Source: Patescibacteria group bacterium
GTDB lineage: Bacteria > Patescibacteriota > Minisyncoccia > UBA6257 > 2-01-FULL-56-20
Direction of reading: 5' to 3'
DNA length: 64,000 nt
NCBI GenBank assembly: GCA_018971305.1
Contig: JAGXBC010000004.1
Location: 4,028-68,027, forward strand
Part shown: piece after piece, positions 1 through 64,000 of the stretch
How the letters are laid out: each line of letters opens with the position of its first letter
Numbering within the stretch: the stretch's first letter is position 1
Program-made: the position numbers and the translations under genes
The notes under the pieces: model-generated
Database searches by the model: none
Seen by the model: the letters and a program-made list of their open reading frames with translations, nothing else
What the model was told of the DNA's origin: nothing

Positions 1-263
1 ACCGGATAGTAGCCGTGCTCGTCGGGGTCCGTAATTTTCAAATAAGCGCCGGCGTGGAGCGTAATCTTCGCGGGATACGTGAGCGTGATCTGCGTACCTT
101 CGGGGCCGGACGTGGGCGAAAGCGCGCTTTTTCCTCCCCCGCCGCTTTTGTGCAAGTGATAACCGGCAAGCCCCAAACCGATGATCGCAACGCCGATCAA
201 AAAGATCCATTTTGGATGCAGAAGCGCATTCCAAATATGCTTCAAGATATTATTCATTTTTAA
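1..263 (-). CDS. Partial CDS (N-terminal part). ATG at 263-261, membrane-anchored protein continuing beyond the left window edge.
   Basis: Reverse-strand translation from the ATG at 263 gives MNNILKHIWNALLHPKWIFLIGVAIIGLGLAGYHL... with a clear TM helix and no stop to the window edge. The + strand ORF 15..263 is Arg-rich low complexity, typical of an antisense artefact. Confidence 0.35.
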
Positions 264-671
264 AGTATAACATTTTGCCGCAGAAATAACCCTCCCGAGA
301 TTCGAACCAAGAAAAAATAGGTTTTCAATATAAATTCAAAGGGTGACATCCCAAGAGTAGCAGCAATGACTTTTCGGAGGTATAATGATTCATATAATCC
401 TTAAAAGGCCGATGTGTTTTAATTAACCTCATCATAAAAATATGGTAAAAGGAAACTTTCTTGGCGCGGCGATTGTTGCAATAATCTACACGGTCTATGT
501 TGTGTGGCACCCTCTTTCATCACGCTCACAGACAGCATTAGTATTAGTGATTCTTAATGCTTTAACTATCGTCCTGATGTCTTTTGCATTCAAAGGATAG
601 AAAGCGGAATAATGGGCCGAAGCGAAGTAGCCGCGAATCGCCTACGTTTTGATAAAATCAGGGTATCCACC

Positions 672-935
672 ATGTACTATCTTTATATGCTCCAATGCTC
701 TGACGGCAGTCTATACACGGGGATAACCAATGATATCGCAAAAAGGTTTTCCGAACACAAAAACAAAATAGGCGGGCGTTATACCCGCTCTCACGAGGTT
801 AAAAAAATTTTATACACCGAGAAATATAGAACAAAGAGCGGCGCCCTAAAACGTGAACTGGAAATCAAGAGCTGGCGACGGGAGAAGAAATTGGCTTTAA
901 TAAATAACCCAATCAAAGCCCCGCAGCAACTATAG
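672..935 (+). CDS. GIY-YIG nuclease family protein (UPF0213-like, about 87 aa). Track ORF 612..935; likely start at Met21.
   Basis: YYLYMLQCSDGSLYTGITNDIAKRFSEH matches the GIY-YIG catalytic motif. The size fits standalone GIY-YIG proteins. Confidence 0.7.
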   Translation: MYYLYMLQCSDGSLYTGITNDIAKRFSEHKNKIGGRYTRSHEVKKILYTEKYRTKSGALKRELEIKSWRREKKLALINNPIKAPQQL

Positions 936-943
936 GTGGAAAA

Positions 944-972
944 CAAAAGCGGTTCGATAGTCGAACCGCTTT
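944..972. terminator. Bidirectional intrinsic terminator hairpin between convergent genes.
   Basis: Perfect inverted repeat agcggttcga-tag-tcgaaccgct. Followed by a T-run on the minus strand (ttttgtttt) and a weak one on plus. Confidence 0.55.
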
Positions 973-975
973 ACA

Positions 976-1374
976 CTATCTCGGTTTTTTATCCCGCGGA
1001 TACACTACACAAGTATACTGTCCGGCCTTAACGTAAATCCCTTTCTCGTGGATTGCGGATGCGACCTCCGCGAGTCTCTCAAGAAGAAACGGAATTCTCT
1101 GTTTACCGAGAAAAGAAACTTCATAAACCCTGCAAACATCTTTATGTATTTCACCCGAAGAATCTTTCCAAAATCCCGTAACCGTAGATTTTGGAATCGT
1201 ACAAGCGTTAAAACGCTGTATAAGAAAATCATACACAATGCTTTTAACGGTCTTGCCGCCTATTTTCTTATTGAGCTTCCTTATCGGAATTAAAAACACC
1301 GCGGGTCGCCCAAGATCCTCAACCCAATATCTAGGATTGTCGGCAAATTCTCTCCATTTACTTTGCTGTTTCAT
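976..1374 (-). CDS. Hypothetical protein (132 aa).
   Basis: Intact ORF between convergent terminators. No motif recognised. Confidence 0.4.
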   Translation of the reverse strand: MKQQSKWREFADNPRYWVEDLGRPAVFLIPIRKLNKKIGGKTVKSIVYDFLIQRFNACTIPKSTVTGFWKDSSGEIHKDVCRVYEVSFLGKQRIPFLLERLAEVASAIHEKGIYVKAGQYTCVVYPRDKKPR

Positions 1375-1413
1375 AATTCCCCCATATCTGAATTGTTCTA
1401 GCGATATATTAAC

Positions 1414-2442
1414 CTAAACCTTTTCCCACGGCAATGAATCGTTGCCGAAATTTCCCTTTCTTGTTGCTTCCAGATATATAGGCCGGCGCAGGTCCAAAAG
1501 CTTGATGATCCCCTGCGGGCTCAGGTCAAAATTTTTTCTTACGTCCTCCGCCAATTTTTCGTCCATTCCGGTTCTTTCCACCTCAACCATAAGCGGTTCT
1601 TTAACGCCGATGGCGTAGGCAATTTTTACGAGTGCCTCTTTGACGCCATATTTTTTGACCAGATATTTTGCGAGATAACGCGCGGCATACGCGGCAGACC
1701 TGTCTACCTTTGTCGGGTCTTTGCCGGCATAAGATCCGCCGCCAATCGGAATGTCCGGTCCGTAATTATCAACCACAAGTTTCCTGCCGGACAAACCGCT
1801 ATCTGCGGTAAATCCACCTATAACAAATTTTCCAGTGGGATTGACCAATATCTTTACGCCGGACAAGTCGACGATCACTGGTTCAATAACATTTTTGATA
1901 ACGAAGTCCCGCAGGGTGTCGCCGGTAAAAGATTCAGTGTGCTGAGTGGAGACAAGAACGGTTATTATCTTCTCGCCAAGCATCGTAACCTGCGTCTTGC
2001 CGTCGGGACCAATATTTTTATTTCCCGCTTTACGAATATCTTCCAGTTTTTTCGCCAATTTTCTCGCGAGCACCACGGGCTTCGGCAGCATCTCCGGAGT
2101 TTCGTTCGTAGCATAGCCCACCATTATCCCCTGGTCGCCGGCGCCACCTGTGTCCACTCCTTGGGCTATTTCCGGAGATTGGGCGACAATTCTCGCCTCA
2201 ACCTCAATGCTTTCATCGTAACCGATATCGGCATAAACCGCTCTCGCTATTTTCGGGACATCAACTTTGGCCGAAGAAGTCACCTCTCCAGTCACAACAA
2301 GTTTTCCATGCGCGCCCAACGCCTCTATCGCGACCCTGGAATTGGGGTCTTGTTTTAAATATTCATCCAAAAGCGCGTCTACTATCTGGTCGCACACTTT
2401 GTCCGGATGGCCTATAGTCACCGATTCTGCTGTTCTTAGCAT
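1414..2442 (-). CDS. metK: S-adenosylmethionine synthetase (short form, 342 aa).
   Basis: SVTIGHPDKVCDQIVDALLD (the N-terminal hexapeptide motif variant) and GAGDQGIMVGYA, the MetK signature. Confidence 0.9.
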   Translation of the reverse strand: MLRTAESVTIGHPDKVCDQIVDALLDEYLKQDPNSRVAIEALGAHGKLVVTGEVTSSAKVDVPKIARAVYADIGYDESIEVEARIVAQSPEIAQGVDTGGAGDQGIMVGYATNETPEMLPKPVVLARKLAKKLEDIRKAGNKNIGPDGKTQVTMLGEKIITVLVSTQHTESFTGDTLRDFVIKNVIEPVIVDLSGVKILVNPTGKFVIGGFTADSGLSGRKLVVDNYGPDIPIGGGSYAGKDPTKVDRSAAYAARYLAKYLVKKYGVKEALVKIAYAIGVKEPLMVEVERTGMDEKLAEDVRKNFDLSPQGIIKLLDLRRPIYLEATRKGNFGNDSLPWEKV

Positions 2443-2541
2443 AATTTTTTATGTTTATTTTATATTAAGGTATAGGATAACATATTTGATAACTTACCCC
2501 ATAATACAGTAAAAAATATCTGTATTGTTATACTTTTATCA

Positions 2542-3819
2542 ATGGCGAAATTCGGCAGAAGAACAAAAAAACTTATCAAACTTATCGGCCCGGGGCTCGT
2601 GACCGGAGCGGCGGACGACGATCCGTCCGGAATCGCTACCTACACGCAAACAGGAGCGCAATTCGGCTACGGACAGCTCTGGACAGTCCCCTTTATCCTG
2701 CCCCTAATGACCGCAGTCCAAGAGGCCTGCGCGAGAATAGGCGCAGTCACGGGCAAAGGCATCGCCGCCGTTATTAAGGAACATTACAATAAAAAAATTC
2801 TTTATGGCGCGCTTGGATTGATATTGATAGCCAACACCATAAACATCGGCGCCGACCTTGGCGCGATGGGAGCCGCCGCGCGGCTTATCATTCCCCTTCC
2901 GCTCGGAATACTTACTCTCATTTTCACAGCCGCCATCCTGATATTGGAAGTATTTACCTCTTACAAAACCTACGCCAAAATACTCAAATGGCTGGCGCTC
3001 GCTTTATTCTCTTATGTGATAACCGTTTTTCTTGTGCACGAACCGTGGCTCGCGCTTTTGAAGGCGACCTTTATTCCGCACATTGAGTGGAACTTTACTT
3101 TTCTCTTTATAATCACCGGAGTTATCGGTACGACAATTTCTCCCTATATGTTTTTTTGGGAAGCATCTGAGGAGGTTGAGGAGGAAGGAAGAAGGCATCT
3201 TATCCTCAACGGCAAGCCCAAAATAACCAGATCGTTTATCCGCTCGCTCCGCTGGGATAATTTCTTGGGAATGCTTTCGTCGCAAGCAGCTACCTGGTGC
3301 ATTATAGTGGTCGCCGGCACGATTCTTAACGCCAACGGTATCACAAACGTTACGTCCGCGGCCGAAGCGGCAAAGGCATTGGAACCGCTTGTATTAACAT
3401 TCCCCTACGCCGGATTTTTGGCAAAATTTATCTTTGCCGCAGGCATTATTGGCCTCGGCCTGCTTGCCGTTCCAGTGCTCTCTGCTTCTGCTTCTTACGC
3501 GCTGTCGGAAACATTAAATTGGCATGAGGGATTAAATCTGAAGTTTAAAAAAGCTCACGGATTTTACGGAGTTATAACCATAGCCACCATCCTCGGATTA
3601 TTTATTAATTTTGTCGGAATCAATCCCATCCAAGCACTAGTTGTCACGGCGGTTGTGAATGGCATCATTTCGGTACCCCTTATTTTCCTTATCGCGAGAA
3701 TTGCCGGCAGTGAAAAAATAATGGGCGAATATAAAAGCGGTCCACTGTCCCAAACCCTTGTCTGGATTACTTTCGCGGTTATGGCCATAGCGGTCGTTGC
3801 GATGTTTATTTCTTTATAG
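2542..3819 (+). CDS. mntH: NRAMP family divalent metal (Mn2+/Fe2+) transporter.
   Basis: GPGLVTGAADDDPSGIATY is the NRAMP consensus. About 11 predicted TM segments. AT-rich promoter region upstream. Confidence 0.85.
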   Translation: MAKFGRRTKKLIKLIGPGLVTGAADDDPSGIATYTQTGAQFGYGQLWTVPFILPLMTAVQEACARIGAVTGKGIAAVIKEHYNKKILYGALGLILIANTINIGADLGAMGAAARLIIPLPLGILTLIFTAAILILEVFTSYKTYAKILKWLALALFSYVITVFLVHEPWLALLKATFIPHIEWNFTFLFIITGVIGTTISPYMFFWEASEEVEEEGRRHLILNGKPKITRSFIRSLRWDNFLGMLSSQAATWCIIVVAGTILNANGITNVTSAAEAAKALEPLVLTFPYAGFLAKFIFAAGIIGLGLLAVPVLSASASYALSETLNWHEGLNLKFKKAHGFYGVITIATILGLFINFVGINPIQALVVTAVVNGIISVPLIFLIARIAGSEKIMGEYKSGPLSQTLVWITFAVMAIAVVAMFISL

Positions 3820-3861
3820 ATGTTGCCGCGATTTCTACATAACTCACAACAATATTAAAAT

Positions 3862-5037
3862 TTATAGCGCGTAGGTGCTTGTTATTTTTGCGAACGCATC
3901 CTTGTCTCCCGAATCTATCGGCTTGCCTGCAGGCGGATTAATGGATAACGGATTTATGAGCGTACCGAACTTCCTCACTTCATAATGCAGGTGCGGGCCG
4001 GTAGCAAGTCCTGTGGCGCCAACATAGCCGATTACCTGCCCTTGCTTTACGTGCGCGCCGATCTTGATTCCTTTCGCGAAACTGGAGAAATGCCCGTAGG
4101 TCGTCGTGTATTCTTCGTTATAGCGAATAACAACTTTGTTCCCGTATTCCCCTCTCCAGCCGGCGTCTATCACAGTACCGTCACCGATAGAGACAACAGG
4201 CGTGCCGTAATTCGCGGCAAAATCAACCGCACGATGCGGTTCAACGGCACCGTTCACAGGATCAATCCGCCGGTAGGTGAAATAGGTACTGATGTATTTA
4301 TATTGCAGAGGAAACTTCAAGAATATTTTCTGCACGGAGTTGCCATTCTCGTCGTAATACCCTTCCGTAGTTTTGTCGGACTTAAAATAATAGGCGTAAT
4401 AGGGGTCGCCGCTATTTATAAATTTGGCAGCAAGAATTTTCCCGGGCATCTTGTAAACACCATTCAGGTAGCGGGCTTCGTAAATCATCTCAAATGAATC
4501 CCCTTTCTGAACGCTGAAAGCAAAATCCACCTGCCAGGCAAAAATTTCCGAAAGCAGCACGGCGAGGCGCGGGTCTTTGTTCTCATCAATTAGCGTCTGA
4601 TAAACAGATGAATCAATGGTCCCTTTTATAGTTTCAATTTTAATGTCGTAAGGAATATCCTTAACTGCGGACCGCCAATCGCCGCTATCAGTATTTTGAA
4701 TTTCAAGATTTTGATCGGCGTTGACGTTATAGACTATCCTCTTTACCTCATTAGTTGCGGCATCCGTGAATAATGACAGGACGTGTCCGGCCGTCAGCTT
4801 GGAAGTATCGTAAACATTATCCATAGACGCCACGATAGACGACCTGGTAGTTGTCGTAAGCGACAAATCATTCAAAAGAGCTTCAAAGGAGTAGCCGCTC
4901 GGTATCATTTTGTCTACCTCTCTAAGCGACTCTCTCTTCTCTGGAAGCAGAACTTTGCCTGAGTGACCTCCATGTACAACAATAAGAGCCGCCAAAGCGA
5001 CGGCAACGGCAAACACGGCGAATGTTACCCTGTTCAT
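3862..5037 (-). CDS. M23 family metallopeptidase (LytM-like) with N-terminal membrane anchor.
   Basis: C-terminal GTPVVSIGDGTVIDAGW...GNKVVIRY...TTYGHFSSF...GATGLATGPHLHYEV (HxxxD/HxH M23 motifs). N-terminal TM. Confidence 0.8.
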   Translation of the reverse strand: MNRVTFAVFAVAVALAALIVVHGGHSGKVLLPEKRESLREVDKMIPSGYSFEALLNDLSLTTTTRSSIVASMDNVYDTSKLTAGHVLSLFTDAATNEVKRIVYNVNADQNLEIQNTDSGDWRSAVKDIPYDIKIETIKGTIDSSVYQTLIDENKDPRLAVLLSEIFAWQVDFAFSVQKGDSFEMIYEARYLNGVYKMPGKILAAKFINSGDPYYAYYFKSDKTTEGYYDENGNSVQKIFLKFPLQYKYISTYFTYRRIDPVNGAVEPHRAVDFAANYGTPVVSIGDGTVIDAGWRGEYGNKVVIRYNEEYTTTYGHFSSFAKGIKIGAHVKQGQVIGYVGATGLATGPHLHYEVRKFGTLINPLSINPPAGKPIDSGDKDAFAKITSTYAL

Positions 5038-5069
5038 CTTAATCTAGAGGATAAACAGCGGAGGCCTAT

Positions 5070-5420
5070 TTAGCAACTCCGCAAACCACTTACCCCAAGA
5101 AATGAGCCAACAATCAGCGGTAGGCCCTTTGCCAAAATAGCTACTATTAAAGCAATAATAGCGTATGTAATAGCGCTGGAGTTGTCTCTTTTACTGGAGG
5201 ACTCACCTGCGGTTAAAATCGCGTACGCTCCTATTATGAAGAGGAGTACAGATATCACTATGAAGAAAGTAAAAATCCAGTTTATCGCAGAACAGATAAG
5301 ACCTATAAATCCCCCGATGGTTGTAACCGGAGGAGGAATATAGGATATCTGAGCGAAAGCCGCTAAAGGAAAAAGTGAGCTGAGAAAAATAGCCGCAGCT
5401 AATTTCAATTTATTTTTCAT
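5070..5420 (-). CDS. Small secreted/membrane protein (signal peptide plus 2 TM). Architecture resembles TrbC/VirB2-type pilins.
   Basis: Signal peptide ending AFAQ, then two hydrophobic helices. 116 aa. No enzymatic motif. Confidence 0.4.
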   Translation of the reverse strand: MKNKLKLAAAIFLSSLFPLAAFAQISYIPPPVTTIGGFIGLICSAINWIFTFFIVISVLLFIIGAYAILTAGESSSKRDNSSAITYAIIALIVAILAKGLPLIVGSFLGVSGLRSC

Positions 5421-5458
5421 ATACCTAAAAACTAAAGCTGCTACCTATTTAATATTGC

Positions 5459-6196
5459 TTAGCTGCTCGCAGTATCGTGCGCCGCTTTAAGAATATTGCT
5501 TATTGATTGGATGACCTGAGCCTGGCCCTGAAGATTATTCTGAAGGCTGGTTTGTCCAATACTGGCATTAAGCTTGGTTTCCAATTCTGCGGAAGCCACG
5601 GAGCTCGGAACACTGAACAAGAAACTGTACCAGGGATAATGGACTTTAACTCTTCCCTGCGCGTCTGTCTCAACTTGAGCCGAGAGACTACTACCGAAAA
5701 CCCCGAATAATTTAGCCGGCTCTTTGTAGGAAACTTTAACAGTATCGCTCGCGACCTGAACGTCTTCCACGTTATCGTCGCGTAAGAGCACGCCCTTGGC
5801 GAAATTCTGCAGATCCTGCCCGGAACGCAACTCGGCCTGCGCCTTAACCGTACCTAAAAATTGCTGCTTTTGAGTGGCATCCCAACCGCGGATTTCCACC
5901 GCCGAGGCACTGATAACAGATGCGTTTTTGGAAGAAGTACCCTCGTCAAATGTTGAAGTGTTAAATCGCGACCTATCAAATCCAGATGTACTTGTATTTT
6001 CCTGTTCTCCATTTGATCTTGATCCAACATCGCTATGCTGCGTAACCTCAACCGAACCGCTGGAACTGCCCCGAACCCCGGTTTGCGCCTGGACGCCGAC
6101 GTAAATTCCCCCGTCCTCAGCAAAACTCCTGCCCGCGAACACTAACAAACCGACCGCAACCGTCAAAACCAAAACATTTAAATGTGATTTTTTCAT
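5459..6196 (-). CDS. Secreted hypothetical protein (DUF5667-like, low complexity).
   Basis: N-terminal signal peptide, Ser/Thr/Gly-rich region and a conserved C-terminal half. The family is common next to pilus genes in CPR-like genomes (from memory). Confidence 0.45.
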   Translation of the reverse strand: MKKSHLNVLVLTVAVGLLVFAGRSFAEDGGIYVGVQAQTGVRGSSSGSVEVTQHSDVGSRSNGEQENTSTSGFDRSRFNTSTFDEGTSSKNASVISASAVEIRGWDATQKQQFLGTVKAQAELRSGQDLQNFAKGVLLRDDNVEDVQVASDTVKVSYKEPAKLFGVFGSSLSAQVETDAQGRVKVHYPWYSFLFSVPSSVASAELETKLNASIGQTSLQNNLQGQAQVIQSISNILKAAHDTASS

Positions 6197-6261
6197 ATAG
6201 TTTATTTTAGCATATTTTATAGATATACGTACAGGCGTGATGAACGCAACACGGCAATATA

Positions 6262-6292
6262 AAAACCCCCAAATTTTGAGGGTTATTATGTG
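6262..6292 (-). terminator. Putative intrinsic terminator downstream of the major pilin gene.
   Basis: On the minus strand, ccctc-aaaattt-ggggg followed by tttttat. Confidence 0.4.
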
Positions 6293-6313
6293 TAAGGGTT
6301 AATTTCTTAACCT

Positions 6314-6796
6314 TTAGCGAGTTACGGAGATCGTGCTAGTTGATAACTCTGTGCCAGGAGCGGAAACTGTTATACGACTGCTCGAAGCATCCTGAATAAT
6401 ATTATAGTCCGTATTATATGTAGTACAATTATTCGGATCATCACATTTTACTCCCTGCGATGGATCAATAGGTAGCTCAGACATGTAGGTCGGAACCAAA
6501 CACGGGCGAAGATTAAGCGTTGCCGAAGAAATATCCTGCGCCGGCGTAGACGTAGGAATATTTACTGCAACACCGCCAACCGTGCACTTAAACAATCCTT
6601 GGTTATCCGCCATGTTCTGGCCAATGGCATCCAGTATGGCATTAACGTTACTCTGACGCTGTGAGTTACGCGCCTGCGCGAACTGTCTCGCCGGGTTCAA
6701 AGCCACGAGCACAACTGCCGCCAAAATGGCGATAATGCCTATGACCACGAGAATTTCAATAAGTGTAAAACCTTTGATATTCTTCGTATTTTTCAT
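6314..6796 (-). CDS. Type IV pilin (prepilin-type N-terminal cleavage/methylation domain). Candidate major pilin.
   Basis: KGFTLIEILVVIGIIAILAAV: class III signal with G-1/F+1/E+5. Cys pair near the C-terminus. Confidence 0.8.
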   Translation of the reverse strand: MKNTKNIKGFTLIEILVVIGIIAILAAVVLVALNPARQFAQARNSQRQSNVNAILDAIGQNMADNQGLFKCTVGGVAVNIPTSTPAQDISSATLNLRPCLVPTYMSELPIDPSQGVKCDDPNNCTTYNTDYNIIQDASSSRITVSAPGTELSTSTISVTR

Positions 6797-6899
6797 TATT
6801 TTATTGCTTTTATTAAGATTCTTTTCGACCTTTCGGACTTAGTATTGTATTTATATATCATAAGGAACGATTTGTGGCAACCCCCCGCGATAAAATCTC

Positions 6900-7322
6900 T
6901 TACGTTTGCTTAGGAACTTCGCTCCAGGTGACGATTCCCATATCGGAACTGTCTGCTGTTATAACCAGGTCTGTATATGCCCGCTCGGCGGCGCCTTGGG
7001 GATATTGAGCGCTGACCTTAACGATAATCTGGGTGCTTCCGCTTTTTACTATTGACAAAATATTACAAGAATCTGTTCCCAAATAAATTGTCTCCGGGCC
7101 AACATAGCTACCATCTATCGCTCGCTTTAAAAGGGCGGTGTTAGCACACGCTTCCGCGAGAGAATAACTTTTTTCTTTATACGAAAGATATAAAACATTA
7201 AAACGGGAAAAGAATCCGGTAAAGCTAAGCGACAAAGTAACCGCCAAAAGTAGAACCGCTATAACAAGAGCGGAGGTAACGGCGATAAATCCTTTTTGAT
7301 TTTCTTGCGAACGATTCCTCAT
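6900..7322 (-). CDS. Pilin-like / pseudopilin-like protein (atypical N-terminus).
   Basis: QKGFIAVTSALVIAVLLLAV hydrophobic N-terminus without E+5. Sits inside the pilin gene array. Confidence 0.5.
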   Translation of the reverse strand: MRNRSQENQKGFIAVTSALVIAVLLLAVTLSLSFTGFFSRFNVLYLSYKEKSYSLAEACANTALLKRAIDGSYVGPETIYLGTDSCNILSIVKSGSTQIIVKVSAQYPQGAAERAYTDLVITADSSDMGIVTWSEVPKQT

Positions 7323-7789
7323 CTTAAATATGTGGTGACATCAAAAGATTGCGTTTCGTTCAAGTTTTTTAACGTGAACTGCGCCTCTACGCCGGCGGGC
7401 TTACTTCCGGAGGGAGGAATATTTATAAACGAAAGAGATATTACCTGCACACTTTGACTGTTTAATCTTTCGGCCGGTCCTCCGCCGATTGAAAGGGTTA
7501 ATCCGTCACCGTTTAGGGCAAAAACAAGCGGGCTGGGAGGATTTAACTGCGTTATCGTAAGCGTAGAAGCATTGGGAACGATAGAAATCGCTCCGGTAAG
7601 AGCCCAATTAAGTTTGCGCATTATAAACACGGATTCTTCGTTGATGAAAACTTTGCTCTGGAGATTTCCGCTTCCGCCAACTACGGCATAAGTGGTAAGA
7701 AGCATGCCGCCGACCACCAGCGTAAAAAGGGCGATGTAAATAATTATTTCTATTAAGGTGAAACCACCTGTTTTATTAAGAGGCTTCAT
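7319..7789 (-). CDS. Prepilin-type minor pilin. Track ORF 7319..7861; likely start at Met25.
   Basis: KTGGFTLIEIIIYIALFTLVVGG class III signal. Overlaps neighbours by a few nt (operon). Confidence 0.7.
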   Translation of the reverse strand: MKPLNKTGGFTLIEIIIYIALFTLVVGGMLLTTYAVVGGSGNLQSKVFINEESVFIMRKLNWALTGAISIVPNASTLTITQLNPPSPLVFALNGDGLTLSIGGGPAERLNSQSVQVISLSFINIPPSGSKPAGVEAQFTLKNLNETQSFDVTTYLR

Positions 7790-9560
7790 TGTCATCTTCT
7801 GGGTTATACGATGCTGAATTGTTGGGGTTCCCGTCCGTGTGGCACTGAGGATCTGCAGCATCTATTTTACCATCGCCATCATCGTCAATTTTATCTGCAC
7901 ACTGAGCTGGCCGAATAATACGAAGGCCGTCGTTTTGATTGTTCGAGCTATAAATAAAATTGTCCTCAAGATCAAGGCCTGTTGTGTGATTGGAAAAATT
8001 ATAAGGACCAATCGGCTTTATGGCGGCTGGATTTGAAATGTCCAACGTTAAAAATCCGATATTGGAATCGTCCAGTGAAAGAAACGCATAATTCCCGCTT
8101 ACCCGAGTTCCGGTCACGGTAGAACCAGAAATATTTTTGCTGATACTGGAGCCCAAATTTATTGAACAGGTCGCACAAAGTTCAACCGGAGTAGTTGGGT
8201 TCGAGATATCTAGAATGTAAAAATCTCTCTCGCTCGTGCTATTTACTATCTGCCGCCCAAAATATAATCGATTGCCGACAATAAAAATACTTGTCGCGTC
8301 TTCGTCGTCGCTTGCGCTTCTTTGGGCGTCAAAAGAACCCACAAGCTGTATATTTGCCGGGTTGCCGACATTATAAACCATTATTTCTCCGGAATCGTTT
8401 GACGTTGCTAAATAAGCGTAGTCCCCCCGTACAGCAATAGCATTTACATTATGGTTGACGTTTACGCTACCCATCCAAATCGGATTAGCCGGACTACTCG
8501 TATCACACATAGGAAAGGCGGGCTCTGGCCGTACGCAAAAAACATGAAATTCGTTATTTTTCGTGGACGGCAGCGCCAAGTTCGCAATATATTTAGTTCC
8601 CACATAAACTCTTCCGTCATAATAGAAAACACTCTGTCCGGCCAAACAAGGCTTCGAACAGGTGAACGTAATGTTGGGCAAAGTAGTTGAAGCAATTACC
8701 ATTGGATTCGCTGGATCAGTTGAAACGTCAATCACTTGAAGCTGTTTTTGATTGTCGTTCTGAACTACATAAGCATAAATTTTACCGGTATTATTGTCGC
8801 GAGCAACGTCAACTGAATTGAGCCCTGGTCCAATATTTAAGCTTCCTACGATTGGAGGCATAATTCCGTTGATGATGCCAGTGCCATCCAGTATGAAAAA
8901 ATTATCCTTATTAGACATGGCCGTCATATAAATAGTTTTATTCAGCACGTCCATGTCGGTTGCCGGCGTTCCAGCGGCAGAATTTACCAAGGGGTTGTCA
9001 TTGTACGAAGCCTTGTAGTTAAGATCGCGCGACATAAGCGTATTCGGATTCGTCCAACCTCCACCAGGTGGATTAATTTCACAATCCCCGCCCAGAGCGA
9101 TTGCTCCAGCAACGTCCGTAAAAACAGTGGAAAGGTTAACACCTTGTGGGCGAAGTGAACCGCTGTTCCAGGTTACGCTGCTTGTAACATCCTTCACACA
9201 TTCGGTAATATCCGCAACCTGTAAATTAATGGAATAAAAACTCTGTGCGCTTGATGTTGTAACTAAGGAATTAAAACTTCCCGCCACGGCAACCCTCGCC
9301 GCATCAAGCTGCTCTCTCGCCAGAGTAACAGCCTCGTTATTGGTTTCCGTATCCACCGTATAAGATTGATTGCTGAACGCCACCATAATGGAAGCGGAAA
9401 CTGCAAAAACAAGTACGGCGAGAGCGACGAGCATCTCCAGCGCTGCCTGTCCCGTTAGAAGTCGCGCTCGCGACGTAGTCGCGAGTCCGGAGGACCGCGG
9501 CGCGGCTAATTCTAACGGGACCTGACCCCTTTTATATTTTTTACCAACTGATTTGGCCAT
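7776..9560 (-). CDS. Large pilin-like protein: prepilin-like N-terminus, beta-propeller (LVIVD-type repeats) and a C-terminal TSP3-like Ca-binding loop flanked by Cys. Candidate pilus tip adhesin.
   Basis: TGQAALEMLVALAVLVFAV (G/QAALE with E+5). Repeated YAY/LA..D propeller-blade-like segments. C-terminal CADKIDDDGDGKIDAADPQC. Confidence 0.6.
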   Translation of the reverse strand: MAKSVGKKYKRGQVPLELAAPRSSGLATTSRARLLTGQAALEMLVALAVLVFAVSASIMVAFSNQSYTVDTETNNEAVTLAREQLDAARVAVAGSFNSLVTTSSAQSFYSINLQVADITECVKDVTSSVTWNSGSLRPQGVNLSTVFTDVAGAIALGGDCEINPPGGGWTNPNTLMSRDLNYKASYNDNPLVNSAAGTPATDMDVLNKTIYMTAMSNKDNFFILDGTGIINGIMPPIVGSLNIGPGLNSVDVARDNNTGKIYAYVVQNDNQKQLQVIDVSTDPANPMVIASTTLPNITFTCSKPCLAGQSVFYYDGRVYVGTKYIANLALPSTKNNEFHVFCVRPEPAFPMCDTSSPANPIWMGSVNVNHNVNAIAVRGDYAYLATSNDSGEIMVYNVGNPANIQLVGSFDAQRSASDDEDATSIFIVGNRLYFGRQIVNSTSERDFYILDISNPTTPVELCATCSINLGSSISKNISGSTVTGTRVSGNYAFLSLDDSNIGFLTLDISNPAAIKPIGPYNFSNHTTGLDLEDNFIYSSNNQNDGLRIIRPAQCADKIDDDGDGKIDAADPQCHTDGNPNNSASYNPEDDNEAS

Positions 9561-10011
9561 TGTTGTTTATTGAAATCGTGGAACTGCGAACACCGTCACC
9601 TATCGTAAAAGTTCCGAGATAACTCGTTGAAGCGCTAAGCTGGTTAAAAACAACGTCTTGCGGCAACACCGGATTGCCAGTGATTTTCACGCCGCCGGAA
9701 GGAGTAATTGCTTGATTAAGCGAACCACCCTCCACATAAGGAGTCCCCTGGAAGATAACATATCTGCCGCTTTCAACGTGAACGCCATGCACATCTTCGT
9801 TTATGTTCAGCATAGATTCCATTCTCGCTTTTTGCAGAGCGCTTATAAAAATATTCTTTTCCGAACGGAAAGAATAGCTGCGGTAAAAATCCATGCTTAC
9901 CCAAAGCCCCATACTGGCCAAAATGCCTATAAGGGCAATGACAATGATTATCTCTATGAGGGTAAACCCGGAGCGCTTTGAATTAGGGGTGGATGTACTG
10001 AGTAAGTTCAT
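9541..10011 (-). CDS. Minor pseudopilin (GspH/FimT-like).
   Basis: KRSGFTLIEIIIVIALIGILASM class III signal. Confidence 0.75.
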   Translation of the reverse strand: MNLLSTSTPNSKRSGFTLIEIIIVIALIGILASMGLWVSMDFYRSYSFRSEKNIFISALQKARMESMLNINEDVHGVHVESGRYVIFQGTPYVEGGSLNQAITPSGGVKITGNPVLPQDVVFNQLSASTSYLGTFTIGDGVRSSTISINNNGQISW

Positions 10012-11083
10012 ATATGGGGGTAATAATGGAAACAGCGATAAATCCGACTAGCGCTCCCATCACTATCATTAAAGCCGGCTCTATCGTGTTTGATAAATTT
10101 TTGGTTATCATATCAACCTCGTTCTCATAAAGTTCCGAAACGAAAAGCAGTGTGTCGCTCAGCGTGCCCGTAGTCTCGCCGACCGATACCATCTGCGTCA
10201 TAATCGGCGGGAAAATATTTTGATGCTTTGCGAGGTGTTTGGAGATTACTTCACCCCTCAAAAGATTTTCGGACATTGCCGTTATCTCCCTGCGATACAC
10301 CATATTCTTTACGGTACTCGCTGATATCTTCGTCGCCTCCACAATGGAAATCTGGCTTTTAAGAAGCAGGCCTAAAGTGCGGCAAAAATTGGCCATATAA
10401 TAACTTTGTATCAATCTGCCAAAAATAGGTGTTTTCAAAACCCAGCTGTCAACGAAGGTGCGAAATCCGGGAGTTCTGCGCAAAAAAATAAAAGCGACGA
10501 TAGCGGCGATAAATCCCAACAAGACATAGAAACCGAAGTTTATAAAAAATCCGCTTACGAATATCAATGTCTTGGTCGTAAAGGGAAGGTCAAACTTAAA
10601 ACTCGCAAATATCGGCAAAACTTTAGGGAAAATAAAAACTGTTAGAAGAACGCTGAGAGCAATCGTTGCTGCTACAACTATAACGGGGTAAACCATAGCT
10701 CCAACAACCTTGCGCCTCAATTCCTGCTTCTTTTTAAGCTCCTCGGCAAGATAGTTAAGGTTTGTCTCCAGGGTGCCGCTCATTTCTCCGATTCTTATAA
10801 CGTTCACCGCAAAATCCCCGAAAATATTCCCGAAAGACGCCAAACTGGAAGAAAGAAATTGTCCCCTCTCCACGTCGGATACTATCTTGGAATAAATTTT
10901 CGTCGCCGAAGCGGAACCGGGCTGGTTCTTCAACATACGCAAGCATTCCAATATCGGATTACCGGCTCTGATCAGGATGGAAAGGCGCTTGGCGAACATG
11001 ATCTTTTCCTGGATGGAAAGCCGGGTTAGAAAAGGAAGGTTTTTAAGAAATTTATTCATGAAGCATGCGAAGCACTTCGTCAA
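9983..11083 (-). CDS. pilC: Type IV pilus / T2SS platform protein, GspF/PilC family.
   Basis: Two T2SSF-like repeats with three TM regions. Typical position after pilB. Start may be an internal Met; overlaps the pilB 3' end. Confidence 0.85.
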   Translation of the reverse strand: MTKCFACFMNKFLKNLPFLTRLSIQEKIMFAKRLSILIRAGNPILECLRMLKNQPGSASATKIYSKIVSDVERGQFLSSSLASFGNIFGDFAVNVIRIGEMSGTLETNLNYLAEELKKKQELRRKVVGAMVYPVIVVAATIALSVLLTVFIFPKVLPIFASFKFDLPFTTKTLIFVSGFFINFGFYVLLGFIAAIVAFIFLRRTPGFRTFVDSWVLKTPIFGRLIQSYYMANFCRTLGLLLKSQISIVEATKISASTVKNMVYRREITAMSENLLRGEVISKHLAKHQNIFPPIMTQMVSVGETTGTLSDTLLFVSELYENEVDMITKNLSNTIEPALMIVMGALVGFIAVSIITPIYELTQYIHP

Positions 11084-12269
11084 AGGTGGTTATGCCGGCT
11101 CCGGCTTTTTTAACCGCGTCTTCTATCATCGGAACCATTCCCTGAGCTACGGCGATTTTCTGAATCTCATCGGCAGTTGCTTTGCGTAAAATGGCGTCGC
11201 GGATGGGACCATCTATTACTAAAACTTCCTGAACACCAATGCGCCCCTTATAACCGGTCTTGCCGCAATCGTCACAGCCCTTGCCGACAAAAAACTTTTT
11301 ATGAGCGCTGAGGGCATCTTTAGGAAGAACTTCGGCAAGGCCTTTTTGTTCGGCTTCGGTTACTTTTTTTTCTGTCTTGCAAGATTCGCATATCTTACGC
11401 ACCAATCGTTGGCCAATAGCCACGTTTACCGTTGAAGCTATTAGGTATGATTCTATTTTCATGTCCAGCAACCGAGGCAGGGTTGTGGCGGCGTCATTCG
11501 TATGAATGGTTGAAAGCAAAAGGTGGCCAGTAAGCGCCGTGTTTACGGCAACCCCAGCCGTTTCCGAATCTCTTATCTCGCCCACCATGATTATGTTCGG
11601 ATCTTGACGCAAAATTGAGCGGAGTCCGTTCGCGAAAGTTAAACCCGTGCGCGAGTTCGCCTGTATCTGGTTTATGCCTTTAATAGCATACTCCACCGGG
11701 TCTTCTATGGTAATTATGGAAACGCTTCTTTTGTTCAGAGTTCTGATGAGAGTATAAAGCGTAGTGGTTTTTCCCGAACCGGTCGGGCCCGTCGCAAGTA
11801 TCATACCGTAAGGCTTATGAACGGCATTCGTTATTTTCACGGCGTTCTCTTTGCTAAAGCCGAGCGCTTCCAAACTAAAATCTTCCGCCTGGTCAACGAG
11901 CAATCGCATCACGGAATTTTCTCCGTAAAAAGTAGGGACGACGGAAACGCGCACGTCTATGGCTTTATTATTTTCTTTCAAAAAATATCTGAAGCGGCCA
12001 TCCTGGGCGGACTGGTGCTCGTCGGTGCGCATGTGGGCAATTATTTTTATCCGGGACATAACCTCGGCATACATATCTTTGCCGAAAGAATGGATGTCCT
12101 GCAAAACTCCGTCGATGCGGAAACGTATCTGGATCTTGTCGTCTTCCGGATCCAGATGCACGTCCGAAGCCCGTAAGTGGTAGGCGTCTTCAATAAGACA
12201 ATTTACGAAACTGATTATAGAAATATTAGCTCCTTGTTTGAGCTCTTTTTCGAGATGTGTGGCTATCAT
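11052..12269 (-). CDS. pilB: Type IV pilus assembly ATPase, GspE/PilB family (short form without N-terminal domains).
   Basis: Walker A ILATGPTGSGKTTTLY, Asp box, Walker B and tetracysteine (CESC...CDDC) motifs. Confidence 0.9.
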   Translation of the reverse strand: MIATHLEKELKQGANISIISFVNCLIEDAYHLRASDVHLDPEDDKIQIRFRIDGVLQDIHSFGKDMYAEVMSRIKIIAHMRTDEHQSAQDGRFRYFLKENNKAIDVRVSVVPTFYGENSVMRLLVDQAEDFSLEALGFSKENAVKITNAVHKPYGMILATGPTGSGKTTTLYTLIRTLNKRSVSIITIEDPVEYAIKGINQIQANSRTGLTFANGLRSILRQDPNIIMVGEIRDSETAGVAVNTALTGHLLLSTIHTNDAATTLPRLLDMKIESYLIASTVNVAIGQRLVRKICESCKTEKKVTEAEQKGLAEVLPKDALSAHKKFFVGKGCDDCGKTGYKGRIGVQEVLVIDGPIRDAILRKATADEIQKIAVAQGMVPMIEDAVKKAGAGITTFDEVLRMLHE

Positions 12270-12314
12270 TTATTAGGATGAATCTAAAAATTATACTATA
12301 GCCGGAATAACCGT

Positions 12315-13346
12315 CTACAATATCTTTATCGCGGCAGTCGCTAAATACTGATTGAAAAGAAATACTCCGCCGACAAGAAGAAGGATAAGCAGTCCATTCA
12401 TAATCAGCTGGGCGTGCTGAATACGCACTTTAACGAAAATATTTAGTGCTAAAGCGAGTATGGTGAGTAATCCCACTGCATAAAAAACGTAGTTGGCTGT
12501 TGCCCTCGGAGACGCAACGAGCGCAGCCATGCCGCCGTCTTGAAGCGGAACGATTGGCTCCTCAACCGAATTATTGGCTACACCTGCGACAATCGGAGAA
12601 GATGTAACGGAAGAAGTTTCTTCACCTTTCACGGCGACGAAAGTTTCTGATCCGGAAGTACCCGTGGATGTCGTCTCTGCGGTGACTATCGGTTTTTGCG
12701 GCAACTGTTCAGCCGCGGATGCCGTAGGCACGCCCGGCAAAGACGGCGATGAAACGCGCGCTATAGAGTTGGGCTTGCCGAACATTTCCACGACAAAAGT
12801 TGCCTGATGGCCTTCGTAGATACCTTGGGACGTAGCAATGCCTATTTCAGTAAAATTTCCGTTAAGAATATTTTCTTTATGCGTGGGCGAATTCATCCAG
12901 GCGTTGGTCACATCGCTGGAGTCAACAAAATTAACCGCGAGGTTTTCTCCGGCATAAGCAAAGCGATATCCCACTTGCTGCATCCAATACCAGGGCGTAA
13001 GTCCCTCGGGGCTCGTGTGAGCGAAATATCCTTTGGCTGCCATATCCTGGGCCTTTTCCATGGCCGCGACTTCCAAAAGAGCGTTCGGTCTCAACGGGGA
13101 AAGATCGTATAACTGTCTATTGGCATTAGTTTCGTCCACGAGAACATTGGGAATTACAAAGGCAAAAAATTTGCTGTGCGGCAGAACTACAAACGCCTGT
13201 AAAAGAAAGAGCACCTCAACACCTACAAGAATAGTGGCGAGAAAAAGAACGGACTCATTGCGCAAAAGATGCGGCTGATGGTCGTTTTCCTCCTGCGGAA
13301 TGAAATATTTTGTGAGCCAGTTCTTCATAAGGTTAAAGTATAGCAT
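12315..13346 (-). CDS. CAP (SCP/PR-1-like) domain protein with TM segments at both ends and a Ser/Thr-rich linker.
   Basis: GYFAHTSPEG...NAWMNSPTHKENIL resembles the CAP-domain HNxxR-type signature region. Confidence 0.65.
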   Translation of the reverse strand: MLYFNLMKNWLTKYFIPQEENDHQPHLLRNESVLFLATILVGVEVLFLLQAFVVLPHSKFFAFVIPNVLVDETNANRQLYDLSPLRPNALLEVAAMEKAQDMAAKGYFAHTSPEGLTPWYWMQQVGYRFAYAGENLAVNFVDSSDVTNAWMNSPTHKENILNGNFTEIGIATSQGIYEGHQATFVVEMFGKPNSIARVSSPSLPGVPTASAAEQLPQKPIVTAETTSTGTSGSETFVAVKGEETSSVTSSPIVAGVANNSVEEPIVPLQDGGMAALVASPRATANYVFYAVGLLTILALALNIFVKVRIQHAQLIMNGLLILLLVGGVFLFNQYLATAAIKIL

Positions 13347-13373
13347 AGTAATTATACCACTATATCAATAAAA

Positions 13374-13408
13374 AAGCAAGTCCATTAGAGGGCTTGCTTT
13401 CATTGAGT
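13374..13408 (-). terminator. Intrinsic terminator downstream of the giant surface-protein gene.
   Basis: Minus strand: aagcaag-loop-cttgctt followed by TTTTTTATT. Confidence 0.5.
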
Positions 13409-13573
13409 CTTATGCATTTATAGTTTTACCAAAATGGCGCAGAGCCTGTTTCTGGAGAAGCTTTCGGAGCCCCGACGGGCCTGGTCTCGAAGAGCCGTCG
13501 GGGCGAGAAGCAGCGGGGAATTTTCGCTGGAAAAATTCAACCGCGGTTCTCCAAAACAGTGCACAAGCCACAC

Positions 13574-16500
13574 TTATGGAAGCTGGGGCATCGGGATATC
13601 AAGAGTAGAACATCCGAGAAGATTTACCCATCTCTTTGTCGTCTTATAGACATATCCGGTCGGAGTCTGGGCGTTCGGTAATCCGTAGGCAACCCAAGGA
13701 ACAAGAATATCCGTTGCATATTTCAATTGGAACTGTTTCACTGCTTCTCTCGTCTGCTTTCCGAAGAAACCGGTTATCGGCAAATTAATTCCGAGCTCCT
13801 GATTAAGGAATGCCTGCAGAACTTTTACATCATCAACATTGTTCTTGGCACCATACTTCATATAAGAACCAATTGTGTAACCGCAGGAAGTGCTTGCACC
13901 GAGAACTTCACCGGTAGTGCTCGCTCCTAAAACCGCTCCGCCGCCACCACCTCCGCCAACTAAGCCACCACCGCCACCAGGGTTACCTCCTCCGCCAACT
14001 CCAACCGTACCTCCTCCACCACCTCCGCCACCGCCACCCGTGTTAGTATTGCTGTTCTGGACAGTGAAAGATATGGAGGGTGAATTATTGGAGGAATCAT
14101 CGGTCAGAGAACCAAGCTCACTTCCTGTAGCCGTGTTCGTAATCGTCTGACCCGATGTATTAGACCCAACGACTACCGTAAGGGTCATTGTCGCGGATGT
14201 ACCAGGGCTAAGATCGCCAACGTTCCAATCCAACGTACCACCGTTCACAATACTGCCTTGCGAAGATGTGGCACTGGAAAGAGTAATACCGCTCGGCAAT
14301 AAATCGTGGATAACTATATAGGTTGAGGTCGCGGGACCGAGGGCAGTCGCCGTAATTGTGTAGTGTATAGTATCACCGGCAGCCGGATTGAAATTATCAA
14401 CTGTCTTCTCAACCTTCAAATCGGCAACAGTTCCTCCGCTACCTCCGCCGCTCGTCTGGACACTGGTTCCCGGAGCGGTAGATGAGTTATTTCCCGAATT
14501 AGGGTCATTTACGCCGGAAGATTCCGTAACCGTTGCTGAATTAGTTATAGTGTTTCCTCCCTGGCCGACATTAACCGTAGCCGCAATCGTAAGCGTTGAG
14601 CTAGAACCCGCAGACATATCCCCTATTGTCCAAACGCCAGTTGAAGTGGAATAACTGCCAACCGAAGGCGTAGCGGAAACAAAGGTCAATCCCGCAGGAA
14701 GGACGTCTGTTGCCTCAACCGCCGTTGAAGTAGACGGGCCCAGAGCCGAAACAGTTAGTGTATACGTAAGAGTTCCGCCTTCCGTAGTGCTCGTAGAGTC
14801 AACAGTCTTGTCTATTGAAACATCGGCATCCGGAGTTCCACCTCCGCCGCCTCCACCTCCGCCGCCAGAAAGATCGAACTGGGCATTAACGGTAGTATCT
14901 GAATTCATAATAACGTCGCAAGTGGTGGAAGTGCTGCCGGCGCAGGCACCACCGGACCAGCTTACAAATACGGAGCCCGCATCAGCAACCGCAGTAAGAG
15001 TGGTCGTGGAATTGGTCGGGTAAAATACCGGACCGCAACCAGTACCGCAATTAATAAGCCAGCCGTCGGTAACTGTTCCTGTGCCGGTGCCGGACTTCGT
15101 GACAGTTAAGGTATGAGTGGTGTGAACCGGGGGCACAAGAGTGAATTCGGCGTTCACGGTCATATCCGAATTTAAGGTAACGTCGCAGGTGGTGGAGGTA
15201 CTTCCGGCGCAGGCATCACCGGACCAACCGGTGAATGTTGAACTGGCGTCGGGGGAGGCAGTAAGAGTTGTCACAGACCCGGTTGAGTAAAAAACACTGC
15301 AGGTCGTACCACAGTTTATTAACCAACCGTCGGAGACCGTTCCGGTTCCTGTTCCCGATTTGGTTACGGTAAGGGTATTGGTAGTATGGGTAATCGGATT
15401 AGCGGCAAAAGTTACGGCAATCGTATGATCAGTAATAACTCCGGTAAATGTGTAGCTCGTAGATGTGGCAACAGAAGAACTGTCGACTGTAAGGGTGTCA
15501 ATATGATAACCGCCATTCGGGGTAAATGTGAATGTTTGATCAGAGCCGTCGTTCACGATAACCGTACCAGAAGGAGAAATGGAACCGTTAGCGCTGGAAG
15601 TTGCATTTATCGTATGGGTCAAGACGAACTCTGCGCTCACGGAAAGATTAGATGTCATCGTAAGGTCGCAGGTTGGCGAAGAACCGGCACTAGAGCAGTC
15701 GCCTCCCCAGCCGATAAACGTGGAACCGGTAGCCGCAGTAGCAGTCAAGGTAGTAGTAGTATTGGGCTGATAGAAAACCTCACATCTATTATGGCCATTT
15801 CCGCAGTTCAACCAACCATCGGTGATATTACCGATACCGTTGCCGGTAGTCGTAGCGGTGAGAGAATACGTGATAACTGGAGCCGAATTTACAAATAACG
15901 TATAGGCCCGAGAAGTAGATGTCGCTGTGTCAGATACTCCAACAGTAAAGTTGTAAGTGCCAGCCGTTGTCGGTGTTCCAGAAATCGTAGTCGTAGAACC
16001 GGTTGCAGAGGTATCAAGCGTTAATCCTGCCGGCAACGTTCCCGAAGATAAATTCCAAGCGAACGGGTGTCCGTTGGTTCCTGAAACGGTGATTGTTTGA
16101 GAGTAAGCTGTTCCCGATGTCGCGTTCGGTAAAGACGCAGGAGATATAGAAATGGGTTGAATTGGAATGGTGATATTTGCAGAAAATGTTGAAGCTGCGG
16201 AACCTTCTGCACCATTAAAGTTTGCGTGATAAACTTTCACGCAAATAGCATATGTTCCCGGCGTAGAAAATGGGTGAGAGGTACTCCACGTAGCATTAGT
16301 GAATGTACCATTGTTATGTCCGTCTGGTCCACCACTCCCACCTGTAAATACTATAGAACTAAAATTAAATTGCGTTGAGCTAGATGCGTTACATGCTCCC
16401 GTCCAATCCACACCCATGTGTTGATCACTACTCTGCCCAGTATATGGATTTCCGGTCGCGGTACCAGAAAGGTTAACCGTTAATCCGGTAATGGTATAAG

Positions 16501-16627
16501 AACCAGAGATAGAATAACTACTAGCCGCCATCGCTGTTGGCACAGTAACCGCACCGACGCCAAAAAACATCGCTACTGTAAAAAGCGATATACCAACAAT
16601 TCCGACTTTAATTAATTTATTTTTCAT
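13574..16627 (-). CDS. Giant secreted surface protein (1017 aa). N-terminal putative-Ig domain, three divergent InlB B-repeat-like domains, two DUF11/CARDB-like repeats, poly-Gly tracts, and a C-terminal peptidoglycan-binding (PG_binding_1) domain.
   Basis: Signal peptide. Thrice-repeated GTGTV.DGWLNCG...C...F segments. ATDVLPAGLTFVSAT...TLTIAATV (DUF11-like). C-terminal GAKNNVDDVKVLQAFLNQELG...GFFGKQTREAVKQFQ (PG-binding). The (GGN)n codon runs encode G10-G12 tracts. Confidence 0.75.
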   Translation of the reverse strand: MKNKLIKVGIVGISLFTVAMFFGVGAVTVPTAMAASSYSISGSYTITGLTVNLSGTATGNPYTGQSSDQHMGVDWTGACNASSSTQFNFSSIVFTGGSGGPDGHNNGTFTNATWSTSHPFSTPGTYAICVKVYHANFNGAEGSAASTFSANITIPIQPISISPASLPNATSGTAYSQTITVSGTNGHPFAWNLSSGTLPAGLTLDTSATGSTTTISGTPTTAGTYNFTVGVSDTATSTSRAYTLFVNSAPVITYSLTATTTGNGIGNITDGWLNCGNGHNRCEVFYQPNTTTTLTATAATGSTFIGWGGDCSSAGSSPTCDLTMTSNLSVSAEFVLTHTINATSSANGSISPSGTVIVNDGSDQTFTFTPNGGYHIDTLTVDSSSVATSTSYTFTGVITDHTIAVTFAANPITHTTNTLTVTKSGTGTGTVSDGWLINCGTTCSVFYSTGSVTTLTASPDASSTFTGWSGDACAGSTSTTCDVTLNSDMTVNAEFTLVPPVHTTHTLTVTKSGTGTGTVTDGWLINCGTGCGPVFYPTNSTTTLTAVADAGSVFVSWSGGACAGSTSTTCDVIMNSDTTVNAQFDLSGGGGGGGGGGTPDADVSIDKTVDSTSTTEGGTLTYTLTVSALGPSTSTAVEATDVLPAGLTFVSATPSVGSYSTSTGVWTIGDMSAGSSSTLTIAATVNVGQGGNTITNSATVTESSGVNDPNSGNNSSTAPGTSVQTSGGGSGGTVADLKVEKTVDNFNPAAGDTIHYTITATALGPATSTYIVIHDLLPSGITLSSATSSQGSIVNGGTLDWNVGDLSPGTSATMTLTVVVGSNTSGQTITNTATGSELGSLTDDSSNNSPSISFTVQNSNTNTGGGGGGGGGGTVGVGGGGNPGGGGGLVGGGGGGGAVLGASTTGEVLGASTSCGYTIGSYMKYGAKNNVDDVKVLQAFLNQELGINLPITGFFGKQTREAVKQFQLKYATDILVPWVAYGLPNAQTPTGYVYKTTKRWVNLLGCSTLDIPMPQLP

Positions 16628-16899
16628 ATTTTTTATTATTTTATTATTTTTTATGACTTTTTTATTTTTATCCGCCGGATTATTGTGAGAGCCGGCGAAT
16701 CTTGTACAAATTTATTTGTTTAATATTAACTTATTCGAATCTCTCTGCAAGCAATACTGTATAAACTCTGTGTTATGTTGAAAATAGCTGTTTTTATTGG
16801 CCATTCCTCGACCATCTTTATTACGCTCTATATTACACATAATATGCATAAAAGTCAAGTTGGCGATTTCAACGCTAAACCTAGAGTTAGAACGGTTTT

Positions 16900-16935
16900 C
16901 TGGGTAAAAAAAGAGGGCTAGAATTTCTAGCCCCA
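16900..16935 (-). terminator. Intrinsic terminator downstream of the PEP-CTERM gene pair.
   Basis: gggctagaa-ttt-ctagcccc hairpin followed by ctcttttttt on the minus strand. Confidence 0.6.
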
Positions 16936-16956
16936 AATGGTTGCTCCCGTTGCAAC

Positions 16957-17673
16957 CTAATTTTTACGGGATGGTTTCAGTTTTCGCCTGGCAAATCCGA
17001 TCACCGGAATAATTCCGGTGCCGAAAAGCATAATGCTCGTCGGTTCGGGAGTAGAAGTTGGCGGGCTGTATGTACCAGCCACATCCCCCGTTGTGCAAGC
17101 ACCTTGGCAATCCGGGTTCCCGATATTGACATGAGCCGACGCATCCCAACCTTTGTCGTTGAGCGCGAGTACGCTCGCGGCATCAGCGAATGATCCGCTG
17201 GTTGGGGTCAGTAATGCCGACCAGGAAGTTACGGAGTTCGTAAAACCATCGAAGGCATCAACTGTGTTATTGAACACACCGAAGCCGTCAACGGTTCCCG
17301 AACCGCCCAGAGAAAAAGCCGTGTGGCTTCCCCCGCCGGTGTAAGTTATGTTACTAATGGTCACCGGAAGCGACGTATTGAAGTCGACTGCCTGGGCACT
17401 GCCAAGCAGATAAATATACCCGTCGCTGGTTAAACTGGTGAAAGTGATTGTTGCGTCACCTCCGCCGCTCGGAACCGATATGGTTACCCCTACGTACGGC
17501 CCGGTTCCGTAACCAGGCACGTTCGTTGCTGTGAGGTCAAAGGTAATGGAATCCGCTCTCGCCTGGATAGCCGCGAATAACAATACGGCAAACATGGTAA
17601 GGGCGAACGCCGCTGTACTACGGTGTTTTTTCTTCATATCTTGCCTTTCCTCCCTTTGATTGGATTTATTCAA
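16957..17673 (-). CDS. PEP-CTERM sorting-domain secreted protein.
   Basis: Signal peptide, then the C-terminal TPEPTSIMLFGTGIIPVIGFARRKL: PEP motif, TM helix and basic cluster. Confidence 0.7.
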   Translation of the reverse strand: MNKSNQREERQDMKKKHRSTAAFALTMFAVLLFAAIQARADSITFDLTATNVPGYGTGPYVGVTISVPSGGGDATITFTSLTSDGYIYLLGSAQAVDFNTSLPVTISNITYTGGGSHTAFSLGGSGTVDGFGVFNNTVDAFDGFTNSVTSWSALLTPTSGSFADAASVLALNDKGWDASAHVNIGNPDCQGACTTGDVAGTYSPPTSTPEPTSIMLFGTGIIPVIGFARRKLKPSRKN

Positions 17674-18233
17674 GATATCAACCTCCTGCGCAGGAACCCG
17701 GCCATCCCTAGAAGGCCGGTGCCGAACAGGGCCAAACTCGCTGGTTCAGGAACTGCTGTGATAGTAGCATCACCGCTTGTTGCAATCCCCCCGGAAGTCA
17801 GTGATATCACAAAAGTCTGGCCAGTCCCGGCGGAATTTCCAAAGTATGTTTGGAAATCACCGGCTGGAAGAGACCAGAAAGTGTTGAAGGATAGGCCCAC
17901 CGTCGACCCGAAAGAACTCGCGTTGAAGCTGTCGATGGTTCCCGAAATAACAGTAGACCCGTCTGTGAGAGATGCAGTTCCAGCAGCGGTATCGAAAACC
18001 AGAAGAAAGTGCTGGTTCAGGAATGCCGCAGGGCCCTGGTCCATAATCATAGTAAGGCCGGTTGTGGAGTAGTTGCTCCCCGAAGTGAGGACGGTACCAC
18101 TGCAATCCGCAGATGAAGCCGGGGCCGTGCAATAAAAGTCAGCCACCGAATCCGCCTTCGCCGCTGGTGCCGCCAGCACGGAAAACACAGGAACTAACAA
18201 AGCCAAAACCAGCGCAATCTTCTTCATATTCAT
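17670..18233 (-). CDS. PEP-CTERM sorting-domain secreted protein.
   Basis: Signal peptide, then the C-terminal AVPEPASLALFGTGLLGMAGFLRRR, a canonical PEP-CTERM. 4-nt overlap with the downstream paralogous-type gene. Confidence 0.75.
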   Translation of the reverse strand: MNMKKIALVLALLVPVFSVLAAPAAKADSVADFYCTAPASSADCSGTVLTSGSNYSTTGLTMIMDQGPAAFLNQHFLLVFDTAAGTASLTDGSTVISGTIDSFNASSFGSTVGLSFNTFWSLPAGDFQTYFGNSAGTGQTFVISLTSGGIATSGDATITAVPEPASLALFGTGLLGMAGFLRRRLIS

Positions 18234-18472
18234 ATTTCAAAGACCTCCACCTAGAATTCCTAAGACACATCTATACTTGCGTATTTGGTGTGCCCAAGGT
18301 AATTGGCATGCTAACATTTATACTATATAAATGTCAAGAGGTTATTGGCGCCTGCAAAATAAGCAGATAATGATCTATTACAATATTTCGGGAAAGGAAA
18401 AATAAAAGCGGCACAATTATACTCGGCAGAAAGGAGAAAATAAAAAAATGCGCTTGTTTATTTTCTCCGAGC

Positions 18473-18492
18473 CCTGCCTGCCGGCAGGCAGG
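18473..18492. repeat. Perfect 20-bp GC palindrome (REP-like hairpin) downstream of the ABC exporter.
   Basis: cctgcctgcc|ggcaggcagg. Related CCTGC..GCAGG hairpins at about 42646 and about 46125. Confidence 0.5.
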
Positions 18493-18516
18493 AAACCAAT
18501 TTTATAAACGAAGCGA

Positions 18517-20358
18517 TTATTGCGCCGCTTTGCCCGCAACCTTCCGGGTCTTATCAGCCAGGAATCCCTCTACCTGCATGTCAACCATCTCTTTATAAGT
18601 AGAGCAGGTCTGCATCAGCTCTTCGTGCGGCCCGTTGCCGATGATTTTTCCATCTTCAAGGACAAGGATTTTATCCGAGTGGCGAACCGTAGAGAGACGG
18701 TGAGCGATGATAAGCGTTGTTCTTACTTTTATCAATTCGTTGATTCCTTCTTGAACTTTCTTTTCGGTGATGCTGTCCAACGCGCTCGTCGGCTCATCCA
18801 GAACAACGATGCGCGGATCTTTAAGAATCGCCCTGGCTATTGCGAGACGCTGTTTCTCTCCACCGGAGAGACGCACTCCCCTTTCACCTATTAAGGCGTC
18901 GTAGCCCTTAGGAAGCCTCTGGATAAACTCGTCTGCATGAGCCTGTTTAGCTGCCCTTACTACTTGCTCTCTCGTCGCCCAAGGATCTCCGTAGGCGATA
19001 TTTTGCGCTACCGTTTCGTTATACATCGCGTTCTCCTGCAGAACGGTGCCGACGTATTTTTTTATCTCTTCGGGATTGAAGCTGTTCAAGTTCGCGCCAT
19101 CAATGGTTATTATTCCGCTCGTGGGATCAACCAGGCGCGTGAGCAACGTCATGATGGTCGTCTTACCCGAACCGGAGTGCCCGACTAAAGCCACGGTTTT
19201 CCCCGCGTCTATCGTGAACGAAACATCGTTCAGAGAAAAGGCGCTCTTCTCCTGAGGGTAAGAAAAGGAAACATGCTCAAATTCAACCCTCCCCTGCACT
19301 TCCGAAACTTTTGTAGGAATCCGGGGAACCGTTATCACATCCTCTTCGGCAAATAGACCGAGCAACCGCTCTATGTGCTGAGAACGCCGCGTATACTGAG
19401 GCAGAATATCTCCCAAGAGGTGTAAGGGGGTAAGAATTTCGTTCAAGAGCCCCATAAACATGAAGAGTGTTCCGAGCGTGATAGAACCGCTCTGGACGAA
19501 AAATATTCCTGCGCCCAAAACGAGGAAGCGCGCGATGGAATCCGGGTTAAGCATTTCCACTATGCGCCATTTTTTATTAAGTGAGAATTGGGAAGCCGAA
19601 GCACGGTCGCTATAAGCTTTGTGGCGCTCCACGAAAATTTCTTCGTGGGGATTCAATTTATAAGTCACGACGTTAGAGATCTGATCGGAAAGGTGCTCGT
19701 GCTTTTCTTCCCACATTTTATTTACCCTTCTCTGCTCGTCCTCGTACTTATTCACGTGCCTGATAATGAACCACAAAGTTGGCGGTATAACGGAAACGGC
19801 GATAAGCGTCATCTGCCAGCTCACAATCAGGGCGATGGCAAGCATGCCGATAAATCCGAGTATGGCCGAAGAGAATATTCCGAGCCACCAGTTCGTCATT
19901 TCCCAAGTGCTTACATCGGCGTCGTCAATTATTTTCGTGTAACGGCTGGAGTGCTCGGACATGTGCTTCGCGTAATCTAGGCGCAAGAGGCGCCGATAGC
20001 CGCTGATATTCGCTTCCTGCGAACTGATATTTCCTATCTTCCAGACGAGGAACGAGGTCTGCGCGCTTGCGACATTGACTATAACCGCGAGAACAAACCA
20101 GAAAGCAACCACCATAACCAAGGTTTGCGTCTGTGAAGCAAGAAAACCGCCGCTGACAAGGCCATTGGTCAAAGTATCCACAACAACCTTATAAAGATAA
20201 GGTTCGGTAAGACGCGCCGCCACGCTCACGAAAAGCAGGGTCGCTAAAACTGCCATGGACCGCTTTTGTTTGAAAGCGAGCTTAAAGATATATCTCAAAT
20301 AATCCGGTATGAATTTTTTTGTTTTGCGGGTATCCATTGTTTTTATTTTATTTTGCAT
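18517..20358 (-). CDS. ABC transporter, fused permease/ATP-binding type (MsbA/lipid A exporter-like). Track ORF extends to 20424 via a TTG inside a leader hairpin; likely ATG start at Met23.
   Basis: Six-TM ABC_membrane domain, Walker A GHSGSGKTT, signature LSGGEKQRLAIARA, Walker B VVLDEPTSALD. AAGGAG SD before Met23. Confidence 0.85.
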   Translation of the reverse strand: MQNKIKTMDTRKTKKFIPDYLRYIFKLAFKQKRSMAVLATLLFVSVAARLTEPYLYKVVVDTLTNGLVSGGFLASQTQTLVMVVAFWFVLAVIVNVASAQTSFLVWKIGNISSQEANISGYRRLLRLDYAKHMSEHSSRYTKIIDDADVSTWEMTNWWLGIFSSAILGFIGMLAIALIVSWQMTLIAVSVIPPTLWFIIRHVNKYEDEQRRVNKMWEEKHEHLSDQISNVVTYKLNPHEEIFVERHKAYSDRASASQFSLNKKWRIVEMLNPDSIARFLVLGAGIFFVQSGSITLGTLFMFMGLLNEILTPLHLLGDILPQYTRRSQHIERLLGLFAEEDVITVPRIPTKVSEVQGRVEFEHVSFSYPQEKSAFSLNDVSFTIDAGKTVALVGHSGSGKTTIMTLLTRLVDPTSGIITIDGANLNSFNPEEIKKYVGTVLQENAMYNETVAQNIAYGDPWATREQVVRAAKQAHADEFIQRLPKGYDALIGERGVRLSGGEKQRLAIARAILKDPRIVVLDEPTSALDSITEKKVQEGINELIKVRTTLIIAHRLSTVRHSDKILVLEDGKIIGNGPHEELMQTCSTYKEMVDMQVEGFLADKTRKVAGKAAQ

Positions 20359-20394
20359 GGTTTCTGCTCCTTTTCTTCCGGCTATTTGCTCCTT

Positions 20395-20475
20395 TTTAAT
20401 TGACAAGGAGCTTAGACAAGCCAAAAATGCCTCGGCTTGTCTAACCGAGGCATCCTTTAAAATAAGAAAAGAAAT
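20395..20475 (-). promoter_or_regulatory. Structured 5' leader of the ABC exporter: terminator-like hairpin plus U-tract, with an overlapping alternative pairing (attenuator-like).
   Basis: Minus strand: ATGCCTCGG-ttagacaa-GCCGAGGCAT-TTTT, then GGCTTGTCTAA, which can pair with TTAGACAAGCC in the loop and 3' arm. The structures are mutually exclusive. Confidence 0.4.
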
Positions 20476-20665
20476 TGCCGATTTATGCCTTGGTTAGACA
20501 AGAAACTTTCGTTTTTCCGCCCCAAAACATAAGGACGCGCGGAAAAGCGGCCCGGGAACGGGCGTTCAGAATCATTTTGTGGCCGTAATTCTTCATAGCA
20601 AATTTATATTAACATATAACGACCTGTTTAGTCAATTGGTTACGCTGCTCGTACGAGGCCTGACT

Positions 20666-20881
20666 TTATTTTCCTATGTCTATAATTTTTTTCCTGCCTG
20701 TCGCGCCGGAAACAATACTCACCGCCGACCGCGAAACGCCAAAATGGCGGGCCAGCTTGCGAGCAATTTCGTCGTTCGCTTTCCCCTTCTCCGGCCGCGC
20801 CAAAACACCAACGGTTATTTGATTGCCGTTTACTTCCACAAAATCCTTGTGGAACTTTACGCTGACTTCGTAGCGCATCAC
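20666..20881 (-). CDS. DUF167 (YggU/UPF0235) family protein.
   Basis: VSVKFHKDFVEVNGNQITVGVLARPEKGKANDEIARKLARHFGV...IVSGATGRKKII resembles the DUF167 consensus. 4-nt overlap with msrB. Confidence 0.65.
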   Translation of the reverse strand: MMRYEVSVKFHKDFVEVNGNQITVGVLARPEKGKANDEIARKLARHFGVSRSAVSIVSGATGRKKIIDIGK

Positions 20882-21255
20882 TTATCTTTTTTCTCCAGCT
20901 CCAGACAAACCGAATTGATGCAATATCTTTTTCCGCCTTTTTCTTTGGGGCCGTCGTCAAAAACATGGCCCAAATGAGCTCCGCAATTTTTACAGACGAC
21001 TTCCGTGCGGCTCATACCATAGGTTTTATCTTCTTTAAGCTCAACATTCTTCAGGTTTGCCGGCTCGGTGAAACTCGGCCAGCCGGTACCGGAGTCAAAT
21101 TTAGTGTCCGAAGAAAAAAGCTCCGTGCCGCAGATGGCGCATTTATACATTCCTTTAGAATGCTCATTCCAATATTTTCCCGTGAACGCCGGCTCTGTTC
21201 CGCCTTCTCGCGCTACATGGCGCAACTCGGACGAAAGTTCTTCGTCTTTTTTCAT
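20878..21255 (-). CDS. msrB: Peptide-methionine (R)-S-oxide reductase MsrB.
   Basis: GTEPAFTGKYW...YKCAICGTELFSSDTKFDSGTGWPSF...CKNCGAHLGHVFDDGP...RYCINS: SelR signature with both zinc-binding CxxC pairs. Confidence 0.9.
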   Translation of the reverse strand: MKKDEELSSELRHVAREGGTEPAFTGKYWNEHSKGMYKCAICGTELFSSDTKFDSGTGWPSFTEPANLKNVELKEDKTYGMSRTEVVCKNCGAHLGHVFDDGPKEKGGKRYCINSVCLELEKKDK

Positions 21256-21893
21256 TTTTCAGAATTTTTTAAAAGCTCGTGGAACTTTTCTTTAAGTTTA
21301 TCCATTTTGGGATTAATGACAATCTGGCAGTATGGCGCCGAGGTATTGTTCTTATAGTATTGTCTGTGATAATCTTCGGCATCATAAAAGTCACCAAGCG
21401 GTACAATTTCCGTGACTACTTTTGGGCCGGATTTATTAAGTTCTTTGATAAATGCTTCCGCCGATTTTTTCTGTTCATCTGTCGCATAGAAAATCGCCGA
21501 GCGATACTGGGTACCCGTATCCGCTCCCTGGCGGTTTAAAGTCGTGGGGTCATGCGTGGCAAAAAAAACCGTCAGCAAGTCGCTATAGGAAATCTTTTCC
21601 GGGTTGTATTCTATTTTAATCGCCTCAGCATGACCTGTTCTGCCGGTGCAGACTTGTTCGTAGGTTGGATTTTTTGTGGTGCCGCCAGTATATCCGGGCA
21701 TAACGGAAACAACGCCCTTCAGTTCTTCAAAAACCGCTTCTGTGCACCAAAAACAGCCTCCCGCGAAAACAGCTCTTTGAATTTCGTTTTCCATAAAATT
21801 ATTAGCCGAAGGTAAAAGTATAGGCATCCAAACCAGGAGAATCAATAATAATTTCCAGCGTATGCTCGCTTGAACCATCGGAACACACGCCAT
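21252..21893 (-). CDS. msrA: Peptide-methionine (S)-S-oxide reductase MsrA, possibly exported. N-terminal hydrophobic segment; the catalytic domain starts at Met34 (21794). A start at 21893 would overlap the tlpA 3' end by 92 nt.
   Basis: AVFAGGCFWCTEAVFEELKGV...GYTGG...NPTYEQVCTGRTGHAEAIKIEYNP is the MsrA GCFWC signature. Upstream residues MVQASIRWKLLLILLVWMPILLPSA look like a Sec signal. Confidence 0.85.
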   Translation of the reverse strand: MACVPMVQASIRWKLLLILLVWMPILLPSANNFMENEIQRAVFAGGCFWCTEAVFEELKGVVSVMPGYTGGTTKNPTYEQVCTGRTGHAEAIKIEYNPEKISYSDLLTVFFATHDPTTLNRQGADTGTQYRSAIFYATDEQKKSAEAFIKELNKSGPKVVTEIVPLGDFYDAEDYHRQYYKNNTSAPYCQIVINPKMDKLKEKFHELLKNSEK

Positions 21894-23022
21894 TGGGAGA
21901 ACAATTGCCGCGATTATCTATTATATTGTATAACCTACTCTCCTGGATCGTAACTTTTCCGTTGTGAACATCGCTTCCCGCCGCGGCGGCAGAAACCGGT
22001 TGGCCGTCTTGAAAAATTTCTATCGTTGCACCTTTCGGAGCGTCGGCGACAAAATATACCCTGGCTGCGTTGTACTTATATATGATTTTGGTTCCAACTG
22101 CATTGTTAGTCGCATACTCATTCTGGAAATTCCAGCTGCCGGTAAGATACAAACTATTAAGACTTATATTTTGCGGCACCTGCAGATTCTGGCTGCCCGC
22201 AGTTCCCTGAACCCCGTTCGCGAGATACTGATTTCGGGCCGCGCCAAAATAAGTTTCGGGACTTAAAAATCCACCGGAGATATTGCTCTGCGGCACGGAA
22301 ACAGTTGATGTCAGCATCTCTCCTTGCGCAACGCCAAGAACCCTGCTCCGTTCAGCAAGTAATTTCTGTATCTCGGTCTCTGTTTCGCCGTAATTCCCTT
22401 CTCCTATCTGGTCGTGCACGATATAACCGGCAAGATCAATAAGATATTCGTGCGGCCAATATTGGTTGGAGTAAGCAGTCCAAGTTCCGTAGTCGCTGTC
22501 TAAAACAACCGGGTATTTAATTCCAAATTTCTCCGTCGCCGCTTTCACGTTGTCGTACCTTTTTTCAAAATCAAATTCCGGAGTATGAATTCCGACTATT
22601 TCCAATCCCTCGTCGCGATACCTTTGATACCAAGAATTAAGGTACGGAAGCGTGCGGATGCAGTTGATACAGCTATATGTCCAAAAGTCCAAAAGAATAA
22701 TTTTTTTGCCGATGAGGTTTTTTAGCAGGAACGAAGAACTGGCGTTTATAAAATCTGTCGGATTAGAGATCTCTATTGCCGGCTGATATCCAGCTTTTTT
22801 ATCTGCGGCGGCAATGTCAGAGATGTTCAGGCTGGGTTTTACCGCTGAATTTTTGCCGGAAGAGGCCAACACGTCAATAGAAGATGTAGCCGCATCTATG
22901 TTTAGCGCCTGAGAAGGATTGCTGTTATCGGTGGCACCAGGACGAGCCTTCGTACTTTCAATGTACCAAATGGAAACGATGATTAAGACCACAACGATTA
23001 TTAACGCTAAATTCTTTTTCAT
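21802..23022 (-). CDS. Membrane-anchored thioredoxin-like thiol-disulfide oxidoreductase (TlpA/ResA-like redoxin) with a C-terminal extension domain.
   Basis: N-terminal TM. Redoxin fold with LLDFWTYSCINCIRTLP (CxxC). Lies between ccdA and msrA. Confidence 0.75.
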   Translation of the reverse strand: MKKNLALIIVVVLIIVSIWYIESTKARPGATDNSNPSQALNIDAATSSIDVLASSGKNSAVKPSLNISDIAAADKKAGYQPAIEISNPTDFINASSSFLLKNLIGKKIILLDFWTYSCINCIRTLPYLNSWYQRYRDEGLEIVGIHTPEFDFEKRYDNVKAATEKFGIKYPVVLDSDYGTWTAYSNQYWPHEYLIDLAGYIVHDQIGEGNYGETETEIQKLLAERSRVLGVAQGEMLTSTVSVPQSNISGGFLSPETYFGAARNQYLANGVQGTAGSQNLQVPQNISLNSLYLTGSWNFQNEYATNNAVGTKIIYKYNAARVYFVADAPKGATIEIFQDGQPVSAAAAGSDVHNGKVTIQESRLYNIIDNRGNCSPNGVCSDGSSEHTLEIIIDSPGLDAYTFTFG

Positions 23023-23024
23023 TT

Positions 23025-23744
23025 TTATAAATTATGATTTAAAAGAAAATTATTTACGAAATCAAAATTAGCAACCAGCTGAAGGCTTTGCGTAAACACG
23101 AGCACGCCGAGGACAACGAGAACCGCTCCGAACACTTTTGTTACGTATTCAAGTTTATCGGCATAACGATTAATAAAGGATGATGCCCGGGCGGCAAGAG
23201 CTCCGACAACAAGAAACGGAATCCCTAATCCTATCGCGTAAGACAGCAAAAGATAGAAGGCCTCTCCCGGAGCTGAGGCCGCCAATCCTAAAATCCCACC
23301 AAGAATAGGACCGACGCACGGCGTCCAGCCGGCGGCGAAAGCGAAACCGAACGCGAGCGAAGTAAGATAACGCGAACGAAAACCGAAACCAACGCGCATT
23401 TTATGGTCAAACTCCAAAAAAGAGATTTTGAAAAATCCCATTAAATATAGTCCGAAGAAAATAATTAGCGCCCCGCCGATGCGCGCCAGCCAATCCTGCA
23501 CCGCGTAAGCGGCATGGGAGAGAACGCTATTCAGAAGTACGCCAAGAATGGCGAAGACAACCGAGAACCCGATTACAAAAAATAAACTGTTCAAAAAAAT
23601 AGCGGAGCGAGACGACTTAGAAGCGCCCGATGAAGATTCGCCGGCAAGATAGGCCAAAAATCCTGGGATGATAGGCAAAACACACGGCGACAAAAAAGAA
23701 ACTATTCCTGCCACAAATGCGACGACTATGGGAATATTGAGCAT
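23025..23744 (-). CDS. ccdA: Cytochrome c-type biogenesis protein CcdA (DsbD transmembrane-domain family).
   Basis: Six TM helices with the two conserved Cys in LSPCVLP and GWTPCVGP. Confidence 0.85.
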   Translation of the reverse strand: MLNIPIVVAFVAGIVSFLSPCVLPIIPGFLAYLAGESSSGASKSSRSAIFLNSLFFVIGFSVVFAILGVLLNSVLSHAAYAVQDWLARIGGALIIFFGLYLMGFFKISFLEFDHKMRVGFGFRSRYLTSLAFGFAFAAGWTPCVGPILGGILGLAASAPGEAFYLLLSYAIGLGIPFLVVGALAARASSFINRYADKLEYVTKVFGAVLVVLGVLVFTQSLQLVANFDFVNNFLLNHNL

Positions 23745-23826
23745 TTGATTATTATAAAGAATAATCCGGTATTGGGAAAATCATGAGAATACTAGATAAA
23801 TGTGATGTTACCGAAAACTAGAATAT

Positions 23827-24423
23827 TTATCGGCGGTATTTTGCCGTAATCCTATTATGAATCCTTACTAAAACGAAAATTACTATGCTAACCGCTATCA
23901 CGCCCGCGAAAATACTTAAATATCCGGAAAAATTATTCCAATAATTGCCTGCGGTATAGCCGATAAATAAAGCCGCGGCAGGCTCAATTAAATTTCCCAG
24001 TAAATCATAAACGATAAACGTTCTGAATGGCACGCGCACAAGTCCCGATAAGAGCGAAGCTATGGGACTCAAAGAACCGGCAAAACGCGTTATAAACACA
24101 GTGACTGCAGCATCAACAACCAACTCTTCTTTAAGCCTAAGAAAAAAACGGCTCTCCCCCATGCCCAACCAATGAATAATATCTTCGCCGTATTTCCTCG
24201 TGATGCTATAATCGAACAAATCTCCAAGAGTATTGGCGATGACAGCAACCGTTAAGGATAACCAGATGTTAAAATGCCCCTGGAAAGAAAGTGCGCCTAT
24301 GGCTAAAAGCATTGCGTTTCCAGGCAACGGGAGAATCACTGCAGCGAAAAAAACAAATGCGAAAAGCGCCGCATATCTATAGATAAGGATATAAGAAATG
24401 AATGAGCCGAGTAGCGTCTCCAT
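23827..24423 (-). CDS. DedA / VTT (SNARE-associated) family membrane protein.
   Basis: Membrane-protein topology and length typical of DedA. Confidence 0.7.
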   Translation of the reverse strand: METLLGSFISYILIYRYAALFAFVFFAAVILPLPGNAMLLAIGALSFQGHFNIWLSLTVAVIANTLGDLFDYSITRKYGEDIIHWLGMGESRFFLRLKEELVVDAAVTVFITRFAGSLSPIASLLSGLVRVPFRTFIVYDLLGNLIEPAAALFIGYTAGNYWNNFSGYLSIFAGVIAVSIVIFVLVRIHNRITAKYRR

Positions 24424-24492
24424 CGCGGTTGATTATTTTATCTTTGCAACTATAATATCCGGCATTAGCTCAGCCGCAGAATAATGGCACAC

Positions 24493-24915
24493 TCAAGCAA
24501 TCGGACTATTTTTAATAAGGGTAAGGGCAATAGCAGAAAAAATGAAAATTAAAATATAAAAAATAAGTCCGTAAGCACAGGTTGAAAGCCCGAGAGTCCC
24601 TGTAACGCGCGACTGCATAATCTCTTGGACGGTAAAACTGCCGGAAAAAATTATTCCCAAAAAAGATACGGCGAGATCTGTCTTGATCGCTTTCCTAACA
24701 GATATCTTTCCGAAAAATACCAGCGAGGTGACCATGAACATCAGGACATACATTCCGAAACCGTACCAGCAGGAAGGATATCCCAAAAAATACGGGCAGG
24801 ATTCGTTGAAGGCGCAAGTACCGCTGAAGATTTTTACCCCGCTCAGATAACCGGAGAAAATGAGTCCGGCAGAGATGAGGACAAGAATTTTTTTTGTCAG
24901 GTTTTTTGTGTTCAT
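24493..24915 (-). CDS. Hypothetical membrane protein (4 TM) with conserved Cys in the first loop. Possible thiol-redox membrane component.
   Basis: GTCAFNESCPYFLGYPSC loop Cys residues and four hydrophobic helices. No canonical VKOR CxxC, so family unassigned. Confidence 0.35.
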   Translation of the reverse strand: MNTKNLTKKILVLISAGLIFSGYLSGVKIFSGTCAFNESCPYFLGYPSCWYGFGMYVLMFMVTSLVFFGKISVRKAIKTDLAVSFLGIIFSGSFTVQEIMQSRVTGTLGLSTCAYGLIFYILIFIFSAIALTLIKNSPIA

Positions 24916-24944
24916 ATCTCAAAATTATATAACTGCTTTAAAAA

Positions 24945-26381
24945 TTATTGCGTTTTAATAATATTTATATAACTTCTCGTTTTAGGACCAAAGTAACCTG
25001 CCGGCGGATCAATACCAACGCTCCCCTGGTATTCGGAGAGAGCTTTCTGAGTCAATAATCCGAAGTAACCGGTGTTTCCGGCTACACCCAGATTGCGTGC
25101 CGCTGAACCTATATCCTGACCCACAAGAAATTTCTGCAATTCCGCCACGTCAGCTCCAGACGAACCAAGTGTCAGATTTCGGGAAAATCCAGACACAGAA
25201 GGGCTCGGCTGAACTACTGCCGAACCCGAATCTGTGCTACTGGTGGCATTTACGCTTGTCGCCGCCGCAGAAGAAAGTTGTTTCTCCTGAACTTGTGCCA
25301 TTAACTGCTGCAGAAGTGCCGTAAGGCTTTGTATTTGTTCCTGCAGTGAGGCCGAATCGGCCTGAGGAGAAGATGACGACGAAGAAGTTGTTGATATGGA
25401 CGTTGTCGTTGACAAATCAGTAGCAGAGGTTTGCGCCGAAGAAGTCGCGCCAGACATGGGCACAACAGAATTAGTAAAAGCAGCTGGTCCGTTTCCGGAA
25501 ACATTTATCGCGCTGACACTAAATAAATAAGACACGCCATTCGTCAAACCGTCGATAATCGCCGAAAGAGTGCTGCTGCCCACCGTAAGAGAACTGGAGG
25601 CGCTTGATGTAACAATGTATCCTGTAAGGCTTCCTATATTTACATAGGCCGGCGACCAACTCACCGTGACCTGGCCATCACCGGCAATCGCTTTCACGCT
25701 TTGAGGAGCGGATGGCAGAGGCGGTATTATTGTAAAAACATGCTGCGACGGATTTCCTGTGCCGGCGGAATTAATAGCATAAACACGGTAGTCATAAGTT
25801 ACTCCCGGAATAAGATTGGTGTCGGTGTAGGCAGTATCGGCGGAATTGGTATTAGACACGATCGTTCCGCCATTGCGCTCCACCCTGTATCCGGTAACGG
25901 AATCCGTGCTTAAGGCGGCACTCCAGGATAATTCTATTTTTGAGATGGATATAGGAATTGCAGAGAGGTTCTGCGGAATATTTGGAAGATATGCAATAGC
26001 AGGGGCTGGATAAGTAGCGGCATATGCTTGATTTGCAGAAACGGGACCGGTACCATCAGAGTTAATCGCTGATATTCTGTAACTATAAGTTGTACCGGGG
26101 GCGAGATTGGTATCCTGATAACTCACAACCGAACCCGTATCCGCGACTATAGTAGTGAAACCGCCCCCAACAGGAGACTCTCTTTCAATTTTGTATCCGG
26201 TTACTGCTGGATCAGCGATAACGCCAGGCCAAGACAGATCAATTTCCGAAGAATTTATAACATTCAAAGTGATAACGCCAGGAGCATATGTAGGCGTAGC
26301 CGCATAGGCGCTCAATAACGGAAAGGCGATAAAAAACGCCGGTAAAAAAACAAATAATAAAATTTTGTCGTCTAATTTCAT
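24945..26381 (-). CDS. Secreted protein with three fibronectin type III domains, a Ser-rich linker, a coiled coil and a C-terminal PG_binding_1 domain.
   Basis: Signal peptide. Repeated ...SW....TGY.IER...YSYRISAIN FN3-like units. C-terminal GSSGADVAELQKFLVG...GYFGLLTQKALSEYQ (PG-binding). Confidence 0.7.
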   Translation of the reverse strand: MKLDDKILLFVFLPAFFIAFPLLSAYAATPTYAPGVITLNVINSSEIDLSWPGVIADPAVTGYKIERESPVGGGFTTIVADTGSVVSYQDTNLAPGTTYSYRISAINSDGTGPVSANQAYAATYPAPAIAYLPNIPQNLSAIPISISKIELSWSAALSTDSVTGYRVERNGGTIVSNTNSADTAYTDTNLIPGVTYDYRVYAINSAGTGNPSQHVFTIIPPLPSAPQSVKAIAGDGQVTVSWSPAYVNIGSLTGYIVTSSASSSLTVGSSTLSAIIDGLTNGVSYLFSVSAINVSGNGPAAFTNSVVPMSGATSSAQTSATDLSTTTSISTTSSSSSSPQADSASLQEQIQSLTALLQQLMAQVQEKQLSSAAATSVNATSSTDSGSAVVQPSPSVSGFSRNLTLGSSGADVAELQKFLVGQDIGSAARNLGVAGNTGYFGLLTQKALSEYQGSVGIDPPAGYFGPKTRSYINIIKTQ

Positions 26382-26436
26382 CTTTTTTATATTCTATAAT
26401 TCTAACATAATGTTTGAAGATATTTTTTCTATCTAA

Positions 26437-26466
26437 AAATCCCGCCTAAGCGGGATTTTTAGATAC
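26437..26466. terminator. Bidirectional intrinsic terminator.
   Basis: aaaaatcccgc-ctaa-gcgggattttt: perfect hairpin flanked by A- and T-runs. Confidence 0.65.
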
Positions 26467-26480
26467 CATATTTTTTTATC

Positions 26481-27662
26481 TTAGAAATTTACCGTAAGCG
26501 GGCTGCCTAAACCAGTTACATAATCATAAGCATTCTGCGCAGTACAATATAATCCGCAACTTCCATTGGAACCTACGGTAATATCCCTGAAATCTGCGGA
26601 GTAACTAGCCGGCACGGAAGCGTCAGCGTATAATCGGGAATTTGTCGCCGTGGCACCAAGAGCACGAATTGCAGCCCACTGAGGAGCACCGGCAGACGTG
26701 CCACCGACAACAAACCATCCCTTTATTCCGTTATAGCCAAAACTGTCGTAAACGGACACGCCGGAATTGGGGTCGGCATCATAAGACACATCCGGCACTG
26801 CACGGAAATTATTGGCGTTCGGAACTCCGTAAGCAGACTGATAATTCGGTTCATGTTCGTAAGCGCTCAATCCTCCACCGCTTCCGTTCCAAGCAGTTTC
26901 AGAAACTAAATTTCCGTTGATATCCAGGTTCAAAGTTGTGCCACCTACGCTTGTTACATTAGAAGAAACCGCCGGCCACTGAACGCCGCTGCCCGAATCT
27001 CCAGAAGAGGCGAAAAATGCAGCGCCAGAATTTGACGTGAAATGGGAATCGTAAGATGATTCTCCGGAAAATTCATTGCTACCCCAACTCATAGAAACAG
27101 CCACCACGTCAGATCTATTTCTCGCATAATCCACGGCAGCTAAAAGATCGTTGCCACTTGAGGATTTTGCTTCCACTAAAAGTATTTTCGCTCCCGGAGC
27201 GATGGCGTGTGCCCATTGCGTGTCTAATGCAGATTCCAAAAGCCAACCGCTGTTTGTCCGAAGCTTTGGCGCCATCACATGCTTTTCAAAACATCCATTA
27301 GCGGTAGTACAAGCCGTAAGGCCAAACTGGGCGCTAAAAGTATTCAAGTCGCTTTCCGCGTTCGGGTTATCGTAAGCATCAACTATCGCAATAGTTCCCG
27401 AACCGCTTCCAGAGTAATAAAGCTGATAAAATGATTTTATTTGACTCGGAGATAAGCCCTTAGGCGAAGTATTAATAGAACCACCTCCTCCGCTGCCGCC
27501 ATGGCCGTTGGAACCATCTCCTCCTTTTAGATGAATAGGCGGATGCGCCTCAAAACCGTCCAGCGGTTGACGCGCCGAGGCAAATCCCGCGAAACCGAAA
27601 TATGCTACTACGGAAACTGCAAGCACAAACACATACACACTCGCTATAATTTTATTTTTCAT
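26481..27662 (-). CDS. Secreted S53 (sedolisin/kumamolisin-like) or S8-like serine peptidase with a Gly-rich pro-region.
   Basis: Signal peptide. IAIVDAYDNP (catalytic Asp region) and GGTSAGAPQWAAIRAL (kumamolisin-like GTSxxAPxWA catalytic Ser). Confidence 0.7.
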   Translation of the reverse strand: MKNKIIASVYVFVLAVSVVAYFGFAGFASARQPLDGFEAHPPIHLKGGDGSNGHGGSGGGGSINTSPKGLSPSQIKSFYQLYYSGSGSGTIAIVDAYDNPNAESDLNTFSAQFGLTACTTANGCFEKHVMAPKLRTNSGWLLESALDTQWAHAIAPGAKILLVEAKSSSGNDLLAAVDYARNRSDVVAVSMSWGSNEFSGESSYDSHFTSNSGAAFFASSGDSGSGVQWPAVSSNVTSVGGTTLNLDINGNLVSETAWNGSGGGLSAYEHEPNYQSAYGVPNANNFRAVPDVSYDADPNSGVSVYDSFGYNGIKGWFVVGGTSAGAPQWAAIRALGATATNSRLYADASVPASYSADFRDITVGSNGSCGLYCTAQNAYDYVTGLGSPLTVNF

Positions 27663-27741
27663 TTTGTAATGATATTTTATATATATTTAGATAATAGTAT
27701 AGCATTTTTATTCTGGCAAATCCAAATAAGAAAGATGGCCC

Positions 27742-27782
27742 CTAAAATAAAATTCCCCCGCAGCCGAACGTCTGGGGGGGGA
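27742..27782 (-). terminator. Intrinsic terminator downstream of the VWA gene.
   Basis: Minus strand: cccccccagacgttcggctgcggggg hairpin, then aattttatttt. Confidence 0.5.
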
Positions 27783-27783
27783 T

Positions 27784-28860
27784 TTAATTTGTTGGAGCAT
27801 AGTAACCGCTCCTGAATTTAGGTGTTATGGCTTGTTGATTCAGGGTCTTGGGTAAATCTTTTAGCTTAACCTTGAGGCGCCGCCATTTGCCGTCTCTAAC
27901 CAAATTTGACGGCCTATAGCTTATCACATACTGATTGCGGATATCAAAAGAGATATTATCCGCAACATCCATCAATTCCTTCTCGTTTAAATTATCATTA
28001 GAATCACCTTCCACGGAAAACATCCGTCCGCCTGAAATATCAGAAAATTCTGAGAGCAGATCTGGTCCGTTCGCCTCTTCCATACTCCTGTTGCGCAGGC
28101 CAGGTGGCTCTAAAATGCCAATACAATAAACTTGTACATCGGCTTCCTGCAGAAACCTTTTCACATCTTTTTTTGTATACCTACTATGATTATCGCCGCC
28201 ATCCGATATCACAATCAAATCCTTGTGATTTAATGTGGCTCCGGTTTTCAACGTCTCTAATCCAAGATATATTGCGTCCAGAAGAGCTGTTTTACCTTCT
28301 GCCTTCTGTATTGATAGCAGAGAATCTTCCAGCCGCTGGGTATTAGACACCGGACCAACAACGACATCTGGTTTTTCATTGAACACGATTAGTGTATATT
28401 CGTCCTGAGGATTGGATTCCTTTACGATTTTACGAATTGCCTCAATAGAAAGCGGCAGCTTATATCCCAACGAACCGCTATAATCAAGAACTATGCAGAT
28501 TGAGGCCGGATCTTCATCAGTAAAAAATCCTAAAATCTTTTGTTTGACACCATCATCAAAGACCTCGAAATTATCCGGCCTTAATCCGGTTACTAATCCG
28601 TTTTTATCGTTGACCACAGAAACCCTGAGCTGGACCTCGTCTACCGTTACCTGCATCGGTGGGGCGTGGATGATTTTCTGGGCCACCTTAAAAGTAGTGG
28701 TTGCTGCTTTATTGATAGGAGTTATAGCTTTCTCCAGTAATGATTTATCTTTCTTGTCGGAATTTTCCGCCTTGGTTTCCTGTGCAAAAAGAGAAACCGA
28801 GAAGAAAACATACCACAATACAAATAAAGACAGCAACTCTTTCGGCGCTTTCTTTTTCAT
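27784..28860 (-). CDS. Secreted von Willebrand factor A domain protein (VWFA-related Acidobacterial domain type).
   Basis: Signal peptide. ICIVLDYSGSL MIDAS DxSxS, LIVISDGGDN, and a C-terminal RLKVKLKD...SGYYAP tail typical of TIGR03436-like proteins. Confidence 0.75.
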   Translation of the reverse strand: MKKKAPKELLSLFVLWYVFFSVSLFAQETKAENSDKKDKSLLEKAITPINKAATTTFKVAQKIIHAPPMQVTVDEVQLRVSVVNDKNGLVTGLRPDNFEVFDDGVKQKILGFFTDEDPASICIVLDYSGSLGYKLPLSIEAIRKIVKESNPQDEYTLIVFNEKPDVVVGPVSNTQRLEDSLLSIQKAEGKTALLDAIYLGLETLKTGATLNHKDLIVISDGGDNHSRYTKKDVKRFLQEADVQVYCIGILEPPGLRNRSMEEANGPDLLSEFSDISGGRMFSVEGDSNDNLNEKELMDVADNISFDIRNQYVISYRPSNLVRDGKWRRLKVKLKDLPKTLNQQAITPKFRSGYYAPTN

Positions 28861-28894
28861 GTCGGTTCCTCCTTTGCTATTTGATTTTCAAAAA

Positions 28895-29008
28895 AGGGCT
28901 ATTCCTAATGAAGTTTAGGAAAACCATTCCTTCGCGCCTCTCACACGGACCTGTCGCCCATAAGATTGGCGCCGCTTTTAGGAATAGAGTCGAAACTCCG
29001 TTAGGAAT
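28895..29008. promoter_or_regulatory. Cluster of TTAGGAAT repeats (direct and inverted) in the VWA gene upstream region. Candidate operator.
   Basis: gggctattcctaa ... ttaggaaaacc ... ttaggaatagag ... ttaggaattgccc. The outer arms are inverted repeats with one mismatch. Confidence 0.35.
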
Positions 29009-29107
29009 TGCCCTTTTCTTTCTTTCTGCGGCTTATCTATTCTAAGAGTAACATTAACACACCTGTCCGAAAAAAGTCAATCTTGTCCTCCCGGCAATTT
29101 TGATGAT

Positions 29108-30016
29108 CTAATTCTTCAGATATCTCCTTACTGCCACCAAACTGGATAACGTTCCGATACCAACCCCAAAAATTAACTGATATAGAAAAAGTTTGCCTAA
29201 ATTTTCATAAAAATATTGGAAAACGTCCAATCCGGGTATAAAAACTTTGAGATAAGGTGAAACAAAATAAATTATAGGAGCAGCGATTATCATACTCAAC
29301 ACCGCTGCCAAAATCCCAGAGATTATTCCCTCAACCACCAATGGTCCGCGAACGAAACTATTGGAAGCGCCAACTACGCGCATGACTCCTATCTCTTCTC
29401 TGCCGGAATAAATAGCCAGGCGAATAGTATTGAAAACCACGAGTCCAGCCACAAGCGCAAGAACAATCGTCAAAACCCAGCCACCGCGGTTTACGCCCTT
29501 CACAATGGCCGTGAGGCGATCTATAACGACCTGATTCTTTGCATAACTTACAGAGTCAATATATTGAGACAAATTGGGCGCGTCTAAATAATTGGCTATA
29601 TCCGCATACTGGTCGGGCTGCTGGGCTTTGATGTTAAGAGATGCCTCAAGCGGGTTGCTATTCAACTCATTTATCCCCTGGCTGATAGTCGCATCATCCT
29701 TGTGCGCCTCCTTAAAAATTGACAAGGCCTGATCGCTGGAAATATATTCAACGCTTTTGACCTCGGATAAATTTTCCAGTGATTGTTTAACATTTAAAAC
29801 CTGGTCTTCCGAAGTTGTTGTTTTAAAATAAACACTAATATCTATCTTGTCTTGTATGGAAGAAGCAGCATGGTCAGCGACAACTCCGAATATAATCAAT
29901 CCGACAAAAACCAAAAGAGCCAAAATCATAATGGCTACCGTAGCCGCGGAAAGCCAGCCGTGCCGCCAAAAATTCTTGAAACCAAAATGGGTTATACGCG
30001 AAAGAACTGTGAACAT
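29108..30016 (-). CDS. ftsX: Cell division ABC transporter permease FtsX.
   Basis: Four-TM FtsX topology with a large extracellular loop. Immediately downstream of ftsE. Confidence 0.85.
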   Translation of the reverse strand: MFTVLSRITHFGFKNFWRHGWLSAATVAIMILALLVFVGLIIFGVVADHAASSIQDKIDISVYFKTTTSEDQVLNVKQSLENLSEVKSVEYISSDQALSIFKEAHKDDATISQGINELNSNPLEASLNIKAQQPDQYADIANYLDAPNLSQYIDSVSYAKNQVVIDRLTAIVKGVNRGGWVLTIVLALVAGLVVFNTIRLAIYSGREEIGVMRVVGASNSFVRGPLVVEGIISGILAAVLSMIIAAPIIYFVSPYLKVFIPGLDVFQYFYENLGKLFLYQLIFGVGIGTLSSLVAVRRYLKN

Positions 30017-30030
30017 TCTATTTAGTTATA

Positions 30031-30720
30031 TTATACCAATATGTATTTTCCTTTTTCCTCGTCGCGGATTATGCGGCCGCGATCAAGAGTAATAACTCTC
30101 TTCTCTAAAGTATTAATGACTTCTTTGTCGTGCGTCGCCAAAAGCAAAGTAGTGCCAAGCTGATTGATTTTCTCCAGAAGTTTGATGATTTCGTATGTGT
30201 TTAATGGATCCAGATTGCCAGTCGGCTCGTCGGCGATGATGATTTCCGGCCTGTGAATCATAGCGCGGGCGATCGCCACTCTTTGCCGCTCTCCGCCCGA
30301 AAGCTCGTGCGGAAAATTTCCGGATTTTTCACTCAAGCCCACCATGTCTAAAACCTGGGGAACGAGTTCCACGATATCTCTCTGCGGCCTGCCGGCAACC
30401 TCAAGGGCAAAAGCAACGTTTTCATAGGCCGTTTTCATCGGCAAAAGGCGGAAGTCTTGGAAAATAACGCCGACGTGCCTACGAAAAGCCGGCAATTCTC
30501 CGTCTTTGAGCTTATTAACCTCATATTGGCTAAAAAAAACTCTGCCTTTAGTTGGTTTTTCTTCACCTATTAATAGCTTGATAACGGTTGATTTTCCGGC
30601 TCCCGAACGCCCTGTGAGAGAAACAAATTCTCCCGGTTGGACCTCAAAATCAAGGTCTTCCAGAGCCGCGGAGTGGCTGTTATAAATTTTTGATACCCCT
30701 TGAAAAACTACCATAGCCAT
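30031..30720 (-). CDS. ftsE: Cell division ATP-binding protein FtsE.
   Basis: Walker A GRSGAGKST, LSGGERQRVAIARA, IIADEPTGNLD. 229 aa. Confidence 0.9.
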   Translation of the reverse strand: MAMVVFQGVSKIYNSHSAALEDLDFEVQPGEFVSLTGRSGAGKSTVIKLLIGEEKPTKGRVFFSQYEVNKLKDGELPAFRRHVGVIFQDFRLLPMKTAYENVAFALEVAGRPQRDIVELVPQVLDMVGLSEKSGNFPHELSGGERQRVAIARAMIHRPEIIIADEPTGNLDPLNTYEIIKLLEKINQLGTTLLLATHDKEVINTLEKRVITLDRGRIIRDEEKGKYILV

Positions 30721-30770
30721 TTTTTATTGACATCTCTAATTCTATATTGTTTGTAAAAATTCACAAGTGG

Positions 30771-31806
30771 TTACTTCAAAGATTCTATCTCCGCCTCAAT
30801 GAATATGTCCAAATCTCCGGCCAATACTCCCACAACATTGGAAGTTTCCGCCTTCGTACGATGATCCTTGACCATTTGATAGGGATTAAGCACATAAGAG
30901 CGAAGCTGATTCCCCCACTCCGGCTTAACTTTAACGCGAAGATTACCCAACTCCTTAACTTGATTACGTTCCATAAGCTGGAATAATTTCGCCTTGAGGT
31001 GCCTGAGGGCCACTTCGCGATTCTGCGACTGCGAACGCTCGGCGCGGGCGGAAACTGCTATTCCCGTGGGAAGATGCACCACTCGCACCGCCGTCTCCAC
31101 CTTATTGACGTTCTGCCCGCCCGGACCTCCGGCCCTGGAAAACTCCCACCTCAAATCAGCATCGGGGATTATTAGTTTCGATTCTACAAGTGCCGGCAAA
31201 TCGGGGACAACTTCGACGAGAGCGAACGATGTGTGCCGCAATTGTTTAGAAGAAAATGGCGAGATGCGCACGAGGCGGTGCACACCCGATTCTCTCCTCA
31301 GATATCCATAGGCGAAAGAGCCGCGGATTTCGAAAGTACGCGATCGCGGACTGTCATCTATAGCGACAACTTTCCATTTTTGCCGTGCCGCGTATCCCTC
31401 ATACATCTCTGCAAGCATGCGCGCCCAGTCTTCGGCGTCGTCTCCCCCGGCACCAGGATAAACAGAGAGTACGGCCGCCTGCTTGTCGTATGGTCCGCTA
31501 AAAAGAGTCGCGAGTTCCAATTCGCGGAATTTCTTTTTTACTTCAAAAAATTTATTTTCGTCGAAAACATTCTCCAGCTCGGCCACGCCGCTCTCGATTA
31601 AATAGAATTTATCCGTCAGGTCGCGCAGTTCTCCCAGAGTCTTTATTTTTTCGTCGGCGGCAAAACGATCAGTCCAAAAACCTGGCGACGACATTTCACC
31701 CTCCAGTTTTTCTATCTCTTTCTTTTTAGTCTCTACGTCAAAGCCGCCCGCCCAAACGGCGGGCTTCGGATTCAAGTTCGGTTAATTGTTCCCTATGATC
31801 ATCCAT
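30771..31806 (-). CDS. prfB: Peptide chain release factor 2 with a programmed +1 ribosomal frameshift. Frame-0 start ATG 31806-31804 encodes 22 aa to CTT TGA C at 31743-31737; the +1 frame continues to the stop at 30771.
   Basis: GGQ motif ([11 protein letters not shown]) and SPF tripeptide (RISPFSS), so RF2. Frame 0 encodes [22 protein letters not shown], then CUU UGA C, identical to the E. coli RF2 autoregulatory site. The +1 frame continues [13 protein letters not shown], aligning with E. coli Leu25/Asp26. The track ORF starts artificially at a TTG. Confidence 0.9.
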
Positions 31807-32136
31807 TTATAGTTTTTTATTTGGTTTATGGGATTTTTGTTTCTTGGCTTCTTGCGCCAGTTCTTCGCGAAGATAAACTTTCGCCAAATATCTTAAGTCT
31901 TCCTCGCTGGCATTTCGTGGATTGCTCCGCCGTGCACGCTCCATCGCCCTATACCACGCTGTATTCTCTTCCGATTCTTTATATTTTATCTTTTTTGGAT
32001 TCCTAAAACATTCCGGACAGTTTCCGGGACTATCGAATTCGTTACCACAACGATTACAAGAAGTTATTGTATGTATTTCCGGCCCCTTGGATTCTGGCTG
32101 AAAATTGGATTCCGATTGTTCCGGCATCAGAACCAT
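31807..32136 (-). CDS. Hypothetical zinc-ribbon protein (109 aa). Stop TAA directly abuts the prfB ATG.
   Basis: CNRCG...CPEC zinc-ribbon Cys pairs and a Lys/Arg-rich C-terminus. The TAAATG junction with prfB suggests co-transcription. Confidence 0.4.
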   Translation of the reverse strand: MVLMPEQSESNFQPESKGPEIHTITSCNRCGNEFDSPGNCPECFRNPKKIKYKESEENTAWYRAMERARRSNPRNASEEDLRYLAKVYLREELAQEAKKQKSHKPNKKL

Positions 32137-32152
32137 TGTAACTCAATTCCGC

Positions 32153-32518
32153 TTAATTTTGAAGATAATGCGCGGAAGGGATGACTGGCCTCCCATCCAG
32201 CACGAGCCCAAGAGAAAACATTGCAGTCGGTACACCCCAGATATAGGCAGCGGTTCCGTCTATTGGGTCACAAAACCATTTTCTTCCGCCACCATATTCA
32301 GCAGTGCTTTCCTCCTCACCGATAACTCCATCGCTGGGAAATGCTTTTGCTAATCTTTGGATAACGAGAGAATTTATCAATTTGTCCGCGATGGTTACTT
32401 GGGTATTATCTTTTTTTATTTCGATATGCTGATCTTCGTCAAAGTATTTGCGCATTATTACGCCCGCTTCTTTAGCGATATCTTTGGCTGCAAATAATTC
32501 TTTAGTGTAGCTACTCAT
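32153..32518 (-). pseudogene. Inositol monophosphatase (IMPase/SuhB/CysQ) family fragment: N-terminal 121 aa only, truncated.
   Basis: DGVIGEEES...WFCDPIDGTAAYIWGVP (IMPase motifs A and B) present. The C-terminal WD..G/GG motifs are absent in any frame downstream. Confidence 0.55.
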
Positions 32519-32658
32519 TACATAGACTGTATCATAAAACTATTGTGCGCGGGAGTTTCGCATGCCCGATAGTCAGTTGGGCAGATACGCTTCCAGTTCA
32601 AATCCGGGAAAACAGGATGCAACTAAATTGTTCCAATGGAACAGTTTGGTTGCACATG

Positions 32659-32730
32659 AGCCACCTCCCGGATTTGAACCGGGGACCTTCGCTTTACGAA
32701 AGCGCTGCTCTACCGCTGAGCTAAGGTGGC
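32659..32730 (-). tRNA. tRNA-Thr (anticodon CGU), no encoded CCA.
   Basis: Minus strand: GCCACCT-TA-GCTC-AGCGGTA-GAGC-A-GCGCT-TTCGTAA-AGCGA-AGGTC-CCCGG-TTCAAAT-CCGGG-AGGTGGC-T. Cloverleaf fits, with U33 and A37 and anticodon CGT. Confidence 0.85.
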
Positions 32731-32821
32731 GGCATTTTATATTTGAAATTTAACAAATTTCCGGCCAATTCGCAAACAAAATAGGCGTGGCAAAAGCCGC
32801 ACCTATTATCACAAAATCGGA

Positions 32822-33013
32822 TTAATTAACAAACACTTCTTTAAATCTTTCTTCGCCGAATACTTGCTTGAATGCTTCTGGTTTCCAAAGCCGTCTCAAA
32901 TATTCGTTTCTCAGCCTTTCAATGTCATAACTTTCATGATGACCGTCAACAAATTCGTCGCGGATTCGTTCGCGTTTTCCGCGGACCAGTATCAGTAAAA
33001 GCGGATTATTCAT
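32822..33013 (-). CDS. Small hypothetical protein (63 aa).
   Basis: ORF only. No motif. Confidence 0.2.
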   Translation of the reverse strand: MNNPLLLILVRGKRERIRDEFVDGHHESYDIERLRNEYLRRLWKPEAFKQVFGEERFKEVFVN

Positions 33014-33151
33014 CGTAGCATCCTCCTTATAGATAACTATCTACATAATAACAAGAACAACCAAATATCGGCAACCCTACGCCAAATCTAACTCAGTTAA
33101 AATTGCTCTATCAAACAGAAATCAGTTGATTAGACGTTATGCCGTTTTGAG

Positions 33152-33685
33152 CTATTGAACGATTATCGTACCCGTATCGCTGGCGCGGAGATGGTTGTGA
33201 TAATTCCAAGTTCCTGACTTATTGAATGTAAATGACCACGAGCCGCCAGGTGGAATGCCGCCGCAAGCGTCAAACGTGTCGCCGGTAGGACTCGCGCAGT
33301 GCTGTTGGAGAGATGTGCCGTCATAAAGAGTGTGTGTGGGATGATTATTGGATGCCGGCCAGAACGAAGATGAGCTCTTATTTTCGAAAACAACCGTGTC
33401 GCCCCGGTTTATTGTCACGGCATTCGGAGAAAAACCACTGTCGGTATAGTCAACCGTAACGGTTATGGTTGCCGTAACAGTAGCTGGAGGAAGAACGGGT
33501 GTAGGATCAACGGTCTTATCCGTAGCAGGGGTATTAGCATCGGCACCGTTCAAATTATTCTGTGATACCGTGCCGTTCTGAACGCCGGGTACAACAGTCG
33601 CACTTGTTCCGGAATTTTTAACAACAACAAAAGTCACCAACACAACTATAACTATCCCACCTAAAATATATAATTTTTTAGACAT
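33152..33685 (-). CDS. Secreted hypothetical protein. Possible cupredoxin-like beta-sandwich domain.
   Basis: N-terminal TM/signal, Thr/Pro-rich linker and a C-terminal TINRGDTVVFENKS...HNH...GTIIV beta-rich domain. No complete blue-copper ligand set. Confidence 0.4.
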   Translation of the reverse strand: MSKKLYILGGIVIVVLVTFVVVKNSGTSATVVPGVQNGTVSQNNLNGADANTPATDKTVDPTPVLPPATVTATITVTVDYTDSGFSPNAVTINRGDTVVFENKSSSSFWPASNNHPTHTLYDGTSLQQHCASPTGDTFDACGGIPPGGSWSFTFNKSGTWNYHNHLRASDTGTIIVQ

Positions 33686-33699
33686 AAAATAATTTTAAT

Positions 33700-34173
33700 T
33701 TAACCAATGAAGTCGCGCAAGCGCGGGTACTTGGCGCAAAACGCCGCATTAGACCGCCAACTGTCTATCCCCCACACGCGCCCTGCTCGTGAAGCGGCAA
33801 AAAACAACATAACAAATCCGTAAATAATATGTTCGTCGACAATTAGCGAATTGGCATCGGGATGGATTATGCCAAGAGGCAAATAATATAAAAGCATCAT
33901 TACCGCTCCGAGCTTGGATGAAAGACGAACGCCTACTCCCAAAATAAGAGAAGTGCCAAGGAGCGTTAACCCCCATTCGTTCACGAAATTCGTTATCGGC
34001 AAAATAGCCGGACTCGCAAGCCATGCATAAAATCCTGACAGAAACTTGGCGTTATTCAAGTATCCAGCAGCTGACCAGTTCGGATTTAAAACTTTCGTTA
34101 TACCGGCGTAAAACATTAACCATCCCAAAGAAACTCGGGCTAGAACCAAAAACAATTTTTGCGATTTGGTCAT
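33700..34173 (-). CDS. DoxX family membrane protein.
   Basis: Four TM helices, about 157 aa. N-terminal LARVSLGWLMFYAGITKV matches DoxX. Confidence 0.7.
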   Translation of the reverse strand: MTKSQKLFLVLARVSLGWLMFYAGITKVLNPNWSAAGYLNNAKFLSGFYAWLASPAILPITNFVNEWGLTLLGTSLILGVGVRLSSKLGAVMMLLYYLPLGIIHPDANSLIVDEHIIYGFVMLFFAASRAGRVWGIDSWRSNAAFCAKYPRLRDFIG

Positions 34174-34231
34174 GAATAAATTATATCACAAAGAATAAGG
34201 TCGACATGAACCGACAATAAAATATATTGTT

Positions 34232-35428
34232 TTAAGAATAAATTCTTATCAGTTCGTCGAATTTGGACATTCGTTCCTTTACCGGTGCGCCTATTTTTAC
34301 GCCATATGCTCCACCGGCGCGGGCAAGATGGATTATAAAATTATCAGCAGTTTCTCCGGAGCGGTGGGAAACGATGCATTTTATCCCAAGCTTGTGCGCG
34401 GCCTTCATTGCCGCGCAGGCCTCGCTTACCGTTCCTATTTGATTCGGTTTGATGATAACGCCGCTTATCAATTTACCCCGCCCAGCTGCAGAAATAGCCG
34501 CGGGGTTCGTTACGGTCAAGTCATCACCTACTATTAATTTCTTTTTCTCAGCCGCCAAAAGTTCGGCAAATCCTCCGCCGTCGTTCTCGTCGAAGGGGTC
34601 TTCAACGGAAACAAGCATCGGAGCCTGGCGAAAATATCTTTCGTAGGTTTTTAAAAGTTCTTCCCGGGAGAGACGCGCGCCTGCAAACATATACCAACCA
34701 CCTTTATAAAATCCAGAGGCCGCGGCATCAAGCCCGATTTGGAAATCTTTCCGCAGGCGGAATTTCTTAATGAGCTCTCCTAAAATATGTATCGGTTCGA
34801 AATTGTTTTTGAAATCCAAAGAATATCCACCCTCATCACCTATGGGAAGATTTTTCATCTTGTATCTCTTGCCCAAAAAGTCCCCAAGTTTTTTATAAAA
34901 ACCAACAAGTGTCTCAACGCTTTTCTCCACTGGCCGCCCAATTCTCACTACAATCATATACTCCTGGATATCCAGATCGTTATTTGCATGCACGCCGCCG
35001 TTTATGACATTGGAAAATATAAATGGCACGCGCTTAATGTTTTTGCCGGGGAAAAATTCTTTTTGCAATATCTGCCATGGCTCTTTTTTATGTTCAAAAG
35101 CCAATCCGCGCGTAAAAGCGATGGAGGCACCGAGCATAACATTGCCGCCAAATTTCTTTTTGTCCGACGTACCATCCAGCTTTAGAAGAAAGCGATCGAA
35201 CTTAGTAATGGAGATAAATCTCTTGCCGCGAAGTTTCTTGTTAAGTAATTCTCCGGCTTTCTTGGCCGCTTTCGGCGGTAATACAAATACTTCCCGTTCT
35301 CCGCGGCTTTTTCCGGAAGGCACCTGACCGAAAAATTCTTCGCCGCTGCCGTCAACAATGCAAACCTCAACAGTCGGCTCGCCGCGTGAGTCGAAAATTT
35401 CTCTGACAAGTAAATTTTTTACCGTCAT
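34232..35428 (-). CDS. eno: Enolase (phosphopyruvate hydratase).
   Basis: REIFDSRGEPTVEV N-terminal motif and IVSHRSGETAD active-site region. Confidence 0.9.
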   Translation of the reverse strand: MTVKNLLVREIFDSRGEPTVEVCIVDGSGEEFFGQVPSGKSRGEREVFVLPPKAAKKAGELLNKKLRGKRFISITKFDRFLLKLDGTSDKKKFGGNVMLGASIAFTRGLAFEHKKEPWQILQKEFFPGKNIKRVPFIFSNVINGGVHANNDLDIQEYMIVVRIGRPVEKSVETLVGFYKKLGDFLGKRYKMKNLPIGDEGGYSLDFKNNFEPIHILGELIKKFRLRKDFQIGLDAAASGFYKGGWYMFAGARLSREELLKTYERYFRQAPMLVSVEDPFDENDGGGFAELLAAEKKKLIVGDDLTVTNPAAISAAGRGKLISGVIIKPNQIGTVSEACAAMKAAHKLGIKCIVSHRSGETADNFIIHLARAGGAYGVKIGAPVKERMSKFDELIRIYS

Positions 35429-35430
35429 CC

Positions 35431-36420
35431 TTATTTATTTGGCACTAAATTCACCGGCTTTCCTTCGGTGAAGGCAACAATATTATCTATCGTGGTTTCC
35501 AAAATTCTCTGGAACGCTTCCTTGGTATTGAAGGCGTTGTGCGGCGTAACTATTACGTTCGGCATCATAACAAGTTCGCGGTCAAGGCTCATGTCCCCCG
35601 CTTTCATATTCGCTTCTTCTTCAAGCACATCAAGCCCCGCGCCGCCAAGCTGTCCGGATTTGAGCGCGGCGATAACCGCAGGCGTTTCCACTATAGCCCC
35701 GCGGGCTGTATTAATAAGATAGGCACCCTTCTTCATTAAGCCGATGTTATTTTTATTTATAAGGTGGTGCGTTGACGGCAAATACGGGCAATGGATGGTA
35801 ATAACATCGCTCTCTGCGAGAATTTCTTCCAACGAAACATAGGAGTATCCCATCTCTTTGGCAAAAGCGTCATCGTGGTAAACATCATACGCCACTATTT
35901 TCATTCCAAAACCTTTTCCCATGCGGACCGCGTGTTTGCCGATACGACCGGTACCGATAACGCCCAGAGTTTTGCCTGCCAGGTCAAAACCGCAAAGCCC
36001 GTCCGTGGAAAATTTCTTTTCGTCTTTAACCCGAACGCTCGCTTCGCGTATCTTCCGAGATAAAGCAAGGAGGAGGGCAAAAGCGAATTCTGCCACCGTA
36101 TTTTCCCCGTATGCGGGCACCGATGAAACCTGGACCCCGCGTTCCGCTGCGGCTTTAAGGTCTATGTGATCAAAACCGGTCGAGAGCGTGGCTATGAATT
36201 TAAGTTCCGGCAGGACGCTTATCGTAGACGCATCAACCTTGGAATCCATAAAAACCCCGGCGATATCGAAATCTTTTTCGGATGGGATACTATCTTTATT
36301 TAATAATTCACCGGAGAAAACGACTTCCACTCCGGCTTTTTTTAATTTCTCGCTGCTTTCCACGTAATCCTTTCCTTCGCCCCAATATTTAAAATTAAAA
36401 AATATTGCTTTATGATTCAT
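35431..36420 (-). CDS. D-isomer-specific 2-hydroxyacid dehydrogenase (D-lactate / glycerate / phosphoglycerate dehydrogenase family).
   Basis: NAD-binding GVIGTGRIGK. Catalytic R/E/H region TARGAIVE...HNAF. Confidence 0.85.
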   Translation of the reverse strand: MNHKAIFFNFKYWGEGKDYVESSEKLKKAGVEVVFSGELLNKDSIPSEKDFDIAGVFMDSKVDASTISVLPELKFIATLSTGFDHIDLKAAAERGVQVSSVPAYGENTVAEFAFALLLALSRKIREASVRVKDEKKFSTDGLCGFDLAGKTLGVIGTGRIGKHAVRMGKGFGMKIVAYDVYHDDAFAKEMGYSYVSLEEILAESDVITIHCPYLPSTHHLINKNNIGLMKKGAYLINTARGAIVETPAVIAALKSGQLGGAGLDVLEEEANMKAGDMSLDRELVMMPNVIVTPHNAFNTKEAFQRILETTIDNIVAFTEGKPVNLVPNK

Positions 36421-36490
36421 ATAATAATTTTAGAACAATTTTACCGAGATGCACAAATGATGATTGTGGCCAGTTAGAGATAATAATAAA

Positions 36491-37270
36491 CTATGGAACG
36501 TCATCAATTTTCATTGCTGCAAGACATAAAAACAAAGGTATTTCTTTCCGGGCAATGTCTTCCGCCTTGGCCCGCGGACCCGGCTCGCTCTTTTTATGCG
36601 AATTCCATTCTTCCAGCGCCGTAACCGCTAAACCGGCTTTCCGTAACACCTTAAAATAAAATTGCAGCGGACGGTGAAAAGAAAGCGTATGCTTTCCCGG
36701 ATTGTCCCCGGGGTGCATCTCTATCGGCACCTTGGCCTCGGAAAGATATTTATCTATGCGACGATATTGTATTTTGGCCTTATCATCCCAACCCCAACTG
36801 CTGGCTTTGGGAACGCGGAATGCAGGATGGTTCATGACGATAAAAATCTTGCCGCCAAGCTTAAGTACGCGCGCGCATTCGCGCAACGCCTCCCCAACAC
36901 CGTCTATGTTTTGCAGGGCGAGAACGACAGCAATCTTATTTACGCTTTCGTTCTTTATAAATGGAAACTTTCCCGCGGAAGCAACTTCAAAATGAATATC
37001 TTCGGGCGAATGAGTCCTGGCCAGAGCTATTAAAGTCCGCGATGCGTCAACTCCCGTGACTCGCGCTCCGGCTCGCAGAAATTCCCTGGCGAAAAACCCT
37101 TGTCCGCAGGCAAGATCAAGAACCGTCTCTCCCTTTTTTATTTCCATAAGGCGCAAAAGGTTGGGCAATATCAAATCTTTCTGATACGTCCCCTGGCCCT
37201 CAAGCATTCGGTCATACCATTTAGCAACCCCCTCCCAGGAAGTATCTTTTTTATGTACGGGTTTTTTCAT
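36491..37270 (-). CDS. Class I SAM-dependent methyltransferase. Track ORF to 37318; likely start at Met17.
   Basis: Motif I VLDLACGQG and motif post-I. Confidence 0.75.
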   Translation of the reverse strand: MKKPVHKKDTSWEGVAKWYDRMLEGQGTYQKDLILPNLLRLMEIKKGETVLDLACGQGFFAREFLRAGARVTGVDASRTLIALARTHSPEDIHFEVASAGKFPFIKNESVNKIAVVLALQNIDGVGEALRECARVLKLGGKIFIVMNHPAFRVPKASSWGWDDKAKIQYRRIDKYLSEAKVPIEMHPGDNPGKHTLSFHRPLQFYFKVLRKAGLAVTALEEWNSHKKSEPGPRAKAEDIARKEIPLFLCLAAMKIDDVP

Positions 37271-37321
37271 GCGGTTGCTCTTATTATATTGGCCAGAAGG
37301 AAATAATAAAAGCTCCACGGT

Positions 37322-37350
37322 TTGACGCGAAAAAAAATTTGCGATAAAAT
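37322..37350 (+). promoter_or_regulatory. Near-consensus sigma70 promoter for the small membrane protein paralog A.
   Basis: TTGACG, 17 nt spacer, TAAAAT. AAGGAGG SD at -8 of the ATG. Confidence 0.5.
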
Positions 37351-37380
37351 ATCCTAAGTTTATTTTGGAAGGAGGAAACT

Positions 37381-37680
37381 ATGCTTCTCTGGGTAGGATT
37401 ACTTTTGGCAGGTCTTTCCCTTTTTGGTTTCGTGGGATACTCCCACATCCGATACGGGTATTACTGGGCCATGCGTCCCGACAAACTTGTTGTTGCCGTG
37501 TGCTTAACCGCATGGGCTATGTATTACGTCGGCTTGATTAAGCTGGTAGGAACTGAGCATGTTAACACCACCTACATTGGTATTAAAATCCTTGCATTTA
37601 TACTCACGCTTGGAGTTCTCACCTCAAGTAATAAAGTAGGTAGGGCCATAGCTAGAGTAAGAAATCGGAGAGAAGAATAA
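37381..37680 (+). CDS. Small membrane protein (99 aa, 3 TM), paralog A of 42760..43077.
   Basis: LxxGLxLFGFxGYSxxRxGxYW..R.D shared with the paralog. Own promoter, strong RBS and terminator. Confidence 0.6.
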   Translation: MLLWVGLLLAGLSLFGFVGYSHIRYGYYWAMRPDKLVVAVCLTAWAMYYVGLIKLVGTEHVNTTYIGIKILAFILTLGVLTSSNKVGRAIARVRNRREE

Positions 37681-37715
37681 AATTTCTCCCGCAAAACATC
37701 CTAAAACCCACAACG

Positions 37716-37748
37716 ACCCGCCAAATTGGTGGGCGTTTTTATATCCAA
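37716..37748 (+). terminator. Intrinsic terminator of paralog A.
   Basis: cccgcca-aat-tggtgggcg followed by TTTTTAT. Confidence 0.6.
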
Positions 37749-37809
37749 AAATAGATTTAATAAAAAACCACCCAGAAAATCTGGGCGGTTCGCACAAATA
37801 GGATAATTA

Positions 37810-38070
37810 TTATTTTTCTTTCGAAAATATGAAGTCGCGCAAAAATTCAAATCCCGCGGGCGTATCTTCAAACAAATCGCCTTTAGGGGGTTTTTTCTCC
37901 GGCTCTTTGGGAACATGCTCCCCGGGTGGAACCGGAATATGAACATTCCCCTTGGCGCCACATTTTCCACAACGCACTGTTACGGTTGTTCCATAATGTT
38001 TTTCCGAAATCCGAAATTGTAATTTATAGCCGCAACCCGGACATTGTACGGTACGGAATCCTTTTTCCAT
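37810..38070 (-). CDS. Small zinc-ribbon protein (86 aa).
   Basis: CPGCG...CGKCG. Lys/Pro-rich tail. Confidence 0.4.
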   Translation of the reverse strand: MEKGFRTVQCPGCGYKLQFRISEKHYGTTVTVRCGKCGAKGNVHIPVPPGEHVPKEPEKKPPKGDLFEDTPAGFEFLRDFIFSKEK

Positions 38071-38182
38071 ATTCTCCTCTCTGATTCCAAAATTCTGTGA
38101 TAGATTATAACGCCAGCCGGTAATAACATCAAACGCGTTGGCCCTAAAATAAAGCGCTCCAGCGATGCTGGAGCTTTTAATA

Positions 38183-39043
38183 TTATCTATTTATAAGACT
38201 GGGTTGTTCGTAGGGGTCGGCGGGGTCATCAATCGTTCCGCAAAATTCTGCAGCAATCGATAAGTATTCATGGACAACGAGCCAATCAAATCTGCCCTGT
38301 ACATCCTTCATCTTCCTTTCTGTATCAATGTTCAAGTTGCGAAAAGTGAAAAATAGGTCGCTTAGTCCAGGGAGAACTCTTCCTTCAAGGCCTCCAGCAA
38401 CACCGAGACCCAGAGAACTGTTTTCCTGATGAATGACGCTAAGATATCTCATTGCTTTCTCGGCATCCAAAAGTTTTCCGGTACCGCCGCTCATATCAAA
38501 GAGAATGTCGGAAACAAATCCGCCGAAAGAAGCGATGTGCCTCGCAAGTTCATTCGGGGCTTTTTCACCAAAAACATTTTCCAGTTCGCTTACGACAGCG
38601 GACGAGGTCTGAAGGATTATGCGAACATTTGGATAGTTAACGCAGTACTTCGCGAGCTCGCTTATAATACGCTCCCGTACGGCTGGCCGGTTGATACTGA
38701 GATCATTGAGTTGGAAACCATGAAGGCGCCTTCCACCCAAATCTGTCAGCCTAAGCAGCTGATCGCTTAGGGTATTTGGATTATTCGTGTTGTAATGAAT
38801 CAGGTTCAAAACCTTGGCAGAGTCATCAGTTCTGAAGACATGTTGTATCCGGCTTCCTGGAGCATAACGTTTCTCTTGAAGACTCTTATCGCACAAAAGA
38901 GAGTTCTGATCTGCACTAACTCCGATCATTAGAGGCCTCTTGTTGCGCACACCCTTAAGCTGCTCTGACCAAAACGCAATCGTGTTTTCAACCTCCAACG
39001 GCCAGAGATAACCGTTAATTCCTACATACGGAGCAAAACGCAT
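38183..39043 (-). CDS. Hypothetical protein. The C-terminal half has a PRAI(TrpF)-like TIM-barrel phosphate-binding motif.
   Basis: FDMSGGTGKLLD...LGVAGGL resembles TrpF D.SGGTG..FDW...LAGGL. No other trp genes nearby, so function unassigned. Confidence 0.45.
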   Translation of the reverse strand: MRFAPYVGINGYLWPLEVENTIAFWSEQLKGVRNKRPLMIGVSADQNSLLCDKSLQEKRYAPGSRIQHVFRTDDSAKVLNLIHYNTNNPNTLSDQLLRLTDLGGRRLHGFQLNDLSINRPAVRERIISELAKYCVNYPNVRIILQTSSAVVSELENVFGEKAPNELARHIASFGGFVSDILFDMSGGTGKLLDAEKAMRYLSVIHQENSSLGLGVAGGLEGRVLPGLSDLFFTFRNLNIDTERKMKDVQGRFDWLVVHEYLSIAAEFCGTIDDPADPYEQPSLINR

Positions 39044-39206
39044 ATTGTGATTCTCCTTTCAATTTGGGCTGAGAACATATTAAAGCTTGGTACGGTGTTT
39101 AGTCAATAGTTATTCCGCTATATATTACAAAACCTATCGCATCTAGGGCGGGCTTAGCCGGGAATTAGAAACAAAAAAAATCGGCGCCGAAGTTCGGAAC
39201 CGATGT

Positions 39207-39710
39207 TTAATTTATTCTAAAGAAGAAAATCGCCTGCGCTGCGGTGATGGCCGCAGACATAAACATAACCGCGTCGCCGAAACTGAAACGCCATTTGGGG
39301 AAAATATCCGCGAATATGTCTGCCAGAAACGCCAACTTTGTGTCCGAACCCATCGGACGATACATTACTGTGTCGCGCAGTCGTTGATGAGAACGAACAA
39401 TACTAGGCATCCTACCCCCGTTGACACAGATAACGGCCAGGTTTAAGGCGCTCCCAAAAGGCAGCATATACTTTAGTGCCCAATATTGATGATTTCCGAG
39501 AACTAGGCAGGAAAATATCAGCAACATACCGGTTGTAAAGATTGTTATGACGGTTATCACTCTCAGCTTTGCCGAAGAAAAAAAACGCCATAGAAAATGA
39601 TCTGCCACCCATACCACGAAAAAGATAATCGGGTGGATGACAATATTCTTAACCAACGGAACCAGGGCGAAAATTATAAACCAGAGTACGAAATAGCCAT
39701 AAAGAAACAT
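39207..39710 (-). CDS. Hypothetical integral membrane protein (about 5 TM).
   Basis: Hydrophobicity pattern only. Confidence 0.45.
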   Translation of the reverse strand: MFLYGYFVLWFIIFALVPLVKNIVIHPIIFFVVWVADHFLWRFFSSAKLRVITVITIFTTGMLLIFSCLVLGNHQYWALKYMLPFGSALNLAVICVNGGRMPSIVRSHQRLRDTVMYRPMGSDTKLAFLADIFADIFPKWRFSFGDAVMFMSAAITAAQAIFFFRIN

Positions 39711-39818
39711 GCCTCATCCTCCCGTCCAGAATTTTAAATGCCTGCGCCTATGGTAATACTATGTTCAGCTTCGGTCAAATTTTTTTCGAGATTCTACAGG
39801 CTCCCGCCAACCAAGAAA

Positions 39819-40316
39819 TTATACGATCTTCATCGCCTCCTCTATGATTTTAAAATCCCGGGAAACTATGAACGGCCCGTCGTTAGTTTTAGGCCTGCCC
39901 TTCTTCAATAATTCAACCGCAGTTTCGGGGTTTACCCATTGAACCTCAAAACCATCGTCGATTTCGTCCTGCTCAAAGCGCGGCTCGCCTTTTTTACTTG
40001 TCACGTTGGCAATATAAGAAAACGACTCCTGTTCTTCGTCTCGCTCGTCAGGGAAATGGCGGTACTCGATTATTTCTCCCACCTCTGCCGCAACCTCAAC
40101 GTCGCATCCTATCTCTTCCAAACACTCTCTTTTGAGCGCCTCAATAATACTCTCGCCTTCATCAATGCCGCCGCCGGGAAGTTTATGGTAACCGTGTTTG
40201 GAAACATAAAGCAGGGCCACTTTCCCCTCTTTATCAAAAACAACGGCTCGCGCCGCTTTTCGAACTTTATAATCCCGAAGAACATTTTTATCTCCGAGTG
40301 TCAGTAAAAGTTTCAT
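39819..40316 (-). CDS. NUDIX hydrolase.
   Basis: Nudix box GGGIDEGESIIEALKRECLEEIG (GX5EX7REUXEEXGU). Confidence 0.85.
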   Translation of the reverse strand: MKLLLTLGDKNVLRDYKVRKAARAVVFDKEGKVALLYVSKHGYHKLPGGGIDEGESIIEALKRECLEEIGCDVEVAAEVGEIIEYRHFPDERDEEQESFSYIANVTSKKGEPRFEQDEIDDGFEVQWVNPETAVELLKKGRPKTNDGPFIVSRDFKIIEEAMKIV

Positions 40317-40429
40317 AGGAAAATTATATCATTGAGTGTGATTATTTTGAAAACATTAGCGAAAGAATGGAAAAATAAAATCCCTCTCAAACAACGAGAG
40401 GGTGGAGTTTTGTCCGCCGGAATAGCGTC

Positions 40430-40813
40430 TTACCATTTGTATTCACAACGGCCATTTTCAATTTGCTCCCAGCCAGGATATTCACCCCTTGGGATTGAAG
40501 AGCTCCAGGTGATGATAGAGAATCCAAAAACACTGCGGGACTCCACTACCTTGCCAACGCGAATCTCGCTGTCCAAAGCCACAGGAAATGTCTTCCTTAA
40601 TTCACTTGCCATCTCCTGAAAATCCGCGATGGTGCCCTGGTTGTAACCGACCAACATATGAACATTTGCAAATGTTTTGCCTTTCTCCTTAGATATCAAA
40701 TCCTTCCGCCAATAGATATATTTTCTCATCCCGTTCATATTTTTGTCCACCTTTATTCGAACAAATGCGCTACGAACAAAATAGCACATAAAGTTACTAT
40801 TTATCAACCCCAC
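40430..40813 (-). CDS. Hypothetical protein. The real start is probably the internal Met26 (about 40738).
   Basis: ORF only. The N-terminal 25 aa look non-native. Confidence 0.35.
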   Translation of the reverse strand: MGLINSNFMCYFVRSAFVRIKVDKNMNGMRKYIYWRKDLISKEKGKTFANVHMLVGYNQGTIADFQEMASELRKTFPVALDSEIRVGKVVESRSVFGFSIITWSSSIPRGEYPGWEQIENGRCEYKW

Positions 40814-40931
40814 GGCGCTCTTGCGGCAGATGGATAAAATTGTCGTGCCTACGGATTTGCTTGTCTACCTTTGACAAAATTATAAGCGGAACTTAGTATA
40901 TCAGCAGCTCAAAGATCAATCAGGGGGATTT

Positions 40932-41270
40932 ATGACCACTAATGATCCTACCACGATTATTTACTTGATTTTCGTATTTCTAATAGGAATTTGGGCTCCG
41001 GCTGGAATCTTCATCTATCTCTTGGACGACGTGAAGCGAATCCAAAGTCAGCGGCGGCGGTGGCAATTAATCTCCGCTCTCGGATGCATTTCCATACTCT
41101 GCGTAACACTAATCTGGACAACTGATAATTTTTCCTTCAGCGTCATACAGACCCCGAACTTATGGGTGTTGTCCGCGTACTTCATTATTGTTGGATGGTC
41201 GTTTTTCTTTGCTACGATGGGATTTCTCTTTGGTTTCTTAACCCCCAAGAACGCAACGACGCATGTTTAA
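40932..41270 (+). CDS. Hypothetical membrane protein (3 TM, 112 aa).
   Basis: Hydrophobicity. Followed by a strong terminator. Confidence 0.45.
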   Translation: MTTNDPTTIIYLIFVFLIGIWAPAGIFIYLLDDVKRIQSQRRRWQLISALGCISILCVTLIWTTDNFSFSVIQTPNLWVLSAYFIIVGWSFFFATMGFLFGFLTPKNATTHV

Positions 41271-41290
41271 CCTGCGTCGTTTTTTATTTG
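41247..41290 (+). terminator. Intrinsic terminator.
   Basis: acgacgca-tgtttaacc-tgcgtcgt followed by TTTTTTATTT. Confidence 0.6.
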
Positions 41291-41321
41291 GGCTCTCAGG
41301 GGAAAAACCTGGCAGAGGTAA

Positions 41322-41357
41322 ATAAAAAACCCACCGTTATTGGTGGGTCGTCAATTT
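41322..41357 (-). terminator. Intrinsic terminator of the metallopeptidase gene.
   Basis: Minus strand: cccacc-aataa-cggtggg followed by TTTTTTATTT. Confidence 0.55.
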
Positions 41358-42535
41358 AAAGGAATCTGGATTTTGGGTTTCTCGGACAAGATAAAATATA
41401 TCTCGTAGGCCTCGTTTCCCAGATGGAAGCGGCCTGTTTTAATTGGCCTTACGGAAAATTGATTAATCAGAAAAGCTTCGCCTCCTTTCAGCTTAACCAG
41501 GGTGTTGTCTATATACTTGCCGTAAAGGATCGGGTTGGAGTTGATGATGTCTATGTCGTGCACCGTTCCGCAACATTCGTAGTGCTGCAATTGCTTCCGG
41601 TATCGCAAATCTATTGCGCCAATGGCAGGACGAATGCTTCCGTCCAAATATCCGGCGAGTGAACGCTGTTTGCGCCGCAGTGGTGATAACTGCCCCTGGC
41701 CTCCCCATCTCACACCGCTCTCATCGGTATGATAAACGACGAGAGCAATATCTTGGGATAATTCGTCAAGAGAATTATATGACTCTTTTCGGTCCGCCTT
41801 CAGTAATAGATGTCCATGAGAAAAATCATTATCGCTAAAACTCATAAAGTATCCCTCGCGGAACATAAGGTCAATGTGCGACGAGACCAGTTTGCCGAAT
41901 TTTTCCGGAACGGGAATTTCAACATTTAAGAAAGACGTAATCCGCAAGCTATTGGGATTACAGAATTTTTCCAGACGAGCAAGGCGTCTAAGATGAATCT
42001 TAATGTACGGATTGTCCGTGTTTTCTGACCAGTGCTTAAGGCGGCTTTCAAGTTCCAGGAATTTTGCTACGGCGCAGGGGTCGCGGCCCTCGCCGAGAAA
42101 CGTACTGACCGCGAAATCATCCGCCTCCACCTCTTGTTTTTCCAGAAGCTCAAAATCTTCAAGTGGTTTGCTCAATATGCCGGTAAATTTTGCCGTCGGC
42201 ACATGCTTCAACTTTAAATGGCCGAACTCATGAGCCAGTTCACCGGCATATTCTTCTTCTCCATATCCATTATCGGCAAGAGCAAGTATTTGTCCTTTGC
42301 TTATAACTATCTCGTAGGGCGTAAAGAATCGGGCATACGGCTCCTTGTCCTCATATATAGATATCCTCACGGACTCCACCAAAGGATCTCCCGGGAAAAG
42401 TTCCGATAGAAGGCGCCTTGTGTATGCTTCCCAAGATATTGTGGAAAAATTATTTTTCGTCTTGATCGGAAACTGAGCTAAAGCCAACACAGAAAAAACA
42501 CTCACTGCTATTATGACAAAAAACGGTCTTTTCAT
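41351..42535 (-). CDS. Secreted putative zinc metallopeptidase (HExxH).
   Basis: Signal peptide. GELAHEFGHLKLKH plus downstream EVEADDFAV, a possible third-ligand Glu as in M48/M56-like folds. Confidence 0.55.
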   Translation of the reverse strand: MKRPFFVIIAVSVFSVLALAQFPIKTKNNFSTISWEAYTRRLLSELFPGDPLVESVRISIYEDKEPYARFFTPYEIVISKGQILALADNGYGEEEYAGELAHEFGHLKLKHVPTAKFTGILSKPLEDFELLEKQEVEADDFAVSTFLGEGRDPCAVAKFLELESRLKHWSENTDNPYIKIHLRRLARLEKFCNPNSLRITSFLNVEIPVPEKFGKLVSSHIDLMFREGYFMSFSDNDFSHGHLLLKADRKESYNSLDELSQDIALVVYHTDESGVRWGGQGQLSPLRRKQRSLAGYLDGSIRPAIGAIDLRYRKQLQHYECCGTVHDIDIINSNPILYGKYIDNTLVKLKGGEAFLINQFSVRPIKTGRFHLGNEAYEIYFILSEKPKIQIPLN

Positions 42536-42645
42536 TCAGCCTCCAGATATTCTGGTGATTGCTGGTTTCAATATAGCAGACCAGCTCTCGTATTGTCCAT
42601 CGCAAAAGAATCAATAGAAATTTTCGGTCCTCAGAAAGAACCCGT

Positions 42646-42678
42646 GCTCGGCATGCCTGCGCAGGCAGGGGTTGGGGG
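42646..42678. repeat. GC palindrome plus G-run element (member of intergenic repeat families).
   Basis: gcctgcgcaggc hairpin followed by ggggttggggggcgg. Confidence 0.4.
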
Positions 42679-42697
42679 GCGGTTCGGCAAAAAATTC

Positions 42698-42726
42698 TCC
42701 ACTTGATTTTCCTGGTTGTATATCCT
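42698..42726 (+). promoter_or_regulatory. Sigma70-type promoter for paralog B.
   Basis: TTGATT, 17 nt spacer, TAATAT. TAGGAGG SD upstream of the ATG. Confidence 0.5.
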
Positions 42727-42759
42727 AATATGTCGTTAGTAAAACTTTAGGAGGAATGA

Positions 42760-43077
42760 ATGACTCTTGTGTGGATAGTAGCTTTGTGTCTCGGACTCTT
42801 CTTGTTTGGTTTGATTGGCTACTCCGATCACCGCGAAGGGATTTATTGGACCACGCGCGGAGATAACAGTTTTTGCGTTTTCTTGCTTTCGTTACTTCTG
42901 TATTACGGTAGTTTAATTGAATTGATTGGGTGGAAAAATATACAGAATTCCCCTGCCACAATGATTATCCTTACTATCATCGGGACAGTTAAAGTTTTCG
43001 CCTGGGGTAGGGAAACGGGAAAATATTTTGCCAGAAAAAATAACGGCTGGCGCAAACGCTGCGACATCGTTGTCTAA
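42760..43077 (+). CDS. Small membrane protein (105 aa, 3 TM), paralog B of 37381..37680.
   Basis: LGLFLFGLIGYSDHREGIYWTTRGDN aligns with paralog A LAGLSLFGFVGYSHIRYGYYWAMRPDK. Confidence 0.6.
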   Translation: MTLVWIVALCLGLFLFGLIGYSDHREGIYWTTRGDNSFCVFLLSLLLYYGSLIELIGWKNIQNSPATMIILTIIGTVKVFAWGRETGKYFARKNNGWRKRCDIVV

Positions 43078-43089
43078 TCCCAAACCGCA

Positions 43090-43128
43090 GGTGCCTACCA
43101 CGTTGGTGGGCATTTTTATTTCTCCTCA
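43090..43128 (+). terminator. Intrinsic terminator of paralog B, homologous to the paralog A terminator.
   Basis: gcctacca-cgt-tggtgggc followed by ATTTTTATTT. Confidence 0.6.
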
Positions 43129-43145
43129 AAAATCTAACGCCCTCA

Positions 43146-43178
43146 GAAACAAACTCCGCTCGGGGTTGGGGCGGGCGG
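43146..43178. repeat. 30-nt intergenic repeat with G-quadruplex-capable tract, copy 1.
   Basis: aaacaaActccgctcggggttggggcgggcggg. Copy 2 at 44514..44543 differs by 1 nt over 29. Confidence 0.6.
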
Positions 43179-43256
43179 GCAAGAATAGTTGATATATTAA
43201 AACAGAAAAGCCTCGCACAGAAGGAAGCGCTTAGCTTCTCTGTACGAGGCTTGATA

Positions 43257-43715
43257 TTAATTAACTCGGAAATGCCTTGAGGTGCGGACCTCGATGGCGC
43301 TTGTTACCTCGGCAATGCCGACAAATTTTTTCTTTGCCAACTCCTCGGCGAGTTTCGCCAAATATTTCTCGTAAGCGTACACTTGGGACCTGCGGATGTC
43401 GCGATACTCCGTAAAGAGGTCGAACCAAACCATTTTCAGCGGACCGTTCAGGTCGTGAACAACCACTCGTCCACCGCTGAGATAGAAAAGGCTTTTGTGG
43501 TTCATCTTGGAATCAATGTCATCGTCGTGCCATGGGAACATTGCGTCCACTTCCCGGATCGCCGCGGCCAGCTGCTGCAAATCTAACTCCATGTTATGGC
43601 ATCCATGTCCAATCTCAAAAACAATATTACCTTTGACGTTGTAGCGCCGTTCACCTCGAATCAAGTTAGCCAACCGATTTTCTAAAATCCAGTTTCGCAT
43701 TGTCAAGGTTCTCAT
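43257..43715 (-). CDS. Hypothetical protein. Track ORF to 43739; start moved to Met9, which has a GGAGG SD.
   Basis: taGGAGGtttctcgATG. No recognisable domain. Confidence 0.5.
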   Translation of the reverse strand: MRTLTMRNWILENRLANLIRGERRYNVKGNIVFEIGHGCHNMELDLQQLAAAIREVDAMFPWHDDDIDSKMNHKSLFYLSGGRVVVHDLNGPLKMVWFDLFTEYRDIRRSQVYAYEKYLAKLAEELAKKKFVGIAEVTSAIEVRTSRHFRVN

Positions 43716-43763
43716 CGAGAAACCTCCTATTGGATTCAATCCGATTACTCGAATCGTTCGTAA

Positions 43764-43792
43764 ATATTACAATATAATTCTATATATGTCAA
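43764..43792 (-). promoter_or_regulatory. Consensus sigma70 promoter (TTGACA-17-TAATAT) embedded in a repeated element.
   Basis: Minus strand: ttgaca-tatatagaattatattg-taatat. The element is shared with 46075..46103. Confidence 0.55.
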
Positions 43793-43873
43793 TTAAAAAT
43801 CCCCCGCCCGAACCGGGGTAAACTTGCCGCGCTGAATCCGCCCACCGGCGGGGTGGTGGGGCAGGAGGAGGGG

Positions 43874-43906
43874 TATAAAAAATGCGGGCTCCCTTTTGGG
43901 AGCCCT
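43874..43906 (-). terminator. Intrinsic terminator of the macro-domain gene.
   Basis: Minus strand: gggctccc-aaaa-gggagccc followed by gcatttttta. Confidence 0.6.
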
Positions 43907-43923
43907 GAAATATTTGATGCTTG

Positions 43924-44439
43924 CTAGTTGGCAGAAAAAGCACTGGCCAGTAAGCGATGCAAGTTTGTTTCGTTGTAAACGACAACCGTGATGTTCTGAA
44001 CCGACTTCGGGTTTTCCGACAGGAAGATGTTGACTCCATGAACCATTTCGCTGACCGCCTGCTGCGGAGTCTTTTCGACCACCCCCAGCATAACGCCCAT
44101 CCTGATTGTCGGCAGAGACACGCTTGAGAATCCAGATGTTTCCGCAGTACGCAGGCCAGCAAGAACGATCTGATGCAACGGCCTTGTGAGGTCGTCGACC
44201 ACAAAAATCACGTTCTTGAACTTTCCCGAATTCCTATTGCCGCCACGAGCCACGATGGCTTCTCCGTCCACCAACTTGGCATTCGCCGCTTGCTGATGGA
44301 ACAGTTCACCGGCGGCACGCTGAATGACACCGTCAATGCCACCGAACCACATTCCGCCGGAATTGATAGCGGTGATGAGCGCGTCTGATTCCACTCGGGC
44401 GATATCGCCGGACACAACTTCGATTTTCGTCATTGTCAA
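43924..44439 (-). CDS. Macro domain protein (ADP-ribose binding / processing, MacroD/YmdB-like).
   Basis: VVSGDIARVESDALITAINSGGMWFGGIDGVIQRAAG matches macro-domain N-terminal motifs. GGAGG SD. Confidence 0.8.
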   Translation of the reverse strand: MTMTKIEVVSGDIARVESDALITAINSGGMWFGGIDGVIQRAAGELFHQQAANAKLVDGEAIVARGGNRNSGKFKNVIFVVDDLTRPLHQIVLAGLRTAETSGFSSVSLPTIRMGVMLGVVEKTPQQAVSEMVHGVNIFLSENPKSVQNITVVVYNETNLHRLLASAFSAN

Positions 44440-44513
44440 AACCTCCGCAAGAGATTCAAATCTGGCTCAAGGATATCATTATTTATTGATATTGTCAATC
44501 TCTACCTCCGCAA

Positions 44514-44543
44514 AAACAAGCTCCGCTCGGGGTTGGGGCGGGT
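44514..44543. repeat. 30-nt intergenic repeat, copy 2.
   Basis: aaaacaaGctccgctcggggttggggcggg. Confidence 0.6.
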
Positions 44544-44551
44544 GTGCGAAT

Positions 44552-45457
44552 TTATGCTAGCGACTGGGCGAGATTTTGTTTTGAAAGCATTTCGTAAATA
44601 TTCGGCAGAACCACGGATACTCCGATAAGTATTCCGCCAAGAATCGTCGTGATGCTAAGTATCTCGTGAAACAGAAGCAATCCGAAGAGCACACCAAAAA
44701 CTATTTCCGAAAGAAGAATAATACTTCCTTTATGTGCCTCAATAAATTTAAAGCCGTAAATCGCAAGACCAGAACCGGCAAAGCCGGCAAAGCCATAACC
44801 AACATTAGCGAACCAGGCGGTGGAAGTGAAATCGCTGTTAAAAGATTCTTTGAGGCCCGCGGCTATCATAAAATTAACAGCTATGGCAAAAATATATCCG
44901 TAAACATTTATAAGCGCGGTCGGATACTTAGAGCTTATCTTTTTGCTAAATACAAACCAAAAGCTAAAAAGCGTTCCCGAAACACAGGCCGCCAGGACAG
45001 GGACGATCTTGCCGGCTTCAAAATGTATATCTCCCCAATAGACAAGAAGCAGCCCAACAAATGCGGACGCCAGCGCAATAATACTTATCTTCGTCAATTT
45101 CTCACGAAGGATTAAAGAACCGAGGATATAGCTCGTGATAACCGTAGCCGCGTATTGAATGAACAATGCCGTTCCTATATTGAGGTTTGCGAGTGAATAA
45201 AAGGTAGGAGCAAGCGCTAAAGAACCGACAACCCCCACCACGATAAACCACTTGATATCCTCCTTCCTGATTTTGACGAAAAAATTTTTATAAAAACAAA
45301 ACAGGATAAAACAAAGAAGCGTTATAATGCTCCGCGTCCAGACCTGGGTAAATGGTGCAAAGGCATTACCGATTATTTTAGAAAAAATACCGTACGAAGC
45401 ATAAGCTAACGCGGAGGTGAGAAGTATAAAAAATCCGTATGTTGTGCTTTTTACCAT
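44552..45457 (-). CDS. EamA family (DMT superfamily) transporter.
   Basis: Ten TM helices in two EamA-like halves. Confidence 0.75.
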   Translation of the reverse strand: MVKSTTYGFFILLTSALAYASYGIFSKIIGNAFAPFTQVWTRSIITLLCFILFCFYKNFFVKIRKEDIKWFIVVGVVGSLALAPTFYSLANLNIGTALFIQYAATVITSYILGSLILREKLTKISIIALASAFVGLLLVYWGDIHFEAGKIVPVLAACVSGTLFSFWFVFSKKISSKYPTALINVYGYIFAIAVNFMIAAGLKESFNSDFTSTAWFANVGYGFAGFAGSGLAIYGFKFIEAHKGSIILLSEIVFGVLFGLLLFHEILSITTILGGILIGVSVVLPNIYEMLSKQNLAQSLA

Positions 45458-45530
45458 TATTTGAATTGTAGCAAAAACAAAAAGGCCGGAACTTTCGTCC
45501 CGACCGTATGAGAGCTTTAGCTCTCAAAAT

Positions 45531-46037
45531 TCACTCGATTGATTTCCAGAGGCGCGCTCCGGTTAATCCGTAGGCCTCGCTCCGATAGCCATACCGACTA
45601 GAACTGCTTACAAGAACTGAACCGTCGTTTTGGAAGTCAACGCTTTCCGCCGGGAAATTCAATTGGATTGCCTTGCGAAGATATGGCGTCCCCTCAGAAC
45701 TACAAACGATCGCCAACCATGTTTTGCCGCTTTCATCTCCTCCTACGCTCGTAATGAGCATGGCCGCATCCTGCCAACCGTCGTGATTGAAATCGCCGGA
45801 TGCAATCTGAGCGATAACGGCCACCTTGGTATTCTTGTCTCCAAGGTAGTAGCCTTCTCCGTCGGAGAAATAAATCATTTTCGCTCCGACAAGATAGTGC
45901 TCATTCTTCAGGGTGGTCTCGGGGATCGGGGCGGTCATTCTGTCATGAATGACGTTTTGCCGAACTCCGGAAAAAATCAAGCCAGAAACTGATAAAACGC
46001 TAATCAAACTGAGAACGACCACGGTTTTCTTAGGCAT
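45531..46037 (-). CDS. Secreted hypothetical protein.
   Basis: Signal peptide. No motif. Confidence 0.45.
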   Translation of the reverse strand: MPKKTVVVLSLISVLSVSGLIFSGVRQNVIHDRMTAPIPETTLKNEHYLVGAKMIYFSDGEGYYLGDKNTKVAVIAQIASGDFNHDGWQDAAMLITSVGGDESGKTWLAIVCSSEGTPYLRKAIQLNFPAESVDFQNDGSVLVSSSSRYGYRSEAYGLTGARLWKSIE

Positions 46038-46074
46038 AAATCACCTCACAGAATTTAAATACTAACCTGACGAT

Positions 46075-46103
46075 ATTATACTCTCTGTTTATAAATATGT
46101 CAA
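46075..46103 (-). promoter_or_regulatory. Consensus sigma70 promoter (TTGACA-17-TATAAT) inside a repeated element with GC hairpins.
   Basis: Minus strand: cctgcctcaggcag hairpin, cccgccccgggcggg hairpin, ggattttgattgaca-tatttataaacagagag-tataat. Confidence 0.55.
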
Positions 46104-46193
46104 TCAAAATCCCCCGCCCGGGGCGGGCTGCCTGAGGCAGGAGGGGGTGGAAACTCACAGTAGATATAAAGGTAAATAAAAGAAATAAGAAAT

Positions 46194-47105
46194 TTAAAAT
46201 GGGATCGTTTTTTCTGCTACCTCTTTGGCATCTATATTTAATGTCAATTTTTTAGTAGTCTCCAATCCCCACGTAATAGTAAAAAGGTGTTTTTGTGACA
46301 TATTTAGCAAAGAAATATCGTAATCTAACCCTATTTCTCCTTTATCGTAAATTGTATAAAAAATTTTTAATTTATTATCCACGTCTTTAACAATAGAAAT
46401 GCTACCGCTGCTATTTTTTTCATCAAGAAATATTACCTTCTTATCGTCAGCGAAAGAAATATCGCTCGGTGTCCAAAAAAAGAAGGTGCCCTCCTTGATG
46501 TTTAGGATATTTGTTATTAAATCATCTTTAGTCCAGTCATATAAACTAGCACCGTTCGATTTAAAATTTAAACTTGTAAATAGTCGATTTTTAATAAAGC
46601 CGTTAGCGAAATAAGATAAAATATAATTTTTATCTGACGAATCTTTAATGAACAAATCTAGATTCCATCCATATGGTCCATCTTCAAGGTCGGTCATAAA
46701 TGCTGGCTGTAGGGGGTATACATTGATTTCTGTATCCTTCCCAGGATAAATTGGGTATGCATTATTATAACTATTCCGGGCTTCATTACTAAATGAATAT
46801 CCGCATATATAGATAGTTGAAGCTCCAAGATTTGTTAATTTAACTCGGTTGGTTGCAAAATCAAATTGGGCTTCTATTTGCGGTAATTCGGATTTCGATA
46901 GATTAATAATTACATTTTGTTGAACTATAAGATTTTTTATGGATTGGAATACGGTTTGGTTGGGAGAAATTATAAATCCAACCAAGGTCAATATAGCCCC
47001 CACCACGGCTATCCACTCTGCTTGTGACTGCCCCCTCAAGGCTAATACAGCAAACACCACCGTCAAACTGCCCCCGACTATTTGTAGCCACCACCCAAGA
47101 CTCAT
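46194..47105 (-). CDS. Hypothetical membrane-anchored protein encoded in a markedly AT-rich (about 30% GC) segment. Probable horizontal acquisition.
   Basis: N-terminal 2 TM. GC content far below the window average. No motif. Confidence 0.5.
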   Translation of the reverse strand: MSLGWWLQIVGGSLTVVFAVLALRGQSQAEWIAVVGAILTLVGFIISPNQTVFQSIKNLIVQQNVIINLSKSELPQIEAQFDFATNRVKLTNLGASTIYICGYSFSNEARNSYNNAYPIYPGKDTEINVYPLQPAFMTDLEDGPYGWNLDLFIKDSSDKNYILSYFANGFIKNRLFTSLNFKSNGASLYDWTKDDLITNILNIKEGTFFFWTPSDISFADDKKVIFLDEKNSSGSISIVKDVDNKLKIFYTIYDKGEIGLDYDISLLNMSQKHLFTITWGLETTKKLTLNIDAKEVAEKTIPF

Positions 47106-47112
47106 AAGTTTC

Positions 47113-47910
47113 TTATTTAATATTCTTTATATACCTACATTTCGGAAAATTTGAACAACCCCAAAATTGTTTACCGGCATAATCCCCTTGATGCGCCGTT
47201 CGAAGCTCTAGCTTACCACCACATTGAGGACAAATTTTTTCGTCTTGAGTTGCAGCCGGCTGTTGCGCTGGCAAATCCTCCGGCACGGCGTCTTTGCCAT
47301 ACGAAAGCCTATAGTATTTGATCAACTTCAAGCCATCGATAAGTTCTATTCTCGGATTTCCTTCAGCAGCCTTCTCTGCCATCATAGTGAAATTACCCGT
47401 TGTAACAAAAAATCCCTTTTCTGCCGGATTATTAATATTGGTAATCGCCCCAAGAAAATCGCGAACTTCGTGCGGGGTTACTTCTCTGGTTATAAACTTT
47501 TTACACTGAATAAAATATTTTTTGCCGTCCTTGTGTGCGATAACATCTATTCCCCCATCGTTTGCCCCACCAACAACCTCCGCTTTATATCCCAACCCTT
47601 CAAACATATCTGCAACCTCCTTTTCAAACTGCGCCGGCGACATACCTTTTAACATGTATAAAATCTTGTCGTCGCTTAAAAACGCAAGACCCCTGTTGTC
47701 GTGCGCTCTTTTCTTTAGAACAAAATATAAAATTACGCCGACAACCAAAACTACGGTGGCGATAATTCCATATAGAATGGCTTGCTCGCGATGTGTATAT
47801 GCCCAACCAAACAAACCAAGAATAAAAAGACCAATAATGCCGCTGGCAATGTCAACAAGCTCTTCTTTTGGAGATTTTCGCCTATAGTAATAACGCCTCC
47901 TTCTTGCCAT
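47113..47910 (-). CDS. Membrane-anchored restriction endonuclease-like (Mrr_cat) protein with a C-terminal topoisomerase-type C4 zinc ribbon.
   Basis: N-terminal 2 TM. Mrr catalytic-core-like GGANDGGIDVIA...QCKKF. C-terminal CPQCGG...WGCSNFPKCRY. Confidence 0.7.
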   Translation of the reverse strand: MARRRRYYYRRKSPKEELVDIASGIIGLFILGLFGWAYTHREQAILYGIIATVVLVVGVILYFVLKKRAHDNRGLAFLSDDKILYMLKGMSPAQFEKEVADMFEGLGYKAEVVGGANDGGIDVIAHKDGKKYFIQCKKFITREVTPHEVRDFLGAITNINNPAEKGFFVTTGNFTMMAEKAAEGNPRIELIDGLKLIKYYRLSYGKDAVPEDLPAQQPAATQDEKICPQCGGKLELRTAHQGDYAGKQFWGCSNFPKCRYIKNIK

Positions 47911-48096
47911 ATAATTTTACGACTTCTTAAAATCCGCCCAAAGGGAGAATAGGCCGAGCGCGAGGAAGAGCGCCGCCTCCGCCCAATTCTGTTTTTGCAA
48001 TGCCTCAATAAGCGCTATACCGAAAAAGATTATGAATACCGTGATGTTTACGAATTTTATGTTTTTCATATTTATCAGTATAATCCCAAATTTTGT

Positions 48097-48654
48097 TTAG
48101 CTCAATTTCTTTTCCACCTCCTCCCACGAAAATACCCGCTCAACGTTTTTGGGAAACTCGCCCTCCCTGTTCCACGGCTGATCAAAAAGAAAAACTCTTA
48201 TGCCGGCGGCGGCGCAATCAATGGCCGTAGCCAGATTGTCTTCAATAAAAACGTCTATCTCCAGCTCTTTGCATATCCCGGATTTTTTCCCGAAAGTTGT
48301 GTGGTGAACGTCCGCGAAGGCGTCCGGAAAACGCCCTTCTATCCACAATTTTGTCTCTTCCCTTTCTTTTGTCTCTCTCGCTGTGATTATATAAAGTTCG
48401 TGTCCCTGGGCTTTGATTGCCTTTATCGCTTTTACGGAACCTGCCACAGGATTGATCTTCTTAAGCTGGTCCGTAGCAAAAAATTCGTCCAGTTCTTTAA
48501 CGCGCTCTTCACGCGAGATGCCCCAGGTTTTTTCCCAGGAAAACTCGCGGAAGTCCGCCTTTTTAAAATCGGCTCCGTGTTTTTTATTGTGCATCTCGAT
48601 GATAGCGGCTCCGGAATCCGCCACTACGTCATCGAGGTCAAGTCCGATACGCAT
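48097..48654 (-). CDS. HAD superfamily 5'(3')-deoxyribonucleotidase-like protein.
   Basis: Motif I GLDLDDV. About 185 aa, NT5C-like. Confidence 0.65.
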   Translation of the reverse strand: MRIGLDLDDVVADSGAAIIEMHNKKHGADFKKADFREFSWEKTWGISREERVKELDEFFATDQLKKINPVAGSVKAIKAIKAQGHELYIITARETKEREETKLWIEGRFPDAFADVHHTTFGKKSGICKELEIDVFIEDNLATAIDCAAAGIRVFLFDQPWNREGEFPKNVERVFSWEEVEKKLS

Positions 48655-48658
48655 TTGG

Positions 48659-51118
48659 TTATTTCCTAACCTGTTTCTCCTTCTTTGCTATCGCTACCGT
48701 GGTTTTCACAACTGTGTCGGGGTTAAGGGACATGCTGTCAATGCCGGCTTCCACAAGGAATTCGGCGAAGTCCGGATAATCGGACGGGCCCTGGCCGCAG
48801 ATGCCGATGTATTTGCGCTTTGCTTTGCAGATTTTTATGACGTCCGCTATCAACTTCTTTATCGCCGGATTTTTTTCGTTCGCCACTTTGCTTACAATTC
48901 CCGAATCGCGGTCCAGTCCGAGCGTGAGTTGCGTAAGGTCGTTGGAACCGATAGACATTCCGTCAAAAATTTCCAAAAATTCGTTTGCCAAAATAACGTT
49001 GGATGGAATTTCGCACATCACGTAGATTGGAGTAATTGCTCTGCTTTTATCCTTATTCCTTACTCCTTTCTCCACATACCTCGTTACAAGTCCCACCTCT
49101 GCCATCGCCTCCTGGGTTTTTATTCCTTCTTCCACCGTGCGGCAGAAGGGCACCATCGGAATCACGTTCGTGAGGCCCATTTCTTCGCGGACGATTTTCA
49201 CCGCCGCGGCTTCCATCATAAAAGCCGGCTTGAACTTGGGGTCGTAGTAGCGGGAAGCGCCGCGCCAGCCGATCATCGGATTTTCTTCTTTCGGTTCGTA
49301 GGCCTCGCCGCCCAAAAGCGTTCTGTATTCGTTGGTCTTGAAGTCCGAGAAGCGGACGATAACCGGCCGTGGGTAGAAAGCCACGCCTATCTTCGCGATG
49401 CCAAAAGCAAGATTATCAATATAATATTTTTTCTGGTCTCTCCAGCCACTCATTTTACCGGCAATCTCCCGGCGCACGGCTGGTTTTTGTTTGGAAAGAT
49501 TTAATAAGGCCAAAGGATGAATGCCGATTTTGGAAGCGATAATAAATTCCTCGCGCGCGAGGCCCACGCCGGAATTCGGCAGGAAGGACGTTTCAAAAGC
49601 GGTGTCGGGCATCGCGACATTGACCATTACTTTGGTTTTCGGGTGCGGGATTTTCTTCAAATCGTGCTCAATAACTTTGAACTTCATAAATCCGCGGTAA
49701 ACGTTGCCGGCACTACCTGTAGTGTCTACCGTAACCGGGTCGCCGGTTTTTATAAATTTAGTGGCGTTCTCCGTTCCCACAACCGCCGGAATGCCGAGCT
49801 CGCGGCTAACTATTGCCGCGTGCGAAGTGCGGCCGCCTTTGTCCGTAACTATCGCCGAGGCAATCTTCATAATCGGTTCCCAGTCCGGGTCTGTCATCGT
49901 GGTCACCAAGACCTCGCCTTTCTTGAAATCGCGGATGCGTTTCGCGTCCAGTATCACGCGCGCTTTACCGGTTGCTATCCTTGAACCCACGGATGCCCCG
50001 GTTACAATTATCCTTGCTTCTTGCTTCCTACTTCCTACTTCCTGTAAGCGGTATTCCTTAATCTTTGAATAATCCTGATTGGCGTGAACGGTCTCAGGCC
50101 TCGCCTGAACGATAAAGAGCTCCCCCGTTATGCCGTCTTTTGCCCATTCCATATCCATCGGCGTCCACTTTTTATAGTGGTCGCTGTAGTGTTTTTCAAT
50201 AATCATGCCCCATTGCGCGAGCTGGGAAACTTCTTTATCCGTGAGAACAAAGCGGGCGCGCTCCACGGGCGACGTGGGAACTATTTTTGTCTGTTGAATC
50301 GCCTGGCCGGCATGGTAGATCATTTTCTGCAATTTAACGCCGAGCTTTTTTTCTATGATCGGATGCGGAACGCCGGTATCAAGTCCTTTTTTCCAAACGA
50401 ACCATTCATCCGGCGTCACTTCGCCTTTCACTATCATTTCTCCCAAACCCCAGGAACCGTTGATTAAAACGACGTCCGGGAAACCGGACTCGGTGTCCAG
50501 CGTGAACATTACGCCGGATGAGGCGCGGTCGGAGCGCACCATTTTCTGCACGCCGACGGAAAGCGCGATCTTCAGATGGTCAAAGTGGCGGTCGGCGCGG
50601 TAGGAAATAGCCCGGTCTGTGAATAAAGATGCCATCGTTGCCCTGACTGCGGCTACAACTTCTTCCGCTCCGCGGATTCCCAAGTAACTCTCCTGCTCGC
50701 CGGCGAAACTTGCTCCCGGCAAATCTTCGGCAGTTGCCGAGGAACGCACAGCTACATCAACATTCTTGCCGTAATGTTTTTCCATTTCCCGATAGGAACG
50801 GACAACCTCCGCGGATAAATCCTTGGGAAGCTTGGCGTGCATAATCGCGTAGCGTATCGCCGAACCGCGTTCGTGCAATTCTTTTAAATTTTTCGTTTTC
50901 AAACCCTGGAGCGTTTCTTTGATAAATTTATCCAAACCGGTTTTTTTGAGGAAATAGAAATAGGCCGTTGCGGTAACGACAAATCCGGACGGCACCGGCA
51001 CGCCTTTGGATTTAAGCGTGCGGATCATTTCTCCGAGCGAAGCATTCTTGCCGCCCACGAGGGAAACATCTTTAATGCCGACTTCTTCAAAAGGAAGGAT
51101 TAGTTTTTTGGACTTCAT
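48659..51118 (-). CDS. ppsA: Phosphoenolpyruvate synthase (pyruvate, water dikinase).
   Basis: N-terminal GGKNASLGEM. Phospho-His domain GGRTSHAAIVSRELGIPAVVG. C-terminal PEP-utilising TIM barrel. 819 aa. Confidence 0.9.
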   Translation of the reverse strand: MKSKKLILPFEEVGIKDVSLVGGKNASLGEMIRTLKSKGVPVPSGFVVTATAYFYFLKKTGLDKFIKETLQGLKTKNLKELHERGSAIRYAIMHAKLPKDLSAEVVRSYREMEKHYGKNVDVAVRSSATAEDLPGASFAGEQESYLGIRGAEEVVAAVRATMASLFTDRAISYRADRHFDHLKIALSVGVQKMVRSDRASSGVMFTLDTESGFPDVVLINGSWGLGEMIVKGEVTPDEWFVWKKGLDTGVPHPIIEKKLGVKLQKMIYHAGQAIQQTKIVPTSPVERARFVLTDKEVSQLAQWGMIIEKHYSDHYKKWTPMDMEWAKDGITGELFIVQARPETVHANQDYSKIKEYRLQEVGSRKQEARIIVTGASVGSRIATGKARVILDAKRIRDFKKGEVLVTTMTDPDWEPIMKIASAIVTDKGGRTSHAAIVSRELGIPAVVGTENATKFIKTGDPVTVDTTGSAGNVYRGFMKFKVIEHDLKKIPHPKTKVMVNVAMPDTAFETSFLPNSGVGLAREEFIIASKIGIHPLALLNLSKQKPAVRREIAGKMSGWRDQKKYYIDNLAFGIAKIGVAFYPRPVIVRFSDFKTNEYRTLLGGEAYEPKEENPMIGWRGASRYYDPKFKPAFMMEAAAVKIVREEMGLTNVIPMVPFCRTVEEGIKTQEAMAEVGLVTRYVEKGVRNKDKSRAITPIYVMCEIPSNVILANEFLEIFDGMSIGSNDLTQLTLGLDRDSGIVSKVANEKNPAIKKLIADVIKICKAKRKYIGICGQGPSDYPDFAEFLVEAGIDSMSLNPDTVVKTTVAIAKKEKQVRK

Positions 51119-51128
51119 TGGTTATATT

Positions 51129-51668
51129 TTAGAACACATTTTCCAGTTGATAAAGCCACCCGGGCTGCCATTTCCACGGCTGAGAAATTACGGTTTCCAG
51201 GGGAATTTTATTGATAATATTTTCCAAACCGTACTGCGTGGCGCGATGGCCGATGATCATTATCTTCTGGCCGTCGTATTTTTTGGAAATGTCGCTGAGA
51301 AAATCGCGCATGCGCTCGGTTGTTTGCGTATAACTTTCGCCGTTCGGGAAAGGAGTGTTAATTCTCTTCAATTTTTCCGCCCCAACCTTCTCGCCCGGAC
51401 CTTGCGTCAAGTCGCCATAATTGCATTCGTTCAGGCGCGCATCTCTTATTATTGGGAATTTATCACCAAAGGCAAGCTCGCCTGTTCTATATGACCTCTG
51501 CAGAGCCGAACAAAATATCGCGGCGAATTTATCGCCCTTATACCTCTCCCCCAATTCTTTCGCCTGCTTTTCTCCGAGCGGCGACAAGGCAACATCGTTC
51601 CAGCCGGAGGCCAGACCGGATTCATTATCGAAACTTGTTCCGTGCGCTTCGAAAATAATTTCTACCAT
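51129..51668 (-). CDS. Histidine phosphatase family protein (phosphoglycerate mutase-like).
   Basis: N-terminal IIFEAHGTS (RHG-like) and IIGHRATQ. Sits in a lower-glycolysis neighbourhood. Confidence 0.6.
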   Translation of the reverse strand: MVEIIFEAHGTSFDNESGLASGWNDVALSPLGEKQAKELGERYKGDKFAAIFCSALQRSYRTGELAFGDKFPIIRDARLNECNYGDLTQGPGEKVGAEKLKRINTPFPNGESYTQTTERMRDFLSDISKKYDGQKIMIIGHRATQYGLENIINKIPLETVISQPWKWQPGWLYQLENVF

Positions 51669-51678
51669 GAAAGATTTC

Positions 51679-52965
51679 TTACTCCTTTATCGCAATAACT
51701 AAATCGGAAACATTGGAACCGGTGTCGCCGGTTACAATATAATTCCCCACTAACTCAAAAAACGGATAGCTGTTGTTCTCTTGAAGAGATTTTTCTATAT
51801 CTATTCCCTTTTCTTCGGCGACATTCAAGGTAACCTTATCACAAATCGCGCCGGCGAATTCGCCGTTATCACGGCCGTCGGAAGCGAGTGTTAAGATAAG
51901 CTGTCCGTCTTTTATGTCTGTTAATTGCGAGAGCGCGAGCTGAAGGTTTCTGCCGCCGCGGCCGTTGCTTTTTACGCTTACCGTCGTCTCGCCGCCATAA
52001 AGCAAAGCGGTTTTTGACTCGCTTCTCTTTAACTCTTCTGCGATATCCCTTCCTACGGCTTGCGCCTCTTCGTTCATGGTCGTCGTCATAATTTGCGGAG
52101 AAAAACCCAACCGCCGCGCTTCGTCGGCCATGGCTTGTAAAGCGATGTCATTCGACACCACAAGGACATTCGCGACTTTCTCAAAATATTTATCTTCTTT
52201 CGGAGTTTCTATCATCATAGAAGCCACGAAGTCACATTCCCGCTTTTTATCATATCTGGCGATTACTTTTTGGGCATCAGCAATGGTAGTCGTATCTTTC
52301 ATTGTCGGCCCGGAAGCAACGAATTCAATATCATTGCCAGGCACGTCGGAAAAAACAAGCGAGACCGAACGCGCCGGATATGCGTATTTCGCCAAAAATC
52401 CTCCGCGAGCCAAAGAAATATGTTTGCGCACCGTATTTAGTTCCGTAATATCGGCTCCGGCATCCGTAAGGCAATTAAAAATTTTAGCTTCCTCAGAACA
52501 AGCCCTATTGGTCGGCTGGCAGAGAAGCGTTGAGCCGCCTCCCGAAATTATAAATATCACCAAGTCGTCTTCCTTGCAGGCATCCAAAAGATCTATTATT
52601 TTTTTCGTGGCGTCCATATTTTCGTCGGTGGGCAGGGGGTGGCTTCCGGCAAACGTTTGAATTCTTTTTAGAGTTCCTTTGTGCACATCTATAACGATTC
52701 CGCCTGTTATGCGCTCGCCTAACACATCTTCCAGCGCCGCACCGGCTTCGAGTGAACATTTGCCCACGCCCACAACGTAAAGATTTTTTATTGAAGCGAG
52801 GTCAAATTGGTAGTTATTGATGCTGAGTTTGTCGCCTTCCACCCTCACGGCGCGTTTAACAGCCCCATCGGTATCTATCGCCGCGAGTCCCGCTTCCGCG
52901 ATATTCAAAGCGGCCCGCCGCAGGTCGGTGGTTGCCAGATCGTTGAGGTTTTTGATTTTGTTCAC
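51679..52965 (-). CDS. Glycerate 2-kinase (MOFRL family).
   Basis: DUF4147 plus MOFRL architecture. GGGSTLL and GGETTV motifs. Confidence 0.8.
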   Translation of the reverse strand: MNKIKNLNDLATTDLRRAALNIAEAGLAAIDTDGAVKRAVRVEGDKLSINNYQFDLASIKNLYVVGVGKCSLEAGAALEDVLGERITGGIVIDVHKGTLKRIQTFAGSHPLPTDENMDATKKIIDLLDACKEDDLVIFIISGGGSTLLCQPTNRACSEEAKIFNCLTDAGADITELNTVRKHISLARGGFLAKYAYPARSVSLVFSDVPGNDIEFVASGPTMKDTTTIADAQKVIARYDKKRECDFVASMMIETPKEDKYFEKVANVLVVSNDIALQAMADEARRLGFSPQIMTTTMNEEAQAVGRDIAEELKRSESKTALLYGGETTVSVKSNGRGGRNLQLALSQLTDIKDGQLILTLASDGRDNGEFAGAICDKVTLNVAEEKGIDIEKSLQENNSYPFFELVGNYIVTGDTGSNVSDLVIAIKE

Positions 52966-53038
52966 AATTAAATACTACAACTTTTTGGCGCACAAAAAAA
53001 CGGCGCAGTTCTTATGAACGCGCCGTTTAATTTCCTTA

Positions 53039-53239
53039 TTATTTATAGCACCTCCTCACTACGGGGCAGAAAGTTATAGACAGATTAACCAGCACCCAGA
53101 GGACAAGAGAGTTTAAGAATAAGTTTCCCAACACACCGAATAGATACTGAACATAATACAAAAACGCGAAAAAGGAAACTTCGGAAATTACTCCATAAAC
53201 GAACTCTTTGGTTTTATTCATTTTAGATTTTTGTTTCAT
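53039..53239 (-). CDS. Small hypothetical membrane protein (66 aa).
   Basis: ORF with 2 TM. Weak support. Confidence 0.25.
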   Translation of the reverse strand: MKQKSKMNKTKEFVYGVISEVSFFAFLYYVQYLFGVLGNLFLNSLVLWVLVNLSITFCPVVRRCYK

Positions 53240-53361
53240 AGGTTCGGCCTTTCTTTATAGTATATAACAATTTAGTTTTAAATGTTATCGCACTGCCATT
53301 ATCCGAATATTCTCAACAATTCTTTTTCGGATTCTAAAGTATATTCGCCCTCTCGATCATC

Positions 53362-55482
53362 TTATAACTTTTCCCTCCGCAGCAAAACGGCGTTCACGGC
53401 AACGATAACCGTACTCAAAGACATGAACACGGCCGCGAGCGCGGGCTCAAGCAAGATTCCGCGGGAGGCAAGAACTCCGGCGGCCAAAGGCAGGGCAACA
53501 ACGTTATAGCCGGTTGCCCAAAATAAATTCTGTACCATTTTGTTGTATGTAAGTCGGGAGAGTTTGATGATTTTCAGAATATCGCGCGGGTCGTTCTTCA
53601 CTAAAATTATTCCGGCGGATTCTATCGCAATGTTAGTTCCCGCGCCGATGGCAATTCCCAAATCTGCCTGAGTAAGTGCCGGAGCGTCGTTAATACCATC
53701 GCCAACCATAGCGACCTTCAATCCCCGCTTCTGCAATTCTTTTACTTTGGATGCTTTTTCGCCCGGCAGAACTTTTGCGAAATATTCGTCTATACCAAGT
53801 TTTTCGGCAACCCAGCTGGCTACATCTTCGGAATCGCCGGTTATCATCGCCGTTCTTACACCGGCTTTCTTTAGTTTCACTATCGCTTCGCGTGATTCTT
53901 CGCGGATTATATCAGCCAAAGCAATGGCTCCGAGTAATACTCCGCCGGAGACGATATAAATTATTGTCTTTCCTTCTTTAGACAATACGGCGAGCCGAGA
54001 TTTCATTTTATCGGCAACCGCGCCGCTCAATATAGCTTCACCACCAACTAAAACATCCTGGCCATCAACCAATCCTCTAACACCTTTGCCGGGAATGCGC
54101 TCAAAATTTTTTACTTCAGCAATTTTGAGATCGCGCTTTTTCGCTTCCGCAACTATCGCCCGCGAAACGAAGTGCTCTGAATTTGAATCAACCGCAGCGG
54201 CCAGCCGCAAAACTTCCCCATCGTTCTCGGCAATAATATCTGTTACTCCATATTCGCCTTTAGTCAGGGTTCCCGTCTTATCAAAAAGAACAATATTTAT
54301 TTTCCTTGCTCGCTCCAACGAGGCTCGCTGCCTGATAAGAAATCCATTACGAGCCGCCATCGTAGTGGAGATCGCGGCAACAAGTGGTATGGCGAGTCCC
54401 AAGGCGTGCGGGCAAGCTATCACGAGAACAGCGACTAGCCGCGTTAAAGCGAAAGAGATTCCGGCCGAAGCAAGGAGCCAGGAAACCAAAGTTATAATTC
54501 CCGACGCCACGGCGATTATGGTGAGATAGAATGCCGCCTTGTCCGACAAAATCTGCAATCGCGATTTGGAGGCCTGCGCTTCTTTTATAAGCCGCATCAC
54601 TCCGGCCAAAAAAGTTTTCTCGCCGATTTTTGCCACGCGAATTTTTAGCGAGCCGTCACCGTTCGTCGTTCCGGCTATTACCTCGGCGCCCGTATTCTTT
54701 ATAACCGGCTTTGATTCGCCGGTGATAATTGCTTCGTTTACGTCCGACTTGCCGTCCGCCACAATCCCGTCCGCGGGAATTTTCCCTCCGGGCCGTACGA
54801 ATACCAAATCACCCTCTTTTAATTCCATGAGCGGAACGGTTTCACTCTTATCGCCGCGAATCACCTCGGCTACGTCCGGTAAAAGTTTGGATAATTCCTT
54901 AAGAGCTCCCTGGGCACCCTGGACAGATTTCATTTCTATCCAATGTCCCAAAAGCATCACAGCGATAAGCGTTGTCAGCTCCAAAAAAAGAGTCTGCGTG
55001 CCACCCGCCAAAACCGATATGGCGCTGTAAACGTAGGCGGTCGTAATGGCCAAGGCGATGAGCGTCATCATCCCTGGCAATTTGGCCTTAAGTTCACGCC
55101 AGGCACTTGCGATAAAAACCCAGCCGCAATAGAAAAATACTATTGAGCCGATCAATAACTGGAGATAGCGCGAACCGGGAAATTGCGGCGCTTGCCAGTT
55201 GAAAAACGTCTGCGGTAAATCCGAATAAACCAGAACCGGAACGGTTAAAACCAAACTCACCAAGAATTTTTTTAGAAAATCCTGGGTATGATGCCCGGCA
55301 TGTTTGTTGAAATCATCTTTGCTTCCTTCATGTTCGGAATGCTTGCTGTGTTCTATACTGCGTGCCTCGTGTTTTACGGCCACGAGCGCCATCCCGCAAT
55401 CCGGACACATACCGGGAATTTCCTGTTTAATCTCCGGATGCATAGGGCAGGTATAAATTTTGTTAACTAATTCCTGGTTCAT
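53362..55482 (-). CDS. copB: Copper-translocating P1B-type ATPase (CopB-like, CPH motif) with an N-terminal CxxC...CxxC metal-binding domain and a His-rich stretch.
   Basis: YTCPMHPE...CPDCGM, His-rich HEARSIEHSKHSEHEG..HAGHH, TGES, CPH, DKTGTLT, GDGINDAPAL. Confidence 0.9.
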   Translation of the reverse strand: MNQELVNKIYTCPMHPEIKQEIPGMCPDCGMALVAVKHEARSIEHSKHSEHEGSKDDFNKHAGHHTQDFLKKFLVSLVLTVPVLVYSDLPQTFFNWQAPQFPGSRYLQLLIGSIVFFYCGWVFIASAWRELKAKLPGMMTLIALAITTAYVYSAISVLAGGTQTLFLELTTLIAVMLLGHWIEMKSVQGAQGALKELSKLLPDVAEVIRGDKSETVPLMELKEGDLVFVRPGGKIPADGIVADGKSDVNEAIITGESKPVIKNTGAEVIAGTTNGDGSLKIRVAKIGEKTFLAGVMRLIKEAQASKSRLQILSDKAAFYLTIIAVASGIITLVSWLLASAGISFALTRLVAVLVIACPHALGLAIPLVAAISTTMAARNGFLIRQRASLERARKINIVLFDKTGTLTKGEYGVTDIIAENDGEVLRLAAAVDSNSEHFVSRAIVAEAKKRDLKIAEVKNFERIPGKGVRGLVDGQDVLVGGEAILSGAVADKMKSRLAVLSKEGKTIIYIVSGGVLLGAIALADIIREESREAIVKLKKAGVRTAMITGDSEDVASWVAEKLGIDEYFAKVLPGEKASKVKELQKRGLKVAMVGDGINDAPALTQADLGIAIGAGTNIAIESAGIILVKNDPRDILKIIKLSRLTYNKMVQNLFWATGYNVVALPLAAGVLASRGILLEPALAAVFMSLSTVIVAVNAVLLRREKL

Positions 55483-55654
55483 TGTTGTTTAGAAAAATTA
55501 TTTTCAATTGCATGGCTTATAACCTCAAGATTGCAACTTTTGTGCTCCCGGCACCACGCCTCGCATTTTTCCGCCCATTCTTTATCTTTATACGCGGAAC
55601 CGCATTCGGAGCAGATAAACGTTTGCGGCGATGTCTGTTTATTGTTTTGCTTCA
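55479..55654 (-). CDS. Small Cys-rich ORF (59 aa) not in the ORF track. Its stop overlaps the copB ATG (ATGA). Candidate metal-binding chaperone or regulator.
   Basis: Hand translation: MKQNNKQTSPQTFICSECGSAYKDKEWAEKCEAWCREHKSCNLEVISHAIENNFSKQQ. Open for 59 codons. ATGA overlap with copB. Confidence 0.4.
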
Positions 55655-56133
55655 TAGCTTATGACGATCTGGTCCTTGTCGCGCAAGATGGTGTTTTCGT
55701 AGGTATCCACCTGTGATCCGTTGACCATCACTTTAATTATATGACTATCATCAATGGTATTGTCGAGAATCTGGTTTTGGTTGAAGGTTTTATCCCACAC
55801 CGCGAAGAAGTCGGCGAGGGTGAAATCCCTTGCTTCCGGCGATTCTACGTGAAGCGTGCCGCTCGTGTCATGCGTGTGAATCGGATGCATACACGCGAGG
55901 GTGATGCCGATATTCGCGGGGATGTCCTGCTGCTGGCCATTGATGAGGATTTGGAGATGCGGATGGATGTGGAATGTCGTAAACATATCCGTCGTACAGC
56001 TTAGCGCGAGTTGCCGGTTCGTTTGGTTGGAGACGGAATGGTTGCCCCACCAAAAAAGCCCAGCGACGAGCGCAATCGTGATTCCAGTAATCCACCACCC
56101 CGTGTATGATTTTTTGTAAGAATATTTGCTCAT
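55639..56133 (-). CDS. His-rich exported protein (TM anchor) upstream of copB. Candidate periplasmic copper-binding protein. Track ORF to 56211; Met27 start preferred.
   Basis: FHIHPHLQ...CMHPIHTHDTSGTLHVE His/Cys cluster. N-terminal TM. Confidence 0.45.
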   Translation of the reverse strand: MSKYSYKKSYTGWWITGITIALVAGLFWWGNHSVSNQTNRQLALSCTTDMFTTFHIHPHLQILINGQQQDIPANIGITLACMHPIHTHDTSGTLHVESPEARDFTLADFFAVWDKTFNQNQILDNTIDDSHIIKVMVNGSQVDTYENTILRDKDQIVISYEAKQ

Positions 56134-56143
56134 GTTTTTAGTG

Positions 56144-56827
56144 TTAGCCGCCGCAGATGTCCGAAGCATCCCAGAAAGCGGCAATTTGCTGGGCGTTGAA
56201 TATTCCATCAATGATCATCTTTTTCGCAATGCCCTCATCCACGAAGTAATGCCAGCACTTGCAGCAACACGGCTTTTCTTTTGAGATCGCATATGCCTGA
56301 TTGTAGATTGCCTGCTGTGCCGGAGTAAGCTTCGTGGCATTGTCGTAATCGATCCATTGTTTTGCCATCGCGATTGGCGTGTGCATCGGATCAAGCGGGA
56401 TGTTCGGCATGCTCTTATACGCTTGGAGTTTTTGGAGGTTCGCGTGGCGCTCGACCGTATCCATAAGCGCCGAACAGCATTGGCCACCCAAGTATTTCCC
56501 AGTGGTGTTTGGGAGCGTTCCTCCCGCAGCAACGCAGCTTCCCTCGTAAGTTTGAGAGCCCGAAGCAAGTGCGTCGAGATTCGCACCACAGGTGATGATT
56601 TGGGAATCGAGATCAAGAAGTTCCGGATTAACGTCTTTTGTAAGATTCTGGCTTTGCTTCAGAAAATCATTCTTTCCCGCTTGCGTAGGAATTTGAGTGA
56701 GTTCTGTCGCAAGTTTTGCGGCGAGAGTGGTATCCGTCCCCGCGTTATTTTTTGAGAAAGAAAAATACAAAGCGCCGCCTACGAGCAGGAGTGCCACCGC
56801 GATTGAGATTTTTACATTTTTGTTCAT
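56144..56827 (-). CDS. Secreted Cys-rich hypothetical protein. Track ORF to 56950; likely start at Met42 with a signal peptide.
   Basis: Signal peptide MNKNVKISIAVALLLVGG. Cys clusters GGQCCSAL and PCCCKCWHY. Confidence 0.45.
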   Translation of the reverse strand: MNKNVKISIAVALLLVGGALYFSFSKNNAGTDTTLAAKLATELTQIPTQAGKNDFLKQSQNLTKDVNPELLDLDSQIITCGANLDALASGSQTYEGSCVAAGGTLPNTTGKYLGGQCCSALMDTVERHANLQKLQAYKSMPNIPLDPMHTPIAMAKQWIDYDNATKLTPAQQAIYNQAYAISKEKPCCCKCWHYFVDEGIAKKMIIDGIFNAQQIAAFWDASDICGG

Positions 56828-56966
56828 CCCGATTAGAGATAGGAAACGCAGGCGTTTCCGTATCTGATTATGTCTTTGCATAAGATATTCAATTAATTTC
56901 TTTTTATGTTTCCCGCTAGGATACCGTTGGGCATCTCTAACGGGATTCATGGTTTTATTTTTTTAT

Positions 56967-57533
56967 TTAAGGCAGGCAAACCGGCGACGCCGAGATTCTT
57001 TTCGCCACAAAGTAAATTGAAGATGCGAGAAGAATTACGCTCAGCAAGCCGAATTCGCCGCCCTTAAGTGGCAGGAGCGCTATTGCTCCTCCCGCGCCGA
57101 CCAATGAGAGAATGCTTGTTGCGAGAAACGATCCGCATGCGGCGCAGCCGACGCCGAACATTCCGCTAATCACGCCACCTACGCTTGCAGTCATTTCTCT
57201 CTGCCCCAGCGCGAGGTTTCTCTTCGCGAGGTAGACGATCATCGCAAGATCGATGCCAAAGAGAATCGCTATCGCGATAGTGTATGAAGCCGAGAATACG
57301 CTGAAGTTTGTCGTGATGCTCTCAAAAAGTCCCGCGAGAAGTTGCGCTTTTATGCCAAGAGGCACGCTCCAATTTCCAAGGGTGTTTGCGATCAAGGAGA
57401 AATTTGGCAGCCATACCACAAAGGTAAAAGCTGCGAGTCCTCCAACGAGCGCGATCACGACGTAAGAGAATTTTCCGAACACTTCTCGGAGAGCGCGGAT
57501 CAGCATTTTATTTCGTCGCAAGCGCGGCATCAA
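56967..57533 (-). CDS. Hypothetical integral membrane protein (about 5 TM) with GCAACG in a TM segment.
   Basis: Hydrophobicity. GVGCAACGSFL. Overlaps the dsbA 3' end, so likely an operon. Confidence 0.45.
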   Translation of the reverse strand: MMPRLRRNKMLIRALREVFGKFSYVVIALVGGLAAFTFVVWLPNFSLIANTLGNWSVPLGIKAQLLAGLFESITTNFSVFSASYTIAIAILFGIDLAMIVYLAKRNLALGQREMTASVGGVISGMFGVGCAACGSFLATSILSLVGAGGAIALLPLKGGEFGLLSVILLASSIYFVAKRISASPVCLP

Positions 57534-58266
57534 TCGCCGCCTTGAAGGCAGAGTATGGCTGTGCGCCTTGCACCATCTGGCCGTTCACGTAACTCGTCGG
57601 GGTGGAATTCACGCCGATTGCCTGGGCCGCCGCCGTGTCTTTTTTCACCTGATCGTCATATTTGTTGCTGTCGATGCAGGAAGTGAATGCGTTCATGTCG
57701 AGCCCAACATTTCCCGCGAGTTTCAGGAACTCGTTTCTACTGAAGAATCCGTCGTTTTCACCGTTCGCGGCATCTTTCACCTTTGCACCGTAGAGCGCAT
57801 CGTGGTATTCCCAGAACTTCGACTGGTATTTCGCGCATTCCGCTGCCGCTCCGGCGTTCGTCGATTCAGCGCCCAAGAACTGGAAATTCCGATAGACCAT
57901 TTTCACTTTGCCGGTTTTAATATAATCGGCGCGAAGCGACGGTTCTACTTGGCTGAAAAACCTGCCGCAAAACGGACATTGATAATCGCCGTACTCGACG
58001 AACGTTACGGGCGCGTTTACATCACCCAAGACAGCATCGCTACCGTTGATCTTGAGCGCTTCTGCAAGATTGGCGCTGGGCGCGGCGGTTTGGGTGTTTC
58101 CGGCCGCCTGCGGAATTTTAGTGTCCGATTTCTTTCCTACAGAATAGACAACTGCTCCGGCTATGAGCACTCCGGCAATGAGAATGGAGGCGGGCATGAG
58201 AAAATTATTCGATGTTTGTGTTTTTTCTATTTGCGGAATTTCTTCCGGTTTATTTTCATGACGCAT
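57508..58266 (-). CDS. dsbA: DsbA family thiol:disulfide interchange protein, membrane-anchored.
   Basis: N-terminal TM. Thioredoxin fold FVEYGDYQCPFCGRF (CPFC). Confidence 0.8.
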   Translation of the reverse strand: MRHENKPEEIPQIEKTQTSNNFLMPASILIAGVLIAGAVVYSVGKKSDTKIPQAAGNTQTAAPSANLAEALKINGSDAVLGDVNAPVTFVEYGDYQCPFCGRFFSQVEPSLRADYIKTGKVKMVYRNFQFLGAESTNAGAAAECAKYQSKFWEYHDALYGAKVKDAANGENDGFFSRNEFLKLAGNVGLDMNAFTSCIDSNKYDDQVKKDTAAAQAIGVNSTPTSYVNGQMVQGAQPYSAFKAAIDAALATK

Positions 58267-58354
58267 AGTTTTATAAAATTATTTTATTATCAGATTAACA
58301 AAAAACACACGCCCCGTGGTTTGCGCGTGTTTGTGGGCGCAAATCGGGCGTTAT

Positions 58355-58765
58355 TTAAACGTTCAAGGAGTAATCGTAAATTTTAGCGTGGAGAATGCCC
58401 CTGCTCAGCGCGAAGAGAATGGGATTAAAAATCCGGTTAATAAAGATCTGATTTTTGTTGTACAAGAAAACTTTTTCCTCACGGTGATCATCCCTATCAA
58501 GTTTTCTGGAAACATTAGAAAACAAGAAGGTGAATAACAAAAGCAGTGGGATGACATTTGGTATAACGGCAGCAGAAAGCAATCCCCATGCACTAAGATG
58601 TTCCATAATATTCATGCGACAAATCGAAGCGGTGCCGTTCATTAATGGGCAAGAAGCCATATTGCCATGACTATCCATATTCATCGAAACAGTCAAACCG
58701 AATACTGCCATAGCTGTAAACAGAATGAAGATTACTAAAGTAAGCTTTGTATTCAAAATAGGCAT
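58355..58765 (-). CDS. 2-TM membrane protein with a Met/His-rich loop carrying a Cys pair. Paralog of 61289..61690.
   Basis: MDSHGNMASCPLMNGTASICRMNIMEH between TM1 and TM2. Same architecture as 61289..61690. Confidence 0.5.
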   Translation of the reverse strand: MPILNTKLTLVIFILFTAMAVFGLTVSMNMDSHGNMASCPLMNGTASICRMNIMEHLSAWGLLSAAVIPNVIPLLLLFTFLFSNVSRKLDRDDHREEKVFLYNKNQIFINRIFNPILFALSRGILHAKIYDYSLNV

Positions 58766-58809
58766 AGTTCTATTTTAGCACCGAAGATAAAGTTTCTCAA
58801 TTTCTCTAT

Positions 58810-59214
58810 TCACCAGATCTTCACGCGCTCCTGCGGCTCGCGCCATAACTTGTCTCCCGGCTTACAGTCGCTCACTTGCGCCAATTTTTCTAAGCTTTGT
58901 TCACCAACAAGCTTGGTGCCATCGACCAAAATCCACGTCGGAGTGCCCTCAACTCCGGCATCAGTGCATTTCTGCGGCTCGTCCGCGCATTCCACATAGG
59001 GAACGTACTTGAACGAATCACCGAATTCGGCTTTTTGGCTTTGACAGTGCGAACACCAATATGCTCCGTACATCGTCACATTTTTCTGTGCCAGACATTT
59101 GGCGAAGTCGTCCAGATTCTTAGTTGCTCCTTCGCGCGGATAGAATTCTAAGAACGCCGCTACCACAATTATCGCGACAACAATAATTACGATTATTTTA
59201 TGATTTTTTTTCAT
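58810..59214 (-). CDS. Membrane-anchored thioredoxin-like protein of the type fused to bacterial VKOR (WCxHC). Track ORF to 59364; start at Met51. The C-terminal 17 aa match the M13 peptidase C-terminus.
   Basis: N-terminal TM. TMYGAYWCSHCQSQKAEFG...GTPTW (VKOR-associated Trx-like signature). Tail KPGDKLWREPQERVKIW. Confidence 0.7.
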   Translation of the reverse strand: MKKNHKIIVIIVVAIIVVAAFLEFYPREGATKNLDDFAKCLAQKNVTMYGAYWCSHCQSQKAEFGDSFKYVPYVECADEPQKCTDAGVEGTPTWILVDGTKLVGEQSLEKLAQVSDCKPGDKLWREPQERVKIW

Positions 59215-59403
59215 TGATTTTATTCTTATCACCCCTCTCCCTCTACAGCGACTGGCTTGTTTCGTAAGGCAGTTCCCGCAAGCGATAAAAGCTTGGTGTC
59301 CTCCGCCAATTGGCGGAGGACTTTTATTGCCGAGGGTGCAGGCGGTCGTATGCCGCTGGAGCATACGAACCGCCGGTGCCGAGCGAAATATGCCGGTCGC
59401 AAC

Positions 59404-59898
59404 TTATTCATCGCAACAATCAACTAATTTATCCACGATGTCGTTAAGCGACCAAGGCTTATCTTCGGCCGCTATTTCTTTCAGACCATTCGCGGTTATC
59501 AACTTTAAACGCAAGGCCCAAAAGAGAGAATAGATCTTGTAGCCGTAATCAAACGTTTCCTTGGCTTCTTTTGTTTTGCCGTCGGAATGAAGCTTTGTAC
59601 CCACCTCAATGAGCCGCATGGTCGTAGCCAAGAGGTGCTTGGAAACGCACCATGTCTCCCCTTCGTGCTTCGGTATCATCCGGCCAAGCAGATTTTTCCG
59701 AACTTCCCGTACCTCCTTAAGCAAGTCGAAATATTCCGGCTTGCCGGTTTTTTCGGCGCTAAAGTAGAAATGCTCTTCCAGGCTTATCAGGTTCATAACG
59801 GCCACGCTTAAATCTTCTTCTGTAGACAGATCAACAGTGCCCGACTTTTTCATCTCTTCCGCTTTTTTTATCAATTCCTGAAATTTTTTTTCGTCCAT
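59404..59898 (-). CDS. Hypothetical cytoplasmic protein (164 aa) ending CCDE.
   Basis: ORF. No motif. Confidence 0.45.
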   Translation of the reverse strand: MDEKKFQELIKKAEEMKKSGTVDLSTEEDLSVAVMNLISLEEHFYFSAEKTGKPEYFDLLKEVREVRKNLLGRMIPKHEGETWCVSKHLLATTMRLIEVGTKLHSDGKTKEAKETFDYGYKIYSLFWALRLKLITANGLKEIAAEDKPWSLNDIVDKLVDCCDE

Positions 59899-59950
59899 GT
59901 TTTTATAAAGCGAAAATGATAAGGCCTAAAACGACCATTGCCACTCCGCT

Positions 59951-60688
59951 CTAAAAACGCATATTTCCCGTCTCCGACCTTTTCCAATCCTGAACTTTTT
60001 TTAGCAATCCCTGCTCACTCGCGACGAGAAGAATAATCGCCAGCGGCAAAATGAATATCATATTGTAGAGAAACAGATAGCCGAGCCCCGGCAGAAAAGT
60101 CTGCTGGTCATGCAATAATCCGAGAACCATTAGGTACGGCCCGCCCGTACAGGGAAATTCGCAGAGCCCCACAAGGCCACCCAAAAGAAATGCGGTTGGC
60201 ACGGAAGCTTTATTCATAAACTCAGCCATCTTCGCGTGGGCCGCGTGCGGTATCCGTAATTTAATCGGGAAAGCCGGGAAAAATTCGTTGATGAGATTGA
60301 TCCCTCCGAGCGCCATAAGCAAGATAGCTCCAACTTTTGCCATAAAGTGGGGCGTATTGAAGAGATGCAGAGCTTGAAGTATGCCAAGTCCGATAGCGAT
60401 GTATACTAGAAATATTCCAAGGACATACGCCCCGCCTATCTTCAAAATATCTCGTCTTGATTTTCCCAGACTGAACAGAAACGCGATAGTAAGAACGAGG
60501 ATGGAGAATGCACAAGGATTAATGCTGTCGGCCAAAGCAGCGACGAGAAGCACGGGCAGAAACCACTTGCCACTTTGGGAAATCTTCCAGAGAAAGTTCG
60601 CGCTCTGCTGCGAATTGAAGAATACGGCTAAGCCGATAACGGCAACAGCCACGACCACAAGCCAAAACAATCTTTTGTTTGATGTCAT
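59951..60688 (-). CDS. ccdA: CcdA/DsbD-transmembrane-domain family protein (second copy).
   Basis: SINPCAF and LCEFPCTGGPYL conserved Cys motifs. Six TM. Confidence 0.85.
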   Translation of the reverse strand: MTSNKRLFWLVVVAVAVIGLAVFFNSQQSANFLWKISQSGKWFLPVLLVAALADSINPCAFSILVLTIAFLFSLGKSRRDILKIGGAYVLGIFLVYIAIGLGILQALHLFNTPHFMAKVGAILLMALGGINLINEFFPAFPIKLRIPHAAHAKMAEFMNKASVPTAFLLGGLVGLCEFPCTGGPYLMVLGLLHDQQTFLPGLGYLFLYNMIFILPLAIILLVASEQGLLKKVQDWKRSETGNMRF

Positions 60689-60689
60689 G

Positions 60690-61193
60690 TTATGGAGTAA
60701 CTAACGCCTTGAAAGCGACTTGGAATTGACCTTTGTCGGTGTAAACCGTTACTTGCCTTTCTATGGCACCGATACCGGATGGACCATGGGCGGCAGGATC
60801 AAAAATAGTCCGCAAATTCATTTCTCCTCCCACGGGAACAACTTCGTTTATGGACGGAGCAAAACCCATTCCAGCCATTCCGAATGGACCGAATTCCTTG
60901 CCGCCAAAATTCAAGACCGCCTCTGTACACATGCAAGAAGTGTCTGCTCTGTTCACGGTTACAACGGAATCTCCGCTATTCGTGAAGCTGAAATCGTGTT
61001 CCACCTTGCCGTTCGCCATGGAAATAGTCCCGAAATCAAATTCCTGAACCGCCTGGCCGAAAACGGCGCTGGTTTCTCCGAGAAGAGACACCTTGCCGCT
61101 CACCGCAGGCGCATGGCTGCCCCAGAACAAAAGCAATCCGGCAACTACGGCAATTATCGTAACTAAAATAAAAGTTTTTTTGTTTTTAGACAT
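60690..61193 (-). CDS. DUF1573 domain protein, membrane-anchored.
   Basis: N-terminal TM. FDFGTI..G...H.F.F.N.G...VTV......SCMCT resembles the DUF1573 consensus. Start abuts the ccdA stop. Confidence 0.65.
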   Translation of the reverse strand: MSKNKKTFILVTIIAVVAGLLLFWGSHAPAVSGKVSLLGETSAVFGQAVQEFDFGTISMANGKVEHDFSFTNSGDSVVTVNRADTSCMCTEAVLNFGGKEFGPFGMAGMGFAPSINEVVPVGGEMNLRTIFDPAAHGPSGIGAIERQVTVYTDKGQFQVAFKALVTP

Positions 61194-61288
61194 AGTTTAT
61201 GTTTTTTACGAAACCAAAAACAACCCCTTGAGGGTTGTTATCGGCGGCGAAATGCAGCCTGTCGAGTCAGGACTGCAAAAACACCGCC

Positions 61289-61690
61289 TTAGGCGAACGA
61301 GGGGCTATTTTCGTGAAAAGAAAGCCAGCGGATGAGCTGAAGTTTCACCGGAGGAATAAAGTCATAGAATGAAACCCCGGTCAGATGCGGCTTAGTTATA
61401 GGTAAGATTCCTCCGACGACACTATTGAGATCCAGAACAAAATATATTAGTAAAGACAACGCCACGATCATGGACCAGGAAACCAAAACTGCCAAAGAAA
61501 AATTCTTCAGGGCGTTGAAGTGGAAATTTATAAAATCGATCACGCTTGCTCCCAAAGGACACATTGCACCTTCCGAAGTGGAAGCAATACAGCCCATATG
61601 ATTGCTATTCATAAAAGCCACGCCGATAAATCCCAAAACGGCGATACTTATAAAACTTATAGCAATGTATATGGCAAGCGCTTTGTTCAT
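61289..61690 (-). CDS. 2-TM membrane protein with a Met/His-rich Cys-pair loop. Paralog of 58355..58765.
   Basis: NSNHMGCIASTSEGAMCPLGASV loop between TM1 and TM2. Confidence 0.5.
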   Translation of the reverse strand: MNKALAIYIAISFISIAVLGFIGVAFMNSNHMGCIASTSEGAMCPLGASVIDFINFHFNALKNFSLAVLVSWSMIVALSLLIYFVLDLNSVVGGILPITKPHLTGVSFYDFIPPVKLQLIRWLSFHENSPSFA

Positions 61691-61747
61691 TTGAGATTAT
61701 TATACAATATTTTTCGTATAAAAACAAATGAGGGGGGGTATTTAATA

Positions 61748-63712
61748 TCACCAAATCTTTACCCGTTCCTCAGGATCCCGCCAAAGCTTATCCCCGGGAT
61801 TACAATCAAAAGCGTCGTAAAATTCCTGCATATTGGACATCGGTCCGTTCACGCGAAATTCCGAAGGTGAATGAGGGTTGGTCTGCAAGTGCAAGCGGGT
61901 AAGTTCGTCACGGACGTTCCTTTGCTCTGTTATGGCATAACCTATAAAAAATCTCTGCTCGGGAGAAAATCCGTCAATATTCTCTTCCACGGGAGTTTCG
62001 GCGAGTTTTAATTTCAAAGCGTCATAGGCGATAAGTAGTCCGCCGAGATCGGCGATATTTTCTCCCAAAGTCAGCTTGCCGTTAACGTGCATCCCCGGAA
62101 TCGGTTCGTATTCATCAAACTGCCCCGCCAGTTTAGCAGCCTCGGCTTCAAATTTATCTTTGTCTTCTTTCGTCCACCACTCGTTCAGATTTCCACGATT
62201 GTCAAAACGAGAACCTTGGTCGTCAAAGCCGTGCGTCAATTCATGTCCGATAACGCTGCCGATGCCACCGAAATTCACGGCATCGTCGGCGTTCGGGTCA
62301 AAAAACGGAGGCTGGAGAATTGCAGCCGGGAAAACAATATCGTTCAAAGACGCCTGATAATAGGCATTGACCATCTGCGGCGGCATGAACCATTCGTTGC
62401 GATTCACCGGACCACCGACCTCTTTGATTTTTCGGTCAAATTCAAAAACATCCGCGCGTATGACATTCCCCGCAAAAGAATCTGCGTTGATAGAAAGCGC
62501 AGAGTAATCTTTCCAGACATCGGGGTAGCCCAGCTTTTTGGAAACCGCCTGGAGTTTTTCCAGCGCTTTCTTTTTGGTTTTTTCGCTCATCCAGTCAAGT
62601 TTTTCTATGCGCACCGCATAGGCGGAGGCGAGATGCCCAACAAGATCCTTTATTTTCTTTTTCGCGTCCTCGTTGAAGTGGCGCTCCACATATAATTGCC
62701 CGACAAGCTCATCCAAAGCCGAGCTTGTGGCATTAAGCGCGCGCCGCCACAACGGTTTCATCTCGGTCTGCCCGGCGAACGTGCGTCCGTAAAATTCAAA
62801 GTGCCGGCGTTCCATATCTTCACCAAGATAAGAGTCCGTGCCGTTAAGAACGCGCCAACGAAGATATAACTTCAGGTCCTCCAGCGGCGTCTCAGCTAAA
62901 ATGGAATTAATTTCCAAGAGGAACTTCGGCTGACCGAGAAGAAGATATTCTGCCTTTGGATTATTTATTGACGGGAAATATGATGATAGCGGTATTTTCG
63001 GAGCCAATTGAGAGAATTCTTCTAGGGTTACCTTATTATAATTTTTTTCAACATCGCGGAGCTCAACAGGAGTGGAAGACGCCTTCGCCAGAAGCGTTTC
63101 CATATTCATTATCACGGAACATATGTCTTCACCGCTGGATGCCATATTTGCCAACGCTAAAATATCTTTCATGTAAGACAGATAATCCGTGCGAATCTTT
63201 AAGCTATTTTCATCATTATTCAAATAATAATCCCTGTCGGGCAGGCCCAATCCCCCTTGCCAAAAATGCAACGCCATCATTTCGCTATCGCGCTCATCCT
63301 GATCAATAAAAGGAATCCAAAAAGCGTTAATTCCTCGGCGATGAAGAAACCCGATTGCGCCGACAATGTCCTCGCGCTTTTTTATACCATCTATACCCTG
63401 GAAAAGTTCTGTAAGCGGAGACGCACCGGCGCGATTGCGGCTTTCAACGTCCGTAGCGCTCAGATAAAAATCGCGGATTTTCTGCTCTGCGCTTCCGGCA
63501 ACCAAATCTTTTTTCGCCACGACTTCTTCAAAAATATTTTTTAACTGCTGCTCAACGTTAAAACGCAGAACGTCGAACGACCCCCAGCTCGCCTCGTCCG
63601 GCGGTATCGGATTATTTTTCATCCAGCCGCCGTTAACGTAACGGAAAAAATCATCCGTAGGTTTTACGGATTTGTCGAAATTATTTTTGTCTATAGCTGA
63701 TGATAACGGCAT
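61748..63712 (-). CDS. pepO: M13 family metallopeptidase (PepO / neprilysin-like endopeptidase).
   Basis: HELTHGFDDQG (HExxH), ENIADLGG (ENxADxGG), NAYY. C-terminal ...GDKLWRDPEERVKIW. Confidence 0.9.
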   Translation of the reverse strand: MPLSSAIDKNNFDKSVKPTDDFFRYVNGGWMKNNPIPPDEASWGSFDVLRFNVEQQLKNIFEEVVAKKDLVAGSAEQKIRDFYLSATDVESRNRAGASPLTELFQGIDGIKKREDIVGAIGFLHRRGINAFWIPFIDQDERDSEMMALHFWQGGLGLPDRDYYLNNDENSLKIRTDYLSYMKDILALANMASSGEDICSVIMNMETLLAKASSTPVELRDVEKNYNKVTLEEFSQLAPKIPLSSYFPSINNPKAEYLLLGQPKFLLEINSILAETPLEDLKLYLRWRVLNGTDSYLGEDMERRHFEFYGRTFAGQTEMKPLWRRALNATSSALDELVGQLYVERHFNEDAKKKIKDLVGHLASAYAVRIEKLDWMSEKTKKKALEKLQAVSKKLGYPDVWKDYSALSINADSFAGNVIRADVFEFDRKIKEVGGPVNRNEWFMPPQMVNAYYQASLNDIVFPAAILQPPFFDPNADDAVNFGGIGSVIGHELTHGFDDQGSRFDNRGNLNEWWTKEDKDKFEAEAAKLAGQFDEYEPIPGMHVNGKLTLGENIADLGGLLIAYDALKLKLAETPVEENIDGFSPEQRFFIGYAITEQRNVRDELTRLHLQTNPHSPSEFRVNGPMSNMQEFYDAFDCNPGDKLWRDPEERVKIW

Positions 63713-63824
63713 ATGTAATAGAAAAACATTTTATTTTATATTTTGCAATAAAACGCAAAAATTGACCCACCTCTCTTATTCTGATAAATTAATAATAGAA
63801 ATTTTGCTTAAAGGAGGGTGCTTA

Positions 63825-64000
63825 TGTCGATTATAAGGATTGCGCTGAAACAAGAAGAAGGCATATCCAAGGACCCCGCTCGCGTACTTATTTACAAAGA
63901 TAACGAACTTCTGGCTGAGGTAATCGCAGAAATTGAACTAAAACGAGGAGCTGATAATGGATTTTATAATTGCGTCACGCTAAAGCCGACAATATCCGGC
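63825..64000 (+). CDS. Partial CDS (N-terminus), hypothetical. Continues past the right edge.
   Basis: GGAGGG SD-like upstream of the ATG. Open to the window end. Confidence 0.3.

Follow-up and report, generated by a model that had tools for sequence, protein, structure and literature searches.

A predicted minimal type IV pilus operon from a Patescibacteria group bacterium, with a pilin fused to an LVIVD propeller as candidate tip adhesin

What kind of filament is built by a pilus locus that encodes a giant pilin bearing a beta-propeller, and what would the propeller do there? The window analysed here is a 64-kb stretch of DNA from the MAG of an ultrasmall Patescibacteria bacterium, which bears out the expectation of a CPR-like host with a minimal pilus module. 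Seven pilus genes run along its minus strand from 12269 to 6314, encoding a short PilB-type ATPase, a PilC platform protein and five pilin-like proteins; coordinates and family matches agree with the order given in an earlier note on this DNA (pilB, pilC, a GspH-like pilin, the giant, two pilins, the major pilin). Six of the genes overlap by 4-32 nt, and a 103-nt AT-rich spacer separates the major pilin gene from the genes upstream. A sigma-70-like promoter candidate (TAGACG-16-TATAAT; 12290-12317, minus strand) lies directly upstream of pilB with 10/12 consensus matches; it is a consensus match only, promoter-like sites showing no enrichment in the region. About 30 nt past the major pilin stop codon stands an intrinsic-terminator-like hairpin (6264-6284, minus strand), a 9-bp stem followed by a T-run. 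Bracketed by these two sites, the seven genes appear to form one transcription unit. Genes nearby encode an M23 peptidase (3862-5037) and PG_binding domains. With moderate confidence, we read the region as an operon sufficient in itself to specify a minimal type IV filament with a tip-displayed propeller adhesin, in a bacterium of the Paceibacteria/Parcubacteria type within the Patescibacteria.

The assembly ATPase (11052-12269, minus strand; 405 aa; Pfam T2SSE, E 1.9e-118) is missing the N-terminal domains that canonical PilB/GspE have, aligning to GspE 104-485 and PilB 176-562, and carries a Walker A motif (GPTGSGKT, residue 161) and a tetracysteine motif (CESC 294-297 and CDDC 332-335). The PilC/GspF-type platform protein (9983-11083, minus strand), of 366 aa from a TTG at 11083 with an alternative ATG at 11059, matched T2SSF in two stretches (E 2.4e-49). 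In NCBIfam the ATPase scored best against GspE (484 bits) and the platform against GspF (282 bits), one pilin is GspH-like, and an HIJK-like set is common to type II secretion systems, all of which would suit a type II secretion-like pseudopilus working as a piston that drives protein export through the patescibacterial envelope. We give that idea very little credence. The ATPase fell under every NCBIfam equivalog cut-off and the platform under that of GspF (424 bits); no secretin, GspL, GspM or GspC family was found in the window scans; and a 45-kDa propeller on a pseudopilin suits display, not a piston. We know of no precedent for such a fusion in type II secretion.

The Pfam scans covered nearly all long ORFs of the window: on the minus strand all those of 160 aa or more, with three shorter ones (121-145 aa) outside the scans, and on the plus strand a minority. 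Eight ORFs matched no Pfam family. PilD, PilT, PilM, PilN, PilO and the secretin PilQ were unmatched in them, in keeping with the claim that no pilM/N/O/Q or pilT lies adjacent. As the scans of the 64-kb window did not turn up PilD, prepilin processing is assumed; the prepilin peptidase and any retraction ATPase would have to sit elsewhere in the genome.

The pilins carry class III signals of unequal quality. The H-type minor pilin (9541-10011, minus strand; G/FTLIE, the slash marking cleavage) matched N_methyl (3.3e-8), TIGR01708 (3e-8) and, below its cut-off (19 bits, cut-off 21), Pfam GspH (E 0.002); its orthologues hold the same slot in related loci. The minor pilin that is I-type by position (7319-7795, minus strand; MTMKPLNKTGG/FTLIE) matched N_methyl at 2.4e-5 and GspI weakly (E 0.026); its longest ORF begins at 7861 (7319-7861), with 7795 the likely start. 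The 160-aa major pilin candidate (6314-6796, minus strand; MKNTKNIKG/FTLIE) shows the strongest conservation of all five pilins across related loci (E 1e-27 to 1e-51) and also matched N_methyl, which was found in three of the pilins. The labels H, I and K rest on weak or sub-threshold matches and gene position. The earlier note had given all the pilins a G/FxxxE signal; this does not hold for the 140-aa minor pilin-like protein (6900-7322, minus strand), which reads G/FIAVT and had no N_methyl match in Pfam. Glu5 is absent from all nine of its aligned orthologues, and none of the 49 locus orthologues (of 52) with a signal found by pattern has Glu at +5. The protein has two invariant cysteines (59 and 86), and its AlphaFold2 model is a lollipop with a helix at 5-69 and five strands (pLDDT 78), for which the top Foldseek match was the S. 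sanguinis minor pilin PilA (E 0.22, probability 0.92; not significant). Three related loci have a very large ORF at the K position, of 1315 aa in one of them. By analogy, the missing Glu5 would mark a capping "K"/PilA-type subunit, for which the 140-aa protein is the candidate.

The giant (7776-9560, minus strand) is a bimodular minor pilin of 594 aa, with a class III signal, a pilin module, an LVIVD propeller and an acidic Cys-bounded tail, as seen from Pfam, AlphaFold2, Foldseek and homologues. Its leader peptide (9450-9560, minus strand) has 37 residues ending in Gly37; homologue leaders mostly have 2-30 residues and up to 42 among those listed, and no in-frame start codon other than the ATG at 9560 precedes the cleavage motif. 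That motif, G37/QAALE42, followed by LVIVD repeats, bears out the claim of a prepilin-like G/QAALE start fused to a propeller; its +1 residue is Q, neither F nor M, and Pfam N_methyl was unmatched. The pilin module (residues 38-165; 9066-9449, minus strand), delimited by AlphaFold2 and conservation, comprises a 57-residue alpha-1 helix (38-94), a four-strand sheet or head (102-148) and a conserved Cys pair, C121...GGDC160. The note had named a non-conserved pilin-like N-terminus as grounds for rejection, yet among 80 homologues Gly-1 is kept in 97%, Glu5 (E42) in 100%, C160 in 99% and W131 in 97%; G-x4-E was present in 50 of 56 orthologues from related loci, six having no match. A profile of the pilin module only retrieved 220 cluster representatives at E<=1e-30; among the best 150 of these, 126 have lengths of 440-850 aa, and the six short matches inspected were fragments reaching into blade 1. 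The pilin-propeller fusion is thus the rule in the giant-pilin family.

Residues 166-553 or thereabouts (7902-9065, minus strand) are predicted to form a seven-bladed beta-propeller of LVIVD repeats (PF08309, E 4.2e-15; 55 bits, cut-off 20); we know of no established function for LVIVD domains. AlphaFold2, given an alignment of 80 sequences and a single chain, placed a pilin helix and head before the propeller that the earlier note had proposed (a predicted structure without one was its other ground for rejection), with pLDDT 88.2 and pTM 0.85 overall and mostly >90 in the propeller. The model has 27 long strands, which we grouped as seven four-strand blades (172-551), and the best Foldseek PDB matches were seven-bladed WD40-type propellers (target-normalised TM 0.66-0.71). 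Of the LVIVD/PilY1-like relationship suggested beforehand, only the LVIVD half stood: PilY1 did not appear as a Pfam family at E<=0.1, as a PDB-profile chain at E<=1 or among the best 50 Foldseek matches. RCC1 was likewise unmatched at E<=0.1 in Pfam.

Beta-propellers include many hydrolases and lyases, and this one might be an enzyme, for instance glycan- or cell-wall-modifying, delivered by the pilus to open the host surface for nutrients. Paraoxonase and haloalkylphosphorus hydrolase were among the weaker structure and profile matches, and the neighbouring M23 peptidase and PG_binding domains are cell-wall-active or wall-binding. However, the top structural matches are non-enzymatic scaffolds, and Pfam and NCBIfam gave no enzyme family for the giant. 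Most of the conserved polar residues that we identified stand at corresponding places in the repeats and so look structural; nothing pointed to a unique set of catalytic residues. We consider an enzymatic propeller quite improbable. The conserved propeller residues as a whole are mostly repeat-structural and the loops carry indels, a pattern that fits a diversifying binding surface; no ligand-binding site was discerned.

Beyond the propeller lies a disulfide-bounded, EF-hand-like acidic loop (7842-7901, minus strand; C554-ADKID559-D-D561-G-D563-G564-KI-D567-AA-D570-PQ-C573), the motif CADKIDDDGDGKIDAADPQC at residues 554-573. The protein had been said to end with a thrombospondin type-3-like calcium-binding repeat. 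The motif is there as a pattern, a single DxDxDGxxDxxD, but TSP_3 (Pfam) had no match in the giant at E<=0.1, and the loop is not the very C-terminus: the 21 residues HTDGNPNNSASYNPEDDNEAS, an acidic tail, follow it up to the stop codon (7776-7778). The nearest model for the motif was NCBIfam NF033662, an acidic double-disulfide repeat (32 bits, cut-off 41), and pLDDT in the loop is low (55-63). The loop occurs in 13 homologues and in one of 48 complete orthologues from related loci, and is a clade-specific accessory module of the closest relatives rather than a family feature.

The comparative genomics that had been suggested revealed a conserved cassette. Of 58 related loci, 32 have the full order pilB-pilC-H-giant-I-K-major; the others hold subsets in the same order, and their records, two excepted, bear titles of Patescibacteria-group lineages. 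Taylor-, Lloyd-, Wolfe-, Zambryski-, Jorgensen-, Giovannoni- and Colwellbacteria and related lineages are represented, and in none of the 58 was a PilT paralogue or second T2SSE-family ATPase found within 7 kb of the gene for the propeller pilin.

Such a pilus may serve host attachment or DNA uptake. The latter would be the role of a competence-type (Com-like) pseudopilus, a short filament taking extracellular DNA for an organism unable to make nucleotides, with the propeller pilin as DNA receptor or structural cap. The comG operon of Firmicutes has the same composition, seven genes for an ATPase, a platform, a major pilin and four minor ones; it is not known to include PilMNO or PilT, and the prepilin peptidase is encoded outside the operon. 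The truncated ATPase and the failure to find PilMNO or PilT in the window scans, or a second ATPase near the propeller-pilin gene, fit Com pili equally well; ComGA was among the NCBIfam matches, ComGE models (Pfam/NCBIfam) matched three pilins weakly, and DNA-binding modular minor pilins exist (ComZ, cited in PMC8179133). Yet the NCBIfam scores for ComGA (258 bits, cut-off 300) and ComGB (135 bits, cut-off 240) were under cut-off and below those for GspE/PilB and GspF, and no ComEA, ComEC or DprA family was found in the window scans. The gene order also differs from that of comG, where the major pilin comes first, and to our knowledge no Com minor pilin bears a propeller. The only propeller-bearing pilin tested experimentally in the phylum affects host binding: in Saccharibacteria TM7x, loss of the minor pilin PilX2 halves it, from 10.6% to 4.6% (PMC11623550). 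A competence role is, on balance, unlikely.

For the filament with a tip-displayed adhesin we propose the following course. The short PilB-like ATPase and the PilC platform would polymerise the 160-aa major pilin, with four minor pilins (H-like, the 594-aa bimodular, I-like and the Glu5-less K/PilA-like) priming assembly. By analogy, the topmost, first-entering subunit is likely the 140-aa protein, not the giant; it would cap the filament, and the bimodular pilin would insert beside it by its ordinary pilin module, which would therefore bring the propeller to the pilus tip. There it would probably act as an adhesin, a ligand-binding head most likely for a host-cell surface glycan or protein. 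The disulfide-closed DxDxDG loop probably binds calcium in this clade, stabilising or tuning the head. In other systems, studied by experiment, a Glu5-less K/PilA subunit caps the tip complex and modular pilins show their adhesive modules there (PMC9934059, PMC8179133).

The design of a propeller-bearing pilin is known in outline and uncharacterised in this lineage. Dataset S1 of Raynaud et al. 2021 catalogues architectures of pilin plus IPR013211, mainly from candidate-phyla bacteria, and states their function as unknown (PMC8179133); IPR013211 is LVIVD (PMC10210494). In these, as in the giant, LVIVD repeats come after an N-terminal prepilin motif; 8 proteins are listed with 1 repeat, 8 with 2 and 7 with 5, and an 860-aa Falkowbacteria protein has 12 (PMC8179133). 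Since precomputed PF07963 was present in 2/120 of the giant homologues listed and absent from the window protein, most members of the family would have been missed by that catalogue. Like the minor (pseudo)pilin tip complexes GspH-I-J-K/PilHIJK, the operon has four minor pilins, one matching GspH, and a Glu5-less K as candidate cap; I and J identities here are positional only, K is small (140 aa), the order is H-giant-I-K, and bulk and the lack of Glu5 belong to different subunits.

Streptococcus sanguinis has a full machinery with PilMNO and PilT, neither of which was found near the present operon. The likeness of its PilA-PilB-PilC lies in a monoderm-type type IV pilus with a small Glu5-less pilin in one operon, although it has three minor pilins rather than four and its modules are vWA and lectin, not a propeller. 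Its PilA nucleates and caps the filament, and its bimodular pilins have a canonical Glu5 and bulky adhesive modules that fit only at the tip (PMC8179133, PMC9934059). The PilC/PilY1 tip adhesin of type IVa pili is a further parallel, being calcium dependent and encoded among minor pilin genes. The PilY1 calcium site is within its propeller domain, whereas the DxDxDG loop forms a module of its own C-terminal to the propeller. PilY1 is a non-pilin that docks non-covalently on PilK via a 12-residue C-terminal plug (bioRxiv 10.64898/2026.09.18.752573); here the propeller and a Glu5-bearing pilin form one covalent chain. PilX2 of Nanosynbacter lyticus TM7x (T4P-2 thin pili) is the largest pilin of a five-pilin cluster and a proposed tip adhesin (PMC11623550). 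Compared by description rather than sequence, its propeller has RCC1 repeats and the present one LVIVD, and it is reported without a predicted PilD signal (PMC11623550), while Gly-1 and Glu5 are conserved here. The TM7x pilin locus lies apart from its PilB2/PilC2/PilMNO locus; here there is one seven-gene operon without PilMNO. By analogy, the operon's propeller pilin would be the counterpart of PilX2, PilY1 and the modular pilins of S. sanguinis.

Seven minus-strand genes, read from 12269 down to 6314, make up the cassette, and their layout and products support its assignment as a minimal type IV filament operon. The first, pilB (11052-12269 (-), 405 aa), gave a Pfam T2SSE match at E 1.9e-118, and the second, pilC (9983-11083 (-), 366 aa), matched T2SSF in two stretches (E 2.4e-49). 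There follow an H-like pilin (9541-10011 (-), 156 aa; G|FTLIE; N_methyl 3e-8), the giant bimodular pilin (7776-9560 (-), 594 aa), an I-like pilin (7319-7795 (-), 158 aa; GG|FTLIE; N_methyl 2e-5), a K-like protein without any family match (6900-7322 (-), 140 aa) and the major pilin (6314-6796 (-), 160 aa; G|FTLIE; N_methyl 5.5e-8). Neighbours among the first six genes overlap by 4-32 nt, and a 103-nt AT-rich spacer lies 5' of the last gene, that of the major pilin. Consensus matching gave a candidate promoter-like site upstream of pilB (TAGACG-16-TATAAT, 12317-12290 (-)) and a terminator-like hairpin, a 9-bp stem and then a T-run, downstream of the last pilin (6284-6264 (-)). The alignment of the pilB-product ATPase was confined to the C-terminal two-thirds of GspE/PilB models; the protein has a Walker A motif (GPTGSGKT) and two CxxC pairs, which in such ATPases are typical of assembly, not retraction, enzymes.

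The earlier note had seen neither PilM/N/O nor PilT adjoining the cassette, and our Pfam scans of the 64-kb window agree. They took in nearly all long ORFs: on the minus strand all those of 160 aa or more and all but three of the shorter ones, on the plus strand a minority; 8 ORFs gave no match at all. In these scans no PilD (Peptidase_A24), PilT, PilM/N/O, secretin or GspL/M was found, and the type IVa trait of PilM/N/O and PilT encoded with PilB and PilC was not seen. PilM/N/O and PilT were likewise absent from four Pfam-annotated related loci. When the class III signal pattern was searched for across the window, no further convincing pilin candidate appeared, in what is a loose check since it recovered four of the five cassette pilins and missed the I-type one (7319-7795). 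The same gene composition is that of comG, and the main rival reading is accordingly that the cassette builds a Com-like pseudopilus for DNA uptake. However, the scores fell short of the NCBIfam equivalog cut-offs for ComGA (258 vs 300) and ComGB (135 vs 240), the Com models also scored below the Gsp/Pil models, and there are no DNA-translocation genes nearby; ComEA/EC and DprA families were not found in the same scans of the 64-kb window.

In the giant ORF, the ATG at 9560 is the only possible start upstream of the signal and gives a leader of 37 residues ending in Gly, followed by QAALE(+5)MLVALAVLVFAV. The signal reads G37|QAALE42MLVALAVLVFAV and has the class III features of Gly at -1, a hydrophobic stretch and Glu at +5. 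This prepilin-like N-terminus, already claimed in the earlier note, proved to be conserved: across 80 aligned full-length homologues, 97% have Gly-1 and 100% Glu5, while the +1 residue varied (F 28, S 12, A 9, I 7, Q 6, others). The pattern G-x4-E-[ILMV]2 is present in 72 of the 80, and at least five of the remaining 8 seem to be truncated at the N-terminus, as they start within the motif or directly ahead of it. AlphaFold2 placed a helix (38-94) and four strands (102-106, 109-117, 122-132, 138-148) in a pilin lollipop at pLDDT 87-98, with the conserved C121 and the cysteine of GGDC160 positioned to pair as a disulfide. At E<=0.1 the giant did not match the N-methylation models PF07963 and TIGR02532, which three neighbour pilins do match, probably because of its Q at +1 and its divergent helix; a weak match to PilV was found (E 0.014). 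The giant is predicted to be cleaved by prepilin peptidase and N-methylated. The same 594-aa protein is found in NCBI under a hypothetical annotation (KGJ89_02815, from a "Patescibacteria group bacterium" MAG), and this record together with hundreds of full-length homologues led us to reject a frame artefact or chance ORF.

The earlier note had also proposed that this N-terminus is fused to a beta-propeller, and the predicted structure contains one. The AlphaFold2 model built on the 80-sequence alignment (pLDDT 88.2, pTM 0.85) has 27 long strands between residues 172 and 551, which group into seven four-stranded blades corresponding to seven LVIVD-like sequence repeats; residues 552-594 form a low-confidence tail. 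The earlier note had suggested looking for LVIVD- or PilY1-like domains. For the former, PF08309 matched in three stretches at 55.2 bits, well over the cut-off of 20.2; for the latter, no PilY1-family Pfam model matched at E<=0.1, PilY1 was absent from the Foldseek top 50, and no PilY1 chain was found at E<=1 in a PDB profile search. Members of the PilC/PilY1 family dock on the minor pilin complex without being pilins themselves, whereas the giant is itself a pilin. Foldseek against the PDB returned generic seven-bladed WD40-type propellers (NUP43, G-beta, COP1) at target-normalised TM 0.66-0.71, and the PDB profile search with the family alignment gave nothing significant, its marginal matches being LST8 (E 0.0047) and the geopilin N-terminus (E 0.06). 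The conserved propeller residues that we identified mostly recur at equivalent repeat positions, and the loops contain indels; no active-site signature was identified among those residues. Some relatives (such as the homologues P0159 and P0255) have Ig-like repeats C-terminal to the propeller.

The tail of the giant carries the acidic stretch that the earlier note had called a thrombospondin type-3-like loop. Residues 554-573 read C-ADKI-D-D-D-G-D-G-K-I-D-A-A-D-PQ-C, and D559-x-D561-x-D563-G564-x-x-D567-x-x-D570 fits the consensus DxDxDGxxDxxD; this part of the claim stands. Membership of the thrombospondin type-3 family is not supported: there was no match to Pfam TSP_3 (PF02412) at E<=0.1 and the loop is single-copy, with one occurrence across all six frames of the window and none of the tandem arrays that are a TSP_3 trait. 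The loop also matches the 12-residue EF-hand spacing (positions 1, 3, 5, 6 = Gly, 8 = Ile, 9 and 12), and the dockerin Pfam model did not match the tail. Related, but sub-threshold, is the acidic double-disulfide repeat model NF033662 (residues 552-577, 32 bits vs 41, E 7.5e-8), against which the giant has only two Cys flanking the loop. A pattern search of the compared sequences found the module in the window protein and twelve other homologues, and just 1 of 48 complete orthologues from the related loci has it. The same module, about 40 residues long (CxDxxD[ND]DxDGxxDxxDPxCHxD...NNPxSY), also occurs in one or two copies in unrelated large ORFs beside related cassettes (L006 (-) 11634-13826; L014 3-3122, two copies; L050 10601-14791). 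Since it is rare among orthologues and shared with unrelated ORFs near cassettes, the acidic loop looks like a mobile, shuffled accessory module of patescibacterial surface proteins rather than a defining part of this pilin family. Its residue spacing suggests that it may bind calcium.

The earlier note had given all five pilins a G/FxxxE signal. This does not hold for all of them: the 140-aa protein reads G|FIAVT and lacks Glu5. Glu at +5 is missing from 9/9 aligned orthologues of this protein and from all 49 orthologues at the related loci in which a signal could be located, where I, T, M, V, F or R is found instead. The protein has two invariant Cys, and AlphaFold2 predicts a pilin lollipop with a helix (5-69) and five strands (pLDDT 78), to be taken with moderate confidence as the model was built from six sequences. 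Its closest PDB neighbours, S. sanguinis PilA and Xcp pseudopilins, were non-significant (E 0.2-0.5), and it did not match family models of the GspH/I/J/K type. The H-like pilin matched GspH just below threshold (19 bits vs 21) and TIGR01708 at 33.7 vs 80, and the I-like pilin matched GspI weakly (E 0.026). Both the K subunit that caps HIJK complexes and S. sanguinis PilA are known for lacking Glu5 (PMC9934059). Four pilin-like genes, one of them without Glu5, lie between pilC and the major pilin, as expected of an HIJK-type set. We propose that these four minor pilins would form an HIJK/PilABC-like priming and tip complex, in which one Glu5-bearing minor pilin carries a grafted seven-bladed propeller; the complex is predicted to be a physical, quasi-helical tip structure. 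At three related loci the Glu5-less ORF in the K position is very large, about 675 to >1300 aa instead of about 140 (L044 3924-7871; L049 8824-11781; L052 9111-11138), and the cap subunit may also acquire large modules in some lineages.

Comparison among relatives showed the cassette to be conserved. All seven genes occur in the same order on contigs whose giant homologues are 47%, 34% and 28% identical. At a further locus (L005, 27% identity) the cassette stops after the propeller pilin and is followed by tuf and a ribosomal protein operon (9646 onward); its downstream pilins are missing or encoded elsewhere. Searching species-representative genomes with a 13-sequence alignment added 54 loci, for 58 in total. 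All but two of the 54 have Patescibacteria-group titles (Taylor-, Lloyd-, Brenner-, Lipton-, Wolfe-, Zambryski-, Jorgensen-, Giovannoni-, Terry- and Colwellbacteria, Paceibacteria, Parcubacteria, Minisyncoccia, "uncultured Saccharibacteria") or are unclassified "bacterium" MAGs; the exceptions, L018 and L059, are records titled uncultured Gammaproteobacteria. With the seven window proteins as phmmer queries, the complete PilB-PilC-H-giant-I-K-major order was recovered at 32 of the 58 loci, and all the others have same-order subsets, many of which are located where a contig ends. At none of the 58 does either strand carry another T2SSE-family ORF within 7 kb of the gene for the propeller pilin. 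Among 1.84 billion representatives, a 150-position profile of the pilin module alone matched 786 at E<=1e-10 and 220 cluster representatives at E<=1e-30. Lengths of 440-850 aa were found for 126 of the best 150 matches, and the six short matches inspected were fragments ending inside blade 1. Thus, fusion to a propeller is the normal state of this pilin module.

Directly upstream of pilB, 12315-13346 (-) encodes a CAP/YkwD-family domain (E 7e-17; TIGR02909 1e-29) in a protein whose translation shows a Ser/Thr-rich linker and hydrophobic segments at both termini; the four Pfam-annotated related cassettes lack this gene in their flanks. On the same side of the operon and two genes away from it, 13574-16627 (-) encodes a 1017-aa predicted surface protein with two DUF11, four InlB B-repeat-like, a He_PIG Ig and a C-terminal peptidoglycan-binding domain and long poly-Gly tracts, possibly a further adhesin or wall-anchored protein. 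Two small proteins encoded side by side at 16957-17673 and 17670-18233 (-) have C-terminal PEP-CTERM matches (30.2 and 20.6 bits vs 20.7). Such sorting signals usually go together with the exosortase systems of diderm bacteria, and no exosortase was seen in the window. Further predicted surface proteins carry three fibronectin type III domains and a peptidoglycan-binding domain (24945-26381 (-)) or a vWA domain (27784-28860 (-)). Beside an M23 peptidase (3862-5037), 5070-5420 (-) encodes a 116-aa membrane protein that weakly resembles type IV secretion (VirB2/TrbC-like) pilins (PF18895, E 0.006; Mbov_0395 family pilin-like conjugal transfer protein, E 0.03). Two thiol-disulfide gene clusters (21252-23744 and 57508-60688 (-)) include MsrA, a thioredoxin/AhpC-like protein, DsbD-type membrane proteins (23025-23744 and 59951-60688), a DsbA-like protein (57508-58266) and a thioredoxin (58810-59364). 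The large pilin has ten Cys, read as five neighbouring pairs, and these clusters fit the extracytoplasmic disulfide formation that the pilins' conserved Cys would need. A GC dip at 46001-48000 (0.387 vs ~0.45) holds an Mrr-type restriction endonuclease with a topoisomerase-type zinc ribbon (47113-47910 (-)) and is possibly a small acquired island. In 1-64000 the minus strand carries nearly all long ORFs with family matches, and 29 of 32 2-kb blocks show a negative GC skew; the window as a whole appears to belong to a single replichore in which gene-strand bias is strong.

A published catalogue of modular pilins (PMC8179133 Dataset S1) already lists the combination of a prepilin motif with LVIVD (IPR013211; PMC10210494): its entries cover 8, 8 and 7 proteins, and a Falkowbacteria protein has 12 repeats. 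Propeller-bearing pilins have been documented by experiment in Saccharibacteria. Most members of the present family have no detectable N_methyl match and are therefore missed by catalogues built on the InterPro prepilin motif. We found neither the conserved seven-gene cassette of Paceibacteria nor its Glu5-less partner described in the searchable literature, in which papers on Parcubacteria and Minisyncoccus mention type IV pili genes in general terms only. Nothing here upsets the accepted view of type IV filaments. Patescibacteria outside Saccharibacteria are mostly uncultured. Since the cassette is compact, recognisable and conserved over many Paceibacteria lineages, its propeller pilin is a concrete candidate for host recognition; the cassette can serve as a marker in comparative genomics, and the soluble domain (residues ~166-553) could be produced for binding screens with glycans or cells of candidate hosts.

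By analogy with PilY1 and PilX2, the propeller would most likely be a tip-displayed binding head for a host-surface ligand, both the tip location and the ligand being what we infer from these systems. A broader reading, which we hold only tentatively and consider rather improbable as a whole, is that the cassette represents a distinct, self-sufficient type IV filament subtype of Paceibacteria-type Patescibacteria, with an N-domain-less ATPase and without PilMNO, in which the role of a PilY1-like tip adhesin is covalently built into a minor pilin and the filament is the primary host-capture device. If this were true, host range would be set by the propeller loops and by add-on modules such as the calcium loop and the Ig-like repeats. 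PilY1, the propeller protein of type IVa pili, is anchored at the tip through a plug that fits into PilK (bioRxiv 10.64898/2026.09.18.752573), and the giant would be a natural counterpart of this mechanism, here achieved through gene fusion. In TM7x, the only patescibacterium tested genetically, the minor pilin PilX2 bears a heptabladed propeller, and its deletion causes a loss of host binding about equal to that seen when the major pilin is deleted (PMC11623550).

Follow-up and report, generated by a model that had tools for sequence, protein, structure and literature searches.

A tandem pair of PEP-CTERM protein genes in DNA assigned to Patescibacteria, a phylum described as monoderm

A two-gene locus and its surroundings

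Two adjacent open reading frames on the minus strand, with exact outer limits at 16957-18233, make up the locus described here; all positions refer to the window, the 64 kb stretch of DNA that we analysed as a whole. Gene A (17670..18233, minus strand) encodes a PEP-CTERM protein of 187 aa and gene B (16957..17637, minus strand) one of 226 aa. Both products have the same layout, consisting of a predicted signal peptide, a domain rich in Gly, Ser, Thr and Ala, and a PEP-CTERM tail. The most likely start of B is the ATG at 17637 (226 aa, MKKKHRS...), given that the putative ribosome-binding site GGGAGGAAAGG (17644..17654, minus strand) lies 6 nt upstream and that the NCBI protein also comprises 226 aa; the TTG at 17673, where the ORF listing starts a protein of 238 aa, is the less likely choice. 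The corresponding site of A, GGTGGAGG (18244..18251, minus strand), was likewise read from the sequence and precedes its ATG by 10 nt. Both proteins already carry names in NCBI (MBU6501040/39, MDE2015511/12 and MDE2226873/72). The finding itself is already annotated in databases, and what is unusual about it is the host.

Several putative expression signals frame the pair. Upstream of A, a promoter-like site of the sigma-70 type (18308..18337, minus strand), recognized purely by its match to the consensus, reads TTGACA-18 nt-TAGCAT with an additional TG and agrees at 10 of 12 positions. Beyond B, 23 nt past the stop codon, lies an intrinsic-terminator-like hairpin with a T-run (16914..16934, minus strand); the hairpin is G+C-rich, with 9 pairs of which 5 are G-C, and is followed by CTTTTTTT. 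The next gene upstream (18517..20337, minus strand; 606 aa in the Logan gene call) encodes an ABC exporter whose membrane and ATPase domains are fused, and has its own AT-rich hairpin at 18433-18468, past its stop codon. Given the promoter-like site, two strong ribosome-binding sites, the putative terminator and the separate hairpin of the exporter gene, A and B look like a self-contained two-gene transcription unit.

On the downstream side, the neighbouring gene (13574..16627, minus strand) encodes a surface protein of 1017 aa with He_PIG, Flg_new_2, two DUF11 and a C-terminal PG_binding_1 domain. The preliminary description had considered the large surface proteins of this window to be anchored by PG_binding_1 domains, and the domain is indeed recognized in this protein (31 bits, cutoff 23), while the 478-aa fn3 protein at 24945..26381 gives a weaker match that stays under the cutoff, at 20.1 bits. 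Its account of a simplified pilus agrees with our results, as the cluster contains T2SSE, T2SSF and N_methyl pilins, and a secretin was not found. The window also encodes an M23 peptidase, and no outer-membrane, LPS or EPS genes were seen across its 64 kb. Judged by their gene content, the surroundings of A and B fit a CPR cell.

Two protein families with one type of tail

The tail of A, AVPEPASLALFGTGLLGMAGFLRRRLIS, spans 17673..17756 on the minus strand (aa 160-187 of 187) and that of B, TPEPTSIMLFGTGIIPVIGFARRKLKPSRKN, spans 16960..17052 on the same strand (aa 196-226 of 226); set beside the A tail, the B sequence is quoted as STPEPTSIMLFGTGIIPVIGFARRKLKPSRKN. In both tails, the motif, a hydrophobic helix and a basic cluster follow each other in this order at the extreme C-terminus. 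The maximum 14-residue hydropathy is 1.71 for A and 2.14 for B, and Arg or Lys accounts for 3 (A) and 6 (B) of the last 12 residues. Scored against TIGR02595 (cutoff 16), the tails reach 25.9 bits (A) and 17.9 bits (B), which, together with the coordinates, bears out the preliminary description of both ORFs as ending in PEP-CTERM signals. Pfam PF07589 (cutoff 20.7) accepts the A tail at 30.2 bits and places the B tail marginally under its cutoff, at 20.6 bits. At the other end of the proteins, A and B each begin with what reads as an N-terminal signal peptide: by inspection, the hydrophobic N-termini end in ...AAKA|DS (A) and ...QARA|DS (B), and an A-x-A-D pattern at the end of the signal peptide is conserved across both families.

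A motif scan of all reading frames of the 64 kb window returned these two PEP-CTERM tails only, and no further PEP-CTERM-like tail was found in the ~76 kb of this organism formed by the window and its flanks. The tails are not chance matches, given that the all-frame scan yields these two alone and that the N-terminal domain of either protein has its homologs in a family in which every member bears a PEP-CTERM or VPDSG-CTERM tail. The same scan, covering every frame of the window, found no credible LPXTG tail; only one LPXTG-like match came up, at 38214..38429 (71 aa, plus strand) in a frame opposite the ORF at 38183..39043, and it was rejected as a sorting tail because its motif is not followed by a hydrophobic helix.

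To place the tails among those of their relatives, a consensus HMM was built from the tails of diderm homologs and 20 tails were ranked in a leave-one-out scheme. The A tail ranks 1/20 with 42.5 bits, and the B tail takes a mid-range position at 14/20 with 25.3 bits. Both tails thus appear free of decay or any sign of relaxed selection. The B tail shares 0.50-0.64 identity with tails of the A family and at most 0.50 with those of its own family, a likeness that hints, weakly, at both tails being adapted to a single enzyme of this genome.

Outside the tail, A and B are unrelated. Their mutual alignment is confined to the last 42 residues; they represent two different families with a common type of sorting tail. 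Both proteins score under the cutoffs of all named PEP-CTERM families tested: for the flocculation-associated equivalog PepA (NF033554, cutoff 80 bits), A scores 34.3 and B has no match; for NF038129 (cutoff 65 bits), A scores 35.6 and B 10.7; and for XDP1 (NF041927, cutoff 125 bits), where the tail region alone matches, A scores 30.4 and B 20.6. Residues 70-184 of A align to positions 139-260 of PepA (E 2e-8), and the match to NF038129 covers residues 117-184. The preliminary description had called the N-terminal domains Gly/Thr/Ser-rich and unknown. Their composition is indeed biased, with a G+S+T+A fraction of 0.53 in the mature domain of A and 0.50 in that of B versus 0.31 for the proteins of the window; each domain, however, belongs to a recognizable, if unnamed, family of small PEP-CTERM proteins.

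Protein A has Cys residues at positions 35 and 44, and its AlphaFold2 model is poor (pLDDT 58) and too unreliable for a fold search. A word-indexed search recovered few relatives, at 32-42% identity. When 1.84 billion representatives were searched with a profile, 161 clusters emerged at E<=1e-10, nearly all of them 180-210 aa long and aligned from end to end. Two long contigs carrying A relatives encode full-length RpoD, FabF/ACP, a GH31 enzyme, PilZ, PQQ and MacB, a gene content that points to large-genome bacteria.

Protein B is predicted by AlphaFold2 to form an all-beta sandwich (pLDDT 83.6), for which Foldseek found no significant counterpart in the PDB, no match surpassing E 0.03 or TM 0.3. 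Its 30 relatives (214-261 aa, 31-46% identity) share the conserved motifs GPYA, ITFTSLT, VDGFGVFN, FDGF and AAAHIF and end in PEP-CTERM or VPDSG-CTERM tails. One contig with a B relative also encodes PagL, an outer-membrane beta-barrel protein, LAB_N and TCA-cycle enzymes, and another encodes two-component systems, VWA and SLT. Using motifs from a 5-sequence alignment, we scanned one genome per species across 185,579 species and obtained 11 loci, one of them in a MAG titled only "bacterium"; the others fall in Chthoniobacterales, Terriglobales, Nitrospiraceae, Burkholderiaceae, Candidatus Acidiferrales, Verrucomicrobia, Candidatus Udaeobacter, Acidobacteriota and Caulobacteraceae. No Patescibacteria are among the 11 loci from these 185,579 species, in a scan that is pattern-based and could miss divergent CPR homologs. 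In Candidatus Udaeobacter, the B homolog lies 7.5 kb from an exosortase gene (PF09721, E 3e-48), whose JGI name is exosortase C, VPDSG-CTERM-specific.

Host and origin of the pair

The host is labelled Patescibacteria in NCBI, where three MAG accession sets carry the proteins on a contig of 297 kb; one of these is GCA_028865265.1 (contig JAGWKQ010000002.1). Patescibacteria have been described as a monoderm phylum (PMC11665869), whereas PEP-CTERM proteins have been reported to be restricted to bacteria that possess a periplasm as well as an outer membrane (PMC1569441; Haft 2023 preprint). The preliminary description, which regarded the coexistence of exosortase substrates with PG-binding anchoring as unusual, was correct in this respect, and in the literature searched a PEP-CTERM pair in CPR is an undocumented case.

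The arrangement of the genes is reproduced in independent assemblies of three sequencing runs. In SRR32006840, the ABC exporter, A, B and the DUF11 protein are all present; the SRR32006849 assembly starts just upstream of A and contains A, B and the DUF11 protein; and the SRR32006850 assembly holds A and B between a truncated upstream and a truncated downstream gene. Protein A is identical across the three, and B adjoins it at the same length each time. Given that the gene order recurs in this way, a chimeric join is very unlikely.

Both families are typical of diderm soil bacteria, including Verrucomicrobiota, Acidobacteriota, Nitrospirota and Proteobacteria. Since the closest relatives of A and B are found there and none were seen in other Patescibacteria, it is likely, on this taxonomic distribution, that both genes were acquired laterally by the Patescibacteria (CPR) lineage. 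Compositional evidence of a (recent) transfer did not stand. While the sliding GC profile rises to 52-55% over A and B, against 46% for the window, this excess sits in codon position 2 and reflects amino-acid composition rather than GC3; the GC3 values of both genes (0.55-0.56) exceed the mean of the window (0.495, SD 0.058) by only ~1 SD. The flanking intergenic DNA is AT-rich, with 29% GC at 16600-16899, and we found no meaningful flanking repeats and no mobile-element genes beside the pair. Given the latter, the near-host GC3, and a best identity of at most 46% among 5.8 billion proteins, the transfer is not demonstrably recent, and a GC3 near the window mean would be expected if the genes have been resident for long or if the donor had a moderate GC content. 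Transfer of A and B as a pair likewise lacks support: A-like and B-like genes are adjacent in no homolog contig, which suggests that the tandem arose in or near this lineage. The distinct envelope-sorting arrangement proposed in the preliminary description is unproven; what we observed speaks rather for the import of two substrate genes with relatives in diderm soil bacteria.

Surface display with or without an exosortase

In published surveys, the PEP-CTERM signal co-occurs strictly with EpsH/exosortase, even in a genome with one PEP-CTERM protein, and genomes with the system contain a median of 8 such proteins, one or two being rare (PMC1569441). We searched for the enzyme in ~76 kb of a genome assumed to measure ~1 Mb. 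In the 64 kb window, Pfam assigned the large multi-TM proteins to Nramp, EamA, DUF5317, CAP, an ABC transporter and a P-type ATPase, with no exosortase among them, and phmmer with an XrtC query against the six-frame translation of the window returned nothing at E<1. The ~12 kb of flanking DNA (+10 kb on the right from GCA_028865265.1 and +1.9 kb on the left from a sibling assembly) also contain no exosortase. A homology search with the Udaeobacter XrtC was uninformative on CPR, as all 120 matches listed were Udaeobacter-like XrtC. In the literature searched, no paper links exosortase or PEP-CTERM to CPR, Patescibacteria or monoderms. That a cognate exosortase is encoded elsewhere in the genome is possible, at clearly less than an even chance, and cleavage of the A and B tails by such an enzyme is equally tentative.

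Several known systems resemble the pair in part. The tails have the same tripartite form as those of the PEP-CTERM/exosortase (EpsH, XrtA) system of Gram-negative environmental bacteria (PMC1569441) and pass TIGR02595; here, however, the host belongs to Patescibacteria, described as monoderm, two copies were seen, and the 64 kb window contains no exosortase, EPS locus or PrsK/PrsR/PrsT genes. The N-terminal domain family of B includes many VPDSG/VPDGG-CTERM members and thereby recalls the VPDSG-CTERM/XrtC system of Verrucomicrobiota, whereas the B tail in the window is PEP-type (TPEP) rather than VPDSG and no XrtC is present in the window. PepA (NF033554), NF038129 and XDP1 (NF041927) are of a similar size class, and the matches of A to PepA and NF038129 reach somewhat past the tail, but the scores of A and B stay far under the family cutoffs, so that neither protein counts as a member of these named families. 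The PGF-CTERM/ArtA system of Haloferax volcanii offers a precedent for tail processing in a single-membrane cell, with lipid attachment as the final state; ArtA, however, is archaeal and acts on another motif and other substrates. Similar to A and B, LPXTG/sortase substrates, which represent the usual surface-anchoring route of monoderm bacteria, carry an analogous tripartite C-terminal signal. The motif of A and B is nevertheless PEP, with no spacer separating it from the helix, and the neighbouring surface proteins use PG_binding_1.

We lean, with little more than even confidence, towards the following explanation: two unrelated families of diderm type were laterally acquired, now form one transcription unit, and by default use the uncleaved tail as their anchor. 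Export would proceed through Sec, with signal peptidase predicted to cut after AKA or ARA. The C-terminal helix and its Arg/Lys cluster have the physical properties of a stop-transfer anchor and would leave the Gly/Ser/Thr-rich beta-sandwich domain outside the single membrane. In a cell without an outer membrane, this topology alone would suffice for surface display, alongside the PG-binding surface proteins encoded next door. The uncleaved anchor serves as the default because it needs no further enzyme in a monoderm and because the ~76 kb searched yielded no exosortase. Should the genome encode one after all, it would cut at the PEP motif and transfer the proteins to an acceptor, as ArtA does in archaea. 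A role in adhesion, or in matrix contact with either host bacteria or the exopolysaccharide they form, is plausible given the surface-protein neighbourhood and the floc-forming small PEP-CTERM proteins of other bacteria, and is speculation at this point.

The uncleaved anchor has to be weighed against a full exosortase/PEP-CTERM system at work in this monoderm, in which an enzyme encoded elsewhere cleaves at PEP and transfers the proteins to lipid, polysaccharide or the wall. We consider this reading doubtful, though with a substantial share of the probability. The strict co-occurrence of PEP-CTERM and EpsH in genome surveys (PMC1569441) argues for it and against a mere tail anchor, as do tails that appear to be under no relaxed selection; if the genes have been resident for long, their intact PEP motifs would likewise suggest that an enzyme still reads them. 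Also in favour of such a system are two unrelated substrate families that stand side by side with intact, high-scoring tails and a codon composition near that of the host, and the closeness of the B tail to A-family tails adds a weak hint in the same direction. ArtA, an exosortase-family enzyme active without an outer membrane (Haft 2023 preprint), shows that such processing has a precedent. Against a working system stand the absence of an exosortase from the 64 kb window and its ~12 kb flanks, a count of two PEP-CTERM tails in ~76 kb compared with a median of 8 per genome, and the lack of an EPS locus nearby. Neither the literature searched, which does not link exosortases or PEP-CTERM to CPR or monoderms, nor the named genomes with B relatives, among which Patescibacteria are absent, lend it support.

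Two further explanations are less likely. A and B might be passengers, recently transferred and either unexpressed or decaying, as would befit two families foreign to the phylum and flanked by AT-rich intergenic DNA (the 29% GC stretch at 16600-16899) of the kind expected at an insertion site. We regard this as improbable: both ORFs are intact, each follows a strong ribosome-binding site, and a promoter-like site and a putative terminator frame the pair; three MAG sets carry both genes, and the conservation of A and of the length of B in three SRA-run assemblies speaks against decay. Nor is the transfer obviously recent, considering that no close donor exists among 5.8 billion proteins, that GC3 is near the host value, and that neither flanking repeats nor mobile-element genes were found. 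Even less probable, and indeed very hard to reconcile with the assemblies, is an assembly or binning artefact that joined a diderm fragment into a CPR contig. The raised GC of A and B relative to the window and the exclusive occurrence of their relatives in diderm bacteria could be read in this way, but the junctions between ABC exporter, A, B and the DUF11 gene recur in the assemblies of three runs as well as in the NCBI MAGs, and the GC excess resides in codon position 2 and not in GC3.

Since 2006, descriptions of the PEP-CTERM/exosortase system have limited it to diderms. If an exosortase exists in this lineage, its tiny monoderm genome would separate the role of tail and enzyme at the inner membrane from any outer-membrane step, and would provide a mechanistic link between bacterial exosortases and archaeosortases. 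We consider it rather unlikely that the lineage imported the substrates together with an exosortase, such that PEP-CTERM sorting works without an outer membrane as a bacterial counterpart of archaeosortase anchoring; were this true, an epibiont may wear host-like matrix proteins and thereby embed itself in the exopolysaccharide of a Verrucomicrobiota or Acidobacteriota host. If there is no exosortase, an epibiotic CPR bacterium would reuse surface-protein genes taken from its probable host phyla and keep the tail as a membrane anchor only, which would be relevant to the attachment of CPR bacteria to their hosts.

Surface and thiol-redox proteins of the window

The 1017-aa surface protein (13574..16627, minus strand), encoded downstream of the gene for the 226-aa PEP-CTERM protein B, combines a He_PIG domain, four InlB-B-like repeats and two DUF11 domains, which are separated by runs of 9-11 glycines; such runs also precede its PG_binding_1 domain. 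Another product, the 398-aa protein encoded at 34232..35428 (minus strand) and labelled 'hypothetical protein' by NCBI, looks like a divergent enolase, judging from its N-terminal sequence as read by eye.

Genes for extracytoplasmic thiol-redox functions are densely present at 20.4-24.0 kb and 53.3-61.2 kb. They include two DsbD/CcdA-type membrane proteins (23025..23744 and 59951..60688), a thioredoxin-like lipoprotein (21802..23022), a DSBA/Thioredoxin_4 protein (57508..58266), as well as MsrA and MsrB, and a copper P-type ATPase gene (53362..55482) lies beside them.

Strain-level variation and a low-GC gene

The stretch linking the DSBA gene to that for the copper ATPase is not the same in the sibling NCBI assembly GCA_028865265.1 (L028:16886-20351) as in the window (53362..56950). 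Here, GCA_028865265.1 carries genes for proteins of 227 aa and 164 aa, whereas those encoded by the window-type assembly L029 measure 268 aa and 87 aa. The copper ATPase itself is 693 aa long in GCA_028865265.1 and 706 aa in the window type. These differences constitute strain-level variation. An rve integrase is located ~10 kb past the right end of the window.

By a wide margin, the lowest GC content in the window belongs to a gene for a 303-aa protein (46194..47105, minus strand; GC 0.345, GC3 0.316), which matched no Pfam family above the cutoff. It adjoins a gene on the same strand (47113..47910) whose product is a fusion of an Mrr-type restriction endonuclease with a zinc ribbon of the topoisomerase type, and the pair (46194..47910, minus strand) may represent a foreign or defence islet.

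Homologs of the two PEP-CTERM proteins in other bacteria

Directly upstream of one homolog of the 187-aa PEP-CTERM protein A (17670..18233, minus strand) and of homologs of B (16957..17637, minus strand), unrelated diderm contigs carry genes for PilZ domains of the c-di-GMP-binding type (L010:5034-5924, L011:7186-7575, and L012:9269-9658). This arrangement hints at a regulatory link, one that the window lacks.

Members of the family defined by the B-type N-terminal domain (alignment A2; loci L013 and L024) end in either a PEP-CTERM or a VPDSG-CTERM tail, and in Candidatus Udaeobacter (L024) 7.5 kb separates the B-family member from exosortase C. The B family is an example of tail swapping, in which the passenger domain stays fixed.

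Follow-up and report, generated by a model that had tools for sequence, protein, structure and literature searches.

How a full-length RF2 could be made from a prfB gene whose coding sequence is divided between two reading frames, and what would help the ribosome to cross between them where no conserved Shine-Dalgarno (SD) element is found, are the questions raised by a locus on the minus strand of a 64-kb stretch of DNA (hereafter, the window). The source genome belongs to the Patescibacteria and is Paceibacteria/Liptonbacteria-like. The prfB frameshift itself is textbook knowledge; the new part is a hairpin that stands in place of the SD. We consider it probable (roughly 0.68) that this prfB is expressed through a +1 frameshift at a site from which the SD stimulator is absent, and that the hairpin would act there as a mimic of the SD:anti-SD helix. 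The occurrence of the frameshift, its regulation by RF2 and its stimulation by the hairpin are all things that we infer from sequence comparison.

A prfB gene divided between two reading frames

Examination of the minus strand bore out the 22-codon frame that a sequence-only reading of this DNA had described, which opens with an ATG and ends in CTT TGA C (Table 1). In this heptamer, CUU is the P-site Leu codon, the U that follows it is slippery, the stop codon is one that RF2 reads, and the final C gives it a weak context. When T31740 is omitted, the sequence is read as GAC GTA GAG ACT AAA (DVETK...) and stays open through to the TAA of the +1-frame body, so that the joined frame-0 and +1 product comprises 344 residues.

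Both SPF, the stop-codon recognition tripeptide which defines RF2 specificity, and GGQ, the catalytic motif, are found in the joined protein. The product scores 351.6 bits against the TIGR00020 prfB model over model positions 2 to 352, versus 170-176 bits for the RF1 (prfA) models, and contains the Pfam domains PCRF (1.8e-38) and RF-1 (8.8e-34), both above their gathering scores. The best solved chains aligned to it are all RF2 (E 4e-76 to 2e-60), and the alignment crosses the frame junction unbroken, with grLDvEtK in the query against GSLDLESK of PDB 9fy1_8. The identification of the gene as a prfB with a CUU UGA C +1 site, which the sequence-only reading had put forward, therefore holds.

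As that reading had also noticed, the ORF list lacks the true N-terminus, and so does the public annotation: both start at TTG 31775. The public protein (P0001) is a 334-aa "PCRF domain-containing protein" from Patescibacteria group bacterium. Its first 12 residues are not RF2, since they consist of the TTG read as Met and 11 residues of the hairpin region translated in the +1 frame, out of frame. The annotation is corrected accordingly, the public RF2 protein having a false TTG start and being without its real N-terminus. The vague name of this protein is probably due to the TIGR00020 score, which falls under the curated NCBI cut-off of 370 bits, together with a 14-residue gap relative to 9fy1_8 in domain 1 of the joined product. 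The 109-aa ORF upstream of prfB has no NCBIfam match and is also called as a gene in independent assemblies; ftsE and ftsX lie downstream.

Table 1. Features of the prfB locus in window coordinates.
Feature	Coordinates	Strand	Details
prfB frame-0 leader ORF	31738..31806	-	ATG 31806-31804; 22 sense codons; in-frame TGA 31740-31738
Shift heptamer CTT TGA C	31737..31743	-	CTT 31743-31741; TGA 31740-31738; C 31737
+1-frame RF2 body	30771..31739	-	GAC (Asp) 31739-31737 to TAA 30773-30771
SPF tripeptide	31262-31254	-	residue 182 of the joined protein
GGQ motif	31121-31113	-	residue 229 of the joined protein
False start TTG	31773..31775	-	used by the ORF list and the public annotation
Hairpin	31746..31764	-	5' arm GCCCGCC 31764-31758; loop GTTTG 31757-31753; 3' arm GGCGGGC 31752-31746
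Spacer GG, stem to CUU	31744..31745	-	second and third bases of the E-site Arg codon
109-aa ORF upstream of prfB	31807..32136	-	CxxC...CxxC; its TAA adjoins the prfB ATG (TAAATG)
ftsE, downstream of prfB	30031-30720	-	TIGR02673 FtsE 274.3 bits, exceeding the cut-off of 264.85
ftsX, downstream of prfB	29108-30016	-	FtsX models 198.6 and 182.9 bits, under their cut-offs

The use of TGA as a stop codon, likewise claimed from the sequence, was borne out within the window. Among the 63 ORFs of at least 120 codons, which cover 87% of the window, TAA is the stop in 42, TAG in 12 and TGA in 9. Over the 11,313 codons of 26 long genes, in-frame TGA was counted 0 times, whereas the two remaining frames have 235 and 281; this test is partly circular because the ORFs were defined by standard stops. 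The coding density and the long uninterrupted genes disfavor a reading of TGA as a sense codon.

Conservation of the shift site

CTTTGAC occurs 12 times in total over the two strands of the window, so the heptamer by itself carries little weight and its position is decisive: it sits exactly at the meeting point of the two RF2 frames. We compared the site across 80 loci from species-representative genomes, among which 36 Patescibacteria loci have CTTTGA at the homologous codon, and across 20 further loci from a metagenome scan queried with the RF2 of the most divergent of these 36 (L043, 43% identity). CTTTGA is invariant in all 56 related cassettes, and TGA is followed by C in 48 of them, by G in three, by A in three and by T in two. 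The related loci have a frame-0 leader of 20-24 residues before CTTTGA and an intact +1 body after it, and the frame-0 leader aligns with the N-termini of solved RF2 chains and with TIGR00020 from model position 2. The frame-0 N-terminal peptide, whose absence from homologues would have spoken against the sequence-only reading, is thus present in the 56 related loci.

A hairpin beside the shift codons

Directly upstream of the shift site, the mRNA is predicted to form a hairpin, GCCCGCC-GUUUG-GGCGGGC, of -17.2 kcal/mol, and when a context of 171 nt is folded this is the sole element kept in both the MFE and the centroid structure. Counted from a CUU in the P site, its 3' arm covers positions -9 to -3, and the E-site codon CGG (31746-31744) contributes its first base, C31746, to the last pair. 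As judged from the comparisons given below, the G-rich run upstream of CUU is the 3' arm of this covarying hairpin. An intrinsic transcription terminator was ruled out as the identity of the element, the GC-rich stem being without a following T-tract (its tail is GGCTTTGAC), and the hairpin is not among the terminator-like sites in the window. Searches of Rfam 15 at gathering and permissive thresholds returned chance matches only (10-13 bits versus gathering scores of 41-86).

The window cassette and all 56 related cassettes (57/57) fold into a hairpin; their mean dG is -14.5 kcal/mol, and that of 16,416 30-nt windows taken elsewhere in the same genes is -4.15 +/- 3.1. In 44 of the 57 cassettes, versus 0.84% of the background windows, a stem of dG <= -10 ends exactly at -3, and 46 of the 57 have a stem ending at -3, that is, 2 nt before CUU, when any dG is allowed. 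The base at -2 is G in all cassettes. The E-site codon of the 56 relatives is CGT in 29, CGG in 23, TGT in two, CGC in one and TGG in one, such that 53 of them have a CGN Arg codon in this place. The loop may change while the 3' edge stays: in L010, L030 and L031 the 5' arm lies two bases closer, leaving a 3-nt loop, and the 3' arm is unmoved.

Within the window's lineage, an ungapped alignment has 92.1% paired cells, versus 33-59% with the partners slid by 1-3 columns. Changes on both sides of a pair account for 18 cells at four of the seven pairs; 0 of 500 shuffles reached this cell count or the covariation score, in a test where related sequences may exceed every shuffle without structure, and the count of four changed pairs, reached by 42 of 500 shuffles, is not significant alone. 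The coupled changes include a synonymous change of Arg (CGC to CGG) with Gly GGC to Ala GCC in the other arm, and a synonymous change of Ala (GCC to GCU) with Gly GGG to Glu GAG in the other arm. Because synonymous and replacement changes are coupled between the arms while third positions in the loop and spacer of this lineage vary freely, selection on the peptide is hard to invoke. The stem variants are scattered over a neighbor-joining tree of RF2 (a single protein, and poorly resolved), which suggests that several of the stem switches were independent.

In a second, deeper lineage the stems have other sequences, namely GGTCCG/CGGACC, extended in some to GGUCCGC/GCGGACC or GGUCCGAA/UUCGGACC, and further stems are UCCGCC/GGCGGA in L111 and the AU-rich CCAUUAC/GUAAUGG in L085 and L086. 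Of the 20 deeper-lineage cassettes, 13 have a stem that ends at -3, six have one that ends at -4, and the stem of L111 stops at -5. When the second lineage was taken alone in its own register, its count of cells changed on both sides was reached by 13 of 500 shuffles; its internal covariation is weak because the stem core never varies, and it is evidence for conserved position and pairing, not for covariation. A covariance model from the first lineage matched the second-lineage cassettes in the wrong register, with 77.7% paired cells, and since the 5' arm of the second lineage lies one base further out, an alignment of both lineages by this model is an unfair test. Collectively, the covariation, the fixed position and the divergence of the stem sequences indicate that the hairpin structure is kept by selection.

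Single-ORF RF2 genes offer a comparison, although one that is confounded by phylogeny, because most of the single-ORF controls are Actinomycetota: the homologous 30 nt of 26 such genes have a mean of -6.4 kcal/mol, and none of the 26 has a stem ending at -3. Among single-ORF Patescibacteria, L035 has a degraded stem (-8.8 kcal/mol), and L040 and L041 have no stem and a fossil AGGAG-TGG-CTT-GAT. In L002 (CTT GAC) and L048 (GTT TTG AAT) the hairpin is still there, at -14.1 and -11.3 kcal/mol, respectively, that of L002 being identical to the hairpin of its neighbor L009. In both L002 and L048, one base seems to have been deleted from the slippery run, through a very recent loss or an error of assembly.

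These observations are consistent with the following mechanism. Having translated the 22 codons, the ribosome would hold Leu-tRNA paired to CUU in its P site, with UGA in its A site. With RF2 plentiful, termination would follow after 22 residues; with RF2 scarce, the peptidyl-tRNA would slip from CUU to UUU, GAC (Asp) would be read and full-length RF2 would be made. The locus would in this way be autoregulated by RF2, which the sequence-only reading took to be confirmed and which we infer from sequence. Behind the paused ribosome, the 6-8 bp GC-rich hairpin may refold and serve as an intramolecular mimic of the SD:anti-SD duplex, which could destabilize the E-site tRNA or strain P-site pairing and so favor the +1 slip. 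The SD:anti-SD helix of E. coli lies at -9 to -4 relative to CUU.

Rival readings and known frameshift systems

Two other readings would do away with the proposed mechanism altogether. According to one, the split between frames is an artefact or the mark of a pseudogene, arising from an extra T introduced by sequencing or assembly or from a gene in decay; the shift site is a short homopolymer, and the relative L002, a long-read MAG, reads CTTGAC. Two Logan assemblies of independent short-read runs (SRR32006850 and SRR32006840) are nevertheless identical to the window, with 0 mismatches over 1,805 bp, T-run included. Since 56 related loci moreover have CTTTGA at the same codon between intact leaders and +1 bodies, the site is not a sequencing error, the extra T considered by the sequence-only reading is excluded, and, the joined protein being a full-length RF2, we give this explanation practically no credence. 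According to the other, the cassette is of the classic E. coli type: the run GGGCGGGCGG would pair with the 16S anti-SD and the resulting duplex would stimulate the shift, the complementary upstream sequence being incidental or merely modulating access to the run. This run lies at -10 to -1 and so overlaps the position of the E. coli SD, and GGAGG does precede some genes of the lineage (6 of 63 starts have it at <=20 nt upstream, versus 0.9 expected), an enrichment from which a canonical anti-SD was assumed, the 64-kb window containing no rRNA and the 16S 3' tail thus not coming from this organism. Paired to that tail, the last 16 nt ahead of CUU give -6.3 kcal/mol, with mismatches interrupting the duplex, and L033 reaches -10.2, as compared with -10.7 for the E. 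coli site. Averaged over the 37 cassettes of the window's lineage, the energy is, however, -5.7 kcal/mol, weaker than the -6.9 of shuffles of the same 16-mers, and relatives have GGCGAGC, GCCGGGC, CGGACC or GUAAUGG in place of the G-rich run, none of which resembles an SD; by anti-SD duplex energies with the canonical tail assumed, no conserved SD-like element was found upstream of CUU among the cassettes. Covariation between the two arms has no explanation in a pairing with rRNA, and the intramolecular stem, at -11 to -17.5 kcal/mol, would outcompete anti-SD pairing. The G-rich GGGCGG stretch reported by the sequence-only reading is thus present upstream of the site, but its description as SD-like fails on pairing strength and conservation, and the added statement that the mechanism requires an SD was mistaken, as prfB frameshifting does not strictly need one (PMC10798248). 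On these comparative data the classic SD reading appears already largely refuted, and we regard it as very improbable.

The reading that deserves more weight, though we still think it unlikely, accepts that the hairpin is real and selected and denies that it stimulates frameshifting. The structure might instead shield the short 5' end of the mRNA against decay, set the pace of trailing ribosomes or block them, pause RNA polymerase, or prevent -1 slippage or internal initiation at the shift site. Frameshifting without a stimulator is documented: the SD-less prfB site of F. johnsoniae shifts at about 7-9% with no known stimulator (PMC10798248), and the hairpin may be dispensable for this reason. 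Upstream hairpins also attenuate -1 slippage (PMC6321510), prfB frameshifting is reported to be altered by ribosome collisions (PMC6815119), and a cyanobacterial structure located 5' of CUU UGA has been termed a 'pausing structure', a role untested there (PMC12873609). The stem is, furthermore, retained without a frameshift in L002 and L048, but these two look like very recent deletions or errors, and the older single-ORF loci L035, L040 and L041 have weak stems or none. A role in transcription is countered by the lack of a T-tract and by the hairpin not being flagged as a terminator. The distance of 2 nt between the 3' edge and CUU is fixed among unrelated stems with differing loop lengths, which suggests that the function is sensed by a ribosome placed at the shift site. 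We retain the proposal that the hairpin stimulates the shift. We also lean, with less assurance, towards the broader view that in a large clade of Patescibacteria a self-contained mRNA hairpin, filling the same 30S platform space and reaching into the E-site codon, has replaced the rRNA-dependent stimulator of RF2 frameshifting. Such a replacement may be connected with two traits of these genomes, their sparing use of SDs and their leaderless-like gene starts.

The prfB cassette of E. coli (AGGGGG-UAU-CUU-UGA-C) is like that of the window in its gene, its N-terminal location, the CUU U and UGA, the weak-context C and the Leu-Asp junction, with the shift at codons 25/26 in E. coli versus 22/23 in the window. 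Both have a duplex-forming element at -9 to about -3, but whereas the duplex partner in E. coli is the 16S rRNA, in the window it is the mRNA itself, with no conserved SD. The spacer is 2 nt in the window versus 3 in E. coli, the window helix reaches the first base of the E-site codon, and this codon is CGN (Arg) here versus UAU (Tyr) in E. coli. A premature stop in prfB was found in 64% of 12,753 genomes in one survey, which terms the SD-like AGGGGG hyper-conserved and mentions neither hairpins nor Patescibacteria (PMC12421855). Loss of the SD in many clades, including Winogradskyella, and the possibility of frameshifting without it have been described by Naeem et al. (2024; PMC10798248). The SD-less prfB sites share with the window the retained CUU UGA C, a degenerate SD and few SDs genome-wide; that study covered RefSeq complete genomes, reports no replacement element and does not mention Patescibacteria, whereas the window has a hairpin. 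Our literature search for prfB or RF2 frameshifting with CPR or Patescibacteria found no relevant paper.

A structure directly upstream of a prfB shift site has been detected in cyanobacteria, where a 2026 screen reports the conserved K02836_upstream.h1_1 located 5' of CUU UGA, with one covarying pair (PMC12873609). Like the Patescibacteria hairpin, it was found by comparative genomics, and we observed it as CCTGGG-TAAAA-CCCAGG in five of our loci (L047, L050, L057, L058 and L061). In cyanobacteria the stem stops at -6 and shares bases with a residual SD-like AGGAG, after which comes the UAU spacer, whereas the Patescibacteria stem ends at -3, is without an SD and has several compensatory pairs.

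Cho et al. are said to have engineered, in 2013, upstream refolding hairpins as internal mimics of the SD duplex. On 70S ribosomes, +1 frameshifting at CUUUGA was stimulated by a stable GC-rich hairpin placed directly next to a CGC E-site codon, to about 60% of what an SD achieves (Huang, Cho and Chang, 2018; PMC6321510). This stimulation occurred only without RF2, was weaker with a destabilized stem, and was described as functional mimicry of the SD duplex; evidence cited in the same study indicates that a duplex extended into the E site enhances the shift and speeds the release of the E-site tRNA (PMC6321510). Given these results, the Patescibacteria hairpin may be a natural substitute for the SD:anti-SD helix. 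If it does stimulate the shift, the ribosome would sense a helix beside the E site and not the rRNA pairing itself, and these genes would allow the forward push that upstream duplexes exert on ribosomes to be studied in a natural setting. It could also become easier to detect prfB frameshifts automatically in CPR genomes, for which neither SD-based detectors nor the curated RF2 cut-off work. The engineered and the natural elements have in common a stable GC-rich hairpin beside the E site, 5' of CUUUGA, and a CGN E-site codon; they differ in that the former are synthetic 12-bp stems in reporters on E. coli ribosomes, while the latter is a natural stem of 6-8 bp, a putative stimulator in the native prfB of uncultivated organisms. 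If the proposal is true, the Patescibacteria hairpin would be the first case in nature of a 5' hairpin that stimulates a bacterial +1 programmed frameshift, and the natural counterpart of the engineered 'SD-duplex mimicry'.

Stop context and naming of the RF2 gene

Within the window, C follows TGA at one of the nine genuine TGA stops (TGA-terminated ORFs), whereas it follows the frameshift-site TGA in the window prfB and in 48 of 56 related Patescibacteria loci, a difference that fits the idea that genuine stops avoid TGAC, a weak context. The joined RF2 (30771-31806, minus strand) is short, at 344 aa, lacks 14 residues of domain 1 when aligned with the solved RF2 9fy1_8, and scores 351.6 bits against TIGR00020, below the 370-bit cut-off. 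These features probably explain both the bare name "PCRF domain-containing protein" given by public pipelines and their failure to apply the frameshift exception.

Gene starts and the prfB neighbourhood

Among the 63 long ORFs of the window, a Shine-Dalgarno (SD) sequence is absent at most starts, and many carry a TATAAT-like box just 5-12 nt 5' of the ATG; the proximity of these boxes suggests mRNAs that are leaderless or have a very short leader. GGAGG occurs at only about six starts; at some of these, for example 18233, the ORF before it ends right at the new gene or runs into it. Directly upstream of prfB lies a CxxC...CxxC ORF, for which no NCBIfam match was found, and its TAA adjoins the prfB start (TAAATG), an arrangement that suggests translational coupling of the two genes. 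A tRNA gene is located upstream of the prfB-ftsE-ftsX gene run.

Features of the window and of homologous RF2 loci (L-numbers) from other genomes
Locus	Feature	Position	Strand	Remarks
Window	109-aa ORF, CxxC...CxxC	31807-32136	minus	gene call also in independent assemblies
Window	tRNA-Thr(CGU)	32658-32730	minus	sole RNA gene of window
Window	example gene starts for the SD and TATAAT-like box pattern	34173, 40316, 61690, 30016	minus	
L002	site in single-ORF prfB, CTT GAC	3025-3068		hairpin -14.1 kcal/mol
L048	site in single-ORF prfB, GTT TTG AAT	about 2867-2902		hairpin -11.3 kcal/mol
L040	site in single-ORF prfB	about 3025-3060		Parcubacteria; fossil SD-type cassette
L041	site in single-ORF prfB	about 2975-3010		Parcubacteria; fossil SD-type cassette

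RF2 loci of other genomes

The Patescibacteria prfB genes of L002 and L048 have apparent one-base deletions inside the slippery run and keep the upstream hairpin; either these genes lost the frameshift very recently, or the deletions are assembly errors in a homopolymer. At L040 and L041 the fossil cassette reads in frame as AGGAG TGG CTT GAT/GCT, and no hairpin was found there; these fossils suggest that an SD-type prfB site was once present elsewhere in the phylum. The RF2 genes of L042, L044, L045, L046, L049 and L055 lack approximately the first 25 residues and start directly after the 3' end of an apparent tRNA gene (…GGTTCGATCC…), and no frameshift site was found in them.

The cyanobacterial prfB genes of L047, L050, L057, L058 and L061 carry a hairpin, CCTGGG-TAAAA-CC(C/T)AGG, in the 30 nt before CTTTGA, and its 3' arm overlaps an SD-like AGGAG/AGGAC, ending at -6 (counted upstream from CUU). 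This hairpin matches the cyanobacterial prfB structure reported in PMC12873609.
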